DNA of 64,000 nt. Origin: Oscillatoriales bacterium. Its GTDB lineage: Bacteria > Cyanobacteriota > Cyanobacteriia > Cyanobacteriales > Microcoleaceae. The stretch is taken from positions 1,356-65,355 of the forward strand of contig JAYSVM010000183.1 in the NCBI GenBank assembly GCA_043718495.1, written 5' to 3'. This document shows positions 1 through 64,000 of the stretch, one piece after another. A program made the position numbers and the translations under genes. The notes below the pieces were generated by a model. The model was not told the origin of the DNA and made no database searches. It was given only the letters and a program-made list of their open reading frames with translations. How positions within the stretch are numbered: the stretch's first letter is position 1; every line of letters starts with the position of its first letter.

Positions 1-393
1 ACAGCCCGTGCTGGCTTTATCGGCAAATTCAGCTAATTTTTGAATTTGCTCGGTACTCAAACCTGTAGTGCCGACTACGGGACGAATGCCGTAGGCGATC
101 GCCGATCGCACATTTTCATAAACTGACGAAGGGTGTGTAAAATCTACCATCACCCCTAACTGCTTTTCTTGAGCAGCCAATACCAGCATTCCTTGCAAGT
201 CATCGGTGATGGGAACTTCCAGCGGGCCGCACCCGGCTAATTCTCCCGCATCGACGTTCAAGGACTCCGGAGAGCGGTCTATAGCCCCGAATAGAGTTAA
301 GTCATCGGCATTTGCGATCGCTTTAATTACTTCGCGGCCCATTTTGCCGCCAGCGCCATTAACAATTACCGGAATAGGAAGTTGATTTGCCAT
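1..393 (-). CDS. dapB: 4-hydroxy-tetrahydrodipicolinate reductase, N-terminal part (3' end runs off the window)
   Basis: Absent from the ORF track because it is open at the window edge. Reverse translation from the ATG at 393-391 gives [26 protein letters not shown]...[32 protein letters not shown]. This shows the Rossmann GxxGxxG and the DFT / VVGTTG motifs typical of DapB. Confidence 0.88.
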
Positions 394-698
394 AATCTCA
401 AAAAAATCCTTAAAGTCGATCGACTAAATTTTAACTCTAGCAGGACTTACACACTTTTCAGCTTCGTATAAATTTTGTTAAATCAAGCAATAAGCTTAAG
501 CAAACTCGGTTTTGCCACAAATTCTGAAACCATTACACTAAGTCTAACCATAAACTCAATTCTGTGAGAACAGACTTAGAGAAGCGAATTTGTACAGATC
601 AATTTTTGCGATGGCAGAAGTTGCTGCCCGCCCCAAAGCTCTGGACTGAATTTATGAGGTTTAATGACACCTTCGACCTTCTGCTTTTTGTGTTTTAG

Positions 699-3263
699 AT
701 GCGGATGACTTCTAAATTCTCTCAAAATCTACGATCAGTTTTTTCTGTCGCAACTCGCCTGGATTTTCCTTCTCCAAGTGGGCGGGCGTGGCTTTTGCCT
801 GCAATGCTTGCGGGCGTGGCTGTAACGCTGCTGAATATGGGAGTTCGGCGGCTGGGATGGCTGCAAACTTGGGAATTGAGTAGTTTTGACTCTTTAGTGC
901 GGTTACAGCCCGATCGCGACCCCGATCAGCGACTGCTGGTAGTAGGGATTTCAGAGGCAGATATTCAAGCCTTTGGCAGATTTCCGGTGTCCGATCAACT
1001 GATCGCTCAAACCTTGACAAAATTGCAAAAGTATCAGCCAAAAGTGATTGGTTTAGATTTGTACCGCGATTTGCCGAATCAACCGGGATACCAAGAATTG
1101 CTAGCCCAATTGAAAGCACCAAATGTGGTGGCGATCACCAAATTGAAGGATTCTGAAAGTCCAGGAGTGCCTGCACCACCGGGGATGCCGCCGGATCGGG
1201 TCGGTTTTAACGACTTAGTTCTCGATGCCGACGGTGTTGTCCGCCGTAATTTGATCTATGTCTCGAAACCAGATAAAATTACTGTTTTTTCGTTTTCCGT
1301 GCAACTGGCGCGACGGTACTTCCAAGACAGGATGCAGCCGGAAAATAGCCTTGTCAATCCCAACCAAATCAATTGGGGCAAAGCGCAATTTGTGCCTTTA
1401 AAGTCTGACAGTGGCGGCTATGCAAATCTAGATGCCAGAGGTTACCAAATTCTGCTCAAATATCGATCGGGCAAGCACGTAGCGCGACAAATCAGTATCA
1501 GGAAGGTATTAAGCGGGGAAATTGACCCAAGTTGGGTAAAGGATAAGATCGTGCTGATCGGGACGACAGCACCTAGTGCCAGAGATTTGTTTCTGACACC
1601 ATACAGCCCGGTGAAACAGAACAATCCGAAAATACCGGGGGTGCTGATGCACGCGCAAATGCTCAGCCAAATTCTGAGTGCGGTTGTGGATGGGGAATCG
1701 CTTTTTTGGGTGTGCCCCGAATGGGCAGAAATTTTGTGGAACGCTTCTTGGGCAGTGTTTGGCGGGGCTCTGGCTTGGCGAATTCATCACCCTGCGAGGG
1801 CAGGATTGTTTGGGGCTGGGGCATTGATCGGGCTGTTGGGGGTGAGTTTTGGCATTTTTACTGTCGGTGGGTGGGTTCCTTTGGTATCGCCGGCTTTGGG
1901 TTTGGTGATGACTGGTGTGGGTGTCAGTGCCTACAGGAAGCTTTACGATGCTTTTCATGATGCGCTGACGGGTTTGCCAAACCGGGATTTCTTTGTGAAG
2001 TGCCTGGGGCGGGCGATCGCAAATACAAGAGGTGGCAGTAGCTATCTGTTTGCGGTGCTTTTTTTAGATTTAGACAGGTTTAAGGCGATTAATGATTCTT
2101 TGGGGCATTTGGCGGGGGATGAACTGCTGATGGGTGTCGTGCTGCGGTTAAGAGCCTGTCTTTGCTACGCGGATACTGTGGCGCGGGTTGGGGGTGACGA
2201 TTTTGCGATTTTGGTCAGGAATATTGATCTTGATCATGCGGTGGATTTGGCTGATCGCATTCACAAAGCTTTGATTGTACCTTTTGAATTGAGAGGGCAA
2301 GAGGTATTTGTCACTGCTAGCATCGGGATTGCGGTAGGGGGTGAATCTGCGGCGAGTGTCAGGGAACAGCCGGAACACTTGCTGCGAGACGCGCACACGG
2401 CGATGTATCGGGCGAAGGCTTTGGGCGCGGGAAGGCATCAGGTGTTTAATGCTTCGATGCACCATGCGGCTGTGGAGAGGTTGCAGTTGGAGACGGATTT
2501 GCGGATGGCACTGAAGCGTCAGGAGTTTTTGCTGCATTACCAGCCGTTTGTGTGTTTGGCAACTGGGAGGATTATTGGGTTTGAGGCTTTGGTGCGATGG
2601 CAGCATCCGCTGCGGGGTTTGGTTTCGCCTGTGAAGTTTATTCCGGTGGCGGAGGAGACTGGGGCGATCGTACCGCTGGGTGAGTGGGTGTTGGAGGAGG
2701 CTTGTCGGCAGTTGCGGATTTGGGAGGAAATGTTTGATTTCGATCAACCTTTGATTATGAGTGTAAATTTATCTGGGAAGCAGTTTGCTCAACCGGATTT
2801 GGTGGCGCGAATTCAGGAGATTTTGGGTACAACGGGTTTGAGTGCCGAGAGTTTGAAGTTGGAGATTACTGAGAGTGTGGTGATGGATGATGTGGAGTCG
2901 GCGATCGCGGTTTTGAAGCAGATGAAGGGGTTGAATGTCAAGTTAGGAATTGATGATTTTGGGACTGGTTATTCGTCGTTGAGTTATTTGAGTCGGTTTC
3001 CTACGGATACTTTGAAGGTCGATCGGTCGTTTGTGGGGCTAATGGAGGTGGGGAGTGAGGGAGAGAATGTGGCGATCGTGCGGACGATTGTGGCGCTGGC
3101 ACACGCTTTGGGTATGGATGTGATTGCCGAGGGTGTGGAGACGGCTGCACAATTAGCTAAGTTAAGGGCGATCGGCTGTGAATACGGTCAAGGTTACTTT
3201 TTTGCTAAGCCGTTACCCAGCGATGATGCTACTGCTTTAATGGCTTCTCGGCCACAGTGGTAG
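699..3263 (+). CDS. CHASE2 sensor / GGDEF (GGDDF variant) / EAL c-di-GMP signalling protein
   Basis: 854-aa ORF. The N-terminal periplasmic CHASE2-like region (LVVGISEADI...VIGLDLYRD) is followed by TM helices. GGDEF-domain core reads RVGGDDFAIL. EAL-domain motifs are FEALVRW, DDFGTGYSSL, EGVET and QGYFFAKP. Confidence 0.9.
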   Translation: MRMTSKFSQNLRSVFSVATRLDFPSPSGRAWLLPAMLAGVAVTLLNMGVRRLGWLQTWELSSFDSLVRLQPDRDPDQRLLVVGISEADIQAFGRFPVSDQLIAQTLTKLQKYQPKVIGLDLYRDLPNQPGYQELLAQLKAPNVVAITKLKDSESPGVPAPPGMPPDRVGFNDLVLDADGVVRRNLIYVSKPDKITVFSFSVQLARRYFQDRMQPENSLVNPNQINWGKAQFVPLKSDSGGYANLDARGYQILLKYRSGKHVARQISIRKVLSGEIDPSWVKDKIVLIGTTAPSARDLFLTPYSPVKQNNPKIPGVLMHAQMLSQILSAVVDGESLFWVCPEWAEILWNASWAVFGGALAWRIHHPARAGLFGAGALIGLLGVSFGIFTVGGWVPLVSPALGLVMTGVGVSAYRKLYDAFHDALTGLPNRDFFVKCLGRAIANTRGGSSYLFAVLFLDLDRFKAINDSLGHLAGDELLMGVVLRLRACLCYADTVARVGGDDFAILVRNIDLDHAVDLADRIHKALIVPFELRGQEVFVTASIGIAVGGESAASVREQPEHLLRDAHTAMYRAKALGAGRHQVFNASMHHAAVERLQLETDLRMALKRQEFLLHYQPFVCLATGRIIGFEALVRWQHPLRGLVSPVKFIPVAEETGAIVPLGEWVLEEACRQLRIWEEMFDFDQPLIMSVNLSGKQFAQPDLVARIQEILGTTGLSAESLKLEITESVVMDDVESAIAVLKQMKGLNVKLGIDDFGTGYSSLSYLSRFPTDTLKVDRSFVGLMEVGSEGENVAIVRTIVALAHALGMDVIAEGVETAAQLAKLRAIGCEYGQGYFFAKPLPSDDATALMASRPQW

Positions 3264-3274
3264 TCGTTAGTTAT

Positions 3275-3670
3275 TTAAGGAGATGGTGGAGGAAGCGAAT
3301 CAATATTAGTAACAGCAAAATTGAGAAAGTATTCTGTCCGCGATATTAGTTGTTCGGCATCGGTTTCTGTTATATTTGGATCGACATTGTAATCAGCTCT
3401 CAGACGAGTTCTTTCAGCATCAATTAGGTAGCGGTGGAGTTCTACCGGAACTCGATTAGTGCGAGCGAAACGTTCCCCAAAAGCAGCGATAACGGCTGAG
3501 TGTCGCGAATAGGATAGTCCTTCAGCTTCTAAAAATGCTGTGGTGATATAAAACATCGAATAGTAAGCACGGGAAGTCGCAAATTCAGGAAAACCCGTGT
3601 TGTTCAATTCTCTCGCTGCTTGCAGACTTCTATTTGCTTTATCCAATAATCTTTGTTGTTCTGGAGTCAT
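3275..3670 (-). CDS. HEPN domain protein (toxin-like partner of the upstream nucleotidyltransferase)
   Basis: 131 aa with a HEPN-like helical pattern (RAYYSMFYITTAFLEAEGLSYSRHSAV...RLRADYN). There is a 4-nt ATGA overlap with the MNT gene. Confidence 0.75.
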   Translation of the reverse strand: MTPEQQRLLDKANRSLQAARELNNTGFPEFATSRAYYSMFYITTAFLEAEGLSYSRHSAVIAAFGERFARTNRVPVELHRYLIDAERTRLRADYNVDPNITETDAEQLISRTEYFLNFAVTNIDSLPPPSP

Positions 3671-3987
3671 ATCGCCAACCCTTCTTGACGAATGTTGCGA
3701 AAGAAAGCATTATTGTGGTGATGAAATTGCTCGTTAGTGGTAAATGCACAGCTAATCAGCACATTATATTCCAAACATAAATCGGCAATTAAAATACTAA
3801 TTTTCTCGCTTTCTTGAGAGTAGTTAAAGGAATTTTTGAGAACAATTAAGATGTCGATATCCGAGTCTGGTGTAGCATCACCTCTAGCTTGGGAGCCAAA
3901 GAGAACGATTTTGTCTAATTGTTCGCCATAAAGTGTTTTTAGACCTTGTTGAGTTTTTGTAATAATTGTTTGGATTTGTTGATTCAT
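3667..3987 (-). CDS. Minimal nucleotidyltransferase (MNT-type antitoxin-like)
   Basis: 106 aa with the NTase signature LFGSQARGDATPDSDIDILIV. Translationally coupled to the HEPN gene. Confidence 0.8.
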   Translation of the reverse strand: MNQQIQTIITKTQQGLKTLYGEQLDKIVLFGSQARGDATPDSDIDILIVLKNSFNYSQESEKISILIADLCLEYNVLISCAFTTNEQFHHHNNAFFRNIRQEGLAI

Positions 3988-4043
3988 ATTTTTGTAGCGG
4001 TTGTATTTAGGTGATTCGTGTTATTGAACAATTCTATTATATC

Positions 4044-4140
4044 AAAAAGGCGATCGCACTTTTCGACTTATTCCAAAGAGGCGATCGACCTTATTTGAGA
4101 AAAAGGAATAAAGGGCGATCTGCCTTGTAGTTTATCAAGG
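4044..4140. repeat. HIP1-centred intergenic repeat cluster (AAAGGCGATCGC...TTATTCC type)
   Basis: About three degenerate tandem units, each built around GGCGATCG. Related copies lie at 5040-5119 and 5828-5945. Confidence 0.7.
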
Positions 4141-4518
4141 CTAAGCAGCCATCGGGCAAAGGCTCAGAGTTGAACAATCAACTTTAATTCTCGGCCGCAG
4201 TTCAACTTGAACTAAAGTTTTGAATTCTTCATTTTTGGGAGCAACTAAAAATTCTAATTTACCGTTAATATAATCATTAATTTCAATGAAGTTCACGAGT
4301 TCAAAACACATAATACCTACAGTGTCATCGGCTATCTTTAATTCAATTTGAACTGATTTTTGAATGATATTCATTCCAAATTTGAGGGTGACACCTAATG
4401 AATCTGTTACTTCATAACACCAATAGCCATCGGAGGGTTGGGAATCTTTTGGTTCTTCACAAAATAATTCTAGAAAAGCTAGTTCATCAAATCCCTCATG
4501 TAAATTAATTTTTGCCAT
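4141..4518 (-). CDS. Hypothetical acidic 125-aa protein (possible immunity/antitoxin-like partner)
   Basis: ORF only. It lies 21 nt downstream of the 135-aa ORF on the same strand. No recognisable motif. Confidence 0.45.
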   Translation of the reverse strand: MAKINLHEGFDELAFLELFCEEPKDSQPSDGYWCYEVTDSLGVTLKFGMNIIQKSVQIELKIADDTVGIMCFELVNFIEINDYINGKLEFLVAPKNEEFKTLVQVELRPRIKVDCSTLSLCPMAA

Positions 4519-4539
4519 TTTCTTACCTAAGATATTGAG

Positions 4540-4947
4540 TTATTTTCCATAGATTATAGCACTGAGAAAGCGGCGTGTTCCATCGGGCAATACTTCCCAT
4601 GAACTTTGGAATTGGGCGAATTTTCCGGTTCTGCCCGGTAACAGTGAATCTCTAAGCTCTGTATCTATTGTACCCTCTTCTCCTGTAGTGTGGTTTGTAT
4701 AAATATTAATAAATCGCTCAACAATATTACTTTCTTCTTGGACTGCTTGTTCTAGATGAGTTTGAATAAATTGACGAGATTCTGAATCGTCATCAAAGCC
4801 CAAGCGATTTAGTTGTTGTCTATTTTGTACCGCTCTTTTCGAGTTATGAGCGTCTGGCTTGATGTTGACATTGAATAAGTAATCAAGTTTGCGATCGTTA
4901 ATGATGCAGGGTGTTTTTGCGTCGGTGGATCGATCGGATTGTGTCAA
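4540..4947 (-). CDS. Hypothetical 135-aa protein, N-terminus reminiscent of DUF6883-type domains
   Basis: The pattern I..DRKLDYLFN....H.SKRA......LGF resembles the KL.dYLL..H..G..KA..F..LGF signature as I recall it. This is a weak call. Confidence 0.4.
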   Translation of the reverse strand: MTQSDRSTDAKTPCIINDRKLDYLFNVNIKPDAHNSKRAVQNRQQLNRLGFDDDSESRQFIQTHLEQAVQEESNIVERFINIYTNHTTGEEGTIDTELRDSLLPGRTGKFAQFQSSWEVLPDGTRRFLSAIIYGK

Positions 4948-5039
4948 TGGCTGATTTTTAAAATATAGATTTTGGGAATTGCAAAATTATATCATTTTGG
5001 CAGTTTTTTCATCCTACAGCACGATCGCACTCACAACCC

Positions 5040-5119
5040 CAAAAAGGCGATCGCCCTTTGTGACTTATTCCAAAAGGGCGATCGCCCTTTGTGACTTATT
5101 CCAAAAGTGCGATCGTTGC
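5040..5119. repeat. Tandem 31-32 nt HIP1 repeat, 2.5 copies (AAAAGGGCGATCGCCCTTTGTGACTTATTCC)
   Basis: Direct reading shows near-identical units at 5040-5071 and 5072-5102, plus a partial third unit. Confidence 0.85.
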
Positions 5120-5121
5120 TT

Positions 5122-5505
5122 TTACCCCAGTACCTCAATTGCTTCTTTCAGAACTTGAGTGATTTCAGGTTTCTCAGAAGCAATTACGTCATCTGGTAAG
5201 TGTTTGTGATGGGGGAAGTTAGGTAGATTGGGAAAATGAGGTGTGCTGTCATAGCGAAAAATAAGTTGATTTTGTTCATCCTGAAAGTGATAGCGGTAAT
5301 CAAGAAATTCTAATTAATTATCTGCAACTACGATCGCCTCATTGATTTCTAGCAGGTATGTTTGATTAAAACGTAATCGAATTCGTAGATTAGCCCGTTT
5401 TGGGGTTAAAATTTCTTCCTCATAGCGTTCGACATAAACATTGCTGCATTGTTGAATGGCTTGCTCGACTCGATCGAGGTAATCAGATAAAATATTAGGC
5501 AGCAT
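5122..5505 (-). pseudogene. TumE/DUF6516-like toxin-family gene interrupted by one in-frame TAA
   Basis: The 63-aa ORF (5314-5505) ends at a TAA (complement of 5314-5316). The same frame then continues for 63 more codons: LEFLDYRYHFQDEQNQLIFRYDSTPHFPNLPNFPHHKHLPDDVIASEKPEITQVLKEAIEVLG, stopping at 5122-5124. The YRYH...RYD..PH....FPHHKH signature spans the second half. Confidence 0.55.
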
Positions 5506-5725
5506 AATTCAGTCGTTGAGCTAGTTCCTGATGCAAAGCCAGGTAATGTCGGTAGTCATTGGCCCATTCTATAAATAGGATATTATCCGATAATAATCCC
5601 TGATTGTATTGGTAAAAGAATTCTTCTGAGTCAATTTTTTGCTGCTTCTCATATAAACTAAGTCGCTTGGCAACGGCAACTAAGGCATCTAAGGGTGATG
5701 TATATTGAATGGTCTGTTTACGCAT
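5495..5725 (-). CDS. Small 76-aa protein, upstream partner overlapping the TumE-like gene by 11 nt
   Basis: ORF with overlap geometry typical of two-gene modules. No motif recognised. Confidence 0.45.
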   Translation of the reverse strand: MRKQTIQYTSPLDALVAVAKRLSLYEKQQKIDSEEFFYQYNQGLLSDNILFIEWANDYRHYLALHQELAQRLNYAA

Positions 5726-6004
5726 GGGCTTCTTACTTTTGCAATGGATTTATTTTGGTACTGATATTTGTAGTTACATTTTAGCAAATCTATCTGTGTA
5801 ATGGCGTTTGATGATTGATGAGAACAGAAAGGGCGATCGCACCTCGGTTGAGTTGAGGAGATAGATCGCCCTTGGTTGAGAAAAAGGGGTAAAGGGCGAT
5901 CGTACTTGTTGACTAATTCCAAAAGGGCGATCGCCCGTCGCACTCAAAAACCAACCGTCACTTATCTATCTGGAAGAAGGCGCTAGTTTTATGCGAAACG
6001 CAGC

Positions 6005-7156
6005 CTAATCTTCAGAAAACTTTACAAATCGGAGATTTGGGTCGGGAAAAGTTGACTCAGGAAGGGCGATCGCCAAAACGTTCTCTAACAAGTCAAAAAT
6101 TGTTTGCTTCGCAGCTAACAAAAGGGCGCAGTTTTGCGGGTTGAGACTCAGGGAATCCAACCACGGCAGGCTGGTTTCGCTAATAGCTTCCAGGTGGCGG
6201 CAAAGCAGATGGGGGGCAATTTCGGCGGCGCTTTGTTCGAGGATTTTGGGAACTGCTTGCAGAAGGTTTGCTAAGGTGGCGGCATCGGGAGATTCCCAGA
6301 CATAATCTGCTAATGACATGAGTTTAGCTGCGATTTCCGTAGGGGAAATTTCGCCGCCGCCCCCATTGGTTTCTGGCTGAATGATGCCTTGCTGCTGTGC
6401 TTGTTGCAGCAGGGTACAGCAACGAAGATATGCAGATTGAACGCGATAGAGGCTATCTTGCGGGGTGGGTTTTCCTGCTGTGCTGATGTTAATGGGGGCA
6501 ACTTCTGTCAGGGGAACTCGGAGGCTGTACCAGCGCAGTGCATCCATACTCATGGCTTTGAGCAATTCTGCGGGGGCGATGTCGGGGATGGGATGGAGTT
6601 GCTGGGTAGGTTTGTGGAAGGCGTAGAGTTCGATCGGTTGAACGATGATGAATTGAAATTGCTCTTTCGTGTAGCCCAAGCATTGCATGGTGGCGGTGAG
6701 TTGGATGTCGTAGCCGGTGTAGGTGGGGGGACGGATGAGGATGATTTTGTCATAGCCTTGTTGGAATATTTGATGGTAGCGGGTGATGTCTTCTAGGAGT
6801 TGGGTGAATTCGCCGTCGCGGTGTTGGAGGACGCGATCGTAGTCGTCGCCAAAGTCTGCGGTTTTGATAAACCAGTCTTTGGGTTCGTCTTTGAGGGAGG
6901 TTTGTTCGATGTCGGGGGGTAAGTCGGCGGCGAACTGGCGCGACATGGAGGCTTTGTAGATTTGGGAATTAGTTTTGAGGGAATTGAGGAAAATTTCGAG
7001 GTTAGGGGTTTCTTTGGGAGGGATGATGAGGGTGTGGTTAGTTTGTAGAAGAGTTTTGAGAGTGTCGGTAAAGGTATAGCGCAAGTCGGCTGATAAGGAG
7101 ATTTGCTCCAGAGGTATGGATCGGGTGTCGAGATATATTTGGTGGGATTTGGTCAT
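6005..7156 (-). CDS. DALR anticodon-binding-domain-like protein (ArgRS C-terminal paralogue lacking a catalytic core)
   Basis: 383 aa. The segment MSMDALRWYSLRVPL...LYRVQSAYLRCCTLLQQA resembles the DALR/ArgRS anticodon-binding region (DALRYF...YVQYAHAR). No HIGH/KMSKS motifs are visible. Confidence 0.5.
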   Translation of the reverse strand: MTKSHQIYLDTRSIPLEQISLSADLRYTFTDTLKTLLQTNHTLIIPPKETPNLEIFLNSLKTNSQIYKASMSRQFAADLPPDIEQTSLKDEPKDWFIKTADFGDDYDRVLQHRDGEFTQLLEDITRYHQIFQQGYDKIILIRPPTYTGYDIQLTATMQCLGYTKEQFQFIIVQPIELYAFHKPTQQLHPIPDIAPAELLKAMSMDALRWYSLRVPLTEVAPINISTAGKPTPQDSLYRVQSAYLRCCTLLQQAQQQGIIQPETNGGGGEISPTEIAAKLMSLADYVWESPDAATLANLLQAVPKILEQSAAEIAPHLLCRHLEAISETSLPWLDSLSLNPQNCALLLAAKQTIFDLLENVLAIALPESTFPDPNLRFVKFSED

Positions 7157-7266
7157 GTGAGGTTTTGAGGTGATGAGGGTTTGGGGCGCGATCGCTCTTG
7201 TACTTGGGAAGGGATATTGCCCTTCCCGTGAGTCGGGACTATCTAAAACACAGCTTTCTAGCAGTC

Positions 7267-10200
7267 TTATCCTATTTGGCGTTCTGTTGCAGAAGTTACA
7301 GAAGCACTAATTTCTGCACCAACAGCAACAACTGTTCCTTCTATCTTTAGAGCCAATTCATCAGACTCAATTGCCCATACATCGACCTCTTTGTTTTCGT
7401 TAAAACTGGAAATTGTATTAACCAGGTCACGAATCATGCTGAAGTTAGGCTGTTCACCAGTTTCTAGTTGCTTGATAATAGACGACAAGGGAGCGAATGT
7501 TTCACCTGGATTGGTGAGTGTAAACTTGACTTTGTAGCCTTGCATTTTTTTATTGAATAAAGAGGCTCGCTCTATTTCCGTTTCAGCAGCACGGATTATT
7601 GCTGTACTCAATTGCTTAGGAGAATACTTATCGAGTAATAACCCAAGATCGGACAGTGAATTTGCTCCTGCAAAAGCAATTTCTATTGATACCTCATCAA
7701 TATGATTGGAGATTGCATCTTTCTTAACAGAAGCAGTAATTTTACCTTCTCCCCCAGCAGTCCAACCTAAAATATATCCAAGTTCTACATTCCCCGCTAA
7801 TGAAGCCTCTAAAGACCACTCGTGTTTGGGCAGATTTTGTTCCATAGTCACAGAACCCTTTATCCCAGCTTTCAAAGCTGCTTGAAAAATAGGAGTGTTT
7901 ACTTTTCCTTCTACTTCCAAACCAACCGCAGGCTTAACACTGTGTAGATTTTGGACAAGTAAACGATTCACCATATCATTAACTACAAGTCCCTGTTGCG
8001 GTGGTAAAATTCCCTCGACTATATAATCAGAAAATAAAAGCGTTGCCAGCTTGAACATATCTCCAGGGGTTTCTGGGTTAAACTGATACTTTACACCTAA
8101 TGCAAAATTAACTTCCCCCGTCACAGTTGCTTCACCTTTTTTCTTAATGTCAGCCTTCATCCCTGGAAGATCGAATTTCAATCCCTGATCGGGTCCAACC
8201 TGTCCAGTTATGCCTACAAGCATTTCTTGCGACACATAGTATGTAACTTGGCCGTTCTTGTTGTCACGTTCTAGTATCTTATCGCCGGCTTTCTTGACTC
8301 CTACACCACCAATCCCAAATTTGCCTGCAATCCCAATACCATCTTTAACAGAGACAGAGGTTTTCGTATCATTGCCTCCAGGTGGCAGTAAGCTATCAAC
8401 CATATTCCTGATTGTTTTTTCAGCTAGTTTTTGTGCTTCTGCTGCTGCCTTTACTAATTCTTGCTGAATTTGCTGACGAACTTCTGGTAGCTTTTCTTTA
8501 ACGAAGTTCAATGCTTCTTCAGCAGTTTGATATCCCCGACGAAACAGAGCATCTAAAACACTCTTTTTTTCTTCTGGATTGTTAAGTAGGGCTTCAATTT
8601 GGCGTACCTTTTCTTCAGATTCCAGACGTGCCTTTTTTTCGGATTCCAGACGTGCCTTTTCTTTTTGCTGACGAATTTGCTCTTCAATTTCTTGTAGTTG
8701 CTCTTCAACTTTATGAATCTTGTTGAAAAACAGACCAGTTGGATCTGCCAGAAACGTTGAGGTGAAATTAGCTATATCTCTTTGCTGAGTCAGCTTTTCA
8801 TAATTAATTTGTTCCTTGGAATAGTTAGCGTGAGATTGACCTAGCTGGCTAACTTGACCAGCAATTGAATTTGCTATGGGAGCAGCTACTTGATCGTATA
8901 AGTTAAAGTTGCCAAAGCCCAAATTGCGTAAAGAACCAAGAGATTGAAGAAATTTCCCCTTAGTCTGTTGTAGATTTATATTGAAATTAGCCAACTCCCG
9001 ATCCACTTGATTTTTCAGTTGTTGAGCTTTGGCTTCAATATTAGCATTGATTTCGCCGCCTGTTTGGTAGTTTCTTTTTAAGTCCTCAGTAAACGACCAA
9101 ACAAAATCTTTGATCTTCTTTTTAACTGACTCTAGTTGAGCTATTAACCAACTTTGAGTAGAGTTAATGGCAGTTTTTAGTAAATCAGTACCAAGTTTGA
9201 TTAAAACTCCCGATCCTAAAGGTCCAGAGATCAGTGATATGTTGCCAAGCATATCCAGCGCTCTATTGATAGTGTTGGCAATATTTTTCACTGTTTCAGC
9301 ATTTACTGATTCAATCGCGTTTAATACGATACTACGTCCACTATCAAGCAACGAATGAATTTTAGCTCGCTGTTCGCCATTCATCCTAGCTAAAATTGCA
9401 TCGTACTCATTTTGATATTCTTGTTTCTCAGCTTGATACTGTTTTTTCAGATTTTCTAGCCGAGCAATTTCAGGATTAATCTTAGCTGGTTCAGTGCTAG
9501 AAAAATTATTGAATGCCACCTCATAAATCTGCTGAATTCGGGGGTCAGCGAACGCCACACCAGGGCGAGTACCACCGCCACTATTACCACCACCACTAGG
9601 CCGCCAACCCGGAGGTAAAGGTTGAGTTTGAGTAGCAGAAAGCTTGTGCTGGAACTTAACAATCAGTTCGTAGTCAGTGGTCACACCTTTAGGACTATTG
9701 ACGCGCAGCATATAAGTACCGGGAATCAAATCAGCAATAATTTGCTCATCGGTAATTCCCTCCCGCATCGAATAGGCAATAGGTTCATTCCGCACATCGT
9801 ACAGAACCAAATCTGCATCAGCCAAAAGCTTTCTCAGTTCAGCAGTAATCCGACCACCGCGAGACAGAGTAAACCGATAGTAATCATCCGGCACCAAATT
9901 TCCAACTGTTTCACCCGTGAGAGATGTCTCAAACGGATCGACAGGCCCAAATTCAGGCATAGGCTTGGCAAGATACCAATCCAATCCTCCCTTACCTTGT
10001 TGCCGCGCAATTTCCGCTTGCCGCCGCAGTTCCGCCAACCGCGCCTGTTCGCGTTCGTACTCTTCCCGTTCCCGACGACGGCGTTCTTGTTCTGCTGCTA
10101 GTCTTCGAGCCTGCTCCTCTAGCGCCCGTTGATTGGCCTCTGCTTCTCGCCGACGGCGTTCCTCATCTTGCCGTAGCCGTTCTTGTTCACTTTGGTCGTT

Positions 10201-13200
10201 CCTGAGTCGGTCTTCTTGTTGCTGGCGCTCCCGTGCTTCTCGTTCCTGCCGCTCCCGCAATTCTTGCTCGCGTCGCTGCCGTTCGGCTTCTTGCTCTTGT
10301 TCGTAATTAGGACGGTGGACGGGAATGTCAATTGTGTCATACTCATAAATTCTGTCTGGATTCGGAATGCCATTGCGGTTAGCAATCCACCAGTAATTCG
10401 TAGCAGAGCCACTGCCCATTGTCGCTGCGGCAATACCGCTGAGAGTATCGCCCCACTTAAGTTTGTAACGCTGCCAATCGTAATATTGACCGTTTGGTGC
10501 CCGTTCCGCGTGCGCCCAAATCTCCGGCGCAACTTTAGTCGGGTCAACCTCTTGCAAAATAGCAGGTTCAGAAGGCTCATCCCCATCGCCAAAAATCTCA
10601 GCCAATTGCCGGAAAGCCTCAATCTGCTCAGGCGTTAAATCTTCTGCATTAAACCGCCCGCCGCCAAACAACCCAAAATCTGGAGTTGCCCCCTTCAAAT
10701 TCACCTCATAACCCAAATCAGCCAAAGATGCGATAGTAACAGCGCTAATCGGCGCATTCCCAGCCTTGCCGCTGAAGTTCAAATCGGCCGTCATCACCTC
10801 ATCTTGGAACAGTGCCTCATTCCAATGGAAACCAGCCGAACCTTTACCCTCAGTTTCCAGAGAAATCGCATCAGTCAAACCGCCCAAATCTTTAAACGCA
10901 TCAACGGCCTTTCCACCGTTATACTGAGCCAGTGGCGTACCCGCATAATCCACCAAACCTTTAGCTTCCCAAAGATTGCCAAAGCCCAAAGCGTGTAAAA
11001 ACTCGTGCTGCACGACGCTGAACAACTTCCCAGAACGCTCCAATTCGGCAATATCCGCAGCATCAAACTGCACTAAAGATTGAGCGGGCAACATGGTTCC
11101 GTAGCGCATGAAATCAATTTTAGTTCGCGCTTGAGTGCCGCTCGCACCGTCAATATTGGCAGTGGAAATCTTGATATTGATATCGTCGATAATCTTGCCG
11201 TCAACCACAGCACTCGGCAACCCTTTGCCAATTAATCCAGCGACACTTTTTGCAGCGGCTTGCATAATCGCCTGTTGCGAAGCACTCAGTGGCGTTTCAT
11301 ATTCCAAATCAATATTAAACGGCTCAGTGGCGGTACTCTCAAATCCAGAGAGAATGTAAGTTGCAGGATTAGCATTGCGTTGGTCAATCTTGACAATCAC
11401 CTCTGCTGGTGCATTGGGTGGCAACTGCAATTTATGACTGCCTTTGCTGAAGGATTGAGTCCCCAATAATTGTCCCGAAGTTGTCAGGTAGCTGACGGAT
11501 AAGTCGCCAGAGAGGACGGAAAACTTAGCACCATTTAAGTAGCGACTGTCAACCCGATAAATATCCGACGGATCGACGCTGCTAACCTGATCGATCACAT
11601 CTTCGGTAGCGGAAGGAATCAGTTGCGTTGCATTAGCAAGATTATTGCTGCCAGAATCGACATTTGTTTGAGGAATTCCAGGGACTGTAACCGCAGGAGG
11701 AGTCGGATCTCCTGGTAACTGCTTGGCACTCGGATGTTGAGAAATGAAGACATCAGTAATGGTTCGCTGTCCGGGTTTAAGCGTGTAAAGTTCCGGTATA
11801 GTTACCTTTGCCAACTGCACCGCAGCCGCCACATTCAGCAAACCAGACCCAGTTTGAGCGTCCCAATTAGGTCGATCGAGGTCTGTAGAAGTACGCTTGA
11901 TTATGTCAATTGCCTGAGTGTAATTCAGCTTAGGATTTGCTGCTAAAACTTGGGCGATCGCATTTGTGACTTCAACAGCAGCAACCTTTGTGCTAGATGT
12001 GCTGTCGCTGCTACCGTTAGCGAGAATATCGAGAGTATTGCCGCTACCCGAATAATCTGCCAATTTAAAGGCATTGGATAGTGCGACGGAATCGTTAAAT
12101 CGTTGAGCCGCACCGACAGTAACTACGTTGTCAACTTCCTTAGATAATAGACCCAGAGCCGACATTGTGCCTGGGTTATCTCCAGCGGGAACAACAACGA
12201 TCACTTTGTTCTGATATGCGTAGGCGATTGCCGCTCGTTCTGCTGCCGTTAGTTCGCTGCGGGGAATCACAGTTCCATCAGGCTGAGTTTGAGTCAGGTT
12301 GATGTTAATATTAACAACGGCATGGGGTTGCTTGGATACTTTAGCTGCATCCACAAATTTAATTAGAGATTCTACCCACTGACTCGAATTATCTTGAGTG
12401 CGAACTACTGGCTGCGACGGGTTATTATTAACTCCATTAACGCTTGTACCGTTGCTTGGATTTGTCGGAACCGCTGCTACTATTGGATTTTTAGAGCTAT
12501 TATCGACACTTGCTGATGGAGATGGATTATTTGTGCTATTTGCTGGTTTTTCCGCTGCGACGATCAAACTTTTTTCCTCAGCCGGATTATTGACAGTCAA
12601 GCCAGTATCAGTGATAAAACCTACCAAAGGGCGATCGGCTTGAGGAAACTCAAACTGTACAGGTTCGATCGCGGGTGGTGCAAGTCGCACCACCATATCT
12701 TCCAGCCGCGAAATCAACGCCGCTGTATTATCCGACACTGGAGTCGATCGAGTTTTATCCCTCAATTTCTCAGTCATGGCTTCTAAACGAGCAATCAAAG
12801 TGCGATCGATCGCATTCTCCTCAACAACATCAGCACCACCCAAATTACTCAAACGTTGTTTAATGCTTTCTAATCGTGCAATCCAATCAGCATTAACATC
12901 ATTACCAGTATTCGTACTGACAACAGGCAAAATTTCATCTTTCACCGGGGTTTCCGTTTGCAAAACTTCCGGTTTAGTTTGTACCTTCTGAGTTGGTGTC
13001 ATCGCAATAACTTCCTTCTCAGTAGCAGATATTGCTGGCAAAATTGCCGTCACCGCTACTTCAGTAACCTTATCCTTTACCTCAGCTACCACCACAGGCT
13101 TAGATTCCTCTTTTACCTTAGTTTCAACTGGCAAAACTCCCGGTTTAGTTTCTACCTTCTGAATTGGTATCGTCGCAACAATCTCCTTATCAGTAACAGA

Positions 13201-15795
13201 CTTGACTGGCAAACTTCCCGTCACGGCTACTTCAGTAACTTTATCTTTTACCTCAGTTACCACCACCGGCTTCGATTCCTCTTTCACCTTGGTTTCGACT
13301 GGCAAAACTTCCGGTTTAGTCTCTACCTTCTGAATTGGTGTTGTCGCTGCAACTTCTGTCTCAGTGGCAGACTTAACTGGCAAAGTTGCTGTCGCCGATA
13401 CTTCAGTAACTTTGTCTTTCACCTCAGTTACTACCGGAGGAACAGGCGTTTTTTCAACTGGTAATTTTTCAGTCGAATCCGCCACAGTATCTTTGCCAGT
13501 AGTTGGTGTAGTTATCGGCTTTGTATCTACCTTGTCGCTTGTCTCAACTTTCGTCGAATCGCCACCATTACTTGCAGAATCTTTGGCTTTGTCATCTGTT
13601 TTTGATGGCGGAATCGAAATGATTACATTTTTGTTTGAATCGTCAGCATCTTTGCCCGTAGTAGGGTTAGGTGATGGAGTTTTTGGAGTCTCTTTATCCG
13701 AAGTTACTGGCTTCAGAATTTCCTTTTCCAAATCATCAAGTAAATCGGATACTTCAGCATCTACCTTTGGTTTTGGTTCCGGGGTAATGTAAGGTTTTGC
13801 ATAAGCAATAACTGCCTTGCCCAAATCAGTTTTCCGCCAATCTTTATCCGGGTTAATCACACTATCCAGCAAAGCTGCTTTTGCCGTCGCACCGCGCACT
13901 TGGAAAATGATATCGTTGTAATCTTTATCACTTCCTGCATCTAAGCGCATATCCTCCATCACAAAGGTATTACCTTCTCCCGTGACATCAGCAATTTGAC
14001 CAAAGTGAAATCCCGCCACAGGATTCGCCATTGCCATAGAAAATAAAGGACGCCCGGCACCGCCAACAGTTGGATTATCAAAAACCGACTTTACACTACC
14101 GTTGGGTATCAACATCACCCCATATTTCCCCCCAGCAGTAACTGCAAAACTCTTGACTCCTAAGTAGACTCCTTCATTGGCATTACTCTCTCCTAAGAAA
14201 CCGGAAAACCGCGCCCCTTCTGTAGCATCATTAATTACTACATGACCTTTCACAGAGTTGCTTAAAGAACGCGAAGCTACTTCTTTGATAAATGCTTCGG
14301 AACCTGCTTCAAATTTTTCCAATCCTGCCAAACTAAAAACAGCCAACTCACCTTGGAAAAACCCACCATCAAATGTATAGTCTACACTGATGCGACCAGT
14401 TTCATCCGTAGTAAATACTCCCGATGTAAAGGGAGAAATTAACTTTTTATCAGTAGTTGGTTCTGGTTCTTTTTTGGTGTCAGTTGTTGGTAGGGCAGGA
14501 GTTGTAGTCTCTTTTTTGGTTTCTTCTGCATTGCTGGTTGCAGTATTTGGTTTGTCCGCTGGTTTGCTGGTATTGAGAGAGGCTACAACAGGTTTATCTG
14601 TTGTTGAAACAGTGCCTGTTTTGGTTTCTTGAGTGGCAAGTGTTTCGCCTGTAAGCGGATCTTTTGTGACAGTTTTTTCGGCAGTGGTTGTTGTTGCGGG
14701 GAGAGTTGTTGCTGGTTTGTCAGTTGTTGTGGAAGTAGTTATAATTGGTTTTTCGGTTGTTATTGATGCTGTAGCTGGAAGAGTTGTTGCAGGTTTTTCG
14801 GTTGTTGTGGAAGTGGTTGTTTCTAGTTTTTCGGTTGTTGTGGAAACCGCAGATGTTGTGGAAGTGGTTGTAACTGGTTTTTCGGTTGTTGTGGAAGTAG
14901 TTATAACTGGTTTTTCGGTTGTTGTGGAAACCGCAGGTGTTGTGGAAGTAGTTGTAACTGGTTTGTCGGTTGTTGTGGAAGCCGCAGTTGTAACTGGTTT
15001 TTCGGTTGTGGAAGTAGTTGTAACTGGTTTGTCGGTAGTTGCGGAAACCGCAGATGTTGTGGAAGTTGTTGTTGCTGGTTTGTCAGTTGTTGCAGAAGTG
15101 GTTGTAACTGGTTTTTCGGTAGTTGCGGAAACCGCAGATGTTGTGGAAGTTGTTGTTGCTGGTTTGTCAGTTGTTGTGGAAGTGGTTGCAACTGGTTTTT
15201 CGGTTGTTGTGGAAACCGCAGATGTTGTGGAAGTTGTTGTTGCTGGTTTTTCGGTTGTTGTAGAAGTGGTTGTAACTGGTTTTTCAGTGGCAGATGTTGT
15301 GGCTGTGACAGTTATTGCTGGTTTGTCGGTAGCTGAGACTTTATCTGCTGTGACAGCATTTTCTACAACCAAAGTTCCTGTGACTGCATCTCTGCTTACT
15401 GCTGGTTTTTCCGAAGTGCTGCTAACTGATAAAATTGCGGTAGTTGAAGGAGATGTTGTCTCTACTTTTGTACCTGTGATGGTGTCGGTATCGGCTGTTT
15501 TGGGAGAGCTTACTTGTGCTAAATTTAGGGTGTATTTGATGTCGCCGCCGATCGGCAAAACTTGGATGGTATATCCCTCTGCTGCTAAGTCTTCTATGCT
15601 GGAAGACCTCTTGACTACTACACTGGCTTTATTGAGTACGGATATCTCGGCATTCCCACTCAACCCGTTGAGGGGAATTTGGAAGCTTCCCGGACTATTG
15701 ATGTTAAATTTGTACAGATTGTCGATATCTGTAGTACCAACACTACCTTTGTAGGTTGTGCTGTCAGTGAATCCCCCGATGTTAAGTTCAGTCAT
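7267..15795 (-). CDS. Giant 2842-aa multidomain protein. Contains PPC-like x3, Thr/Pro-rich array, DUF4114-like, degenerate subtilase-like, leishmanolysin-like HExxH metalloprotease, LysM, Glu/Arg coiled coil and an uncharacterised C-terminal module.
   Basis: One uninterrupted ORF with AGGGG 8 nt upstream of the ATG. Motifs read from the translation: DIDNLYKFNI, DPSDIYRVD and DDYYRFTL (PPC-like); DKDYNDIIFQVRG (DUF4114-like); VVVPAGDNPG...ADYSGSGNTLDILANG (subtilase-like, catalytic triad not evident); VVQHEFLHALGFG (zincin); YKLKWGDTLSGIA...IPNPDRIYEYDTIDIP (LysM). Confidence 0.9.
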   Translation of the reverse strand: MTELNIGGFTDSTTYKGSVGTTDIDNLYKFNINSPGSFQIPLNGLSGNAEISVLNKASVVVKRSSSIEDLAAEGYTIQVLPIGGDIKYTLNLAQVSSPKTADTDTITGTKVETTSPSTTAILSVSSTSEKPAVSRDAVTGTLVVENAVTADKVSATDKPAITVTATTSATEKPVTTTSTTTEKPATTTSTTSAVSTTTEKPVATTSTTTDKPATTTSTTSAVSATTEKPVTTTSATTDKPATTTSTTSAVSATTDKPVTTTSTTEKPVTTAASTTTDKPVTTTSTTPAVSTTTEKPVITTSTTTEKPVTTTSTTSAVSTTTEKLETTTSTTTEKPATTLPATASITTEKPIITTSTTTDKPATTLPATTTTAEKTVTKDPLTGETLATQETKTGTVSTTDKPVVASLNTSKPADKPNTATSNAEETKKETTTPALPTTDTKKEPEPTTDKKLISPFTSGVFTTDETGRISVDYTFDGGFFQGELAVFSLAGLEKFEAGSEAFIKEVASRSLSNSVKGHVVINDATEGARFSGFLGESNANEGVYLGVKSFAVTAGGKYGVMLIPNGSVKSVFDNPTVGGAGRPLFSMAMANPVAGFHFGQIADVTGEGNTFVMEDMRLDAGSDKDYNDIIFQVRGATAKAALLDSVINPDKDWRKTDLGKAVIAYAKPYITPEPKPKVDAEVSDLLDDLEKEILKPVTSDKETPKTPSPNPTTGKDADDSNKNVIISIPPSKTDDKAKDSASNGGDSTKVETSDKVDTKPITTPTTGKDTVADSTEKLPVEKTPVPPVVTEVKDKVTEVSATATLPVKSATETEVAATTPIQKVETKPEVLPVETKVKEESKPVVVTEVKDKVTEVAVTGSLPVKSVTDKEIVATIPIQKVETKPGVLPVETKVKEESKPVVVAEVKDKVTEVAVTAILPAISATEKEVIAMTPTQKVQTKPEVLQTETPVKDEILPVVSTNTGNDVNADWIARLESIKQRLSNLGGADVVEENAIDRTLIARLEAMTEKLRDKTRSTPVSDNTAALISRLEDMVVRLAPPAIEPVQFEFPQADRPLVGFITDTGLTVNNPAEEKSLIVAAEKPANSTNNPSPSASVDNSSKNPIVAAVPTNPSNGTSVNGVNNNPSQPVVRTQDNSSQWVESLIKFVDAAKVSKQPHAVVNININLTQTQPDGTVIPRSELTAAERAAIAYAYQNKVIVVVPAGDNPGTMSALGLLSKEVDNVVTVGAAQRFNDSVALSNAFKLADYSGSGNTLDILANGSSDSTSSTKVAAVEVTNAIAQVLAANPKLNYTQAIDIIKRTSTDLDRPNWDAQTGSGLLNVAAAVQLAKVTIPELYTLKPGQRTITDVFISQHPSAKQLPGDPTPPAVTVPGIPQTNVDSGSNNLANATQLIPSATEDVIDQVSSVDPSDIYRVDSRYLNGAKFSVLSGDLSVSYLTTSGQLLGTQSFSKGSHKLQLPPNAPAEVIVKIDQRNANPATYILSGFESTATEPFNIDLEYETPLSASQQAIMQAAAKSVAGLIGKGLPSAVVDGKIIDDINIKISTANIDGASGTQARTKIDFMRYGTMLPAQSLVQFDAADIAELERSGKLFSVVQHEFLHALGFGNLWEAKGLVDYAGTPLAQYNGGKAVDAFKDLGGLTDAISLETEGKGSAGFHWNEALFQDEVMTADLNFSGKAGNAPISAVTIASLADLGYEVNLKGATPDFGLFGGGRFNAEDLTPEQIEAFRQLAEIFGDGDEPSEPAILQEVDPTKVAPEIWAHAERAPNGQYYDWQRYKLKWGDTLSGIAAATMGSGSATNYWWIANRNGIPNPDRIYEYDTIDIPVHRPNYEQEQEAERQRREQELRERQEREARERQQQEDRLRNDQSEQERLRQDEERRRREAEANQRALEEQARRLAAEQERRRREREEYEREQARLAELRRQAEIARQQGKGGLDWYLAKPMPEFGPVDPFETSLTGETVGNLVPDDYYRFTLSRGGRITAELRKLLADADLVLYDVRNEPIAYSMREGITDEQIIADLIPGTYMLRVNSPKGVTTDYELIVKFQHKLSATQTQPLPPGWRPSGGGNSGGGTRPGVAFADPRIQQIYEVAFNNFSSTEPAKINPEIARLENLKKQYQAEKQEYQNEYDAILARMNGEQRAKIHSLLDSGRSIVLNAIESVNAETVKNIANTINRALDMLGNISLISGPLGSGVLIKLGTDLLKTAINSTQSWLIAQLESVKKKIKDFVWSFTEDLKRNYQTGGEINANIEAKAQQLKNQVDRELANFNINLQQTKGKFLQSLGSLRNLGFGNFNLYDQVAAPIANSIAGQVSQLGQSHANYSKEQINYEKLTQQRDIANFTSTFLADPTGLFFNKIHKVEEQLQEIEEQIRQQKEKARLESEKKARLESEEKVRQIEALLNNPEEKKSVLDALFRRGYQTAEEALNFVKEKLPEVRQQIQQELVKAAAEAQKLAEKTIRNMVDSLLPPGGNDTKTSVSVKDGIGIAGKFGIGGVGVKKAGDKILERDNKNGQVTYYVSQEMLVGITGQVGPDQGLKFDLPGMKADIKKKGEATVTGEVNFALGVKYQFNPETPGDMFKLATLLFSDYIVEGILPPQQGLVVNDMVNRLLVQNLHSVKPAVGLEVEGKVNTPIFQAALKAGIKGSVTMEQNLPKHEWSLEASLAGNVELGYILGWTAGGEGKITASVKKDAISNHIDEVSIEIAFAGANSLSDLGLLLDKYSPKQLSTAIIRAAETEIERASLFNKKMQGYKVKFTLTNPGETFAPLSSIIKQLETGEQPNFSMIRDLVNTISSFNENKEVDVWAIESDELALKIEGTVVAVGAEISASVTSATERQIG
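12930..13450. repeat. Intragenic tandem repeat, 3 x 171 nt (57-aa Lys/Glu/Val/Thr/Pro units) inside the giant gene
   Basis: ACCACCACAGGCTTAGATTCCTC at 13088 recurs as ACCACCACCGGCTTCGATTCCTC at 13259, an offset of 171 nt. The protein units read PVVVTEVKDKVTEV...KVETKPEVLPVETKVKEESK, three times. Confidence 0.85.
14640..15310. repeat. Intragenic tandem array of about 84-nt period encoding TTSTTTEKPATTTSTTSAVS-type mucin-like units
   Basis: Repeated GGTTGTAACTGGTTTTTCGGTTGTTGTGGAAACCGCAGATGTTGTGGAAGT blocks. The protein shows at least 7 Thr/Ser/Pro units. Confidence 0.85.
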
Positions 15796-15971
15796 TGGTA
15801 CCCCTGAAAAGTAGTTGCTTTAAATTGCTCTTACATACTTATCTGGAGGGGCTTGAGGCTTTTATGCAAAACCCGGAATATTGTTACATTTCGTTACATT
15901 AGGGTTGCCTGATCGCCCTTCCCATACCAGCCACCAGCATTTAACATACGTGGTTCAGTTGCTTAAAATCA

Positions 15972-16000
15972 TTGTGGGACAAGCATCCTGCCCACCAAAG
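15972..16000. repeat. Palindromic GGCAAGATGCC-family element (variant TTGTGGGACAAGCATCCTGCCCACCAAAG)
   Basis: Same family as 19749-19810, 42958-43023, 58478-58505 and 60059-60090. Confidence 0.6.
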
Positions 16001-16136
16001 GCTGTTATGCAAATACAGAAAATCTTAGTTGCGCTTCGATGTTGAAGCTACCTTGCGATGATCCGCGATCGCCCTACAAATACGATCGCCCCAGACAATC
16101 CCTGATCACTTACAATAAATAAGCAATTATTATACT

Positions 16137-17276
16137 TTGAGTTATCCTGTGAGTCCTACTGCCGAAGTCAGCAATAACCTGAATACGGGTGTTCTACCAA
16201 CCGTTACCGTAGCCCGCCGCGCTATTTTCCCCTTCACTGCGATTGTGGGCCAGGAAGAGATGAAACTGGCGCTGCTATTGAATGTCATCGATCCGAAAAT
16301 TGGTGGCGTGATGATTATGGGCGATCGAGGTACTGGCAAATCTACCACAATCCGCGCCCTCGCCGACTTGCTGCCGGAAATTGAGGTGGTAGCAGACGAT
16401 CCTTTTAACAGCCATCCCAGCGATCCAGATTTGATGAGTGATGAGGTGCGCGATTCCCTACGGGATAGCTCCGCTTCACGCACTTTAGCTCAAACTGACA
16501 TTAAAATCGCCCGCAAAAAAGTCCAAATGGTAGATTTACCCTTGGGCGCGACCGAAGACCGAGTTTGCGGTACGATCGACATTGAGAAAGCTTTGTCCGA
16601 AGGTGTGAAAGCTTTTGAACCAGGTCTTTTAGCTAAAGCCAACCGTGGCATTCTTTACGTCGATGAAGTCAATTTGCTCGACGATCATTTAGTCGATGTT
16701 TTGCTTGACTCCGCCGCCAGCGGTTGGAATACTGTAGAACGAGAAGGCATTTCCATCCGCCACCCAGCTAAGTTTATTCTAATCGGTTCCGGCAACCCAG
16801 AAGAAGGAGAATTGCGGCCGCAATTGCTCGATAGATTCGGGATGCACGCCGAAATTCGGACTGTAAAAGACCCGAATTTAAGAGTGGAAATTGTCGAACA
16901 GCGATCGAGTTTTGACGAAAATCCGGCTGAGTTTATGTCGAAATACCAGCGCGAACAAGATGATATGCAGGAGAAGTTGGTGGAAGCCCAGGAAAGGCTG
17001 AAATCGGTAAAGCTCGATCGGGATTTGCGAGTAAAAATCTCCCAAGTTTGCGCCGAATTAGACGTAGACGGACTGCGAGGCGATTTGGTCACAAACCGGG
17101 CCGCGAAAGCTTTGACCGCCTTAGAATGTCGCACAGAGGTCACAGTGAACGATATTCGCCGGGTGATGACCCTGTGTTTGCGTCACCGATTGCGGAAAGA
17201 TCCGCTAGAATCAATAGATTCGGGTTCTAAAGTGACCAAAGTGTTCGATCGGGTATTCGGCATAGAAACCAGTTGA
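16137..17276 (+). CDS. chlI: Magnesium chelatase ATPase subunit I
   Basis: [74 protein letters not shown] and [16 protein letters not shown] are hallmark ChlI/BchI sequences. The start is non-ATG (TTG at 16137, or GTG at 16149). Confidence 0.95.
16450..16482 (+). repeat. 33-nt element GCGATTCCCTACGGGATAGCTCCGCTTCACGCA embedded in frame in chlI (encodes [10 protein letters not shown])
   Basis: A near-identical copy (31/33) lies at 18250-18282 inside the ECF sigma gene, read in the same frame. Confidence 0.8.
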
Positions 17277-17309
17277 TAATAAGCGAGATATTGCACCATT
17301 CTCAATAAG

Positions 17310-17378
17310 CTGTAGGGGCGGGTTCGCCAAGGATCTTAAAGCTTGCAAACAGGCTAGATAAACCCGCCCGACCCCACG
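17310..17378. repeat. MITE-like element CTGTAGGGGCGGGTTCGCCAA...ATAAACCCGCCC
   Basis: Family copies at 50236-50297 (inverted orientation) and 56736-56887 (two copies, head to head). Confidence 0.75.
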
Positions 17379-17512
17379 CAAAATCCCCTTATTGACATTG
17401 CTGCAAGATCTCAGTAATTCCGAACTATTTTATTTAGGAAATAAGTACATCAGTCATCAGCGTGTAGAAATCAAACTAAAAATTAATGACCGTAACTGAT
17501 GACTAATCGCCC

Positions 17513-18043
17513 ATGAAAAAGATAATTCTAGGATTAGATCCCGGCTTAGCAAGCCTCGGATACGGCGCAATTTCCTGTAACATTGTCGGAAAACTAGATC
17601 AAAACTCTGTTTCCATGATTGATTGCGGCGTGATTAAAACAACTCCAAAACAAGAAATGGGACAGCGCCTCAAAACAATTTACGAAGATTTGCACGCCGT
17701 AATTGAACAAATAAAACCAGATATAGCCATAGCCGAAAAACTGTTCTTTTACAAAATGGGAAATACGATACTTGTAGCGCAAGCGCGGGGAGTTTTGATA
17801 TTAGTATTAGCGCAGTGTGGAGTGCCGCTGTTTGAGTTTACCCCGGCCCAAATTAAAAAAGCTTTAACTGGGCGCGGGAATGCTGACAAATCCGAAGTGC
17901 AAGAAGCCGTAGCGCGGGAGTTGGAGTTGGGTTATATTCCGAAACCGGATGATGCGGCGGATGCTTTAGCTGTAGCTTTAACTGGTTGGTATGATGATGA
18001 TATTTGTCCGAAAAAAATAGAATTGGAAACTGTAATGATTTAA
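17513..18043 (+). CDS. ruvC: Crossover junction endodeoxyribonuclease RuvC
   Basis: [18 protein letters not shown] (catalytic Asp), AIAEKLFF and [12 protein letters not shown] motifs. Length 176 aa. Confidence 0.9.
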
Positions 18044-18119
18044 TACTGACGCACCCTACAGTTTTACGTCTCAAGCGGATTCATGCTCAAAATAATATTT
18101 TAAACAAATTGAACCTTTT

Positions 18120-18791
18120 TTGAACTTGTCCTGTCTAAACCCTTCAGATAACGAACTGGTGAGGGAGACTTCACAGGTGTTAGGTGTGTTAGCCAATGTT
18201 TTAATCGATGACTGTTCCGACTCAGACTTAGTTGATCAATGCTTAAAGGGCGATTCCCTACGGGATAGCTTTGCTTCACGCATTTGCTTTCGTCACCTTT
18301 ACCAACGCTACCAACACAAAGTCAGGTCAACCCTTTACCAACTCTGCGGCCCATCACTTCTTGATGACTTAGCACAAGAAGTATTCCTGCGAGTGTGGAA
18401 AGGATTGCCGAAACTCAAGCAACAAGATAACTTTTCTACTTGGCTTTATCGAATCACTTGGAATGTGGCTTCTGACCAAAGACAAGCGTTTGCAAAACAG
18501 CATTCTTTTGATTCCAAACTCAAAAGCCAAGTAGAAATGAATCAGGTTGTCACCAAAAATCATACCTCAGATTTGATGCAGTTGCACTATCAAGATTTAG
18601 TGCAGCGGGGATTGGATCAATTGAGCTTTGAACACCGCAGCGTTTTAGTGCTACACGACCTAGAAGACATTCCACAAAAAGAAGTAGCTCAAATTTTAGG
18701 ACTTCCAGCAGGAACTGTGAAATCTCGCGTGTTTTACGCCCGAAATGCGGTGCGGCAATTTTTGCAAAAAGAAGGTGTGCGAGAGCTATGA
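18120..18791 (+). CDS. ECF-type RNA polymerase sigma factor
   Basis: Region 2 (LAQEVFLRVWKGLPKLK...FSTWLYRITWNVASD) and region 4 (SVLVLHDLEDIPQKEVAQILGLPAGTVKSRVFYAR). TTG start. Confidence 0.85.
   Translation: MNLSCLNPSDNELVRETSQVLGVLANVLIDDCSDSDLVDQCLKGDSLRDSFASRICFRHLYQRYQHKVRSTLYQLCGPSLLDDLAQEVFLRVWKGLPKLKQQDNFSTWLYRITWNVASDQRQAFAKQHSFDSKLKSQVEMNQVVTKNHTSDLMQLHYQDLVQRGLDQLSFEHRSVLVLHDLEDIPQKEVAQILGLPAGTVKSRVFYARNAVRQFLQKEGVREL
18250..18282 (+). repeat. Second copy of the 33-nt in-frame element (encodes DSLRDSFASR) inside the ECF sigma gene
   Basis: GCGATTCCCTACGGGATAGCTTTGCTTCACGCA. It sits between KGD and CFRHLYQRY, the stretch where ECF sigmas usually read Gd..aF..LY.rY. Confidence 0.8.
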
Positions 18792-19225
18792 ATAACCAAA
18801 ATAGCGATGAAAAGCTAGTTAATTTCTTGAAGCAATATCGCCCAAATCTTTCTGAAGCTGCGCCAGATTTAGAGGTGAAACTTTTAGCAGCAATAGACAG
18901 GAATGAGGAGGCAGCCAAAAAGCAAGATTACTGGGAAAAAGTGTGTTTAATGGTATCTAATAATAGATTGATTATTCCCGGTTTTCGACAGTGGGCTTTC
19001 CCTCCTACAATTGTAGCAATGCTGATAGTTTTCTGGTCTGGCTATCCCCTCCTAGTCCCTGGACAATTTAACCCGGATGAGGGGGCGCACCTAGAAGCAT
19101 TTCTAGTAAATAATTGGGAGGATGTATTGCATGATTCTCGCGTAGAGAATATGAGCGAGATATCACAAACAGACTTGTTTAATTCCCCGGTTTCTGCTAA
19201 TAGCGAACAACCAACAAATAACTAA
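18788..19225 (+). CDS. Putative membrane anti-sigma factor
   Basis: 4-nt overlap with the sigma gene. One central TM helix (FPPTIVAMLIVFWSGYPLLV). No strong motif. Confidence 0.5.
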   Translation: MNNQNSDEKLVNFLKQYRPNLSEAAPDLEVKLLAAIDRNEEAAKKQDYWEKVCLMVSNNRLIIPGFRQWAFPPTIVAMLIVFWSGYPLLVPGQFNPDEGAHLEAFLVNNWEDVLHDSRVENMSEISQTDLFNSPVSANSEQPTNN

Positions 19226-19244
19226 TCTTAAAGAGGTAACTTTC

Positions 19245-19730
19245 ATGTCAATTCGTCGCATTTCTGCCCTAGCAATTTTAATGCTGACTCTCGGCAGCAC
19301 CGCCGCAGCAATAGCCGTTCCTAATCCCACAGAACCGCAAACAGTGGCACAAAATAAGCCACAAAATCGACGAGGTGATAAGGAAGGTGGGATGTTTGAG
19401 AAGCTGAATTTAAGTGCCGACCAAAAACAGAAAATGCAGGCAGTTCGCGATCGCTACAAAGACCAAATTTCGCAGCGAATGCAAGCAGTCCGTCAAGCCA
19501 GACAAGAATTACAAACGATGATGGCGGGCGCGACTAATACCAGCCAAGTGCGAGATAAACACCGTCAAATAATGGGATTGAGACAGCAGTTGGAAGAAGT
19601 ACAATTTGAAAGTATGCTCTCAATGAGAGAAGTCCTGACCCCGGAACAGCGTAGTCAATGGTCTCAACTGATCCAGCAGCGCCGAGAATCTGCTAAAAAC
19701 CGGATGCAAAACAGCCCAAAACCGCAGTAA
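19245..19730 (+). CDS. Periplasmic LTXXQ-motif (Spy/CpxP-like) protein
   Basis: Signal peptide (ALAILMLTLGSTAAAIA) plus two LxxxQ motifs (LNLSADQKQKM, LTPEQRSQW) in a helical, charged 161-aa protein. Confidence 0.6.
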   Translation: MSIRRISALAILMLTLGSTAAAIAVPNPTEPQTVAQNKPQNRRGDKEGGMFEKLNLSADQKQKMQAVRDRYKDQISQRMQAVRQARQELQTMMAGATNTSQVRDKHRQIMGLRQQLEEVQFESMLSMREVLTPEQRSQWSQLIQQRRESAKNRMQNSPKPQ

Positions 19731-19748
19731 CAGTTTCATTTTGATCGC

Positions 19749-19810
19749 AACAGGCAAGATGCCTGTTCCACAAAGACTGAATTTCTCGTGGAACAGGCAT
19801 CTTGCCTGTT
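19749..19810 (+). terminator. Long hairpin made of two inverted GGCAAGATGCC-family repeats, a likely operon terminator
   Basis: AACAGGCAAGATGCCTGTTCCAC (19749-19771) pairs with GTGGAACAGGCATCTTGCCTGTT (19788-19810). It lies 19 nt after the stop of the LTXXQ gene. Confidence 0.55.
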
Positions 19811-19891
19811 CATAAAAGGCTTATTGACAATGGTATAATATCTCAGTATCAAGTATAATACTGAGATATTAAACATCAGAAAACTGGCTGA

Positions 19892-20581
19892 ATGAATCTA
19901 AAAAACAATTCAACTTACATTTATCTACATGGATTTGCTTCCAGTCCAGATTCCCTTAAGGCTAAATATTTCTGCGATCGCTTTTGTTCCCTAGAAATCG
20001 ATCTGAAAACCCCCGATCTCAATCAAAACAATTTTTCCCGCCTCACCCTCACCAGGCAATTGCACCAAATAGAAACAGAATTTTTGCAGCCGCAAACTCT
20101 TGATCGTCAGGCAGAAAATGTCGAAAATCCTGCTGAAGTGACAATCATTGGTTCGAGTTTTGGGGGGCTGACAGCGGCTTGGTTGGCCCAGCGACAAATA
20201 TCAGTAAAACAAGTCATTTTGTTAGCACCGGCTTTTGACTTTCTTTCTCACTGGCTGCCGATGTTGGGAGAGCAACAGTTACAAAAGTGGCAGTCTGAGG
20301 AGTATTTACCAGTTTATCACTATGGCGAAGAGCGAGAGATACCGCTGAATTATCAGTTTGTGGCTGATATGGCTCAATATCATGACGAAAAATTAATACG
20401 GTCAGTGCCTACGTTAATTATGCACGGCTTGCATGATACAATAATACCTATTCAAGCTAGCAGAAATTTTGCCACTAACCGTCCCTGGGTGGAATTAATA
20501 GAACTAGAAGATGACCATTCTTTGGGAAATGTTCTAGCAGAAATTTGGGAAGCAATTCAAAAGTTTTGCCAATTCAACTAA
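19892..20581 (+). CDS. YqiA/UPF0227-like alpha/beta-fold esterase
   Basis: IYLHGFASSPDSLKAKYF, nucleophile elbow GSSFGG and C-terminal DDHSL. Confidence 0.65.
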   Translation: MNLKNNSTYIYLHGFASSPDSLKAKYFCDRFCSLEIDLKTPDLNQNNFSRLTLTRQLHQIETEFLQPQTLDRQAENVENPAEVTIIGSSFGGLTAAWLAQRQISVKQVILLAPAFDFLSHWLPMLGEQQLQKWQSEEYLPVYHYGEEREIPLNYQFVADMAQYHDEKLIRSVPTLIMHGLHDTIIPIQASRNFATNRPWVELIELEDDHSLGNVLAEIWEAIQKFCQFN

Positions 20582-20614
20582 AATTTGATTAAATTTCAAG
20601 TAGTTAATAGTCAA

Positions 20615-21322
20615 ATGATTGAACAAGATCGATCGACTCGCACCTTAGCCGTTGACATCGGCGGAAGTGGCATCAAAGTTATGGTTTTAGATGCTGAAGG
20701 CACACCCCAAACGGAACGCAGCCGTTTAGAAACACCTCAGCCACCAAAGCCTGAACCCGTACTGGAAGCCATCGCCTCCTTAGCTGGGGGACAAGGAGAA
20801 TTTGACAGAGTATCCGTGGGTTTCCCCGGCGTTGTTTGTCACGGCATCATTAAAACGGCAGTCAATTTAGATCCGTCTTGGATTGATTTTGACTTAGCAA
20901 CCACTCTAAAAGATCGCTTGGGAAAACCTGTAAGAGTGGCTAATGATGCGGATATTCAAGGATTGGGAGCAATTGCAGGTACTGGAGTTGAATTAGTTGT
21001 TACCCTTGGCACAGGTTTCGGTTCAGCCTTATTTGTTGATGGTATCTTAGTGCCTAATTTGGAACTCGGACATCACCCGTTTCGCAAAGGGGAAACTTAC
21101 GAACAGCAATTAGGGCGTTTGGCGTTAGATACCGTTGGTGCCAAAAGATGGAATCGCCGTCTGGAAAAGGCGATTATCTGTCTACAAAATCTGTTTAGTT
21201 TGGATTACTTATACATTGGTGGTGGTAATACTAAAAAAATTATTTTTGAAATTCCGCGCAAGGTAAAAATAGTGCCGAATGTCAGCGGTTTGTTGGGCGG
21301 AATTGCTTTGTGGCGCGATTAA
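20615..21322 (+). CDS. ROK-family (polyphosphate) glucokinase
   Basis: LAVDIGGSGIK, ANDADIQGLG, TLGTGFGSALF and LELGHHPF. The ATG at 20615 is preferred over the TTG at 20585. Confidence 0.75.
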   Translation: MIEQDRSTRTLAVDIGGSGIKVMVLDAEGTPQTERSRLETPQPPKPEPVLEAIASLAGGQGEFDRVSVGFPGVVCHGIIKTAVNLDPSWIDFDLATTLKDRLGKPVRVANDADIQGLGAIAGTGVELVVTLGTGFGSALFVDGILVPNLELGHHPFRKGETYEQQLGRLALDTVGAKRWNRRLEKAIICLQNLFSLDYLYIGGGNTKKIIFEIPRKVKIVPNVSGLLGGIALWRD

Positions 21323-21323
21323 C

Positions 21324-21370
21324 TTAGTTATTAGTTATTAGTCATCAGTCATTAGTCATTAGTCATTAGT
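21324..21370. repeat. STRR-like heptamer array (TTAGTTA/TTAGTCA)
   Basis: TTAGTTATTAGTTATTAGTCATCAGTCATTAGTCATTAGTCATTAGT begins 2 nt after the stop codon. Confidence 0.85.
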
Positions 21371-21380
21371 AAATCATACC

Positions 21381-22562
21381 ATGCTTTCTTTCATCCGAAA
21401 AGACTTAGCCGAACTTACTGCATACACTCCTCATCCGGGAGTCGCGTCAGCAGAATCTGCACAGTCATCTATGGTACTCGATCGCCTAGATACGAACGAA
21501 TGCCCCTACGACTTACCAGCAGAATTAAAACAAAAGTTAGCTTGGAATTACCAGCAGCTAATTGAAACAAACCGCTATCCTGACGGTGGCCATGCTGAAC
21601 TCAAACAGGCGATCGCCCAATACGTCAACGAATCGATTCATGTACCTCCCCTTAACAAGGGGGGGCTAGGGGGGCTTCAACCTCCAATGACAGCCATTAC
21701 AGCCGACAATATTTCTGTCGGTAACGGTTCTGACGAATTAATTCGATCGCTCTTAATTGCGACTTGCTTAGGCGGAGTTGGCTCGATTTTCGTTGCCAAT
21801 CCCACCTTTTCGATGTATGGAATCATCGCCCAAACCCTGGGAATTCCCGTTGTCAGTGCTCCGCGAAAACCAGAGACTTTTGAAATTGATATTGAAATAG
21901 CCAAAGTTGCGATTGCCCAAACGGAAAATCCCCCCGTGCGCGTCGTCTTTGTAGTTCATCCCAATTCCCCCACCGCCAATGCTTTGACAACCGATGAAAT
22001 AGAATGGTTGTCAAATTTGCCCGAAGATATTTTAGTGGTGATTGACGAAGCCTATTTTGAATTCAGCCAAAATACCTTAGCTGGAAAATTAGACCAACAT
22101 CCAAATTGGATAATTTTGCGAACGTTTTCCAAAGCATTTCGATTAGCATCAATGAGAGTAGGATATGCGATCGCCCATCCCTCACTCACCGCCGCCCTAG
22201 AAAAAATCCGTCTCCCCTACAACCTCCCCGCTTTCTCCCAATTAGCCGCCGAATTTGCCCTAGCCCAGCGACAATTATTGCTAGCAGTAATCCCTGAAAC
22301 CATATCGGAACGAGTCAAGTTAATTGCAGCGCTAACTCAGCATCAAAAATTGCAAGTTTGGCCTAGTGCGGCTAACTTTGTCTACTTGCGAGTGAAAGCC
22401 GATGATCCTAATTCAGCAGAAACTGAACACAAACAAATTATGCAGCAGCTAAAAACCAAAGGAACGTTAATTCGGCAGACTGGGGGAGGTTTGCGAATTA
22501 CGGTTGGTAGCCCGGAGGAAAATCAGCGAACTTGCGATCGCATTTCCGAGATTTTGACTTGA
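21381..22562 (+). CDS. hisC: Histidinol-phosphate aminotransferase
   Basis: [34 protein letters not shown] and [16 protein letters not shown] (PLP lysine). Confidence 0.9.
21645..21686 (+). repeat. G/C-run palindromic mini-element inside hisC (encodes [14 protein letters not shown])
   Basis: CCTCCCCTTAACAAGGGGGGGCTAGGGGGGCTTCAACCTCC. Related poly-C/poly-G elements lie at 33934-33965 and 44635-44707. Confidence 0.7.
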
Positions 22563-22582
22563 CAAAAACCATGTTTTGATGT

Positions 22583-22866
22583 TGTAGGTTGGGTAGAGCG
22601 ATAGCGAAACCCAACAACCAATTAATGAAGAATGTTGGGTTTCGTTCCTCTACCCAACTTACACTATGAACTAAGCTGATATTCTGTAGGTTGGGTAGAG
22701 CGATAGCGAAACCCAACACCCAATTAATGAAGAATGTTGGGTTTCGTTCCTCTACCCAACCTACACTATGAACTAAGCTGATATTCTGTAGCTTGGGTAG
22801 AGCGATAGCGAAACCCAACACCCAATTAATGAAGAATGTTGGGTTTCGTTCCTCTACCCAACCTAC
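22583..22866. repeat. REPIN array, 3 units of 102-nt period (GTAGGTTGGGTAGAGCGATAGCGAAACCCAACA ... TGTTGGGTTTCGTTCCTCTACCCAACCTAC)
   Basis: TGTAGG unit starts at 22583, 22685 and 22787. Each unit is an imperfect long hairpin. Confidence 0.9.
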
Positions 22867-22890
22867 GCGATAAAATTGAGTGCTTAGCCC

Positions 22891-23433
22891 ATGCAATATC
22901 GTCGTCTAAAAACTCCCGGAGCTACCTACTTTTTTACTATTGTTACCTATCAGCGCCAACGCTTATTGTCTGACCCTGAAATGGTAGAATTGCTTCGCGT
23001 TGCATTTCGCAATGTTATAGCTAGATTCCCCTTTACAATTGATGCTATTGTTGTTTTGCCCGACCATCTGCATTGTATTTGGACACTACCGGATCAAGAT
23101 GCTGATTTTTCAACTCGGTGGCGATTAATCAAGAATTATTTTAGTCGCAATTGTCCTGAGAAATATAAACAAAATCGTTCAGTATCTCGTTTGAAGAAAG
23201 GTGAGCAAGCTATCTGGCAGAGGCGGTTTTGGGAGCATCAAATTAGAGATGAAGTTGATTTTGCCAATCATGTCGATTACATTCATTATAATCCGGTAAA
23301 GCATGGATTAGTTGCCACACCGCAAGATTGGGAATATTCCAGTTTTCATCGCTATGTGCAGGATGGTTCTTATTCAAGGGACTGGGGCGCGAATGTTCTG
23401 ATTGAATGGGACAATGAGGTTGGCCAGGAATAA
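22891..23433 (+). mobile_element. REP-associated tyrosine transposase (RAYT, IS200/Y1-like HUH enzyme)
   Basis: 180 aa with the HUH motif LPDHLHCIW and the Tyr motif YIHYNPVKHGLV. Flanked on both sides by the REPIN arrays. Confidence 0.85.
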
Positions 23434-23459
23434 TGAATATTAATTTTGCACAAATCTTC

Positions 23460-23641
23460 TGTAGGTTGGGTAGAGCGATAGCGAAACCCAACAACCAATT
23501 AATGAATTATGTTGGGTTTCGTTCCTCTACCCAACCTACATTATGAACTAAGCTGATATTCTGTAGGTTGGGTAGAGCGATAGCGAAACCCAACACTCAA
23601 TTAATGAGTTATGTTGGGTTTCGTTCCTCTACCCAACCTAC
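23460..23641. repeat. REPIN array, 2 units of 102-nt period
   Basis: Unit starts at 23460 and 23562. Same sequence family as 22583-22866. Confidence 0.9.
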
Positions 23642-23665
23642 TACTAAAGTAATGTAGTAACATTT

Positions 23666-24103
23666 TTAGCGATCGAGCTGTCGTGCCGATCGAATAGTCT
23701 GAGGAAATACGCCGATTAAAAGTGCCAAAGCTCGATCGGGAATTTGTGCCACCGTTTCCGAATCAAAATATTGTTCAAACTGAGTTAACAGCATTTGTGC
23801 CCGTTCCAAAGCTTCCGACTTAGCCGTTAACTGTTCCATCAACCGCACCCAATGTCGCCGAATTCCAAAAGCTTTCTGTCTTTCTTGGGGAGATTGAGGA
23901 TCAACCAAGCAAAAGTCACCCACCAGAATTACCTCCTGAGAATCAACATCAAAAACACCCCCCACGGCTGCCCCAGGCCCAGCAAACTCCGCATGGAAAT
24001 GTTTAATCAAAATTAGACCATTGCGGCGACGGCTATCTACCAGCAACAGTTCGCCACTGTTGAGTTTTGCGAGAATTTCAGAGGAGTGGAGGTTGTCAAT
24101 CAA
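23666..24103 (-). CDS. Hypothetical 145-aa protein
   Basis: ORF of ordinary composition. No motif recognised. Confidence 0.5.
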   Translation of the reverse strand: MIDNLHSSEILAKLNSGELLLVDSRRRNGLILIKHFHAEFAGPGAAVGGVFDVDSQEVILVGDFCLVDPQSPQERQKAFGIRRHWVRLMEQLTAKSEALERAQMLLTQFEQYFDSETVAQIPDRALALLIGVFPQTIRSARQLDR

Positions 24104-24350
24104 ATCTGTCAGCCTCCGATGCTATTGTGGCAAATTGGACTGTTCGCGGGGTACTATAGGTTCCCTGGAAAGCCCAGATTTTTTTTTAACTGCTATTATA
24201 CCTACAAGCTGGATAAAAACGGCTTAATTTATCAACATATCCACACTGGGAATATCAAAACCGGAGAGATTTTAAAGCAATTTTTCCGCAAAGCAGAAAC
24301 AATGAATAACTAACAATTAATATAAATTTATTGTTTTAGTGTCACCGATA

Positions 24351-24450
24351 GGCACTGCCGTGTCCAAATTTCTTCTTATGATACGGAAGAAACGGCAGTG
24401 CCGTGTCCATACCCACAGGAATATTGTAGGGAAACGGCACTGCCGTGTCC
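24351..24450. repeat. Cluster of three GGCACTGCCGTGTCC palindromic elements
   Basis: GGCACTGCCGTGTCC, ACGGCAGTGCCGTGTCC and ACGGCACTGCCGTGTCC lie just 3' of the amylase gene. Family copies at 29474-29531, 42845-42907 and 58372-58436. Confidence 0.8.
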
Positions 24451-24457
24451 AAATTTC

Positions 24458-25924
24458 TTAATTAGCTGAACCTAGAATTAAACCAGATCGCGCCGGCAGC
24501 ATCAATTCTAAATGCCGAGTTTCCCCTTCACCCTTCCAAACAAAATCGCCTTTCCCAAACAGCAATTTCTCGTGAGGAGATTTCAACTTAGCAGCCTCAA
24601 AGCTAATATGAGCTTCTTCAGTCCCAACATTCACAGCAACAACTATTTCCTCATCTCCCAAAATCCTCGCAAAAACATAAACCGTTCCCTCAGCAAACAA
24701 AATTTCATACCCTCCAGTGCGAAGGGCACAGTATTTTTGTCGCAAACCAATCAACTGCTTGTGGTAATCAAAAACATCAATTTCCCAGTGAGCTTCTAAG
24801 GGAAACCCGCGACGCGAATCAGGATCGAGAGCACCAGGCAAACCAACTTCATCGCCGTAGTAAATGCTGGGAGCTCCAGGATAAGTTAACAGCAGCAAAG
24901 TAGCAAGTTCAACACTCTTTTTGTCCCCACCAGCAATTGATAGCAACCTCGCAGTATCGTGACTAGCTAGCAAGTTGAGTTGAGTTAGCTGTATCGGCCA
25001 AGGATATAATTTCAAAAGCTCCTGAATTTTTTCGCCATACTCCTTAGCAAAAAGTGGCGGATATGGATAGTAAGAACGGCCTTCCAGTTGGGTTATATCT
25101 ACTCTATCGCCCGCAGCAAAAGCAATGGTCGGCCCAGCAAAAAGATAATTCATCACCCCGTCAAATTGAGTACCGTCGAGCCATTCCCTCGCATCTTCCC
25201 AGACTTCACCGACAATGTAAGCTTCGGGATTAATCGCTTTAACTCGTTCTCGAAATTCCTGCCAAAATCCCGGAGCTTTAATTTCAAAAGGAACATCTAG
25301 CCGCCAGCCGTCGATGCCGAATTTAATCCAGTATTCGGCTACTTCCATAATGTATTCTCGCACTTCTGGATTTTCGTGATTGAATTCAGGAAGTGCTCGA
25401 TTACCGTCCCAACCGGCATAATTAGCGGGAAAATTGCCATCGTAGGCAGATAGCGGCCAGCCTTCTATTTTAAACCAATCCAACCAGGGAGAATTTGGGC
25501 CGTTTTCGAGGATGTCGTGGAAGAAGAAAAAGCCACGGCTGGCGTGGTTAAATACGCCGTCGAGGACGATTTTGATGTTGCGATCGTGGGCGGCATCTAG
25601 AAGCTCTTTAAAAGCCAGATTGCCGCCCAACATGGGATCGACTTGATAGTAGTCGTGGGTGTGGTAGCGGTGATTGCAGGCAGATTGAAAAATCGGGGTG
25701 AAATAAATAGCGTTAATGCCTAACTCCTGCAAGTAGTCTAGCTGTTCCATCACGCCCCACAAGTCGCCCCCTTTGTAGCCTTGGAGGGTGGGGATTTCGT
25801 GCCACTCTTCCCACATGAAGTTTTGCAGCAGGCGTTTGCGGGGCTGTTGGCTTTTGGCGAAGCGATCGGGAAATATTTGGTAGAATACCGCGTGTTTAAC
25901 CCAGTCCGGCGTTTGAATCTGCAT
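24458..25924 (-). CDS. GH13 alpha-amylase-family glycoside hydrolase
   Basis: FYQIFPDRFA, VLDGVFNHAS, GWRLDVPFEI, IVGEVWED and LLASHDTAR (the four conserved GH13 regions). Confidence 0.9.
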   Translation of the reverse strand: MQIQTPDWVKHAVFYQIFPDRFAKSQQPRKRLLQNFMWEEWHEIPTLQGYKGGDLWGVMEQLDYLQELGINAIYFTPIFQSACNHRYHTHDYYQVDPMLGGNLAFKELLDAAHDRNIKIVLDGVFNHASRGFFFFHDILENGPNSPWLDWFKIEGWPLSAYDGNFPANYAGWDGNRALPEFNHENPEVREYIMEVAEYWIKFGIDGWRLDVPFEIKAPGFWQEFRERVKAINPEAYIVGEVWEDAREWLDGTQFDGVMNYLFAGPTIAFAAGDRVDITQLEGRSYYPYPPLFAKEYGEKIQELLKLYPWPIQLTQLNLLASHDTARLLSIAGGDKKSVELATLLLLTYPGAPSIYYGDEVGLPGALDPDSRRGFPLEAHWEIDVFDYHKQLIGLRQKYCALRTGGYEILFAEGTVYVFARILGDEEIVVAVNVGTEEAHISFEAAKLKSPHEKLLFGKGDFVWKGEGETRHLELMLPARSGLILGSAN

Positions 25925-26048
25925 ACAATTCTCCTAGCTTCTCATGGCTTAGGCTACTGTAGCAGAGGTTGCTGGGGTATCTAACTTTTGGTAGAAAATA
26001 GAAGATTTTTTTCAAATATCCTCAATTTGTTGATAAGTATTTAAACTC

Positions 26049-26088
26049 AAAAATCCTAAATCTAAAATCTAAAATCCAAAATCCAAAG
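26049..26088. repeat. Heptamer array AAAATC(T/C)
   Basis: AAAATCCTAAATCTAAAATCTAAAATCCAAAATCCAAAG in the amylase/glgC divergent intergenic region. Confidence 0.75.
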
Positions 26089-26163
26089 TTTCCCCCTTGT
26101 CAAGAAGTCCTCACCGTCAGACACTGGACTTGGAGAGTTCATCGGCCCCCAGGAGGAAATTCC

Positions 26164-27453
26164 TTGAAAAGAGTATTAGCCATCATTCTCGGTGGCGGTG
26201 TAGGCACTCGCCTTTACCCCCTAACCAAACTGCGAGCCAAGCCCGCAGTTCCCCTTGCAGGCAAATATCGCCTCATCGATATTCCAGTCAGCAATTGTAT
26301 CAACTCAGAAATACTCAAAATCTATGTCCTGACTCAGTTCAACTCGGCATCCCTGAACCGGCACATCGCTCGTACCTACCAATTTTCTGGTTTCACAGAC
26401 GGATTTGCTGAGGTACTGGCAGCCCAGCAAACTCAGGAAAACCCTGACTGGTTTCAAGGGACAGCCGATGCAGTTCGACAGTACCTTTGGCTGCTAGAAG
26501 AGTGGGATGTTGATGAATACTTGATTCTTTCAGGTGATCATCTCTACCGCATGGACTACCGCAAGTTTGTGGAGAGACACCGCGAAACTAATGCTGACAT
26601 CACTCTCTCTGTTTTACCAATGGATGAGAAGCGGGCATCAGACTTTGGTTTGATGAAAATTGATGACAATGGTCGGGTTGTTTCTTTTAGCGAAAAGCCA
26701 AAAGGCGATGCGCTGAAAGAAATGCAGGTAGATACTACCAAACTGGGACTGACATCGGAACAAGCCAAGGAAAGTCCTTACATTGCTTCGATGGGGATTT
26801 ATGTTTTCAAGAAAGAGGTTTTGATTAAACTTCTTAAGGAATCCTTAGATCAAACTGATTTTGGCAAAGAGATTATTCCGGCATCTGCAAAAGACCATAA
26901 TGTTCAAGCTTATTTGTTTGATGATTATTGGGAAGATATCGGAACGATTGAAGCTTTTTATGATGCTAATTTGGCGCTAACAAAACAGCCTCAGCCACCT
27001 TTCAGTTTCTACGATGAAAATGCTCCAATTTACACTCGCCCGCGTTTCTTGCCACCGACGAAGCTATTAGATGCTACGGTGACTGAGTCAATTATTGCTG
27101 AAGGCTGCATTCTGAAACAGTGCCGGATCGACCATTCTGTGTTGGGAGTTCGATCGCGCATTGAAACTGGATGTATAATTCAAGACACTCTCGTCATGGG
27201 TGCTGACTTCTACGATGCCGATGCCGAACGTCATTCGGCATTGGAAAACAGCCGAATCCCCCTCGGTATCGGTGCAAATACTACAATTCGCCGCGCGATT
27301 GTGGATAAAAATGCACGGATCGGCTGTAATGTTCAAATCATTAATAAAGACCGGGTAGAGGAAGCCAATCGTGAAAGCGATGGTTTTTATATTCGCAGCG
27401 GCATTGTCGTAGTGCTCAAAAATGCCACAATTCCTAATGGAACTATCATTTAG
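26164..27453 (+). CDS. glgC: Glucose-1-phosphate adenylyltransferase
   Basis: [52 protein letters not shown] and [11 protein letters not shown] start. Confidence 0.95.
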
Positions 27454-27743
27454 TTATTAGTCATCAATCATTAGTCATGATGCGTTATTCCTGAGTTTTC
27501 AATCGTTAATTGTTGGATTTTACGTCTGTTTCCTACCCGTTAGTAACTGACGATTAATGATTGTTAATTCATGAATCATGAACAGTGACTAATGATTAAT
27601 GATTGACTAATTCATTTAACTATCCACAATGGCTCAAAGTCTTAGAGAATAAGCTATTCAGCCAGAGAAAAATTGTTCGGACTATTGTCGGAGGTTCTGA
27701 AAATTTTGGCTAAAATACTTGCCAAATTCAAACAAATCGCCAA

Positions 27744-27950
27744 TTAATAAGGAGGATTTTCCATTGCGGTCTGAAGTGATGCAGACATCGTTGTTTTCTT
27801 GCGTCTGGCGGATAGCTTCTGATTCTTGATTTTGCGATCGTAGCAGGACTGACAAATTTGCTGCCCGCTTCTGAGTACAATACAACTCTCGGAGTTATCC
27901 TTCCAATCATCGCAGCAGCCACAAGGCCAGCCGAGCAAATAGTTCAGCAT
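27744..27950 (-). CDS. Possible small Cys-rich (CxCC...C...CxxC) protein
   Basis: 68-aa ORF MLNYLLGWPCGCCDDW...CIVLRSGQQICQSCYDRK. It competes with two overlapping ORFs in other frames and has a weak RBS. Confidence 0.3.
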   Translation of the reverse strand: MLNYLLGWPCGCCDDWKDNSESCIVLRSGQQICQSCYDRKIKNQKLSARRKKTTMSASLQTAMENPPY

Positions 27951-28439
27951 CTTAGCACCCTAGTAGTATTACTAATTCATTGAGTTACCATCCTATCTTA
28001 ATTTTTCGGAAACAGTGTGTTCTAAATAACAGACAACTCAAGAATGTGTAATGATTTATTAAATGAAATTTCTTGACCAGCGGTAAAAACTAATACTCTG
28101 ACCCCCTTGACAAGTACAACATATCATTGATATGAACATCTGCAACCCAATCGACACCCTCCCCTGGAGTAACCACTTTTTTTGCTTTGGGAATCTAATT
28201 TAGTTTAGTTTATGTTATTACAAGAAAGCCCAAGAAAGCACCAGCTTTCATGCCAAGAGTTTCCAAGTCTAAAATCTAAAATCTGAGGGGGGTGTGGGAA
28301 TTGCGATCGCCAAGCTTGTAACAACCGCACTCGATCGCGTCCAAACAGTTGATAACGTATAATATAGATCAGATGCTACGGATATTTCAAAAGTAAAAAC
28401 TAACAACTAAAAACTAACAACTAAAAAGGAGATTCGTAA

Positions 28440-29465
28440 ATGGCTGCAACAGATTTTAAAGATTATTACGCGATTCTGGGACTCAACAAAACTACCAGCG
28501 CTGATGAAATTAAAAAAACTTTTCGTAAACTAGCCCGGAAATATCATCCGGATATGAACCCAGGGAACAAGGAAGCCGAAGCTCGTTTTAAAGAAGTTAA
28601 CGAAGCCTACGAAGTTTTGTCAGACCCGGAAAAACGCAAAAAATACGACCAATATGGTCAATACTGGAAACAAGCTGCGACAACGACCGGCTGGCCTGGC
28701 GGGTATGGGGGTGCTGGACCTACAGACTTTGGTGGCGTTGACTTCAGCCAGTATGGCAGCTTTGATGAGTTTATTAATACCTTACTCGGCCGTGCGGGTG
28801 GCGCTGGTGGCCCTGGTGCTAGTGCAGGTCGTAATGGCAAGTGGAATCAGAGCAATTACCGCACTACGACAGGTGGACCGACGGGTTTTGGGGGATTTGA
28901 AGATTTCGCGGGGTATGAAAACCGTGCCACAGGAACATCTCTCAATACGGAAGTGGCGATTTCTCTAACTTTGGGGGAAGCATTTCGTGGCACTTCTAAG
29001 AGAGTCGCTACGGGGGAAGTTTCGATTCCTGCGGGAGTGAAAACTGGGAGCAAAATTCGGGTAAAAGGTAAAGGTCAAGTTGACCCGTATACCAAGCAGC
29101 AGGGAGATTTGTTCCTGAAAGTAGAGGTTTTGGCTCATCCTTTTTTCCAGTTTGATGGGGAAAATTTAATCTGTGAAGTGCCGATAACTCCCGACGAAGC
29201 GGTTTTGGGAGCGTCTATTGAGGTGCCGGTGCCAGAAGGTATGATAACTGTAAAATTTCCTGCTGGAATGCGATCGGGCCAGTCTTTGCGGTTGCGGGGT
29301 AAGGGATGGCCGAAACCGAAGAAGGATGAACGGACTGATCTTTTGGTGAAAATCGCGATCGTACCGCCAAAAGAAATCACCACTCTGGAACGCGAATGTT
29401 ATGAAAAAATCCAGGAAAATCGTACTTTTAATCCCCGTAGTAATTTAAACCAAGGGCTGCTGTGA
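28440..29465 (+). CDS. DnaJ-family co-chaperone without zinc finger (CbpA-like)
   Basis: J domain DYYAILGL...[46 protein letters not shown], a Gly-rich linker and a DnaJ C-terminal beta domain. No CxxCxGxG repeats. Confidence 0.85.
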
Positions 29466-29473
29466 CTGAAATT

Positions 29474-29531
29474 AGGACACGACAGTGTCGTGTCCCTACA
29501 ATATTATTTTGGGTAGGGACACGGCATTGCC
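29474..29531. repeat. Inverted pair of GGGACACGGCA..TGCCGTGTCCCTAC-family elements
   Basis: AGGACACGACAGTGTCGTGTCCCTAC ... GTAGGGACACGGCATTGCC, directly after the dnaJ-like stop. Confidence 0.8.
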
Positions 29532-29672
29532 TTGGACTCTATCCTGGCGGTGCTTGGGTTGAGGCGGGTTTACAAATATCTGGAGGTGAAGTTATGGATA
29601 TTGGTAAACCCGCAAGACGAGGGGATTTTTGTCGATCGACCTATTCATGCTTTTAGCCTTCAAGCTTCTTTC

Positions 29673-29960
29673 TTACTCTTCGTTGGCTTTTAGCTGGGTT
29701 GGTTGACGACCTTGTTTGATGTTGATGCTAATTTTTTTAGCTCCTTTTTTCTCCAAGTCTTTGATATAGCCGATCGTGCTATTGTCGGCTTCATCCTTAC
29801 TTCGATACGGGCCAAAGTAATAGGTGCGGTTTGGTGAGTCTGTATCAACTTCCACCCACCACTGGCCATTCTGACCGACGCCCATCGGTTGAGTCAGTAT
29901 CAAAAAGGCTATAACGTACATCGCCAAGATAGAAAATCCAAACATCGTACACCTCTGCAA
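29673..29960 (-). CDS. DUF1816-like small membrane-anchored protein
   Basis: N-terminal TM helix, then WWVEVDTDSPNRTYYFGPYRSKDEA...YIKDLE, which matches my recollection of the DUF1816 signature. Confidence 0.6.
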   Translation of the reverse strand: MQRCTMFGFSILAMYVIAFLILTQPMGVGQNGQWWVEVDTDSPNRTYYFGPYRSKDEADNSTIGYIKDLEKKGAKKISINIKQGRQPTQLKANEE

Positions 29961-30436
29961 GAAGTAGAGTAATTTTTACTGTTCTTAACTTATCAGGGCA
30001 AATAGCTCGCTCGAATCGTCCTCAGTGCTGATTAGGCTGGGGTAATTGTTGAGACTTTAGGCAAGTATCGATAATTGGCGATCGCCTCCATGATTGATGT
30101 TAATACCTTTAATGCCGATCAAAAACCCGGTTGATGAGAGTCAAAGTATGTAAGTATTGTTCATTTCACTACCGCTATATTGCCCAATCCAAATCCAAAT
30201 TAGTTTCTTTAATTACTGCTACAAATAACCTGTAATATTTCTTTACTTTTACTCAGATAAGCTGCTACCTATATAAATTGCTGCTTATTGCCCATCTTGC
30301 TAGAGGAGAAAGGATTTGATGCTTTTTCTAGGAAGGCGAAATATCTTGTTTAAATCCACAACAACACATTATCTTCATAATTATCAGCGATAATATTCAT
30401 TATTTTTAATTTTTTTAACTTTTCCCGTAAATATAC

Positions 30437-30481
30437 GCAAAATTATGAAGATTTAGCTTTACTAAATCTTCATAATTTTGC
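30437..30481. promoter_or_regulatory. Perfect 20-bp inverted repeat with 5-nt spacer in the AT-rich leader upstream of the exporter gene
   Basis: GCAAAATTATGAAGATTTAG cttta CTAAATCTTCATAATTTTGC. A third half-site ATCTTCATAATT lies at 30371-30382 and an ATTATC-agc-GATAAT palindrome at 30380-30394. Confidence 0.4.
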
Positions 30482-30776
30482 TGAAAATACCGCTTAAATA
30501 TAAAGATTTGGTAAAGTTTGCCGGGAAACTGTAGTCAATATATCAATCATGTAAGTATGATCAGAACCAAGCCAGGCAACACGTAAGTAATCGATACCAC
30601 TCCTTAAAAGACCAGATACCACATCCTTAAACTTTTGAACGGAGGTCTGAAATAAGCAGCTTTTATGCCAAATTTATTTTTTTTAGCTAGCTAGGTTGAT
30701 TTTAACCAGCTCCAATTTTTGCATTACCTAGCTAGTTCTCGATCGCCCAATTCAACGTAATTTAAAAGGGGAAGCT

Positions 30777-33700
30777 ATGAATAAAAGCTTAGGTGTAAAA
30801 AATTACTTTTCCCGATCGCCTGAATCAGTACAGAATATTCCAGCGATTCAACAACTGTTGGAGGAGATAGGCGCAGAACCCACATTAGTTGCCAAAGTAA
30901 ATGCAGCCTGTGAAATTTATGACTTTCAGCTAGGAGATGAAATCACAAGGTATCAAAATCTGGATAGTGACAGCCATTTACTTGACAAAGAACCGATCGA
31001 TCGCAATTGTTACTTAGTTAGCCAAGGAAGAGTCAGGCTGCTAGCAGTAACACGCACTACACAGGAAGAAATTTCGGCAGTTGTACTGGAAGTTGGAGAA
31101 ATATTTGGCACAGATAACCTCTTTGTCGAAACCGGAGTAGCTTACAGAGCAATTGCCGCCGGTACTTGCCAAATGGCTCGGATTGATATAGCGAAATTGC
31201 AGCCAATTTTAGAAGAATGTCCCCAACTGCAACAGCACTTGCGGACACAATTTCAACAGCGGCAGCGGTTAATATTCTTTAAGACACAAACAGAATTGGG
31301 AACCCTCGAACCCCAGCAACAACAAATCCTGTGGCCTCAGTTACTCCCTTACATAGAAGAAACCCGAATCCCCGCCGGAGTTTCACTCGCTCAGCAACAT
31401 CAAAAATCACAAAGTCATTTTTGGCTACGCAGCGGTCAAATTCAAGGTAAAAAACCACCAATTATCGGCAGTGATTGGGGATATCCAGACTCTGAATCTG
31501 AAGATTGGCAAGCTCAAACAGACCTACTAATTTACCAGCTTAACAGCGCACAGTGGGAAATCGCAACAGCAATAATTTATGACAACAGCAATTCTTCCCC
31601 AAAAATCATCCGCAAACCTAAAATTACAACCTTAATACAGCCTCCACAAAAATCCAACCACACCTCACAAACCCAGTCACATAAATTAATCGTCGTCGAG
31701 AATTCTCAATCCAAAGCAGTTAGTATTACCTTTCCAAAACCTAAGCGACGCAGGTGGTTTGGTAGTGGACACCCATTCATTCAACAGCAAAGTTCAGCAG
31801 ACTGTGGAGCCACCTGCTTAGCGATGATTAGCGAGTATTGGGGTAAAAAATTCAGCCTTAATTATTTGCGCGAATTAGCAGAAATTGGTCGGAGCGGTGC
31901 CTCTCTCAAAAACCTGGCAAAAGCAGCCGAAAGGATGGGTTTTCAGGCTCGTCCTGTGCGAGCTTCTTTAACTCCTCTCCGCAATCAAAATCCCTGGATT
32001 GCTCACTGGCAAGGTAATCACTACGTTGCCGTTTACCGTTTTAAAAATCAACAAGTTTTAGTTGCCGATCCGGCGATGGGCAAGCGGTGGATGAGCGTTA
32101 AAAATTTTACCGAAAATTGGACTGGCTACGCCCTAATTTTAGACCCAACACCCCAGCTATACCGCAATGAAATTGGTGAACAGAAAGGGATCAAAACCAA
32201 AAATTTTCTCGCGATAGTTTGGCCCTACCGTAGTACGATCGCGCAAATTCTGGTAATTTCCTTGTTTATCCAAATATTTGGGATAGTTACTCCGCTATTT
32301 ACCCAAGTAATTCTTGACCAAGTAGTTGTTAGTAAAAGCATAGCAACGCTGCACGTTTTTGCGATCGGACTACTGCTATTTGGTATTTGGCGATCGCTGT
32401 TGAGTGCAAGCAGGCAATACTTGCTAGATTACCTTTCTAACCGTATTGATCTGACTTTAGTTAGTGGCTTTATCAGTCACACTCTCAGTTTGCCGATCAA
32501 ATTTTTTGAATCGCGTCAGGTTGGCGATATTTTGACGCGAGTTCAGGAAAATCAAAAAATTCAGACGTTTCTGACACGCCAAGCGATTACTGCTTGGTTA
32601 GATGCTTTGATGGCGGTAGTTTACATCGCACTGATGGTTTACTACAACGGGCGTCTGGCTTTGTTGGTTCTGGCTTTGATTCCGCCGATCGTGATTTTGA
32701 CTTTGGTGGCAACTCCGTTTCTGCGAAAAGTATCGCGGGAAATTTTTAATGAAGGCGCTAAGCAAAACTCATCTTTGGTAGAGATGATTACTGGGGTGGC
32801 GACGATTAAAGCAACTGCTGCTGAGCGAGAAATGCGGTGGCGCTGGGAAGACCAATTAACCAGTATGATTAATGCCCAATTTCGGGGGCAGAAGTTAGCA
32901 AATTCTTTGCAAATAGTCGGGGGTTCGATTAATACTTTGGGTAGCACGGCTTTGCTGTGGTACGGGGCGATGCTGGTGATTCAAGATGAGTTGACGATCG
33001 GTCAATTTGTCGCTTTTAATATGATGATCGGGAGTGTGATTTCTCCTGTGCTGTCTATAGTGGGACTTTGGGACGAGTTTCAGGAAGTGCTGGTGTCGAT
33101 CGAGCGTTTGGATGATGTATTTTCGGCTGATCCTGAAGAAAGTCCTAACAAACCGATGTTGGTACTGCCACGCATTCAGGGAAGTGTCAAGTTGGAAAAT
33201 GTTTCTTTCCGCTATTCGCAAGATGACGAACGAAATACGCTGCAAAATATTTCTTTTGAGGTGGAACCTGGAGAAACTGTGGCAATTGTCGGCCGCAGTG
33301 GTTCTGGTAAGAGCACTTTGGTGAAGTTGCTGCAAGGTTTCTATTACCCAGAAAAGGGGCGGCTGACAATTGACGGCCACGATATTCGGCATATTTCTTT
33401 GCAGTCGTTGCGGGTTCAGTTGGGTGTTGTTCCTCAAGATTGTTTTTTGTTTTCGGGAACGATTTTGGAAAATATCACGCTGTATAAAAATGGACATGGT
33501 GCTGATTCTAGAAGCTTGGAAGAGGCGATTGAGGTGGCGAAGTTGGCAGAAGCTCATGCTTTTATTCAGGATATGCCGCTTGGTTATCAGACTCCTGTGG
33601 GGGAGAGGGGAACGAGTTTGTCTGGGGGACAACGACAGCGAATTGCGATCGCGCGTGCTCTTTTGGGAGATCCCCGGATTTTGATTTTGGATGAGGCAAC

Positions 33701-33926
33701 TTCTTCGCTGGATACTGAGTCTGAGCGCAGGTTTCAGCAAAATCTGGCTCGGATTAGTCGCGATCGCACTGCGTTTATCATCGCTCACCGGTTGTCTACG
33801 GTGCGTAATGCCGATCGCATTTTAGTTTTAGACAAAGGCATTTTAGCCGAACAAGGCAACCACGACCAATTGATGGCTGAACGTGGACTCTACTATCACC
33901 TTGCTCAGCAACAGCTCGATCTTTAA
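30777..33926 (+). CDS. Peptidase-C39 ABC exporter with N-terminal cyclic-nucleotide-binding-like domains (HetC-like)
   Basis: 1049 aa. Residues 1 to about 300 form two cNMP-binding-like barrels (GEIFGTDNLF...YRAIAAG). C39 motifs are QQQSSADCGATCLAMI, HWQGNHYVAVY and LVADP. There are six TM helices. Walker A GRSGSGKST, signature LSGGQRQR, Walker B ILILDEATS. Confidence 0.9.
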   Translation: MNKSLGVKNYFSRSPESVQNIPAIQQLLEEIGAEPTLVAKVNAACEIYDFQLGDEITRYQNLDSDSHLLDKEPIDRNCYLVSQGRVRLLAVTRTTQEEISAVVLEVGEIFGTDNLFVETGVAYRAIAAGTCQMARIDIAKLQPILEECPQLQQHLRTQFQQRQRLIFFKTQTELGTLEPQQQQILWPQLLPYIEETRIPAGVSLAQQHQKSQSHFWLRSGQIQGKKPPIIGSDWGYPDSESEDWQAQTDLLIYQLNSAQWEIATAIIYDNSNSSPKIIRKPKITTLIQPPQKSNHTSQTQSHKLIVVENSQSKAVSITFPKPKRRRWFGSGHPFIQQQSSADCGATCLAMISEYWGKKFSLNYLRELAEIGRSGASLKNLAKAAERMGFQARPVRASLTPLRNQNPWIAHWQGNHYVAVYRFKNQQVLVADPAMGKRWMSVKNFTENWTGYALILDPTPQLYRNEIGEQKGIKTKNFLAIVWPYRSTIAQILVISLFIQIFGIVTPLFTQVILDQVVVSKSIATLHVFAIGLLLFGIWRSLLSASRQYLLDYLSNRIDLTLVSGFISHTLSLPIKFFESRQVGDILTRVQENQKIQTFLTRQAITAWLDALMAVVYIALMVYYNGRLALLVLALIPPIVILTLVATPFLRKVSREIFNEGAKQNSSLVEMITGVATIKATAAEREMRWRWEDQLTSMINAQFRGQKLANSLQIVGGSINTLGSTALLWYGAMLVIQDELTIGQFVAFNMMIGSVISPVLSIVGLWDEFQEVLVSIERLDDVFSADPEESPNKPMLVLPRIQGSVKLENVSFRYSQDDERNTLQNISFEVEPGETVAIVGRSGSGKSTLVKLLQGFYYPEKGRLTIDGHDIRHISLQSLRVQLGVVPQDCFLFSGTILENITLYKNGHGADSRSLEEAIEVAKLAEAHAFIQDMPLGYQTPVGERGTSLSGGQRQRIAIARALLGDPRILILDEATSSLDTESERRFQQNLARISRDRTAFIIAHRLSTVRNADRILVLDKGILAEQGNHDQLMAERGLYYHLAQQQLDL

Positions 33927-33933
33927 GGAAGAA

Positions 33934-33965
33934 GAACCCCCCCTACCCCCCCAAGGGGGAAAAGA
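33934..33965. repeat. Poly-C/poly-G palindromic mini-element (GAACCCCCCCTACCCCCCCAAGGGGGAAAAG)
   Basis: Intergenic copy of the family also seen inside larC. It is followed by CCCAATGC x3 at 33997-34022. Confidence 0.75.
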
Positions 33966-34045
33966 AGGAAGAAGGTTTGATTTTTGACTTGCAGTTCCCA
34001 ATGCCCAATGCCCAATGCCCAACTGATTAATTTGGAGTAAATACC

Positions 34046-35845
34046 ATGCTTTCAGAAGATGCCAAAGAATTAGGATGCGCTCCTGATGAAATAGATGAAA
34101 TTTATGGGGGTGTAGCTTTAAAAGAAAACGAAGTTAGTCAAAAAAATCACTCTTTAGAAGTAGTAGAACCTCAAAATCGTTCTTCTAAAACCAATGAATA
34201 TATCAATCCTGCCAAGTTCCGTACTCACGAGGAAGATAATTGGTCTACTTCTTTGCAAACTGTACTCGATCAGCCACCAGTATCTTTTCCTCAGAAGTTG
34301 ATATTGGGAGGAATGGTTTTTTTGGTAGCTTTTGGAGCCTGGGTAACTTTCGGAAAAATTGATGAAGTTGGTCACGCTCAGGGCAAATTAGTACCCAAAG
34401 GCGATGTTTACAAAATTCACCCGACTGAGACGGGAAAAATCATTAACCTCGCGATTAAAGAAGGTCAAAAAGTCAAAGCTGGACAGTTATTGGCAGAATT
34501 AGACCCGGAAACGGCTTCAGGGGAGATAGAACGTCTCGATAAAATACTCAATGGTTATCAGATTCAATTGGTACAGCAGATTAGCTCGATCGAACGAACG
34601 CGATTGGAAGCTGAAGCTAGCAAAGCGATCGCAGAAGCGGATCAACGGGGGGCCCAAGCTGCGATCGATCGCGCTCGTGCTTCAGTGGCTACCACACAGT
34701 CTCAAATCGAGCAATTGCGATCGGATGTAGTGTCTCAGCAAGCACGCTCTAAACAGCTCAAACCGCTGGAGAAGCAGGCGCAAGACTTGGTTTCGCAACT
34801 GCAAACAGATATTAACTCTCAACAAGGGCGGCGCGATCGGGTGAAACCGTTGCAACGTAAGACTCAAGATTTGTTGACACAATTGCAAGTAAAAGTAGCT
34901 GCTCACAAAGAGCGGATCGCGCGGCTCAAACCGTTGGTGGATGAAGGAGCGCTCTCAAAAGACGTTTTGTTTCAAGCTGAGGAAGCTCTGCGGGAAAGTG
35001 AAAACGCCGTGATCAGAAGCCAGTTGGGAGAGGAAAGTCAGGCTGACGATCGCGCTTTTGAAGTCGAGCAAACCATGCGCGATAAGCAAGGCGCTCAGAT
35101 CAGGAGTCAACTGTCTGATGCAACAGTAGTTAAGGAAAAGCTGTTTGAGGTTGAACAGGGTTTGCGCGATCGAACTAGCGCCATTTCTAAAACCCAAGGT
35201 GAATTAACTCAAGGATTGGCAGAAGTCGATCGACTACAAGCCGAAGCCGCCAGCAAGCAAGCCACAGCCCGTCAAACGCAGTTAGAAAAAGAGCAAAAAG
35301 TTCAGCAGTTGGAAATGGAATTAAATCAAGTCAAATCCAAAATTGCCGAAACCCAAACCATGCTAGCTCAAGCCAAAAATAAACTCAAACAAAGATTTCT
35401 CTACGCACCAGTCAACGGAGTTATTTCGACTCTCAATGTCCACAACAAGGGCGAAGTTGTTCAAACCGGTCAAACCATTGCCCAAATGACTCCGAATAAC
35501 GCTCCTCTAGTGCTGGAAGTCAGTTTACCGAACCGAGAAGCGGGATTTGTCAAAACCGGAATGCCGGTAAAAGTCAAATTCGATGCTTTTCCCTATCAAA
35601 ATTACGGCGTGATTCCGGGAAAAGTGGTATCGATTTCGCCGGATGCCAAAACCGACGAGCGATTGGGTGTTTTTTACCGGGTGGAGGTGAGTATCGATCG
35701 AGACTCAGTGAAAGCCAACAATCAAACCTGGAAACTGAAAGCTGGCCAGACAGCTACTGCGGAAATTGTCATCCGCCAGCGCTCCATAGCCGACATTTTG
35801 CTCGATCCTCTCAAGCAACTACAAAAGGGCGGTATGAGTTTGTAG
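34046..35845 (+). CDS. HlyD-family membrane fusion / periplasmic adaptor protein with an extended coiled coil
   Basis: N-terminal TM (LILGGMVFLVAFGAWVTF), lipoyl-like GKLVP...VKAGQLLAELD, a Gln/Arg-rich coiled coil of about 300 aa, then YAPVNGVISTLNV...GQTIAQM and a beta-barrel tail. Confidence 0.9.
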   Translation: MLSEDAKELGCAPDEIDEIYGGVALKENEVSQKNHSLEVVEPQNRSSKTNEYINPAKFRTHEEDNWSTSLQTVLDQPPVSFPQKLILGGMVFLVAFGAWVTFGKIDEVGHAQGKLVPKGDVYKIHPTETGKIINLAIKEGQKVKAGQLLAELDPETASGEIERLDKILNGYQIQLVQQISSIERTRLEAEASKAIAEADQRGAQAAIDRARASVATTQSQIEQLRSDVVSQQARSKQLKPLEKQAQDLVSQLQTDINSQQGRRDRVKPLQRKTQDLLTQLQVKVAAHKERIARLKPLVDEGALSKDVLFQAEEALRESENAVIRSQLGEESQADDRAFEVEQTMRDKQGAQIRSQLSDATVVKEKLFEVEQGLRDRTSAISKTQGELTQGLAEVDRLQAEAASKQATARQTQLEKEQKVQQLEMELNQVKSKIAETQTMLAQAKNKLKQRFLYAPVNGVISTLNVHNKGEVVQTGQTIAQMTPNNAPLVLEVSLPNREAGFVKTGMPVKVKFDAFPYQNYGVIPGKVVSISPDAKTDERLGVFYRVEVSIDRDSVKANNQTWKLKAGQTATAEIVIRQRSIADILLDPLKQLQKGGMSL

Positions 35846-35992
35846 TCAGTAGTCAGTAGTCAGTAGTCAGTAGTCATTAGTCATTAGTTATTGGTTATTG
35901 GTTGTTAGAAATGAGAGCTAACAACTAACAAATAACAACAGTCAACAGTCAACCCTTCGACTCCGCTCAGGGCACCGCAGTCAACAGTCAAC
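35843..35992. repeat. STRR-like heptamer arrays forming an imperfect long hairpin (TAGTCAG x5, TAGTCAT, TGGTTAT ... CTAACAA, CAGTCAA)
   Basis: The hlyD TAG stop codon is the first repeat unit. The left array (35843-35908) and right array (35918-35953) are roughly reverse-complementary. Confidence 0.8.
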
Positions 35993-36018
35993 TAATTTAC
36001 ACAAAACAGGATAAAACT

Positions 36019-36438
36019 ATGAATTCCCAATTTCACCATTCTGCCAGCCATTCGCAAGTTGGAATTAAACCCGAACAATTGGATGAGATAGTTTCAGCAA
36101 TTTTGGCAGGAAAGTATTCTTGGGCTTGTTTTTTACTTTTGCGCTGTACTGGTTACAACCCTCTCGACTACATCCCCTATCGCACTTCCAACCGCTTGCT
36201 TAAGGAAAACAGTCAAATCAGCAAGTCGCATAAATCGGAAACTAAGTCGGCGATGAGCAAAATTGCGGATTTAGATTATGTGGAGGTGTTGAGGGAACAA
36301 CGAGCCGGAGTTCGAGGGGGTTTTGTAACTCAAGTCAATGGTGAAGCGGAATATATCTCGTCGCCGACGGTTGATGTTCAAAATCAAGGGTTTTTTGCTG
36401 ACTTTAAGACACGTTTGTTTAATTTCGCGGGCAAGTAA
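36019..36438 (+). CDS. HetP-like protein
   Basis: [46 protein letters not shown] matches the conserved N-terminal core of HetP-family proteins as I recall it ([29 protein letters not shown]). Confidence 0.6.
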
Positions 36439-36548
36439 ATTGTACTATCCGCGAACAACCCGGTGGCTAGTGTTGGGTGTACCAATTTGTTGGTTGACTC
36501 ATCGCGGGCGATCGGGTTTTCAAGTATCCAACATCCGCGCTTCAGATC

Positions 36549-36668
36549 AATCTGCCAAAATGGCAACATGATATTGCGATCGCCTCTAGTTTTTTAGCAA
36601 ACAATTAACATAAATTCATGAAATTAACTTTACATTTTAATTTTCACAAATCTGCCAAATTGGCAACA
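36549..36668. promoter_or_regulatory. Two copies of a 20-mer AATCTGCCAAA(A/T)TGGCAACA exactly 100 nt apart, upstream of the first precursor gene
   Basis: Copies at 36549-36568 and 36649-36668 (19/20 identical). Each contains the TGCCAA-N-TTGGCA palindrome. Confidence 0.35.
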
Positions 36669-36755
36669 CAGCTCTAATTAGTCGAGATATATTAGGTATA
36701 TCGAAAGCAAACAAGATTGCTTCGAGCAAGCAATAAAAAAACAAGGAAAAAAACC

Positions 36756-37010
36756 ATGATTATCTCTGACCTGAACCATGTAGAAGTTGTTTCCGAAGAA
36801 ACAGAAACCAGTATTGAAGGCGGATATTTTTACGGCGGCTACCCCTACTACGGCACCTCCAATTATGCCAGTGCTGGATCTCGCGCACTAGCCTTCGGTC
36901 AGTTCAGTTCTGCATACACATCCACCAGCACATTTACCGCGTCTGGCGTTGCTAGCTCTTCTAGCGGTGCGAGTTCGAGTTCTAGTAATTACGGCGGCTG
37001 GTGGTACTAA
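36756..37010 (+). CDS. Double-glycine-leader precursor peptide 1 (23-aa leader, 61-aa Gly/Ser/Tyr-rich Cys-free core)
   Basis: An AAGGA RBS precedes the ATG at 36756. Sequence: MIISDLNHVEVVSEETETSIEGG / YFYGGYPYYGTSNYASAGSRALAFGQF...NYGGWWY. The ORF-track start at 36717 is probably too far upstream. Confidence 0.75.
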   Translation: MIISDLNHVEVVSEETETSIEGGYFYGGYPYYGTSNYASAGSRALAFGQFSSAYTSTSTFTASGVASSSSGASSSSSNYGGWWY

Positions 37011-37245
37011 GAGCAGTGTAGACCAGCAGTCAGAAACTCAGCTATGTAAAGAAATGCAATAATTCTTTGATTGACCTCTATATAGGTAGTTCACAAATTA
37101 TAGCCCTACTTTACATAGCTAGTTTATACATAGCGGTTATTGGGTAGATGAGGTACACAATATCTTAATCGCACAGAATTACCCAGTTTTTAAGTCAAAA
37201 TTACAGCCGTATCCAAGAAGAATAATCAGATAGAGGTAAAAATCA

Positions 37246-37494
37246 ATGAGAATTGAGGATTTGACATATTTGGAGAAAATTTCTGACGAAGGCAATATTG
37301 TTGGCGGTTTTGCTTCAGTCGGTATCAATATTTTTGGCTCAGCGAACGGTGCATTCACCTTAACTGCTGCTATTTCTCAGTCTTGGGCAGTATCTTCGCC
37401 TTACGGTGGTTCTCTAGCGGTTGGTTACGGTCAGGTATTTGCGCTCGCCTACACTCCGCCGTCATTTCCCAAGTTCCCAAACTATATTCCGTGA
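37246..37494 (+). CDS. Double-glycine-leader precursor peptide 2 (21-aa leader, 61-aa Cys-free core)
   Basis: An AGAGG RBS precedes the start. Sequence: MRIEDLTYLEKISDEGNIVGG / FASVGINIFGSANGAFTLTAAISQSW...PKFPNYIP. The leader is collinear with precursor 1 (I.DL..(V/L)E..S.E....GG). Confidence 0.75.
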   Translation: MRIEDLTYLEKISDEGNIVGGFASVGINIFGSANGAFTLTAAISQSWAVSSPYGGSLAVGYGQVFALAYTPPSFPKFPNYIP

Positions 37495-37638
37495 ATAAGA
37501 GAAATTAAATAATTTCTAATATCTCGATCGGGGAATGAAAGAAATCACAATAAAAATCTCTAGCTCCATTGCTTTGAACAACAGCAATTTTCAGTTAATT
37601 TATCCAGCTTAAAACAAATTTTAAGGAGATTAACAGCG

Positions 37639-39198
37639 ATGCCTCCATTAGACGCATCTGCTCCTCCTACCCTAACGGTCGGTAGCAGCAGTCCAAATGG
37701 CTTTAACTTATTAGCGGGTGGAACTGCTGCAAGTAGTAGTGCACCTACTAACTATTCAGCATCAGCCTCAACAGCTAACAGTTCTACAATTTCTAATCCC
37801 AGCGAGGCTTCTGGAGGCAGCAGCAGTTCGGCTAAATCCAGTTCATTGGTAGATAGCAATGGTGCCGGCAGTACCAGCAGCGCAAAAGGTACTTCTCCTA
37901 CGGGAGAAACGAGCAATAGCAGCAAAACAGTCTATACTCCAGGAGCTACTTCCACTAGCGGCAGCGCAGAAGCTTCCGCTTCTTCCGATGTTCCTCCAAC
38001 ATCGAACGCGAAAGTAACAACACCAACTCCAACGCCAACTCCAGCAGCAATCACAACTCCAACTCCAACTCCAGCAGCAGTAACAACTCCAACTCCAGCA
38101 GCAGTAACAACTCCAACGCCAGCAACAACTCCCACCCCAACTCCAACTCCAGCAGCAATCACAACTCCAACTCCAGCAGCAATCGCAACTCCAATTCCAA
38201 CACCTTCAGGTAGTAATAGTTCGAGTCAAACAAGTACGATCGCAAATAATCAAGGTGTTACTAACAATAGCAGCGCCACAGTAACTTCCCCCGCCGGCAC
38301 TAGCACGAGCACTCAGACAGTCTATACTCCGGGAGCTACTTCTGGCAGTGCAGAAGCAGTGGCTGTTACAGGTACTCCAGCAAAAACTAACATCATAATA
38401 CCAGTACCAGTACCAACTCCAACTCCCACTCCAACTCCCACTCCAACTCCAACTCCAATACCAACTCCAACACTATCAAATAATCAGGCTGTAACTGAGT
38501 CCACAGATAAGAGTAACAGCAATAATTTGATCGCCTTTCTTGCTAACAATTCCAACACAGAGAATGCTGCAACAACCATTTTTGCAGAAATTAGCAACAC
38601 AGAAAACCAGCCTTTGGCATTAACTGTCACCTACGACAGCAACGGCGGCCAAAATTGGCGCGGCACTGATGACATTGATGTGATTGATTGTGGCAGCGGA
38701 TTCGATCTAGTTTTTGCCGGAGGTGGTGACGATATTGTCACAGGTAGTAGAGGCAACGATACGCTCGATGGAGCCGAGGGAAACGACACCTTGCGGGGAG
38801 GAAGAGGTCAAGATTTGTTGATTGGTGGCGACGGCGATGATTTTCTGTGTGGTGACTTTGGCGGTGATACATTGACGGGAGGTAACGGTGCTGATAGGTT
38901 TGTATTTAGACCGGAAACAGCGACTCCTATAGCTAATCTAGCTTATGCAGATATCATCCAAGATTTCAATGCAGATCAAGGCGATAAAATTGGGTTAACA
39001 GCCGGAATTGCGATCGCAGAAATTTCACTGCAAGTATTTGATACTGACAATAACGGTCAAGCTGATGCGACGATGGTCAAATTTAGTTCCAATAATGGCG
39101 ATCGCATTTTAGCTGTAGTTCTGGGAACTGTTAATGCGGCGGGTAAAACAACTTTGAGTAATGCAGATTTTATTACTTTGCCAAATAACATTTTTTAA
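37639..39198 (+). CDS. RTX (hemolysin-type calcium-binding repeat) protein with Ser-rich and Thr/Pro-rich linkers
   Basis: AAGGAG RBS. TPTPTPAAITTPTPTP arrays, then nonapeptide repeats GGGDDIVTGSRGNDTLDGAEGNDTLRGGRGQDLLIGGDGDDFLCGDFGGDTLTGGNGADRFVF. Confidence 0.85.
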   Translation: MPPLDASAPPTLTVGSSSPNGFNLLAGGTAASSSAPTNYSASASTANSSTISNPSEASGGSSSSAKSSSLVDSNGAGSTSSAKGTSPTGETSNSSKTVYTPGATSTSGSAEASASSDVPPTSNAKVTTPTPTPTPAAITTPTPTPAAVTTPTPAAVTTPTPATTPTPTPTPAAITTPTPAAIATPIPTPSGSNSSSQTSTIANNQGVTNNSSATVTSPAGTSTSTQTVYTPGATSGSAEAVAVTGTPAKTNIIIPVPVPTPTPTPTPTPTPTPIPTPTLSNNQAVTESTDKSNSNNLIAFLANNSNTENAATTIFAEISNTENQPLALTVTYDSNGGQNWRGTDDIDVIDCGSGFDLVFAGGGDDIVTGSRGNDTLDGAEGNDTLRGGRGQDLLIGGDGDDFLCGDFGGDTLTGGNGADRFVFRPETATPIANLAYADIIQDFNADQGDKIGLTAGIAIAEISLQVFDTDNNGQADATMVKFSSNNGDRILAVVLGTVNAAGKTTLSNADFITLPNNIF

Positions 39199-39281
39199 GC
39201 TCTGCATTATCGCCAAAAATTCATTATTAGTCGGCCAAAGCTGACTAATTTGATTAAAATTATCTGAGTTGCAAGAGAAAC

Positions 39282-40037
39282 ATGAAAAACTTTTACCAGC
39301 CAATGATTCAGGCAGATGAAATCATCGACTCTCTCAAACAAGAATTGCAAGTAAAGCCATTTTATCAAAGGATTTTGCAGAAGAGAGTCATTGATACAAC
39401 TGCCCAAGAACGGGGGTTAAGCGTGACTCCCGACGAAATTCAAGCAGAGGGAGACAAACTGCGGCGTGAGAAGCGTTTGGAAAGAGCTGCGGATACGATT
39501 GCTTGGCTGGCAGATCAGATGATTTCGGTAGAAGACTTAGAGGCCGGAATTTGCGATCGGCTATTGGCTAAAAAACTAGCCGAATTTTTATTTAGCAAAG
39601 ATGTTAAAAAAGTTTTTGTCCAAAACAAATTGCAATTCGATCAAATCATTCTGTATCAAATAATTGTCGAAGATGCTAAGCTTGCTCAAGAACTATTTTA
39701 TCAAATTCAAGAAGGAGAAATTAGCTTTTTTGATGCGGCTCATTTTTATGACATTGACGAAAATCGTCGGAATTTATGTGGCTGCGAAGGCAAGGTTTAT
39801 CGATGGGGTTTAAAGCCAGATATAGCCGTTGCATTATTTAGCACTAAACCGGGAGAGGTAATTCGTCCAATTCAAACTGACCTAGGATATCATTTGTTCA
39901 TGGTTGAAAAGTTTCTCCCTGCTGAATTAAACGCTGAGCGGTATGAAGAAATATTGCAAAAGATGTTTAATGAATGGCTATCCAATGAGGTGAACTATTT
40001 GTTATATAATCAATCCGAAATTGCGATAGCCCGGTAA
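39282..40037 (+). CDS. Parvulin/PpiC-type peptidyl-prolyl isomerase (SurA-like)
   Basis: The C-terminal rotamase-like segment reads FFDAAHFYDID...GKVYRWGLKPDIAVALFSTKPGEVIRPIQTDLGYHLFMVE. The N-terminal part is a helical chaperone-like region. Confidence 0.7.
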   Translation: MKNFYQPMIQADEIIDSLKQELQVKPFYQRILQKRVIDTTAQERGLSVTPDEIQAEGDKLRREKRLERAADTIAWLADQMISVEDLEAGICDRLLAKKLAEFLFSKDVKKVFVQNKLQFDQIILYQIIVEDAKLAQELFYQIQEGEISFFDAAHFYDIDENRRNLCGCEGKVYRWGLKPDIAVALFSTKPGEVIRPIQTDLGYHLFMVEKFLPAELNAERYEEILQKMFNEWLSNEVNYLLYNQSEIAIAR

Positions 40038-40044
40038 TAAAACC

Positions 40045-40221
40045 ATGAAAAAATATAAAACTATCATCAAACGAACGATTTCACCTGATGGTTGTGCAAC
40101 ATCAGAAGCAAAAAGCACAATTGTCGAAGATGGTGAAACTAAAGTGAGTCAATTTGTGTCAACAAAAGTCAGTAAGACTACTAGCAGCAGTAGCAGTTCT
40201 AGCTCTAGCTATAGTAAATGA
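40045..40221 (+). CDS. Unlisted 58-aa ORF with a poly-Ser tail
   Basis: Hand translation gives MKKYKTIIKRTISPDGCATSEAKSTIVEDGETKVSQFVSTKVSKTTSSSSSSSSSYSK*. It is below the 60-aa cutoff of the track and starts 8 nt after the PPIase stop. Confidence 0.35.
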   Translation: MKKYKTIIKRTISPDGCATSEAKSTIVEDGETKVSQFVSTKVSKTTSSSSSSSSSYSK

Positions 40222-40259
40222 TATCAAATCCGGTGGCATCGGAATTATTCGTCTCTCTA

Positions 40260-42455
40260 TCAAAAACCAACGTAATTTTGCCGCCACCAAGCGCGCACTA
40301 ACTTAATTTCCTCAAACGTATAAACTTCTTGCAAAAACTCATAAATTGCTTTCAATTTCTCATCTCCAAGTATCTCAATTGCTTGCACAATTGGCTGCTG
40401 TCGTTCCGGTTCCACCAATAAATGGATATCGACTTTTTGCTCCATGTCCATCAATTCTACTAAGTGCCCAACAATTGTACTAGAAGTCATTCCTCTGATT
40501 TCTGCTATCCCTTCAACTGTCAAACCTTTTCTGTGTAATTCCCAGGTTTGTGTCTGTGTATAAGAGGGAAAATTGGAAACATTGGAACTTTGAACTACAG
40601 CAGAGGGTACTGCGCCAGCGGGCAAGCCTTTTTCTTTACAAAAGTTGCGAATTGCCTCCAAGAAAACTTTACCGTACTTATCTCGCTTGTTGCTACCAAC
40701 GCCGTAGACTTCTACGAATTCTGTGAGATTTTGTGGGCGCTTTTCTGCCATATCTCGCAAGCTTTTATCGGCAAAGATGACATAGGGTGGCACGAATTGT
40801 TCATCGGCAATTTGTTTACGCAGCGTTCGCAATATGGCAAATAAACTTTCAACTTCTACGGCTAAAGAGCGATTTGTTGCTTGCACTTCCTGTTTCGGTT
40901 TGATGGCGATTTCTACTGTGCGCTGACGTTTCATTATTTCCCAACTTTTTTCGTTGAGTTTCAAGATTGGGAAGCCGTCGGTTGTTTCGTCTAATAATCC
41001 TTGATTTAAGAGTGAACGCACTAACATTTTCCAATCGTCTGCACTTCTATCTTTGCCAATTCCATAGGTAGAAAGTCGGTCATGTTGGTATTGCAAAACT
41101 TTTTGGTTTTTTGAGCCACGCAAAATATCAATGATGTGATTCATCCCAAATTTTTCTTTGCACCTAGCCACACCAGAAAGAAATTTCATTGCTTCTACTG
41201 TCCAGTCTTCTACTGGTTTTTTGTTGCAACAGTTATCACAATTTCCGCAGTTTCCGGGGAATGAGTCGCCAAAATAACTTAACTGAATTGTCCGACGACA
41301 ATCGGTTGATTCTGCATAGTTAATGACTCGTCGTAATTGTTGGCGACCAATTCGTTGTTCTTGTGGGTCGGGCTTGAGTTCTAGCATATATTCGATGGTT
41401 TTGACATCGCCAAATCCAAAGAATAATGTACAATGGGATGGTTCGTTATCTCTACCTGCTCGACCTGATTCTTGATAGTATCCTTCGAGATTCTTGGGTA
41501 AGTCGTAGTGTATTACAAAGCGGACATCGGGTTTGTTGATTCCCATGCCGAAGGCGACTGTGGCTACCATTACTTGTACGTCGTCGCGAATGAAGCGGGT
41601 TTGATTGGTTGTGCGATCCATGTTGCTCATCCCAGCATGGTAAGGTAAAGCTTGGATGCCACTTTGTTGCAATTTTGAGGCGACTTCTTCGACTTTTTTG
41701 CGACTGAGACAATAGATGATTCCTGAACCGCCTTTTTTTTGAATTATTTTCAAAACTTCGGCAAAACTATGCTTGTTTTTGGCGCGGACTTCGTAGTATA
41801 AATTGGGGCGGTTGAAGCTGGCGACATGGATGTAAGGATTTCGCAGGGTTAGCTGCTGGATGATGTCTTGGCGGACGCGCTCGGTGGCGGTGGCGGTTAG
41901 TGCCATAATGGGGATGTCTGGGTAGCGATCGCGCACTCGTTCCATTTGTCGGTATTCTGGACGAAAATCGTGTCCCCATTCGGAAACGCAGTGGGCTTCG
42001 TCGATCGCAAAAGCTGAAATTCCTAACTTATCTGCTACTATATCTAGGAATGGCAAAAATCTCTCGCCCAGCAAGCGTTCGGGAGCAACGTAGAGCAGTT
42101 TGATTTTACCTTCGAGAATTGCTGTTTCGCGCGATCGGACTTCCAGGGAATTCAAACTGCTGTTGAGAAAAGTCGCCCCAATCCCATTATCTACCAAAGC
42201 TTCCACCTGGTCTTGCATCAGAGCAATTAACGGCGAAACAACGACGCTTAAACCTGGTTTCAATAGTGCCGGCAATTGAAAACACAAGGACTTACCACCG
42301 CCCGTCGGCATCACAATCATCTGATCCCGTTTTTCGAGGGCCGCTTCGACAATTTCTCTCTGTCCCGGACGAAAAGAGTCATAGCCAAAAAAATGTTTCA
42401 GATGGTGTTCGAGGGAAGGTGGGACAGGAGATGTTGGCAGATTTGACCCTGACAT
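40260..42455 (-). CDS. recQ: ATP-dependent DNA helicase RecQ
   Basis: FGYDSFRPGQREIVEA, MPTGGGKSLCFQLPA, DEAHCVSEWGHDFRPEY, the zinc-binding CGNCDNC, an HRDC-like region and an extra C-terminal HTH-like tail. Confidence 0.95.
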   Translation of the reverse strand: MSGSNLPTSPVPPSLEHHLKHFFGYDSFRPGQREIVEAALEKRDQMIVMPTGGGKSLCFQLPALLKPGLSVVVSPLIALMQDQVEALVDNGIGATFLNSSLNSLEVRSRETAILEGKIKLLYVAPERLLGERFLPFLDIVADKLGISAFAIDEAHCVSEWGHDFRPEYRQMERVRDRYPDIPIMALTATATERVRQDIIQQLTLRNPYIHVASFNRPNLYYEVRAKNKHSFAEVLKIIQKKGGSGIIYCLSRKKVEEVASKLQQSGIQALPYHAGMSNMDRTTNQTRFIRDDVQVMVATVAFGMGINKPDVRFVIHYDLPKNLEGYYQESGRAGRDNEPSHCTLFFGFGDVKTIEYMLELKPDPQEQRIGRQQLRRVINYAESTDCRRTIQLSYFGDSFPGNCGNCDNCCNKKPVEDWTVEAMKFLSGVARCKEKFGMNHIIDILRGSKNQKVLQYQHDRLSTYGIGKDRSADDWKMLVRSLLNQGLLDETTDGFPILKLNEKSWEIMKRQRTVEIAIKPKQEVQATNRSLAVEVESLFAILRTLRKQIADEQFVPPYVIFADKSLRDMAEKRPQNLTEFVEVYGVGSNKRDKYGKVFLEAIRNFCKEKGLPAGAVPSAVVQSSNVSNFPSYTQTQTWELHRKGLTVEGIAEIRGMTSSTIVGHLVELMDMEQKVDIHLLVEPERQQPIVQAIEILGDEKLKAIYEFLQEVYTFEEIKLVRAWWRQNYVGF

Positions 42456-42552
42456 TTGCAGTAGTTGGTTTGTGACTTCTACACTATTCTATGCTTTTTG
42501 AGTACAAATACAGTTACAATAATTAAAATTCTTAATTTAACCAGAGAAACCG

Positions 42553-42837
42553 ATGCCGAAAGCAATTTGGAATGGTGCCGTTTTGGCAGAAAGCGACAAG
42601 TGCGAAGTTGTAGATAACAACTATTATTTCCCTGCGGATGCCATCAAGCGTGAGTTTTTCAAGGATAGTAGCACTCACACTACTTGCGGTTGGAAAGGTG
42701 TCGCTAGTTACTATAGCATTGAAGTCGCTGGAGAAGTGAATAAAGATGCCGCTTGGTATTATCCTACTCCGAAAGATGCGGCTAAAAATATTGGAGGCTA
42801 CATCGCTTTTTGGAAAGGAGTTAAGGTGGAAGCTTAA
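42553..42837 (+). CDS. DUF427 domain protein
   Basis: WNGAVLAESD...YYFP...T.C.WKG.ASYY...NKDAAWYYPTP pattern. Length 94 aa. Confidence 0.8.
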   Translation: MPKAIWNGAVLAESDKCEVVDNNYYFPADAIKREFFKDSSTHTTCGWKGVASYYSIEVAGEVNKDAAWYYPTPKDAAKNIGGYIAFWKGVKVEA

Positions 42838-42844
42838 GCAAGGT

Positions 42845-42907
42845 GGGACACGGCAATGCCGTTTCCCTACGCCAAATTAATTGTGGGGACACGGCAATGC
42901 CGTTTCC
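42845..42907. repeat. Two GGGACACGGCAATGCCGTTTCC elements
   Basis: Direct reading. Same family as 58372-58436. Confidence 0.8.
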
Positions 42908-42957
42908 TAATTATGGGTAATATTAATTCCGATTCCACCACATTTTGTATAATATTA

Positions 42958-43023
42958 GAACAGGCAAGATGCCTGTTCCACAAAGAGTGAGTTTTTTTGT
43001 GGGGTGGGCATCCTGCCCGCCCA
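42958..43023. repeat. Inverted pair of GGCAAGATGCC-family elements
   Basis: GAACAGGCAAGATGCCTGTTCCACAAAG ... TTTGTGGGGTGGGCATCCTGCCCGCCC, lying between convergent genes. Confidence 0.8.
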
Positions 43024-43031
43024 TGCCAAAA

Positions 43032-43697
43032 CTATTCTTTTTCCCAAGCGGCGGCAGCTTCCCATCCTAAACCACGACGAACAATAATCGGTTCGCTTTC
43101 AGTTAAATCCAGGATTGTAGACACTTGATATCCCGGATCGGAACCGTCATCGACAATGATATCTACCAACTTTGATAAACAATCAAATAGTTCAGCTTTG
43201 CCAATGTTTTCGGTTTTTGCTGTGGCTGGGGGTGCTCCATCTTCATCATCAGCAGTGATATGAGCGGATGTTGAAATAATCGGATTTCCCAAGGCTTCCA
43301 ATAGTGTAAAACAAATTGGGCTATCGGGCACGCGAATTCCAGTGGTTTTGCGTTTCGGGTTCATCACCAAGCGCGGTACCAACTTGGTAGCTGGTAACAA
43401 AAACGTGTAAGGGCCCGGAATTAATCTCTTGATAATTCGGTAAGCCTCATTGCTGACTGCGGCATACTCCGCAATATTTGACAGAGAAGAACATAGGAAC
43501 GTCAAGGGTTTATCATTGGATAGTTGCTTGATCTGCCTGACTCGTTCGATCGCAGATTTGGAATTTAAGTCGCAGCCGATCGCATAAACTGTATCTGTCG
43601 GGTAAAGCATCACAGCCCCAGCTTTTAGGGCGGATTTAATCTTCTCAATCCGGTCTTTTTGGGGTGTAAATGGATGCACTTCGTAAATAGTTGCCAT
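43032..43697 (-). CDS. L-threonylcarbamoyladenylate synthase (TsaC/Sua5/YrdC family)
   Basis: GAVMLYPTDTVYAIGCD, GPYTFLL, GIRVPD and STSA motifs. The ATG at 43697 is preferred over the ORF-track start at 43757. Confidence 0.85.
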   Translation of the reverse strand: MATIYEVHPFTPQKDRIEKIKSALKAGAVMLYPTDTVYAIGCDLNSKSAIERVRQIKQLSNDKPLTFLCSSLSNIAEYAAVSNEAYRIIKRLIPGPYTFLLPATKLVPRLVMNPKRKTTGIRVPDSPICFTLLEALGNPIISTSAHITADDEDGAPPATAKTENIGKAELFDCLSKLVDIIVDDGSDPGYQVSTILDLTESEPIIVRRGLGWEAAAAWEKE

Positions 43698-43772
43698 GTT
43701 ATGATATTGCAGGCTAAGTGGGCGATCGAAATATCGACTGAAACAATCAACTATCAAAATTAATTGTTAATA

Positions 43773-45188
43773 ATGAATAAAATAGCTTATTTTGAATGCC
43801 CAACTGGGATTGCTGGCGATATGTGTCTTGGTGCCCTAGTCCACGCGGGCGTACCTTTGGAGTACCTGATTGAAAAACTGAATTTGCTGGGTATTTCGAC
43901 GGAGTACAAATTGCGCGCCGAATTAGTCCACCGCAATACTCAACAAGCAACTAAATTTCATGTGGATTTAATTGCCGATTCGTCGTTAAAACCAGAAAAT
44001 CCCGCTGATTCCACCCTCGATCCCTCGGAGACGGAATCCCCAACATTCGATCGCACCCAACACCATCATCAGACTAACGAACATTCTCACAGTCACGACA
44101 ATGATACCGAAACTGGGCACACTTCCCATCGTCACTTACCACAAATTGAGCAGATTATTGTCTCTGCAAAATTGCCTGTGCGAGTGGAAGCCTGGAGTTT
44201 AGGGGTATTTCGGAAATTGGCAGAGGCTGAGGGTGCTGTACACGGTATCTCCCCAGAGGAGGTGTACTTTCACGAGGTGGGTGCAACGGATGCACTTGTG
44301 GATATCATCGGTACTTGTTTGGGTTTGGATTGGTTGGGTATTGATGAATGTTACTTTTCGGCAATGCCGACTGGTGGCGGTACGGTGAAGGCGGCCCACG
44401 GCATATTAGCAGTGCCCACGCCGGCGGTGATGCGGTTGTGGGAAACGCACCGAGTGCCGGTTTATAGCAATGGGATCGATCGCGAATTGTGCACGCCTAC
44501 GGGAACTGCGATCGCCTGTACTCTGGCTTCTGGGTTTGGCCCGCCGCCTGCAATGCAAATTTATGCGATCGGATTGGGTGCCGGTTCTAGAATGCTAGCA
44601 ATTCCTAATATTTTGCGTCTCTGGGTTGGGGAGAAGTCAACCCCCCCCTACCCCCTCCAAGGGGGGAAAGTCAACCCCCCCCTACCCCCCCCAAGGGGGG
44701 AAAGTCAGAAATCAACCCTCCCCAATTCCATCGAAACTATTGTGGTATTGGAAACGCAAATTGATGATTTGAACCCACAGGCGATCGGCTATGTTTTTGA
44801 TGCTTTATTTACCTGCGGAGCTCTCGATGTTTTTACTCAACCAATTGTGATGAAAAAGTCGCGATTGGGGGTTTTGTTAACTGTGATTTGTCATCCCGAA
44901 ACTCAAGTAGAGTGCGAGATAGTGATATTTCGCGAGACTACTACTTTGGGAATTAGGCGATCGACTCAGCAAAGAACGATTTTGCACCGAGAAATTCAGA
45001 CTGTTCAAACAGAATACGGCGAAGTGCAAGTAAAAGTTGCGAAGACTGGACAAATGATTACTAATGTGCAGCCGGAATATGAGGATTGCGCGGAAATTGC
45101 TCGACTTAAAAATATTAGTTGGCGGGAAGTTCACCGCTTGGCGCTGCAAAGTTGGCACGATCGCAATTCATTGGACAAGCCTTGCTAG
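43773..45188 (+). CDS. larC: LarC-family nickel insertion protein (DUF111)
   Basis: IAYFECPTGIAGDMCLGALVHAGVP, FHEVGATDALVDIIG and a His-rich linker (HHHQTNEHSHSHD). The ATG at 43773 is preferred. Confidence 0.85.
   Translation: MNKIAYFECPTGIAGDMCLGALVHAGVPLEYLIEKLNLLGISTEYKLRAELVHRNTQQATKFHVDLIADSSLKPENPADSTLDPSETESPTFDRTQHHHQTNEHSHSHDNDTETGHTSHRHLPQIEQIIVSAKLPVRVEAWSLGVFRKLAEAEGAVHGISPEEVYFHEVGATDALVDIIGTCLGLDWLGIDECYFSAMPTGGGTVKAAHGILAVPTPAVMRLWETHRVPVYSNGIDRELCTPTGTAIACTLASGFGPPPAMQIYAIGLGAGSRMLAIPNILRLWVGEKSTPPYPLQGGKVNPPLPPPRGESQKSTLPNSIETIVVLETQIDDLNPQAIGYVFDALFTCGALDVFTQPIVMKKSRLGVLLTVICHPETQVECEIVIFRETTTLGIRRSTQQRTILHREIQTVQTEYGEVQVKVAKTGQMITNVQPEYEDCAEIARLKNISWREVHRLALQSWHDRNSLDKPC
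44635..44707 (+). repeat. Tandem 2 x 34-nt poly-C/poly-G element inside larC (AGTCAACCCCCCCCTACCCCC(T/C)CCAAGGGGGGAA)
   Basis: Units at 44635-44668 and 44669-44702, then AGTCA. The encoded peptide is STPPYPLQGGKVNPPLPPPRGES. Confidence 0.85.
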
Positions 45189-45290
45189 AGCGCGATCGCA
45201 CTCAGTAGAATCATCGCAGTGTTTGGTATTTGCTGTGAAGCGCGATCGCTATGAATTTTGATGGGGCGATCGCTATGAATTTTGGTGAGA
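45189..45290. repeat. Cassette-boundary repeat (GATCGCACTCAGTAGAATCATCGCAGTGTTTGGTATTTGCTGTGAAGCGCGATCG plus 2 x GCGATCGCTATGAATTTTG)
   Basis: 50/55 identical to 46059-46113. It starts directly after the larC stop. Confidence 0.8.
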
Positions 45291-45391
45291 GTATGGCACT
45301 GGGTGGTATTTGCAGAGCATTCATAAACTCGATCTTGCAGAACTCTCACCATCGGACTAAACTTAACTTATAGACTTAATTTTTTAAGAGC

Positions 45392-45637
45392 ATGGAAACT
45401 GTAAATATCCATCAAGCTAAAACAAATCTCTCACTACTATTGTTGCGTGTAGAACTGGGAGAAGAAATCATTATTGCAAACGGAGACATCCCAATCGCGA
45501 AGTTGGTGCCATTTCGTACTTCATCTAATCGACGAGCTAGTTTAGGGCAAGATCGAGGGAGATTTGTTTTGCCAGAGGACTTTAACGATCCTTTGCCAAA
45601 AGAGATTTTGACCGCATTCGAGGGGGATGAAGAGTGA
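45392..45637 (+). CDS. Phd/YefM-type antitoxin
   Basis: VNIHQAKTNLSLLLLRVELGEEIIIANGDIPIAKLVP. 4-nt overlap with the PIN gene. Confidence 0.8.
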   Translation: METVNIHQAKTNLSLLLLRVELGEEIIIANGDIPIAKLVPFRTSSNRRASLGQDRGRFVLPEDFNDPLPKEILTAFEGDEE

Positions 45638-46035
45638 AACTATTGCTGGATACGCAGTGCTTTTTGTGGTGGTTTGCCCAACCAGAGCGATTGAATGAGG
45701 AGGCGATCGCACAGATTGCCGATGAAACCAACGAATTGTGGTTTTCTGTTGCTAGTATCTGGGAAATGGGTATCAAAGTTGCGATCGGAAAGTTGCCACT
45801 GCCAGAACCGATAGATACCTACATTTCGACGCGGATGATACAGTTAGATGTGCGATCGCTGGAAATCACAGCTCCTCATGCCCTGCGAGCGGCTGCGTTA
45901 CCATTACATCATCGAGATCCATTTGACCGAATGCTGATTGCCCAGGCTCAGATCGAGGAGATGACGCTTGTGAGTGCTGATTCAATGTTCAAGCAATACA
46001 GAGATATTACTATTCTTTGGGCAGCAAATTCGTGA
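45634..46035 (+). CDS. PIN-domain toxin (VapC family)
   Basis: KLLLDTQCFLWW, SVASIWEMGIK and HRDPFDRMLIAQA. Confidence 0.8.
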   Translation: MKLLLDTQCFLWWFAQPERLNEEAIAQIADETNELWFSVASIWEMGIKVAIGKLPLPEPIDTYISTRMIQLDVRSLEITAPHALRAAALPLHHRDPFDRMLIAQAQIEEMTLVSADSMFKQYRDITILWAANS

Positions 46036-46058
46036 GATTTTACTTCTCATTTATTCTG

Positions 46059-46133
46059 TTGATCGCACTCCGTACAATCATCGCAGTGTTTGGTATTTGG
46101 CGTGAAGGGCGATCGATCTTGATGCGCGATCGC
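46059..46133. repeat. Cassette-boundary repeat, second copy, fused to a GGGCGATCGATCTTGATGCGCGATCGC module
   Basis: It shares the 55-nt core with 45195-45250, and shares the GGGCGATC..TCTTGATGCG.GAT module with 47213-47240. Confidence 0.8.
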
Positions 46134-46349
46134 TACCTGATGTTTCATGTCGGTTGGCGTGGAGAAGGACGAGTTTATGGATGTGTGATTCACATCGAAA
46201 TTAGGTCGGGTAAAATTTGGATTCAACGGGATGGAACTGAGGTGGGAATAGCTAACGAGCTAATTGAATCGGGAGTAGCTAAGTCTGATATTGTTTTGGG
46301 ATATCGATCGCCCTATATGCGGAAGTTTACAGAGTTAGGGGTGGGGTAG
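46125..46349 (+). pseudogene. XisI-family fragment (C-terminal roughly 60 percent only)
   Basis: RDRYLMFHVGWRGEGRVYGCVIHIEIRSGKIWIQRDGTEVGIANELIESGVAKSDIVLGYRSPYMRKFTELGV matches the C-terminal part of XisI proteins. The upstream part of the ORF is translated boundary repeat. Confidence 0.6.
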
Positions 46350-46461
46350 TTGGTGCGATCGCCTTCCCCATTCAAGAGCACCTATGCGATCGGTCAAGAT
46401 ACTGGCAAAGGTGAACAGCTTTGAGGTAAACTAGAATTGCTCGAAGTTTCTGGAGTCTGAT

Positions 46462-46734
46462 ATGGAAACAATGAAACTGCGATCGCATATTGGATGTGAT
46501 GGCATATTGCTTCTCCAAATGCCCGCTGAGTTTAAAGATACTGCTGTGGAAGTGGTAGTAGTTGTACAGCCTCTACCATCTGAAGAAGTTAAACCGAAGT
46601 ATAACGCTTGGGGAAAACTGACTACTAAAAAATCAATTCAAGCAGCAATTGCTAGAATGCTACAACTGCGGCAAGAAATTGCCTTGGATAAAAGCTCAAT
46701 CCGTTCCATGATTGAAGAAGGGCGCAGGTTTTAA
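46462..46734 (+). CDS. Putative antitoxin of the downstream PIN toxin
   Basis: 90-aa ORF whose stop overlaps the PIN gene start (ATG at 46734). No clear fold motif. Confidence 0.55.
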   Translation: METMKLRSHIGCDGILLLQMPAEFKDTAVEVVVVVQPLPSEEVKPKYNAWGKLTTKKSIQAAIARMLQLRQEIALDKSSIRSMIEEGRRF

Positions 46735-47174
46735 TGCAGTTTATATTGGATTGTTCTGTAGCCATTAGTTGGTGCTTAGTCGATGAAGATAATGATTATG
46801 CCAATGCTATACTCGCGATGATGCCAGATTGCGAAGCATTTGTACCAGGCATTTGGTCGCTAGAAGTTGCTAATACTCTGCTGGTTGCCGAGCGACGCAA
46901 CCGCATGAAGACTAAGCAATCTGAGATGGCTATTGCTTTGTTACAATCGCTGTTGATTCAGGTTGATGAAGCTACGGATAGCAACGCACTCTCGTCAACT
47001 ATAGTATTAGGAAGACAAGAAGGTTTAGCTGCTTATGATGCAGCTTATTTGGAGTTAGCACTACGATTGGAATTGCCGATCGCCACACTTGATAATCGCT
47101 TGGCGGAAGCGGCAACTCGCTGTGGTGTGGAATTGGTAGTTGTTGGTGGAGAAATGCCAGAGACGGGGCGATGA
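46734..47174 (+). CDS. PIN-domain toxin (VapC family)
   Basis: FILDCSVAISW, WSLEVANTLLVAERR, AAYDAAYLELALRLELPIATLD. Confidence 0.8.
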   Translation: MQFILDCSVAISWCLVDEDNDYANAILAMMPDCEAFVPGIWSLEVANTLLVAERRNRMKTKQSEMAIALLQSLLIQVDEATDSNALSSTIVLGRQEGLAAYDAAYLELALRLELPIATLDNRLAEAATRCGVELVVVGGEMPETGR

Positions 47175-47390
47175 TTATTATGCGATCGGTCATCAGAAAC
47201 AACAAAGGGCGATCAGTCTTGATGCGTGATGGGCGATCGATCGCCCTACAGAATAGCTACACTTCACCCTCTCCGTGCAATCAGCGCCCTTTGAGATGGT
47301 GGAAATGGATCGGATTGTCGGTGGGACAAGAGGTTGGGTTTCCTGGTGTCAGCCCAACCTACCAGCGATCGCACTGAATCTAAAAATGTA

Positions 47391-47735
47391 TCATAGAAAC
47401 CATCCTCCCTCAGATGTTTTTCCACCTGGTTTAATATCGACTCGGTATAAAGTTCCCTTGTACGTGAATGTTTCTCTCGCTTCTGTTATGTCATAATTTC
47501 CGTTCGGTGTATAGTTCAGTCCAGCTTTTGATTCCAACCACTCGATAACTTTGTCAATTGTCGTATCAAAATCGTCATGCGCTTTATTCGGTAAAATACC
47601 TTTTCCAATTTGCCTGAGTCTTTCAACTACCTCGATCGCCTCCTTTGCGGTAGGAGGGCTATCATACTTTCCATTAGCACTGTCTACTGTGCCATTGTCC
47701 GTTTGTAGAGCGCAATTGAAACGATAATCTCCCAT
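47391..47735 (-). CDS. Hypothetical 114-aa protein
   Basis: ORF only. Confidence 0.4.
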   Translation of the reverse strand: MGDYRFNCALQTDNGTVDSANGKYDSPPTAKEAIEVVERLRQIGKGILPNKAHDDFDTTIDKVIEWLESKAGLNYTPNGNYDITEARETFTYKGTLYRVDIKPGGKTSEGGWFL

Positions 47736-48028
47736 GATTTTAATCTCCGTAATTATAGATTTGATAAGCAGGCTGTAATTAAACCGCTCTTGCCGTCTAG
47801 TACACTGTTACAGGCTAGAAAACAGCAACTATTCAATCCCTCAAGTGATACTTTATACTTCTCCCATAATCCCTGATCCAAAGATTTTGACTATTCAGAA
47901 AGTAGTGTTAGGCAGATCGGCTCGGCATTATGGGGGATACTTTCAGAAAAATCAGGATAAAGCGCAACTGCCAACTGATGGCTTTGCACACCCACCTGAA
48001 CCATAGTACGATCGATCCATCTTTAATT

Positions 48029-48232
48029 TTAGTCCTTATTAAGATGTTTATTAATGCCTGACAGGTGTTGAGCAATGTTAGAAAGCTGATAAGCCGCTAC
48101 AACAAGTGCCTGACCGATCGCAGTTAAGGCGGCTGATTGCGCTGGTCCAGGACTGCTTTGCTTCACCTTTTCTTCTGCTTGGCGGAGCAGATTTTTGGCG
48201 GACTCTAATAATTTGATGCTTTCTTCTGACAT
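48029..48232 (-). CDS. Hypothetical helical 67-aa protein
   Basis: ORF only. Amphipathic helical composition. Confidence 0.3.
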   Translation of the reverse strand: MSEESIKLLESAKNLLRQAEEKVKQSSPGPAQSAALTAIGQALVVAAYQLSNIAQHLSGINKHLNKD

Positions 48233-48361
48233 GAGTTCACTTTTCCCATCTGAGAGATTTTATTTGTTCAAAACGGTTTCTTAGAGACTATTGCATCACC
48301 CGAACTGACAATAGTCGCGATCGCACTTAACCGAGAAGGAAGGGCGATCGCATTTCAATCA

Positions 48362-48640
48362 CTACAGTGATTCAGCTACCGATATAGCAAGACTGACAAG
48401 ACTTGGGTAAGCAGCTTGAATTTCTCTTTTTCCCCATCTATAACCATCATTGTGAGGATCAGAGAAGTGAACATTTTCAACATCTCCACTTCTTGAATAA
48501 TTCACAGTCCAGTGTGGATAGAAGCCGTCCTGTCCGACTCTTCTTAAAATGTAGACACGATTATCATCACGGACTTGGTATTCGAGAGGATGACCCTCAT
48601 CATCAGAAAAACCTGCTGATTGCCAACTAGAATATGCCAT
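48362..48640 (-). CDS. Hypothetical 92-aa protein
   Basis: ORF only. Confidence 0.4.
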   Translation of the reverse strand: MAYSSWQSAGFSDDEGHPLEYQVRDDNRVYILRRVGQDGFYPHWTVNYSRSGDVENVHFSDPHNDGYRWGKREIQAAYPSLVSLAISVAESL

Positions 48641-48750
48641 TTTTTTCTCTAAACTTTATTGTGATTTATACAAATTGATACGAGTTTAATACTGCTACCT
48701 GCTACTATCATCCTTATAAGTCTAAGATTTGTCTAGCCCCCAAATGCTCG

Positions 48751-48832
48751 ATTTTGTTGGCAATTTTGTTGGCTACTTCAACTCGGCCTACGTAAAAAAT
48801 GTTGGCAAATGCCAGAAAATGTTGGCAAATGT
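48751..48832. promoter_or_regulatory. Direct repeats carrying TGTTGGC upstream of the STAND gene (2 x ATTTTGTTGGC(A/T) and 2 x AAAATGTTGGCAAATG)
   Basis: 12-mers at 48751 and 48763. Perfect 16-mers at 48797-48812 and 48817-48832. TATAAT at 48837-48842. ATG at 48872. Confidence 0.4.
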
Positions 48833-48871
48833 TAGGTATAATACCGAAAATCCCAACATCCACGATACTGC

Positions 48872-50230
48872 ATGAATCTCAAGGAAGTGTTACAAATGGC
48901 CGACGAGATGGTTTTTGCCAAAACTGGTCAGCACCTCGATAACTTACAAGAGGCTATTCTGCGAGGAACCATGCAAGGTGAGAAATATACCAAAATTGCT
49001 GAGGAGATTCACTGTAACGAGAGTTATGTTAGGCAAGTTGGTTCCCAATTATGGCAGATACTTTCAGAGGAGTTAGGAGAAGATGTTAATAAAACAAATT
49101 TTAGATCGGCAATGAATAGGTTCCAAGTCTATAATGTTTCAAACTTTGCACACAACGTGAGCAGTTTTAACATCTGTGGAGAAGGTAGACAGCCGCCAGA
49201 TATATCAAACTCACATAATGACGAAAAATCTAACTCAAAACAACCTAAAACCTCACATCAAGATTTAAGCGAAATGCCGGAGTTGGGTAATTTCTTCGAT
49301 CGCACCCTCGAACTCCAAACCCTCACAACCTGGATTCTACAACAAAACTGCCGCCTCATCACCCTCACCGGTATCAGCGGAATCGGCAAAACATCCCTAG
49401 CAGTACAACTCGTACAACAAATCAAACACGAGTTTGAATACGCAGTTTGGTACACCCTAGACGAATTCCCCACCATCGATAAATTTCAACCTAACCTAAT
49501 ACAGCTTTTTTCCAAGTCAGAAAACCCAGATTCATCCCCAACAAACCAGAAACGCTTACCGCTGATTAAATATTTACAAAACCATCGCTGTTTAGTAGTC
49601 TTGGATGACGTTCACAACCTTTTCTGTAGCGGCGAATTCGCAGGAAAATATAAACCAAATTACGAAGAATATCGCTCTTTATTCAAACAAATAGAAAAAT
49701 TATCCCATCAAAGTTGCTTTCTGCTAGTCGGTTGGGAACCGCCGAAAGAAGTGCCTCAACTCACAAGCGAAAATACTCCCATTCGCAGCTTACAACTCAC
49801 TGGTTTAGACACCGCAGCAGCCGGAGAAATTCTCAGAGATAAAGGATTAGCAGAAATCGATAACTGCGAAACACTGATTCACCGCTACCAAGGCAATCCC
49901 TTCTGGTTAAAAAGCGTGGCGACTTTGATTCAAGAGTTGGGAATCGGTGCGACTGAGGTATTAATAGATGATACCATATTGTTACCCGAAGATTTGAAGG
50001 ATGTTTTACACGAGCAGTTCGATCGCACTTCCGAACTAGAAAAACAAGTCCTGTCCTTGTTGGCGACAGAAAACCAGCCAGTCAACTTCGCCAAATTGCT
50101 ACAACATGGACAAATATCATCATCAGATTTGCTAAACGCCTTGCAATCTCTATCGCGGCGCTGCTGGATTGAGAAAGAAGCAAGTCTTTACACTTTGCCA
50201 CCTGTACTGAAGCAGTATATCAAAGAGTAA
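48872..50230 (+). CDS. HTH-like N-terminal domain plus NB-ARC/STAND P-loop NTPase, no C-terminal repeat sensor
   Basis: The N-terminus (LDNLQEAILRGTMQGEKYTKIAEEIHCNESYVRQVGSQLWQILSEELGEDVNKTNF) is the HTH-like module seen at the start of many cyanobacterial STAND/WD40 proteins. Walker A LTGISGIGKTSLA, Walker B CLVVLDDVHN. The protein ends after the winged-helix region (452 aa). Confidence 0.75.
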   Translation: MNLKEVLQMADEMVFAKTGQHLDNLQEAILRGTMQGEKYTKIAEEIHCNESYVRQVGSQLWQILSEELGEDVNKTNFRSAMNRFQVYNVSNFAHNVSSFNICGEGRQPPDISNSHNDEKSNSKQPKTSHQDLSEMPELGNFFDRTLELQTLTTWILQQNCRLITLTGISGIGKTSLAVQLVQQIKHEFEYAVWYTLDEFPTIDKFQPNLIQLFSKSENPDSSPTNQKRLPLIKYLQNHRCLVVLDDVHNLFCSGEFAGKYKPNYEEYRSLFKQIEKLSHQSCFLLVGWEPPKEVPQLTSENTPIRSLQLTGLDTAAAGEILRDKGLAEIDNCETLIHRYQGNPFWLKSVATLIQELGIGATEVLIDDTILLPEDLKDVLHEQFDRTSELEKQVLSLLATENQPVNFAKLLQHGQISSSDLLNALQSLSRRCWIEKEASLYTLPPVLKQYIKE

Positions 50231-50235
50231 CTAAG

Positions 50236-50297
50236 GAGGGCGGGTTTATTTAACCTGTTTGCCACCCGAAAGGCTTTTGGTGAACCCGCCCCTACAG
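50236..50297. repeat. MITE-like GGGCGGGTTTAT...GGTGAACCCGCCCCTACAG element
   Basis: Same family as 17310-17378, in the opposite orientation. It lies between the STAND and M15 genes. Confidence 0.75.
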
Positions 50298-50472
50298 CCA
50301 ATTGAGAATGGTGTAATATGTCTGTTTAAACTGCTTGTTTGACCTCAAACTCTTAGCCGAAATGCCCGTTAATAAAATTTACGCAAGTTTACAAAAACTT
50401 GTGACTTTTGGTCACCAACAGGTGATACAATTTTGTTCTTCAGGGTTAAGTCAAACTATCTAAAAAACTTCA

Positions 50473-51339
50473 ATGCCAAAACTTAAAGATACCATTCTGA
50501 TTAATGCTTGCAATACGGGTTTAGTCCGAGGTTTAAATTTACAAATTATCGCTGTACTCAACTCACTTGTTCCCAATATTCTGGTAGATTTTACCGACAT
50601 AGAAGGTGTAGTTGCAGTCGGTGACAAAAATAATCCATTCTTACAGGCGGCTGCCAAAAACTCCCTAAAAATTGCCGTTGCAGAACGTCGCAAATCCGAA
50701 GGAAACTCAGTAGAACTAATCGTTAATTCTGCCTATCGTACTGTGGCGCAACAATACCTGCTAAATCTTCAGTTTAGACAAGTTGGGGATAGCTGTGGAA
50801 TTCAAGCGGTTGCGCCTCCGGGATTTAGCAACCATGAAGGCGGACTTGCACTAGATATTCAGGATTATGATGGCTGGGAACCTTATCTGGAAAAAAACAG
50901 CTATGTGTGGTTTGGTTTAAGAGATAAACCTCATTATGATTACCGCTTTTTTGCAGCTACGCGAGATGATATCGGAACTTTGGGTATTCGTGCTTTTCAA
51001 ATTCTGTGGAATAAATACAATCTTACGGACTTGATTAAGGTAGATGGAAATTTTGGCCCTCAAACCGAAGCGCGATTGAGAGATTCAATGGCTGAAGGTT
51101 TTGGTAATCCATTCCCTAGGGTACTAAGATTACAAAAACCACCGATGACAGGGGATGATGTTAGAAAGATTCAGGAGTCTCTAGTTAGTAATAGACTGAC
51201 TAAGATTGAAATTCCGATTAATGGCATATTTGATGTGGCAACTGAAGCTGCGGTTAAGCAATTTCAAGAAGCAACTAAGCGTTTGGCTGTTGATAGTGCT
51301 GTGGGTTCGCTAACCCTGAAAGCATTAGGCCTTGTTTGA
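50473..51339 (+). CDS. M15 (VanY-like) zinc D-Ala-D-Ala peptidase with two peptidoglycan-binding-like repeats, no signal peptide
   Basis: SAYRTVAQQYLL, GFSNHEGGLALDI (H..D zinc ligands) and DKPHYDY. The C-terminal VDGNFGPQTEARL and ING IFDVATEAAVKQFQ segments resemble PG_binding_1 repeats. Confidence 0.8.
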   Translation: MPKLKDTILINACNTGLVRGLNLQIIAVLNSLVPNILVDFTDIEGVVAVGDKNNPFLQAAAKNSLKIAVAERRKSEGNSVELIVNSAYRTVAQQYLLNLQFRQVGDSCGIQAVAPPGFSNHEGGLALDIQDYDGWEPYLEKNSYVWFGLRDKPHYDYRFFAATRDDIGTLGIRAFQILWNKYNLTDLIKVDGNFGPQTEARLRDSMAEGFGNPFPRVLRLQKPPMTGDDVRKIQESLVSNRLTKIEIPINGIFDVATEAAVKQFQEATKRLAVDSAVGSLTLKALGLV

Positions 51340-51392
51340 AAAGTTGTAGCTTTTGTGCCAAAAACTGGTATAATTTTAGGACGTAAAACTAC

Positions 51393-51459
51393 TGTAAGGT
51401 GCGTCGCTCATCAATGGTCGATTTTTGTTTGTGATGGTTGGTGGCGACGCACCCTACAA
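51393..51459. repeat. Hairpin element GTAAGGTGCGTCGC ... GGCGACGCACCCTAC
   Basis: Family copies at 55991-56060, with a half copy at 18047-18061. It abuts the stop of the methyltransferase gene. Confidence 0.75.
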
Positions 51460-52314
51460 CTATTTATTTGCTTGCCAAAGTTGGATTTCATAACACAAAT
51501 GCTGCTCAAAAAGTTGGCTGGCTTCCAATCCTTCAACCACCAACTTTTTGAACCAGCGACGAAATATCCAGCGTAGGAGTTTGTGTATGGGCGGAACTGC
51601 GATCGCAATTAAGTCTGCAACATAAATCATTGTGTTGAGTCCATATCTGCGGAAAGTATCGACATATAAATCGATTGTTGGCAAAATATGATCGGAAATA
51701 TCCTCTGTTTTTACTAAAGTGAATCCAGCTTGTTTTAAGGCTGCATGAAGTTCAGTAACAACATGACAATTGGAGAACATTCCCTCTTTATAGTTAGCAT
51801 CAGAACGCATCATATCGGCAAGCAACACGTAGCCACCGGGATTGAGGATTTTGGCGGCACCATTAGCAATATCAACAGCCGACATATATTGACTACTTTC
51901 GCTAAAGAGAATTAGATCGTAGGATTTGGTTGCTTGGAAGTTTTCAAAGGTTGTGAGGTGGAAGATGGTGCGATCGCCTGTACACTTGAGAAAGCGCTGT
52001 TGTTGGAACGGATCGGGTGCGAGTCCTTCGACTGCAAAACCGCGATCGAGCAAATAAGCTGCATTCCCACCAATCCCACAGCCCACATCCAGAATAGTCT
52101 GAGTGCCTTTGGGGATACCCTCTAACAGTTTTAAAGTATAAGCTTGCTGAGCGATTCGTAGTCGCGCTAGAGTTAATTCATCAGCGGGCACAGGTAAGGT
52201 TTCCCAATAGCCATAGTGAAGATAGGGAGATTCTGTCAAGCCGAGATAGTAATTAAGCGCTGCATTTTGGTAACGAGTTACGTTGGAGATTTCGATTGAT
52301 TTTGGCTGCGACAT
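51460..52314 (-). CDS. Class I SAM-dependent methyltransferase
   Basis: Motif I ILDVGCGIGGNAAYL, post I and motif II (DLILFSESSQYM), and NPGGYVLLAD. Confidence 0.85.
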   Translation of the reverse strand: MSQPKSIEISNVTRYQNAALNYYLGLTESPYLHYGYWETLPVPADELTLARLRIAQQAYTLKLLEGIPKGTQTILDVGCGIGGNAAYLLDRGFAVEGLAPDPFQQQRFLKCTGDRTIFHLTTFENFQATKSYDLILFSESSQYMSAVDIANGAAKILNPGGYVLLADMMRSDANYKEGMFSNCHVVTELHAALKQAGFTLVKTEDISDHILPTIDLYVDTFRRYGLNTMIYVADLIAIAVPPIHKLLRWIFRRWFKKLVVEGLEASQLFEQHLCYEIQLWQANK

Positions 52315-52333
52315 TGGATAAATTTAGTAAATT

Positions 52334-52774
52334 TTAGGATTTCGGGCAGAGTTGAAATTCTTCCCAGCGTTTGCATACCTGTTCATAGCACTCAACGGGC
52401 GAAATTGCCAAGTTTTGCAACAAATTGATATCAATCTGATTGTTGGCAAGCAGTATAAAAATAATTGCTTTTTCAGGTTCGTAGCTATCAATAACTCCCA
52501 GCAGATGGGAAACAGTGTTGTCCTCTAGTTCTAATTGTTGTAAATAAGTCGTTGCGTGCGATCGGGAAATAAACTGCAAATCATACTGTACATGATCCAC
52601 ACTCCAATTGATCGAACTATGAATTTGAGTATCTATTTGACAAACAACAATGCCTCTTCCTAAGTGCCAAAAGCCATTCCATGCAGTGTGTCCGATCGAC
52701 AGAATGTTCTGGTGAATAAACAAGTTCTGCCAGTAGCCAAAACTGCCCTGCCAAACACTATCTTTAATTCGCAT
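52334..52774 (-). CDS. Hypothetical 146-aa protein, probably co-transcribed with the methyltransferase
   Basis: ORF with a 19-nt gap to the downstream gene. No motif recognised. Confidence 0.5.
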   Translation of the reverse strand: MRIKDSVWQGSFGYWQNLFIHQNILSIGHTAWNGFWHLGRGIVVCQIDTQIHSSINWSVDHVQYDLQFISRSHATTYLQQLELEDNTVSHLLGVIDSYEPEKAIIFILLANNQIDINLLQNLAISPVECYEQVCKRWEEFQLCPKS

Positions 52775-53241
52775 TTCTTTTAGTTTCCCCTTACGCCGAC
52801 GAAAAGCGGTTTTAACTCAAAATTGCGTTTTTGTCGATCGTCCAAGGGAACCCAACAGCCTATTAATTGTAAACATACTGAACTAACCATCATCTATACC
52901 TCGCAGATGAAAACATGATTGTAAACAAATCGGCGGGCATCCTGACTCAGAGGTAGAATAATCTCATTACAGTTGCGGGACAGCGCCGGATTCGCACCGA
53001 ACTTTCCCCCTTACGTCTGATGTGTGTTTGCCATCAGAGCCGATCGATATAAGGGAATAGTAGCACTATTTGGGATCTTTGACAAAAAACTGATTAGACA
53101 TCTGCAATATTGTACGTTACTACACTATCACATCTTGCATTAGGGATTGCCGATCGCCAATATCTCCCCATTTTCATAATCTTTTCATTATTTCGCATTT
53201 TATGGTAAATTAAAAGAATGAAAAAATTATAAAAAACCACA

Positions 53242-54219
53242 ATGAATCATCAGGCGCTCTGCCGTAAAACGTATAAAATTGGTATATTCGGGCTATTACT
53301 AGGAGTTTGGCTCAGCGGGTGCAATGCTCAAACAACAGAGCCTCAAGCCAAGCAAAATGGCGAATCTAGCCAGATCGCCAATAATTCCACCCAGAAAGAC
53401 AAAAAAGTTGTTCTCACCACCTTTACCGTGCTGGCAGACATGGCTGGGAACGTTGCGGGAGACAAGGCGATCATCCAATCCATCACCAAGCCTGGGGCGG
53501 AAATTCACGGCTATGAAGTTACACCCAGTGACTTAAAACGTGGGAAAGATGCTAATTTGATTTTAGAAAACGGTCTCAACTTAGAGCGCTGGGCAACCCG
53601 ATTTTACAACAGTCTTCCCAAAGTTTCTCACACTACTTTAAGTGAAGGAATCAAGCCAATTAATATTGATGAAGATGCCTATAAAGGCAAACCCAATCCC
53701 CATGCTTGGATGTCCCCCAAAAATGCTTTAATTTACGTCGAAAACATTCGGTTAGCCCTAGGAAATCTCGACCCAGCTAACATTTCTAGCTATGATAAAA
53801 ATGCCACAAAATACAGTGAGCAAATTAGGGCGATCGATGCCAAACTCAAACAAGCTATTTCAGCTATTCCCCCTGATAAACGCTACATAGTAAGTTGCGA
53901 AGGTGCTTTTTCTTACATTGCCCGCGATTATGGCTTAAAAGAAGTTTATCTGTGGCCAGTCAACGCCGAACAGCAAGTTACACCGAAACAAGTTGAACGA
54001 GTAATTAATACAGTCAAAGCAAACCAGATTCCGGCTGTATTCTGTGAGAGTACAGTTAACAATGAGGCACAGCTTCAGGTGGCAAAGGAAACAGGCGCAA
54101 AATTTGCAGGTGTGTTTTATGTCGATTCCCTGTCCCCCTCCGATGGGCCGGCATCAACCTATCTTAAGCTACTTGAATATAATGTCAATACTCTGATAAA
54201 AGGGTTACAGGGTAAGTAA
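53242..54219 (+). CDS. Metal (Mn/Zn) ABC transporter substrate-binding lipoprotein, TroA/MntC/ZnuA family
   Basis: Lipobox LSGC. VLTTFTVLADMAGNVAGD, GAEIHGYEVTPSD and NPHAWMSP. No His-rich ZnuA loop, so a Mn-type protein is more likely. Confidence 0.8.
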   Translation: MNHQALCRKTYKIGIFGLLLGVWLSGCNAQTTEPQAKQNGESSQIANNSTQKDKKVVLTTFTVLADMAGNVAGDKAIIQSITKPGAEIHGYEVTPSDLKRGKDANLILENGLNLERWATRFYNSLPKVSHTTLSEGIKPINIDEDAYKGKPNPHAWMSPKNALIYVENIRLALGNLDPANISSYDKNATKYSEQIRAIDAKLKQAISAIPPDKRYIVSCEGAFSYIARDYGLKEVYLWPVNAEQQVTPKQVERVINTVKANQIPAVFCESTVNNEAQLQVAKETGAKFAGVFYVDSLSPSDGPASTYLKLLEYNVNTLIKGLQGK

Positions 54220-54307
54220 GGAAGAAGAAAGAATGCTCATATAGCAAGCTTTTTAGCCATCTGTATCTTACGTTTAATTAAGTAAACTTACTTAAGGGGG
54301 AAAAAAG

Positions 54308-55084
54308 ATGAAGGAAATCAGCATTGATATTGAGAATGTGACCGTTGCTTATCACGGCAAAGTAGCCTTACACAGCGCCTCATTGCAACTTAAGGCAGGG
54401 ACAATCTGTGGCTTGGTGGGGATGAATGGCGCGGGCAAATCAACATTGTTTAAGGCAATTATGGGGTTTGTCAAGCCAAACACTGGACGAGTTTTAATTA
54501 ATGGTTTACCGATCCGTCAAGTGCAAAAAAGCAATCTGGTTGCCTATGTACCTCAGTCGGAAGAGGTAGATTGGGATTTCCCGGTTAACGTGTATGATGT
54601 GGTGATGATGGGACGCTATGGCTACATGAATCTGTTGCGGATTCCCCGATTGATAGATAAACAAGCGGTGCGAGAAAGCTTGGAAAGGGTAGAAATGTGG
54701 GATATGCGCGATCGGCAAATCGGAGAGTTATCCGGTGGACAAAAGAAACGCACCTTTTTTGCGCGGGCATTGGCGCAACAGGCTAAAGTTTTGCTATTAG
54801 ATGAACCCTTTGCCGGAGTTGATATCAAAACCGAGAAAATGATGATTAACCTGTTAATGGAACTGCGTCAAACAGGACATACAATTCTCGTTTCAACCCA
54901 TGATTTAGAATCTATTACTACATTTTGCGATCAAGTAGTATTAATTAATCGCAGTATTCTCGCCTATGGTAATACTTCAGAAGTGTTTACAGAGGAAAAT
55001 CTTTCTCGCACCTTTGGCGGTTCTGTTGGCGATTTTTCTTCTGCAAAAGGTCGGTTAACTCAAGTCAATCAGGAGGAAAAATAA
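54308..55084 (+). CDS. Metal ABC transporter ATP-binding protein
   Basis: Walker [10 protein letters not shown], signature LSGGQKKR, Walker [12 protein letters not shown]. Confidence 0.9.
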
Positions 55085-55941
55085 TGGATTTTATTCAATG
55101 GTTGGTAGCACCATTTCAGCATGAATTCATGGTGAAGGCAATTTTAGTCAGCGCTTTAGTAGGGCTGGTTTGTTCGGCGCTTTCTTGCTACATGACTTTG
55201 AAAGGATGGGCTTTGATGGGTGATGCGGTTTCTCATGCGGTGATGCCGGGGGTTGTAATTGCCTATGTGTTGAATATTCCCTTGGCTGTGGGGGCTTTTG
55301 TGTTTGGGGTTGGTTCGGTAATTGCGATCGGGTTTATTAAAGCCAAAACTCGTGTTAAAGAGGATACAGTGATTGGTTTAGTGTTTACGGGATTTTTTGC
55401 CTTTGGTTTAGTGTTGATTTCTAAAGTCAAAAGCTCGATTGATTTAACGCATATTTTGTTTGGCAATGTCTTGGGAATTTCAGATGCAGACATTATTCAA
55501 ACGGTAATTATTAGTGTTGTCACCTTAGTGACGTTGGCAATTTTAAGGAAAGATTTAGTGCTATTTTGTTTTGACTCGACTCACGCGCGATCGATCGGCT
55601 TAAATATCACTTTTCTCTATTATGTGTTGCTATCTTTGCTATCTCTCACGGCAGTTGCGGGACTTCAGACGGTGGGGATTATTTTAGTGGTAGCAATGTT
55701 GGTGACTCCGGGGGCTACGGCGTATTTATTGAGTGATAATTTTGACCATATGACGTTAATTGCGATCGCCTCTGGTGTCTTTTCTAGCGTCATGGGAACT
55801 TATATCAGCTACCACATAGATGGTTCCACAGGCGGATGTATTGTAGTGCTGCAAACGCTGTTGTTTGTGTTGGCGATGATTTTTGCCCCGAAACACGGTT
55901 TGTTGGTTAGGGCGAGGAATTCACAAACTATTAGCGAATAA
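55084..55941 (+). CDS. Metal ABC transporter permease (MntB/ZnuB family)
   Basis: Polytopic 285-aa protein with the MGDAVSHAVMPGV motif. The start overlaps the ATPase stop. Confidence 0.85.
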   Translation: MDFIQWLVAPFQHEFMVKAILVSALVGLVCSALSCYMTLKGWALMGDAVSHAVMPGVVIAYVLNIPLAVGAFVFGVGSVIAIGFIKAKTRVKEDTVIGLVFTGFFAFGLVLISKVKSSIDLTHILFGNVLGISDADIIQTVIISVVTLVTLAILRKDLVLFCFDSTHARSIGLNITFLYYVLLSLLSLTAVAGLQTVGIILVVAMLVTPGATAYLLSDNFDHMTLIAIASGVFSSVMGTYISYHIDGSTGGCIVVLQTLLFVLAMIFAPKHGLLVRARNSQTISE

Positions 55942-55990
55942 TATCGTGTTTTGAGGAGATAGTATTGGTGAAGGGAGTCTCTTGTATGGT

Positions 55991-56060
55991 GCGTCGCTGC
56001 AAGATTTCACTGTTAGCTTTGCAGATTGTTAAAGGCGACGCACCCTACACTATCTACCGA
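55991..56060. repeat. Hairpin element GTATGGTGCGTCGC ... GGCGACGCACCCTAC
   Basis: Same family as 51393-51459. Confidence 0.75.
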
Positions 56061-56067
56061 GCGATCG

Positions 56068-56652
56068 CTATTCAACAAACTCAATATTTTCATACAAATC
56101 TGACAGCAAAATTTCTACTGAAACAGAGGTTAACATTAGCCGATCGCCCGCACAGCTATATTCCGAAAAAATCCACTTATTCGCATCAGTTTTCGAGTAT
56201 TGCTCAACCCGTAACCGATATTGGTCGATCAATAAATACTCCTGAAAACTCGGAATACTGCGATAAGCGGCAAACTTGTCATCGCGATCGTAAGCTCTAG
56301 TACCCTTAGATAGCACCTCAGCAATCAGCAGAGGATTGGTAATTGTATCAGTGCGTCCAGATTGGAGTTCAATCGGTTTCGCTACCACCATCAAATCCGG
56401 GTAAGTGTAATTATTAAGCTGGGGAACCCAAAGCCGCTGATCCGAACTAAAAGTCCGATATGGCTTCCCTTTTAACGCCAGTTTCAGCGCCCCACCTAAA
56501 TTAAGGGCAATTTCATTGTGATCCGGTGTGCCGCCAGCCATCAGAATAATCTCCCCATTGATAAATTCATGTCGATCCAGAGAATTGACTTCCAATTCTA
56601 GATATTCCTGGGCCGTGTAGGTTTTGGTTTCAACTTGCGCGATCATATACAA
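56068..56652 (-). CDS. Uma2-family (DUF820) putative endonuclease
   Basis: YTAQEYLELE...HEFINGEIILMAGGTPDHNEI..., YPDLMVV and the PD-(D/E)xK-like core typical of the abundant cyanobacterial Uma2 family. Confidence 0.8.
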   Translation of the reverse strand: MYMIAQVETKTYTAQEYLELEVNSLDRHEFINGEIILMAGGTPDHNEIALNLGGALKLALKGKPYRTFSSDQRLWVPQLNNYTYPDLMVVAKPIELQSGRTDTITNPLLIAEVLSKGTRAYDRDDKFAAYRSIPSFQEYLLIDQYRLRVEQYSKTDANKWIFSEYSCAGDRLMLTSVSVEILLSDLYENIEFVE

Positions 56653-56735
56653 GGCTCTCCTTTAATCTACTGATTTTATTGTATATTAAAAATTATACTA
56701 ATTCAACCTATAAATCCTCTTCTATTATAGCCATC

Positions 56736-56887
56736 CTGTAGGGGCGGGTTCGCCAACAGATTTAAAGGGTGCAGACAAGTTAAATAAACCCGCCCCCACC
56801 CCACAAATAAGCATAATAAACAGGCCGGGGCGGGTTTATGAGATTGTCGGTTTTTGGCAAATATTGTTTGTGAACCCGCCCCTACAG
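56736..56887. repeat. Two head-to-head copies of the GGGGCGGGTT MITE-like element
   Basis: 56736-56803 and 56826-56887 are in inverted orientation. They sit between the Uma2 and SBP genes. Confidence 0.8.
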
Positions 56888-56898
56888 TCGGAACAAAT

Positions 56899-58287
56899 TT
56901 ACCGCAACAGAGAAAAGTTATAACCACTTTTTCCTACTGCTTTAATCTGCACTAAAATCGGCTTACCCGCCCGATCGCCTGTTGGCAAAAATCTCACATC
57001 CTCACTGGCTCCTGATGCCGAGAAATTCGGACTTTTCAGTGCTTGTTGCAACCCTTCCCGCGTATTACTTTGCTGCAATCCCGCTATGATAGCTTGAGTC
57101 GCATCATAGCTCGTTGCGGTGCGCCAATTTACGACTCCTCCCCAACGCTGGCGAGCATTTTTAGGAAATGGATTGTTGGAATTAGTATCAGGATGCCAGG
57201 GAACAGGCAAAACAAGCCCGTCAACGTCCTTTTGCCCATCTTTTAACGTTTGAGAGGTGTAAAGAGTTGAACTGCTGTAGAGCGCTAATTTGCCTTGATT
57301 GGCACGGGCTAGATCGATCGCGCGATCGATGCGATCGATATGGGATGCGATCATCAATCCTTGTGCACCTTGACTGACTGCATCCGCGATCGCACTATTG
57401 GGATTAAATGTTGGCGCTGAAAAGTCGCAGACAATAGGAATTAATCTGCCACCTGATGCGGAAAGAGAGGCAATGAATTCATCCCTCAATGAAGCATTGC
57501 CAGCAGCTTGAGAGTCGTAGCAAAAGGCAATATTAGTTTTGCGGACTTGTTTAACAATATACTCTGCTAAAGGAGCAGTCATCGATCGAGTATTTGGCAC
57601 AGTCCGAAAGATATAACTACCAAAACCTGACAAATTATTCGCACCGCTGGTAGGTGTGATCATCACCAGTCCTTTGTCCTGATAAATTGGTGCGGCTGCT
57701 AGAGAAGCCGTGCTGTCATTGTGTCCGATTACCGCGAGAATCTTCGGGTCATTTGTTAGTGCTGTGGCAACTTCTTTAGCAACTTCTGCAAGGTTGTTGT
57801 CATTGACAATTTCAACTTCCAAACCTGCACCCTTAATTCCTCCCGTAGAGTTGATTTCATCTTGAGCTTGAGCCACGCCTCGGAGGATTTCTTGGGCGAT
57901 ATTGGGGTTACTGCCACTGGGCACGCTGACGGCAATTGTCACAGAAGTGCGATCGCCTTCTTTGGCATTATTCAACGCATTATTCAAATAGATTAGCGTT
58001 TCTGGATCGTTGCGATTTTTTTGCAATGAAGCCTGAAATTTTTGGACAGCTTCTTTGTAATCTCCTTTAGCAAAAGCTGCTACGCCTGCTTGCTTGTCGG
58101 CTGTGGTTTGGGATGTCAGCAATATCTGATTTCCTAAACTGATGCGACTTGCCATTGCTTCGGAAATTGAACTTTTACCCTTCAATAAACCGGGGACAAA
58201 TTGGTATGCGCCAAATGCAATCAAGCCGGAGATGACAATAAAAAAAATGGGAGGTGGACTTTTGGTTTTGTTAGTATTTTGAGACAT
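56899..58287 (-). CDS. Membrane-anchored LivJ/Peripla_BP_6-type substrate-binding protein with an N-terminal TPR-like motif (paralogue 1)
   Basis: TM anchor PPIFFIVISGLIAFGAY, GDYKEAVQKFQASLQKNRNDPETLIYLNNA, then a type I periplasmic binding fold (IAVSVP.GSNPN...VIGHN.S). Confidence 0.75.
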   Translation of the reverse strand: MSQNTNKTKSPPPIFFIVISGLIAFGAYQFVPGLLKGKSSISEAMASRISLGNQILLTSQTTADKQAGVAAFAKGDYKEAVQKFQASLQKNRNDPETLIYLNNALNNAKEGDRTSVTIAVSVPSGSNPNIAQEILRGVAQAQDEINSTGGIKGAGLEVEIVNDNNLAEVAKEVATALTNDPKILAVIGHNDSTASLAAAPIYQDKGLVMITPTSGANNLSGFGSYIFRTVPNTRSMTAPLAEYIVKQVRKTNIAFCYDSQAAGNASLRDEFIASLSASGGRLIPIVCDFSAPTFNPNSAIADAVSQGAQGLMIASHIDRIDRAIDLARANQGKLALYSSSTLYTSQTLKDGQKDVDGLVLPVPWHPDTNSNNPFPKNARQRWGGVVNWRTATSYDATQAIIAGLQQSNTREGLQQALKSPNFSASGASEDVRFLPTGDRAGKPILVQIKAVGKSGYNFSLLR

Positions 58288-58371
58288 AATTTGTGACCAT
58301 TTAGTTTATAGGTTAAGAAATTTGGTATGATATTAAATGTGGTTGTACCGGAATTATTAGCGGCCGAAATT

Positions 58372-58436
58372 AGGAGACGGCACTGCCGTGTCCCTACCGA
58401 AAATAATATTGTAGGGACACGGCACTGCCGTCTCCT
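58372..58436. repeat. 26-bp-arm hairpin AGGAGACGGCACTGCCGTGTCCCTAC ... GTAGGGACACGGCACTGCCGTCTCCT
   Basis: Direct reading. It lies in the spacer between the SBP paralogues. Confidence 0.85.
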
Positions 58437-58477
58437 CTATATCATTCCGGTGCAACCCGAATTGATATCATTCTTAG

Positions 58478-58505
58478 AAACAGGCAAGATGCCTGTTCCA
58501 CAAAG
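58478..58505. repeat. GGCAAGATGCC-family element (AAACAGGCAAGATGCCTGTTCCACAAAG)
   Basis: Identical core to 19749-19771 and 42958-42985. Confidence 0.8.
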
Positions 58506-58520
58506 AACGAATTCGATCGC

Positions 58521-59936
58521 TTACCGCAACGGTACAAAGTTATAGCCAGAGCTTCCTCCGAGTTTAACTTGCACTAAAATAGGCTTACCCGCCCGATCGC
58601 CCGTTGGCAAAAACTTCACATCCTCACTAGCCCCTGGTGTCGTAAAACTGGTACTTTTCAGTGCTTGTTGCAACCCTTCCCGCGTATTACTTTGCTTCAA
58701 TCCCGCGATCACAGCTTGAGTCGCATCAAAACTGGTTGCGGTGCGCCAATTTACCACTCCTCCCCACAACTGAGTAGCATTCTTGGGGAAAGTGTTACCG
58801 GGATTAGTTTCAGGATGCCAGGGAACGGGCAAAACAAGCCCGTCAACGCTCTTTTGTCCATCTTTTAACGTTTGAAAGGTGTACATTGTCGTGCTGCCGT
58901 AGAGTGGCAATTTGCCTTGATTGGTGCGAGCTAGAAAAATTGCGCGATCGATGCGATCGATGTGAGGTGCTAACATCAATCCTTGTGCGCCTTTACTGAC
59001 TGCGTCGGCGATCGCACTGTCGGGATTAAAAGAAGGGACTGAAAAGTCGCAAACAGTCGGAACTAATTTGCCTCCAGCAGCAGTTAGAGCAGCCACAAAT
59101 TCATCTTTAAATGATATGTTATCGGGTGCTTTCGAGTCATAGCAAATAGCAATATTGGTTTTGCCTGTTTTGACTGCATATTCTGCTAAGGGAGCCGCCA
59201 TGATGCTAATATTGGGAACAGTCCGAAAGATGTAACTGCCAAATCCAGAGAGATTATTGGCAAAGCTTGTCGGTGTCACCATTACCAGTTTTTCTTGCTG
59301 ATAAATCGGTGCAGCTTCGAGAGATGCGTTGCTAGCATTGTGTCCAATTACTCCTAGTATAGTTGGATCTTTTGTCAATGTGTTTGCAACTTCTTTGACA
59401 ACCCCTGGATCGTTGTCATCATTGATGATTTGTACTTGCAGTTTTGCGCCATTGATGCCACCGCTTTTATTGACTTCAGATTGAGCTTGAGCGACACCTC
59501 GGAGGATTTCTTGGGCGACATTGGGGTTGCTACCAATGGGAACGCTGACAGCAATTTTCAAGGAAGAACCACTGCTAGCTGTGGCATTATTCAAATAAAT
59601 AACGGTTTCTGGATCGTTGCGATTTTTTTGCAGCGAAGCCTGAAAACTTTGAATCGCAGCAGAGTAATCTCCTTTACCAAAAGCATCAACGCCTGCTTGT
59701 TTGTCTGGTGTGGTTGGGGATGTCATCAATAGCTGATTTCCTAAACTGATGCGTGTTGCGATCGCACCCGATGGACTCGCACCCGATGTAGATGGAGATC
59801 CAGGTGTAGAAGTAGATGTATCTGAACTTTTGGATGCGAATAAAGTTGGAAGGAACTTGTATGCGCCAAATCCAACTAAGAAAAAGGCAATAATAAAAAA
59901 GATGGGTGGCGGGCTTTTTTTGTTATCTTGGGACAT
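58521..59936 (-). CDS. Membrane-anchored LivJ/Peripla_BP_6-type substrate-binding protein (paralogue 2)
   Basis: Collinear with paralogue 1 and near-identical at the C-terminus (VVNWRTATS.DATQA.IAGL.QSNTREGLQQALKS...FLPTGDRAGKPILVQ). Confidence 0.75.
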   Translation of the reverse strand: MSQDNKKSPPPIFFIIAFFLVGFGAYKFLPTLFASKSSDTSTSTPGSPSTSGASPSGAIATRISLGNQLLMTSPTTPDKQAGVDAFGKGDYSAAIQSFQASLQKNRNDPETVIYLNNATASSGSSLKIAVSVPIGSNPNVAQEILRGVAQAQSEVNKSGGINGAKLQVQIINDDNDPGVVKEVANTLTKDPTILGVIGHNASNASLEAAPIYQQEKLVMVTPTSFANNLSGFGSYIFRTVPNISIMAAPLAEYAVKTGKTNIAICYDSKAPDNISFKDEFVAALTAAGGKLVPTVCDFSVPSFNPDSAIADAVSKGAQGLMLAPHIDRIDRAIFLARTNQGKLPLYGSTTMYTFQTLKDGQKSVDGLVLPVPWHPETNPGNTFPKNATQLWGGVVNWRTATSFDATQAVIAGLKQSNTREGLQQALKSTSFTTPGASEDVKFLPTGDRAGKPILVQVKLGGSSGYNFVPLR

Positions 59937-60005
59937 AGTTTTTCTCCTTATATGATTTCTGTTGAAAAGTTGTTAGCTACAATCAGTATTCAAGAGATTT
60001 CGGTT

Positions 60006-60053
60006 AAAGTCAATTCATTAAATTCACTAATTAAACTCATAAAAGTCATATTT
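60006..60053 (-). promoter_or_regulatory. Conserved upstream element, copy A (AAAGTCAATTCATTAAATTCACTAATT ... TCATAAAAGTCATATTT)
   Basis: 24/27 identical to 61679-61705, with an exact 14-mer match to 63986-63999. It lies 70-117 nt upstream of the SBP paralogue 2 start. Confidence 0.5.
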
Positions 60054-60058
60054 GGATG

Positions 60059-60090
60059 TTTGGGGCGGGCAAGATGCCTGCCCCACAAGG
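60059..60090. repeat. GGCAAGATGCC-family element (TTGGGGCGGGCAAGATGCCTGCCCCACAAGG)
   Basis: Direct reading. Confidence 0.8.
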
Positions 60091-60208
60091 GTTTCAGCAA
60101 AATTGGCTGTAAAATTTAGATGCGGAACAATCTGAACCTCAATTTCTGAAACAGTTAGTAGTTGCTATGTCTGGTTGAAAATGAGTGTTACCAGACATAC
60201 TAAACAGT

Positions 60209-60604
60209 TCAATGAATTTCCAATATATTCGGATATTGGGAAAAGAAAGGGATGCGAGTACCGGCAGTTTTGATCCGCACTTTTTTGCCAGATTGTTTTG
60301 CTAGAATAAGCTGGCTTTGAACGTCAGAACTGTTGAATTTGAACCACCAAAGCGTGTCTGAATTCATAAACACGCCGGAGTTGGTGTGAACTAGCCGGAG
60401 TTCCTCGGACTCGCCCGATCGCCGACTTTCTAAATCAATCACTTGAACCTCTTGTTCTTGCACGTTGGTGTAGCTTAACACTGCCCCAGGAAGGCCGAAG
60501 ACAACTAAGGGTGCAAACCACATTAATAATGACTGGTAAAAAAAACAATTAAACCGAGGATTTGCTCTAGCATTACTGCGTTCATAAGAATTATTTCGGC
60601 TCAT
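60209..60604 (-). CDS. Small membrane-anchored hypothetical protein (131 aa)
   Basis: One TM helix (LLMWFAPLVVFGLPGAVL), then a beta-rich domain. The tail TAGTRIPFFSQYPNILEI is faintly DUF1523-like, but I cannot confirm this. Confidence 0.5.
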   Translation of the reverse strand: MSRNNSYERSNARANPRFNCFFYQSLLMWFAPLVVFGLPGAVLSYTNVQEQEVQVIDLESRRSGESEELRLVHTNSGVFMNSDTLWWFKFNSSDVQSQLILAKQSGKKVRIKTAGTRIPFFSQYPNILEIH

Positions 60605-60707
60605 AAAATGCCCTCATAAATTCAAAATGGGATTTGATTGTATAACAAACTTTGATGTTTGCTGTCGGTGGATGATAGTTTGAGATCTTAGGTGCAGCAG
60701 ATCACGC

Positions 60708-61535
60708 CTAACGTCTTTGAAGTTGTTCTAACTTCAAGACATTTTTAATTCGCGCCTGTGTGGAAGGGTGAGTAGAAAATAGACTGCTATACCAATCTCC
60801 ACCAGAAAAGTTGATAATTAACAGCGGTGCAAAAGCGGGATTGCTTTGAATTGGTATTTGTCGAGCGTTGCTTTCTAAGCGTTGCAAAGCATTAGCTACA
60901 GCGCGCGGGTTTCCAGTTAATTTTGCTGCACTTGTATCAGCAGAAAATTCCCGCGTGCGTGAAATTGCCAACTGAATTACAGTAGCGGCAATGGAAGCGA
61001 AGATGGCAGTTAAAATCAATCCGAGAGGATTGCGATTGCTACGGCCTCCTCCCACTATCGCTAACAGCGAAATCGCACCTGCAACCGTAGCTGCTACCGC
61101 TTGCGTCAGGGTGTCGCGGTTCTGGATGTGGCTGAGTTCGTGCGCGATCACTGCTTCGAGTTCGTCGTCTGATAGCAGATTCAGAATGCCTTCAGTAAAA
61201 GCGATCGCTGCGTGTTCCGGGTCGCGACCAGTTGCAAAAGCATTAGCAGCCGGAGTAGGGATGGTGTAAACTGCTGGCACGGGCAAACCGGCGCGTTGGC
61301 AAAGTCTTTCCACCATGCTGTAAAGTTTCGGCAATTGAGTTGCAGTTACAGGTCGAGCGCCGTAAGCCGCTAGTGCACATTTATCAGAGTAATACCAAGC
61401 ACTGAAATTCATTGCAGTTGCAAAGACAATACCTATAATCGCACCACTTGTACCGCCCATTGCTGCATAGCTAATGGTAATTAACAGACCGTTCAGCAGA
61501 CCTAACAAAGCAACTGTTTTAATTTGATTCAGCAT
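60708..61535 (-). CDS. htpX: Zinc metalloprotease HtpX (M48 family)
   Basis: HELSHIQNRD zincin motif, four TM segments and REFSAD downstream. Confidence 0.85.
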   Translation of the reverse strand: MLNQIKTVALLGLLNGLLITISYAAMGGTSGAIIGIVFATAMNFSAWYYSDKCALAAYGARPVTATQLPKLYSMVERLCQRAGLPVPAVYTIPTPAANAFATGRDPEHAAIAFTEGILNLLSDDELEAVIAHELSHIQNRDTLTQAVAATVAGAISLLAIVGGGRSNRNPLGLILTAIFASIAATVIQLAISRTREFSADTSAAKLTGNPRAVANALQRLESNARQIPIQSNPAFAPLLIINFSGGDWYSSLFSTHPSTQARIKNVLKLEQLQRR

Positions 61536-61678
61536 CTTCGATAGCTCCTAAATTTTCTACTTTTTTTACTCCCGAAATACCCGCTCTCTCCGAATTAAAG
61601 CTTGTTGGACATCGGTTTCATGATTTTATATTTACTCAATTTCAAGTGAATACTATTAACATACTCAAACAAGCGGTG

Positions 61679-61750
61679 AAAGTCAATTCATATAATTCAT
61701 TAATTTATTTCATAAAAGTCATGATGTTCGATTTCATAAAAGTCATATTT
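61679..61750 (-). promoter_or_regulatory. Conserved upstream element, copy B (AAAGTCAATTCATATAATTCATTAATT, 2 x TCATAAAAGTCAT)
   Basis: It lies 144-215 nt upstream of the htpX ATG. Confidence 0.5.
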
Positions 61751-61811
61751 TGAAAATACAAAAAGCTTTCAGAGAGGACAGTCGTCCTCTCTACAAATTG
61801 CACCACTCAAC

Positions 61812-63917
61812 TCAAATATCTAAGAATTCACCAAAGACCGAATCAATATCAGTTTCAGCAACAGCCACAGACTGAGCAACTGGTGAATGATTAGGAGACT
61901 CCACCGCCTCCACCGAATGCACTTTTACTACTGGTGATTTGACCCCATTTTCAACAACAACAGACTCAGATTTCTTGACATTAATTACAGGTGAATGTGC
62001 TCCATTCTCTCCATTTTTACTGGTTTCATTCCGCAGCAACATTGCCATCAAACCGTCCAACAAACCCCCACTACCGCCGTTACCATTCACCGTGACATCG
62101 GGAACAACGCGAACACTACCATCCGAAACCGCTTGCATCAATTGCAGCAGCGTGTAACTCTGCGTACCCAAAGCGTTGACACCAACTTGATAAGCATCCG
62201 CTTTTGCTTGTCCCATCAGCCGAATTCCTTCTGCTTCACCGCTTGCGTGTTCGATCGCGGCTGTTGCACTCAATTGAGCAATTTTCACCCCTTGTTCCGC
62301 CGCCACCACCTGATTTTGAATATTAGCGATCGCAGTTGCGCGCACCAATTCCTGACGCTGAGACTCTGAAATTCGCTGTACTTCGTAGGTTTTTTCCTGT
62401 TCCTGAGCAATTTTGCGATCGGTCAATGTTTGCATCAACTCTGCTGGCGGCACAATCAAACCGATCAGCGTGTCCACAGCCTGCACATCATAAGCACGTA
62501 AGGCTTGACGAACGTGTTCTGCGGCCTCTGCTTGGCGTTCGCTGCGTGCGATCAAAAAGTCGAGGATCGTATATTCTTGAGCCGAATTCCGAAAGTAATT
62601 GCCCACAATTGGACGCAACACTTGGTCGATCAGATTTTGCATCGAACCTTGCCGCGAAATGACTCTCGGTGCATCCAAAGTACCGACATGAATGATTTGA
62701 AAAATTTCTAACTCAAAGGTAAATCCGTCAAAAGAAAGCAATTGCAGAGCTCTTAATTTCGAGTCGTAGCCGTGTTCTCCACTGAACCGCGTTGTGAAGT
62801 TTAAAACAACATCGGTAGTGGGAACAAGTTCCACTTTCATCACTTTTGTATTGATCGGATGTTTGCCGGGATACAGCGGTTCAACCCACACACCTTTATC
62901 ACCTTTGTTGACGAGATTTCCGTGGGTAAAAGCCCCACCGCTTACATCTTGGTGCGATCGCCCTACATAGGAAATGACGACGCCTACATAGCCGATCGGC
63001 ACTTCGGTCATTTCTACCTGTTCAACTTGCACAAACCAGGGATTGAGGTTCCAAGAACCGGATAAAATTACCTGTTCTTGCAAGCCCCTGCGCCCGCCAC
63101 CCTTGATGAAGGATTGCGCTTTTTGGAAGTTGTCGTGACCGGGAATAATCGGCCCAGCGATTTCACCTTCATCAATCGGAATCCCGTCTAGCACGTTGGC
63201 AATTCCCACGCGATCAGGATCAAGTTTGTATAGTTGAAGTTCCGACGGATCCATACCTTTTGCAGCGGCATTAGCTGAAGTAATTACCTCAAATACAGCG
63301 GTATTAATCCGATAAGTACCAGTGGTGATGATGGCGAGTTGCCGTCCTTTTTCGCCGCCGTCGGTGAGAAATTTGCGGGCATTTTGGTAGTTGTCGCAAT
63401 CGACGACTTTGCCTAAAATGCGATCGGAAGGAATAGTCGCTCCATCATTAGCAATAATTAACCCAATTTCATCTTGAGGAACTACCACAACTGGTTCTCT
63501 GCGAACGCTATATTGCCAGGGAAAGTAACCAAAATGCCAGCCGGGAGGAAGGGTATCTGCTTGCAAACCTCCTTCACCATCGAGTGCGATCAATCTACTG
63601 GATGGCAAGTTTTTGCTGGAGAACTTCTTGACAACAATTCCGACTTCTCGTTCGCCGATCGCAATTAATCCCAAAGTCCAACCAATTTTGGGTATAAAGA
63701 TGAACACAAGGAACATTGCGCCTACGGGATAGATCCAAATCGGGATGCTGAAGCCTTCTTCTGACGCTGGTTCCACTTGCTGAGGTTGCGGAGGTGGCGG
63801 ATTGGTTTGTGCGGGAGTTGGTGGGGAAAAAGTGCCTGCTAGTGCGATCGTAGTTGCGAAAGATGCTGCTAAGGGTAAAAGTTTGCGAAGCCAACGTGAT
63901 TTAGTCATAGTTTTCAA
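61812..63917 (-). CDS. Flotillin-like SPFH/band-7 domain protein (701 aa)
   Basis: Signal/TM region, an SPFH-like region (GEREVGIVVKKF...), a long Ala/Glu/Gln helical flotillin-type segment (QEQEKTYEVQRISESQRQELVRATAIANIQNQVVAAEQGVKIAQL) and a C-terminal tail. Confidence 0.8.
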   Translation of the reverse strand: MKTMTKSRWLRKLLPLAASFATTIALAGTFSPPTPAQTNPPPPQPQQVEPASEEGFSIPIWIYPVGAMFLVFIFIPKIGWTLGLIAIGEREVGIVVKKFSSKNLPSSRLIALDGEGGLQADTLPPGWHFGYFPWQYSVRREPVVVVPQDEIGLIIANDGATIPSDRILGKVVDCDNYQNARKFLTDGGEKGRQLAIITTGTYRINTAVFEVITSANAAAKGMDPSELQLYKLDPDRVGIANVLDGIPIDEGEIAGPIIPGHDNFQKAQSFIKGGGRRGLQEQVILSGSWNLNPWFVQVEQVEMTEVPIGYVGVVISYVGRSHQDVSGGAFTHGNLVNKGDKGVWVEPLYPGKHPINTKVMKVELVPTTDVVLNFTTRFSGEHGYDSKLRALQLLSFDGFTFELEIFQIIHVGTLDAPRVISRQGSMQNLIDQVLRPIVGNYFRNSAQEYTILDFLIARSERQAEAAEHVRQALRAYDVQAVDTLIGLIVPPAELMQTLTDRKIAQEQEKTYEVQRISESQRQELVRATAIANIQNQVVAAEQGVKIAQLSATAAIEHASGEAEGIRLMGQAKADAYQVGVNALGTQSYTLLQLMQAVSDGSVRVVPDVTVNGNGGSGGLLDGLMAMLLRNETSKNGENGAHSPVINVKKSESVVVENGVKSPVVKVHSVEAVESPNHSPVAQSVAVAETDIDSVFGEFLDI

Positions 63918-63953
63918 TCTGCTTAAAGCTCAAATGTACGGGAAATTTGTTTA

Positions 63954-64000
63954 CTACAATCAGTATTCAATAGATTTCTTTTGAGGTCAATTCATTAAAG
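63954..64000 (-). promoter_or_regulatory. Conserved upstream element, copy C (cut by the window end)
   Basis: CTACAATCAGTATTCAATAGATTTC is 24/25 identical to 59977-60001. GTCAATTCATTAAA is identical to 60009-60022. Confidence 0.5.

Follow-up and report, generated by a model that had tools for sequence, protein, structure and literature searches.

What kind of system do eight closely packed genes form in a non-heterocystous, Tychonema/Microcoleus-type cyanobacterium, and which of their products are the machinery and which the cargo? In the 64,000-nucleotide window analysed here, the ORF listing places all eight ORFs on the + strand at positions 30777-40221, as a preliminary description had reported, and the domain assignments made there each hold in Pfam and NCBIfam HMM scans, the cNMP match being weak. 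We read the locus, with a probability of about 0.8, as a type I secretion cluster on the chromosome, belonging to the 'long-type PCAT' class of cyanobacteria (HetC/PteB-like) and carrying substrates in cis. It is a well-conserved secretion cluster of an already described type, and its arrangement, the 'long-type' C39-ABC cluster that forms the group I/II core of Dirix 2004 and Wang 2011, is not new. The main interest lies instead in the HetP-like 'regulator', which shares its export leader with the cargo.

The first gene (30777..33926, + strand) encodes a 1049-aa long-type peptidase-containing ABC exporter (HetC/PteB-like), recognised by its Pfam and NCBIfam domains, with orthologues that are 55-93% identical in 80 cyanobacterial loci. 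It scores below every NCBIfam equivalog or subfamily cut-off (TIGR01193, 503 vs 524; TIGR01846, 654 vs 726), and among solved full-length structures HlyB (7sgr) and PCAT1 (4ry2) come closest to it. Evaluating the C39 cysteine peptidase domain (31773..32153, + strand; Peptidase_C39 at residues 333-459, 134.7 bits) revealed the catalytic Cys, His and Asp proposed earlier, with oxyanion Gln336-338, Cys343, His415 and Asp431 lining up at residue level with ComA (3k8u), LahT (6mpz) and PCAT1 (4ry2), and with C347 and H420 as the HetC counterparts of Cys343 and His415. The transmembrane (ABC_membrane 491-757, 156.3 bits) and nucleotide-binding (ABC_tran 822-976, 133.4 bits) domains follow at 32247..33704 on the + strand, and the ATPase motifs comprise Walker A GSGKST at 842, the signature LSGGQ at 948 and Walker B ILILDEAT at 968. 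The second gene (34046..35845, + strand) encodes a 599-aa HlyD-family membrane fusion (periplasmic adaptor) protein, recognised by HlyD_3 and by TIGR01843 type_I_hlyD (240.6 bits, cut-off 208.65), with a single TM helix predicted from hydropathy at residues 85-103. Its HlyD identity stands, but the coiled coil once called unusually long does not, since orthologues span 446-683 aa and 599 aa is not unusual in the family.

Two small proteins downstream are the most direct candidates for cargo. Cargo protein 1 (36756..37010, + strand; 84 aa) opens with the leader MIISDLNHVEVVSEETETSIEGG and cargo protein 2 (37246..37494, + strand; 82 aa) with MRIEDLTYLEKISDEGNIVGG, and both were recovered by a leader HMM built solely from small peptides of other genomes (E = 3.7e-12 and 4.5e-10), which bears out the two GG-leader peptides noticed at first. 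The leaders follow the consensus M-I-I-S-D-L-N-Y-L-E-V-V-S-x5-V-V-G-G. For cargo 1, the listed ORF (36717-37010, 97 aa) opens with TTG at 36717, and the most likely start is the ATG at 36756, in agreement with an independent 84-aa gene call on a Logan contig. Both predicted cores measure 61 aa and 6.3 kDa, that of cargo 1 being Gly/Ser/Tyr-rich, and cargo 2 has 22 homologous clusters, the named ones all from Microcoleus and annotated as hypothetical throughout, with syntenic copies in three loci (L009, L019 and L023). Across the 80 loci, the 9 kb that follow the exporter contain 0.33 leader motifs per kb on its own strand vs 0.012 per kb elsewhere, a 27-fold excess of leader ORFs immediately behind the exporter, and three of the four six-frame motif matches in the window fall within this cluster. 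In the mechanism that we propose, the cytoplasmic C39 domain of the inner-membrane exporter would recognise the cyanobacterial double-glycine leader, the exporter would cut after GG, and the C-terminal part would be pumped out via the HlyD adaptor and a TolC-like channel encoded elsewhere, there being no TolC gene within the cluster. Its cis substrates would be two unmodified ~6.3-kDa Ser/Ala/Thr/Gly/Tyr-rich proteins; cores are Cys-poor (9/100), and HMM scans of the products found no modification enzyme in the cluster.

A further leader-like motif lies inside the HetP-family protein (36019..36438, + strand; 139 aa; NF037966 103.4 bits, cut-off 45), whose corresponding gene call on the Logan contig also matches PF28069 HetP. 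It is laid out as a three-helix HetP domain (~18-65), a linker, an internal GG leader and a 38-aa tail; the AF2 model places helices at 18-29, 33-43 and 54-65 (pLDDT 84-91) and leaves the remainder disordered, as expected for leader and core. The internal leader-like motif (K81-G101; 36259..36321, + strand; predicted cleavage after G101) fits Wang's KIxDLxYLEx10GG, and across 30 aligned homologues I82, D84, L85, G100 and G101 never change while the adjoining linker and tail vary. The leader HMM ranked it third of 1088 window segments, though at no better than E = 0.027, and when applied to the window protein and 56 HetP-like orthologues reached 8 bits or more in 41 of these 57 sequences vs 0 of 285 shuffles, and the motif occurs in 106 of the 150 best HetP-family representatives where shuffles predict 2.3. 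Judged by its sequence, the HetP-like protein looks like a substrate, and most likely its 38-aa tail would be exported too, a cleavage that would keep the N-terminal three-helix (DNA-binding-type) domain in the cytoplasm; HetP itself has been described as a non-specific DNA-binding protein. Its family and its position between machinery and cargo are as the preliminary description gave them, but the internal cargo leader speaks against a mere regulator. Orthologues without the motif sit beside the same exporter in four loci (L045, L049, L051 and L056) and short forms occur in the HetP family, so processing is not obligatory for HetP function.

Comparison with the 48 informative loci, in which 7 kb or more of sequence follows the exporter, revealed that the order ABC–HlyD–HetP-like–GG peptides–PpiC is syntenic in ~43 of 48 across several cyanobacterial orders: HlyD comes immediately after the exporter in 43, a HetP-like gene follows HlyD in 43, and 42 contain one or more leader ORFs. 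The block is thus a conserved functional neighbourhood, as the preliminary description would have it, though not a horizontally acquired island, as its wording implied, because GC content equals that of the surroundings, no mobility gene is listed among ORFs of at least 40 aa in 27000-44000, and Tychonema L002 shares the neighbouring chromosomal genes on both sides (glgC, dnaJ, DUF1816 / recQ). The remaining three genes are present as first described, with differing distributions. The 519-aa RTX-repeat protein (37639..39198, + strand; HemolysinCabind 52.2 bits in 3 stretches) combines a repetitive Ser/Thr/Pro-rich N-terminal half, with tandem DNA repeats in the gene at 38024-38201 and 38413-38471, an RTX block at ~347-456 and a C-terminus, ...NAAGxTTLSNADFI(S/T)LPNxI(L/F), conserved in ~30 loci. 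Of the 48 loci, 30 have this gene downstream of the exporter, almost all of them from Microcoleus/Tychonema, and it is a lineage-specific accessory outside the conserved core. A different RTX ORF directly follows the ABC gene in Xenococcaceae and another RTX gene occurs in L073, where they joined the exporter independently. The RTX protein is a probable type I substrate, co-located and perhaps exported through a C-terminal signal, and export of a 519-aa RTX protein by a PCAT with active C39 would be unorthodox. The 251-aa parvulin-type PPIase (39282..40037, + strand; Rotamase 39.7 bits at residues 133-209) is confirmed as such; it resembles TIGR04500 and NifM weakly, at sub-threshold scores, and has no hydrophobic N-terminus (maximum KD19 0.93); it corresponds to the 'SurA-like' rotamase of Wang 2011 and, as a cytoplasmic protein, probably holds Pro-containing precursors export-competent. 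The 58-aa Ser-tailed ORF (40045..40221, + strand) lacks a GG leader and any Pfam or NCBIfam match, and is probably a real, narrowly distributed gene, conserved only in the closest relatives (94% DNA identity in L001, 83% in L004, and a paralogue-like relative at protein level in L002 at a different cluster position).

Turning to the exporter N-terminus (30840..31589, + strand), the ~300 aa of cNMP-like barrels first described correspond to ~270 aa that form two CNB-like barrels (CNB-1 ~22-171, CNB-2 ~173-271) before a disordered linker at 274-332. Only CNB-1 passes Pfam, with a marginal cNMP_binding match at residues 72-147 (30.8 bits vs cut-off 27.5), and the second barrel is visible only in the AF2 model, which contains two barrel-plus-helix units (pLDDT 73.8) and whose best Foldseek PDB matches are tandem CNB-A/B modules from PKG and PKA-R (E ~4e-12, ~285 columns). 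Stand-alone two-CNB homologues were also found (P0011, P0012, P0014, P0015 and P0019). The segment of CNB-1 resembling a phosphate-binding cassette (PBC) keeps Glu108 and Arg124, 15 residues apart, whereas the canonical Glu-Arg spacing is 8-9 residues (CRP, PKA-R). Among homologues the Glu varies as E/A/D/Q and the Arg as R/Q/G/D, and no PBC is present in CNB-2. We propose that this module would act as a ligand-sensing gate of the exporter.

[quoted passage not shown] CNB folds also commonly take non-cNMP ligands, as NtcA does with 2-OG, and literal cNMP gating is very unlikely. A guanine nucleotide or ppGpp would be the more likely ligand, by analogy with HetC, a single homologue of uncertain orthology. 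It is likewise unlikely, if less so, that the eight genes are no unit and that the system consists of ABC and HlyD, with or without the HetP-like gene, beside unrelated RTX, PpiC and poly-Ser neighbours. The restricted RTX and poly-Ser distributions (mostly one lineage and three close relatives) and intergenic gaps of 83-317 bp would suit such a view, but 38 of the 48 loci, from more than one order, have a co-directional PpiC gene downstream, Wang 2011 (PMC3140520) independently reported PpiC for groups I, II and VI, RTX genes have paired with the exporter more than once, and no convincing + strand intergenic terminator precedes 40229. A promoter scan returned fewer promoter-like sites than shuffled sequence.

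The nature of the cargo and of the HetP-like protein admits rather more doubt. Wang 2011 (PMC3140520) groups such clusters as bacteriocin clusters, and a classical bacteriocin or microcin system, an antagonism locus releasing unmodified class-II-type antimicrobial peptides against competing cyanobacteria, would share the microcin export design of GG leader, C39-ABC and HlyD, would fit cores that are hypervariable between strains in 1 to 8 copies, and would agree with a pep82 family confined to Microcoleus. We hold it to be a doubtful reading, as the cores are neither amphipathic nor cationic; they are long (mean 68 aa), Ser/Thr/Ala/Tyr-rich and slightly acidic. Moreover, the cluster contains no immunity-like small membrane protein, no small ORF including the 58-aa one having a TM segment by hydropathy, and the only tested cargo of a cyanobacterial HetC-like exporter (EbfG1-4) is a biofilm matrix protein and no antibiotic. 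For the small cargo our preference is for signals or for EbfG-like proteins secreted into the matrix or onto the cell surface. The HetP-like protein could conceivably be an intracellular regulator or accessory factor that is never cleaved and whose GG segment docks C39, perhaps to regulate cargo processing by competition; Anabaena HetP works inside the cell on DNA and sigma-HetZ targets, HetP-GFP and HetC-GFP both lie near the cell poles, motif-less short HetP forms exist and function, and the loosely conserved QGFF motif suggests that the tail is not a free-evolving core. This we regard as possible but on balance somewhat unlikely, because an invariant GG pair is a requirement of cleavage beyond docking, the co-encoded cargo has genuine N-terminal leaders to which the motif is homologous, and long protein-derived leaders before a GG site have precedent (NHLP, Nif11).

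Placed beside known systems, the locus is not novel, nor does it belong to a kind lacking functional characterisation, as had been supposed. Wang et al. 2011 (PMC3140520) described the type, with its long-type exporter, CAP_ED N-terminus, HlyD, SurA-like rotamase and HetP-like proteins with KIxDLxYLEx10GG, and had noted the HetP motif, alr2818 included. What the present analysis adds is the tandem CNB-like N-terminus with its non-canonical cassette, a HetP-like protein built like a substrate from HetP domain, invariant internal leader and variable tail, the RTX gene as a lineage-specific addition, and an HlyD of ordinary length for its family. Experimental work exists on two relatives: HetC of Nostoc (PMC10986499), of the same long-type class, whose function needs both peptidase and ATPase, and PteB of Synechococcus elongatus, also of this class, which exports the EbfG biofilm matrix proteins (PMC4997328, PMC9981879), its Cys being needed for EbfG secretion, with EbfG1-3 forming amyloid and EbfG4 being a surface/matrix protein.

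The eight co-directional + strand open reading frames at 30777-40221 make up a HetC/PteB-class type I secretion cluster, and the ORF list together with profile searches confirmed the gene content and domain calls (cNMP, C39, ABC, HlyD, HetP, RTX and parvulin) of the preliminary description, which had been made from the sequence alone. The cluster comprises a 1049-aa C39-ABC exporter (30777-33926), a 599-aa HlyD adaptor (34046-35845), a 139-aa HetP-like protein (36019-36438), two double-glycine-leader peptides (36756-37010 and 37246-37494), a 519-aa RTX protein (37639-39198), a 251-aa parvulin (PpiC; 39282-40037) and a 58-aa poly-Ser ORF (40045-40221), and it is flanked by a divergent DUF1816 gene (29673-29960, − strand) and a convergent recQ (40260-42455, − strand). 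The genes had also been described as an island, which in the sense of a horizontally acquired element we reject: GC content is uniform with the surroundings, both flanks are common to the Tychonema locus L002, and mobility genes were absent among the ORFs listed for 27000-44000, such that this is a resident chromosomal cluster. Searches for RNA families and transcription signals recovered no Rfam families in 29400-40600 at E ≤ 1, fewer promoter-like sites than in shuffled sequences (a consensus scan that is uninformative on operon structure) and no clear intergenic terminators by consensus, with one weak terminator-like hairpin (40229-40243) following the last ORF.

Several features outside the eight genes were also observed. 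Upstream of the exporter gene lies an 817-bp AT-rich region (GC 0.36) that holds a perfect hairpin with a 20-bp stem at 30437-30481 and no NtcA-type GTAN8TAC site, that is 89-90% conserved in the two loci L001 and L002, and of which two sub-segments (204-289 and 493-709 of the query) also persist in less closely related Microcoleus; it is possibly a regulatory element. Farther upstream, 15 kb from the cluster, a giant 2842-aa ORF (7267-15795, − strand), which combines DUF4114 with a bacterial pre-peptidase C-terminal (PPC) domain, probably encodes a very large secreted or surface protein.

To evaluate conservation, we scanned one genome per species for exporter homologues and retained the best 80 loci. 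The closest were Tychonema bourrellyi and an Oscillatoriales MAG (93% identity), followed by many Microcoleus (80-84%) and then by Chroococcidiopsidaceae, Oscillatoria, Leptolyngbyaceae, Xenococcaceae and Crocosphaera (55-61%); no record titled Nostocales appeared among these best 80. Synteny was assessed by tblastn with the window proteins at the 48 loci having at least 7 kb downstream, counting only the exporter's strand, and revealed HlyD and HetP-like genes downstream of the exporter at 43 of 48 loci each, PpiC at 38, an RTX ORF at 30, at least one leader-bearing ORF at 42 and at least two at 37.

The exporter carries Pfam matches to cNMP_binding (residues 72-147; marginal at 30.8 bits, the gathering threshold being 27.5), Peptidase_C39 (333-459; 134.7 bits), ABC_membrane (491-757; 156 bits) and ABC_tran (822-976; 133 bits), with the C39 domain internal rather than N-terminal as in the PCAT definition. 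Aligning this domain with the solved ComA, LahT and PCAT1 domains placed Cys343, His415 and Asp431, together with the oxyanion Gln336-338, on the catalytic positions, and the transmembrane and nucleotide-binding domains follow with Walker A GSGKST, signature LSGGQ and Walker B ILILDEAT. In structural-relative searches the full PCAT part scored 487 bits against HlyB and 453 against PCAT1. The curated NCBIfam PCAT and T1SS cut-offs were not reached (TIGR01193, 503.2 vs 523.85; TIGR01846, 653.9 vs 725.55; TIGR03796, 570.6 vs 853.3), and these scores just or well under the cut-offs point to a divergent cyanobacterial subfamily.

The preliminary description had placed about 300 aa of cyclic-nucleotide-binding-like barrels before the C39 domain and suggested that cyclic nucleotides could gate export, of which only the fold held. 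An AF2 model of residues 1-335 (pLDDT 73.8) revealed two barrel-plus-helix units (residues 22-171 and 173-271) and then a disordered linker to C39, and in the PDB it was closest to PKG and PKA regulatory subunits, at their tandem CNB-A/B modules (E ~4e-12 over ~285 aligned columns). The canonical phosphate-binding cassette (PBC) consists of Gly-Glu and Arg-[Thr/Ser/Ala]-Ala at a spacing of 8-9 residues, whereas here Glu108 and Arg124 lie 15 residues apart, and among homologues the Glu position is E/A/D/Q and the Arg position R/Q/G/D. The second barrel lacks a PBC and has its own conserved motif, FWLRSGxIQ…SWGYP…DWxAQTDLL. The sole N-terminal domain of this kind to have been tested is that of HetC, whose cNMP fragment took up ppGpp (Kd ~59 uM) as well as GTP and showed no binding of cAMP, cCMP, c-di-GMP or 2-OG (PMC10986499), and together with the non-canonical PBC this argues against cyclic-nucleotide gating; by analogy, ppGpp or a guanine nucleotide would be the more likely ligand. 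Stand-alone two-CNB proteins homologous to this module also exist, as already noted for group V clusters by Wang 2011 (PMC3140520).

Among the accessory genes, the 599-aa protein exceeded the type_I_hlyD cut-off (240.6 vs 208.65) and contained no repeats by BLASTP self-comparison, so internal duplication does not explain its size; its length, previously thought unusual, falls inside the orthologue range of 446-683 aa. The 251-aa protein has a parvulin rotamase domain (PF00639, 39.7 vs 21.7 bits), stays below the TIGR04500 "peptide maturation" cut-off (54.8 vs 180) and lacks a signal peptide, i.e. is cytoplasmic. Pro, for its part, is present in 79 of 100 cargo cores and 43 of 48 HetP tails. 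Pfam and NCBIfam profile searches returned zero matches for the two peptides and the 58-aa poly-Ser ORF. The latter belongs to a small family (M..K..IKR.(I/V)S.D.C...AEA.S....DG.TQ(V/I)SQ…poly-Ser; relatives at L004 17737 and L002 16552) that has neither a GG leader nor a TM segment, and its counterpart in the Tychonema locus L002 is located amid the cargo genes, not after PpiC.

Searching the six frames of the 64-kb window with a leader pattern taken from the two peptides yielded four matches, namely the two peptides, the HetP-like protein and a degenerate-looking match inside the RTX protein, so that the cluster holds two N-terminal leaders and one internal leader. Across loci, the leader motif occurred at 0.33 per kb within 9 kb downstream of the exporter and at 0.012 per kb elsewhere, a 27-fold enrichment, with one to eight leader-bearing ORFs per cluster when the HetP-like gene is included. 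The first peptide, with leader MIISDLNHVEVVSEETETSIEGG, most likely starts at ATG 36756 and is 84 aa long, in agreement with the gene call on the Logan contig, and the second has leader MRIEDLTYLEKISDEGNIVGG; the mature part of each is 61 aa and 6.3 kDa. The leaders of these ORFs are near-identical (consensus MIISDLNYLEVVSESTSVVGG) and are followed by highly variable cores of 48-90 aa, 100 distinct examples of which were rich in Ser/Ala/Thr/Gly/Tyr/Asn, slightly acidic and on average 68 aa long. A RiPP or lanthipeptide reading of this cargo was rejected on the scarcity of Cys (9 of 100 cores) and the absence of a modification enzyme, and with no tailoring enzyme in the cluster we regard the cargo as unmodified small secreted proteins. 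The second-peptide family is small (22 clusters of homologous sequences), is restricted to Microcoleus and is annotated as hypothetical.

The 139-aa HetP-like protein passes the HetP-family model NF037966 over residues 3-64 (103.4 vs 45 bits), and PF28069 (HetP) was matched on an identical Logan gene. Comparing 56 HetP-like orthologues revealed a common layout in which the HetP domain (…AILxGKYSWAC…PYRTxNRL…) is followed by a variable linker, the motif K-I-x-D-L-x-Y-[LV]-E-x10-G-G and a variable tail of 6-55 aa. In the window the motif reads K81-IADLDYVE-x10-G100-G101, matching the KIxDLxYLEx10GG of Wang 2011 Fig. S1, and when 30 sequences were aligned, invariance beyond the HetP domain was limited to I82, D84, L85, G100 and G101. 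We built a leader HMM solely from the small-peptide leaders of other genomes, leaving out the HetP-like proteins and the window, and it found the window peptides at E = 4e-12 and 5e-10 and placed the internal HetP-like motif third among 1088 window segments at E = 0.027, the next match being at E = 4.3. The same HMM scored at least 8 bits on 41 of 57 HetP-like proteins and on none of 285 shuffled controls. Structurally, AF2 modeled a confident three-helix bundle at residues 18-65 with the remainder disordered, which is what a leader and core would show, and a PDB fold search with this model gave nothing significant (best E = 0.5, TnpE) and thus no structural clue to HetP function. Tychonema and Microcoleus, which supply the closest genomes, are non-heterocystous, so the HetP family name cannot describe the function here. 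Taken with the NHLP/Nif11 analogy, the simplest reading makes the protein a third substrate whose "leader" is long and folded, a leader domain that may have its own intracellular role.

Beyond these loci, an exhaustive profile search of 1.84 billion proteins recovered 320 HetP-family representatives, and a tolerant pattern with a shuffle control found the internal motif in 106 of the best 150 of them against 2.3 expected from shuffles, a count inflated by the presence of the motif in the query profile itself. The rest of the best 150 were mostly short proteins (80-130 aa) that lack the motif, the others being rare fusions (EAL, TPR, tandem HetP). These rare architectures, exemplified by representatives P0162, P0288, P0298, P0221 and P0303 (tandem HetP, HetP-TPR and HetP-EAL), fit the HetP domain as an independent intracellular module. 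The window itself also encodes an EAL protein, a CHASE2-GGDEF-EAL product (699-3263, + strand) whose domains suggest c-di-GMP turnover with an extracellular sensor domain, and P0303 is likewise an EAL fusion. At four loci of the Oscillatoria/Okeania type (L045, L049, L051 and L056) the HetP-like protein adjoining the exporter has only 87-103 aa and no internal GG leader, with leader-bearing cargo genes kept, which is a natural "uncoupled" variant useful for comparison.

The 519-aa RTX protein has GGxGxD nonapeptide repeats (HemolysinCabind, 52.2 bits over 3 stretches). Its N-terminal half is repetitive and rich in Ser/Thr/Pro, with tandem repeats at 38024-38201 and 38413-38471, and some 30 orthologues strongly conserve the last ~40 residues of the C-terminus. 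It is probably a co-located type I substrate. A precedent for this comes from Synechocystis PCC 6803, where Sll1180/Sll1181 (HlyB/HlyD analogues) reportedly export the large RTX-type S-layer protein Sll1951 and where we take Sll1180 to be an exporter of the long type, having cNMP and C39 domains. The N-terminus MPxLD(S/A)… is conserved among the cluster-linked RTX proteins (37639-37730 here, and in the L009, L019 and L023 orthologues) and in the window's subgroup ends …NLLAGG or …SLLAGG near residue 28, which may be a degenerate double-glycine site besides the conserved, putative C-terminal signal. As a leader this site is unproven, being conserved in a subset only and unmatched by the leader HMM. 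The RTX association is nearly confined to Microcoleus and Tychonema, and four Xenococcaceae loci carry a different RTX ORF (HemolysinCabind, 135-168 bits) directly after the exporter. In these rearranged clusters (L068, L069, L071 and L078) HlyD and the HetP-like gene lie divergently upstream of the exporter and the RTX protein downstream is 332-336 aa and unrelated, so that RTX genes would have joined this exporter class independently, which suggests repeated recruitment of RTX proteins to long-type PCAT exporters of the HetC/PteB class.

In the best-supported mechanism, the C39 domain would recognize the leader and cut after GG, and ATP-driven export would proceed via HlyD and an unlinked outer-membrane channel. 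A ligand on the tandem CNB module, likelier ppGpp or a guanine nucleotide than a cyclic nucleotide, would gate this export, and the cytoplasmic parvulin would act on the precursors. As for what the small cargo does, we tentatively weight a matrix, surface or signaling role above that of a classical bacteriocin, given how large the proteins are and what they are composed of, that no immunity gene is present, that the hosts form mats, and the EbfG precedent. A matrix role would carry the EbfG/PteB paradigm, in which small GG proteins serve as matrix "public goods", over to Microcoleus and Tychonema, which are mat-forming.

For the HetP-like protein, we consider it possible, with a probability of roughly 0.3, that HetP-family proteins are bipartite substrates of the neighboring long-type PCAT. 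C39 cleavage at the invariant internal GG would export the short variable tail, possibly as an intercellular signal, and leave or release the three-helix DNA-binding HetP domain in the cytoplasm, such that ppGpp/guanine-nucleotide-gated secretion would be coupled to gene regulation; the non-heterocystous arrangement of exporter, HlyD, HetP-like gene and cargo would then be ancestral, with hetC-hetP derived by loss of HlyD and cargo. The HetC substrate and the HetP mode of action are standing questions in heterocyst development, and if this tentative reading is true, HetP would be the long-sought substrate of HetC. The cluster itself is ordinary and its value is comparative: at this locus and ~43 syntenic non-heterocystous relatives the HetP-family gene constantly accompanies the exporter/adaptor pair and carries the leader of the adjoining bona fide cargo with the GG pair invariant. 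The locus lends clean comparative support to HetP-family proteins as PCAT substrates, an idea floated in 2011 and 2024 that is now directly testable where cargo, adaptor and exporter are encoded together.

Comparison with known systems shows that the arrangement is not new, contrary to what was first proposed, as the cluster class was published in 2004 and 2011 and two relatives have been studied experimentally. The exporter resembles PCAT1 of C. thermocellum, ComA and LahT in its C39 domain, TMD, NBD and conserved catalytic residues, but these canonical PCATs lack an N-terminal sensor module, for which the window exporter has about 330 extra residues, and they differ from the window's Gram-negative type of system, which needs HlyD and an outer-membrane channel. 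The leader subfamily also differs from the classical M(R/K)ELx3E(I/L)x2(I/V)xG(G/A). Long-type C39-ABC proteins were first distinguished by Dirix et al. 2004 and their clusters classified by Wang, Fewer and Sivonen 2011 (PMC3140520), whose groups I/II share with the window the ~300-aa CAP_ED N-terminal extension, HlyD, a SurA-like rotamase, arrays of small precursors and HetP-like proteins with KIxDLxYLEx10GG. In that study HetP-like proteins were "heavily skewed to group II" and Fig. S1 placed the motif in HetP alr2818 (PMC3140520). The group II marker domains (M16 peptidase and APH_ChoK-like kinase; Wang Table S2) are absent from all eight window products, so the window cluster has the group I/II core only, and RTX proteins, present here, occur in none of Wang's groups. 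Cleavage at the HetP motif was tentatively assigned to the M16 peptidase (PMC3140520), whereas the window has no M16 and its HetP motif matches the C39-type leaders of the neighboring cargo.

A further parallel is found in NHLP/Nif11 leaders (Haft 2010), in which a folded or protein-derived N-terminal region, tens of residues long, precedes a GG site cut by a C39 ABC exporter, a scheme that the HetP-like protein fits, and Wang 2011 lists HetP beside NHLP and N11P (PMC3140520). Unlike those systems the window has no RiPP modification enzyme, and unlike those leaders the HetP domain acts inside the cell in its own right (DNA binding, heterocyst commitment).

Among the experimentally studied relatives, PteB (Synpcc7942_1133) of Synechococcus elongatus PCC 7942 has, in the published description, a "domain organization similar to HetC" and secretes the GG-motif proteins EbfG1-4 that are needed for biofilm formation, with EbfG1-3 forming amyloid and EbfG4 being a cell-surface and matrix protein. 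By these descriptions EbfG precursors of 9-10 kDa, encoded beside the exporter, mature to 6-7 kDa, and the 6.3-kDa window cargo resembles them only in size, composition and Tyr/Pro-rich tails. The Tyr/Pro/Ser-rich C-termini of EbfG1 (TTYNPPSYPYPSYPK) and of the second window peptide (…AYTPPSFPKFPNYIP) weakly resemble each other, and the start of the latter's core (FASVGINIFGS, 37309-37350) weakly resembles the EbfG amyloid hotspot A[FI]NI[GS], which the window cargo only approximates (GINIFG). According to its authors mature EbfG has no homologues in other cyanobacteria, and the portion of the PteB/EbfG account considered here describes no HetP-like or RTX gene.

The other relative, HetC (alr2817) of Nostoc/Anabaena PCC 7120, shares the exporter architecture, with the cNMP-like region at 60-146 (72-147 here) and catalytic Cys347/His420 (Cys343/His415 here). 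Homologue searches directed at the relation to HetC recovered only close Microcoleus relatives or fragments. Rachedi et al. 2024 (PMC10986499) demonstrated cysteine protease activity for the N-terminal fragment of HetC and an in vivo requirement for each of the peptidase, ATPase and cNMP domains; the same study left the HetC substrate open, raised HetP as a candidate and asked if peptides derived from HetP leave the cell. In a 2026 paper HetP binds DNA non-specifically and assists sigma-HetZ in reaching its targets. A membrane-fusion gene is missing from the hetC region of Anabaena, whereas here HlyD lies between the exporter and the HetP-like gene, and relative to hetC-hetP the window cluster, in a non-heterocystous rather than a heterocyst-forming host, adds genes for small GG cargo, for a parvulin and for an RTX protein. 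Common to both is the HetP-family gene downstream of the exporter, and bona fide HetP (alr2818) carries KIKDLAYLEVVGKQTTEIHGG, followed by a 40-aa tail.
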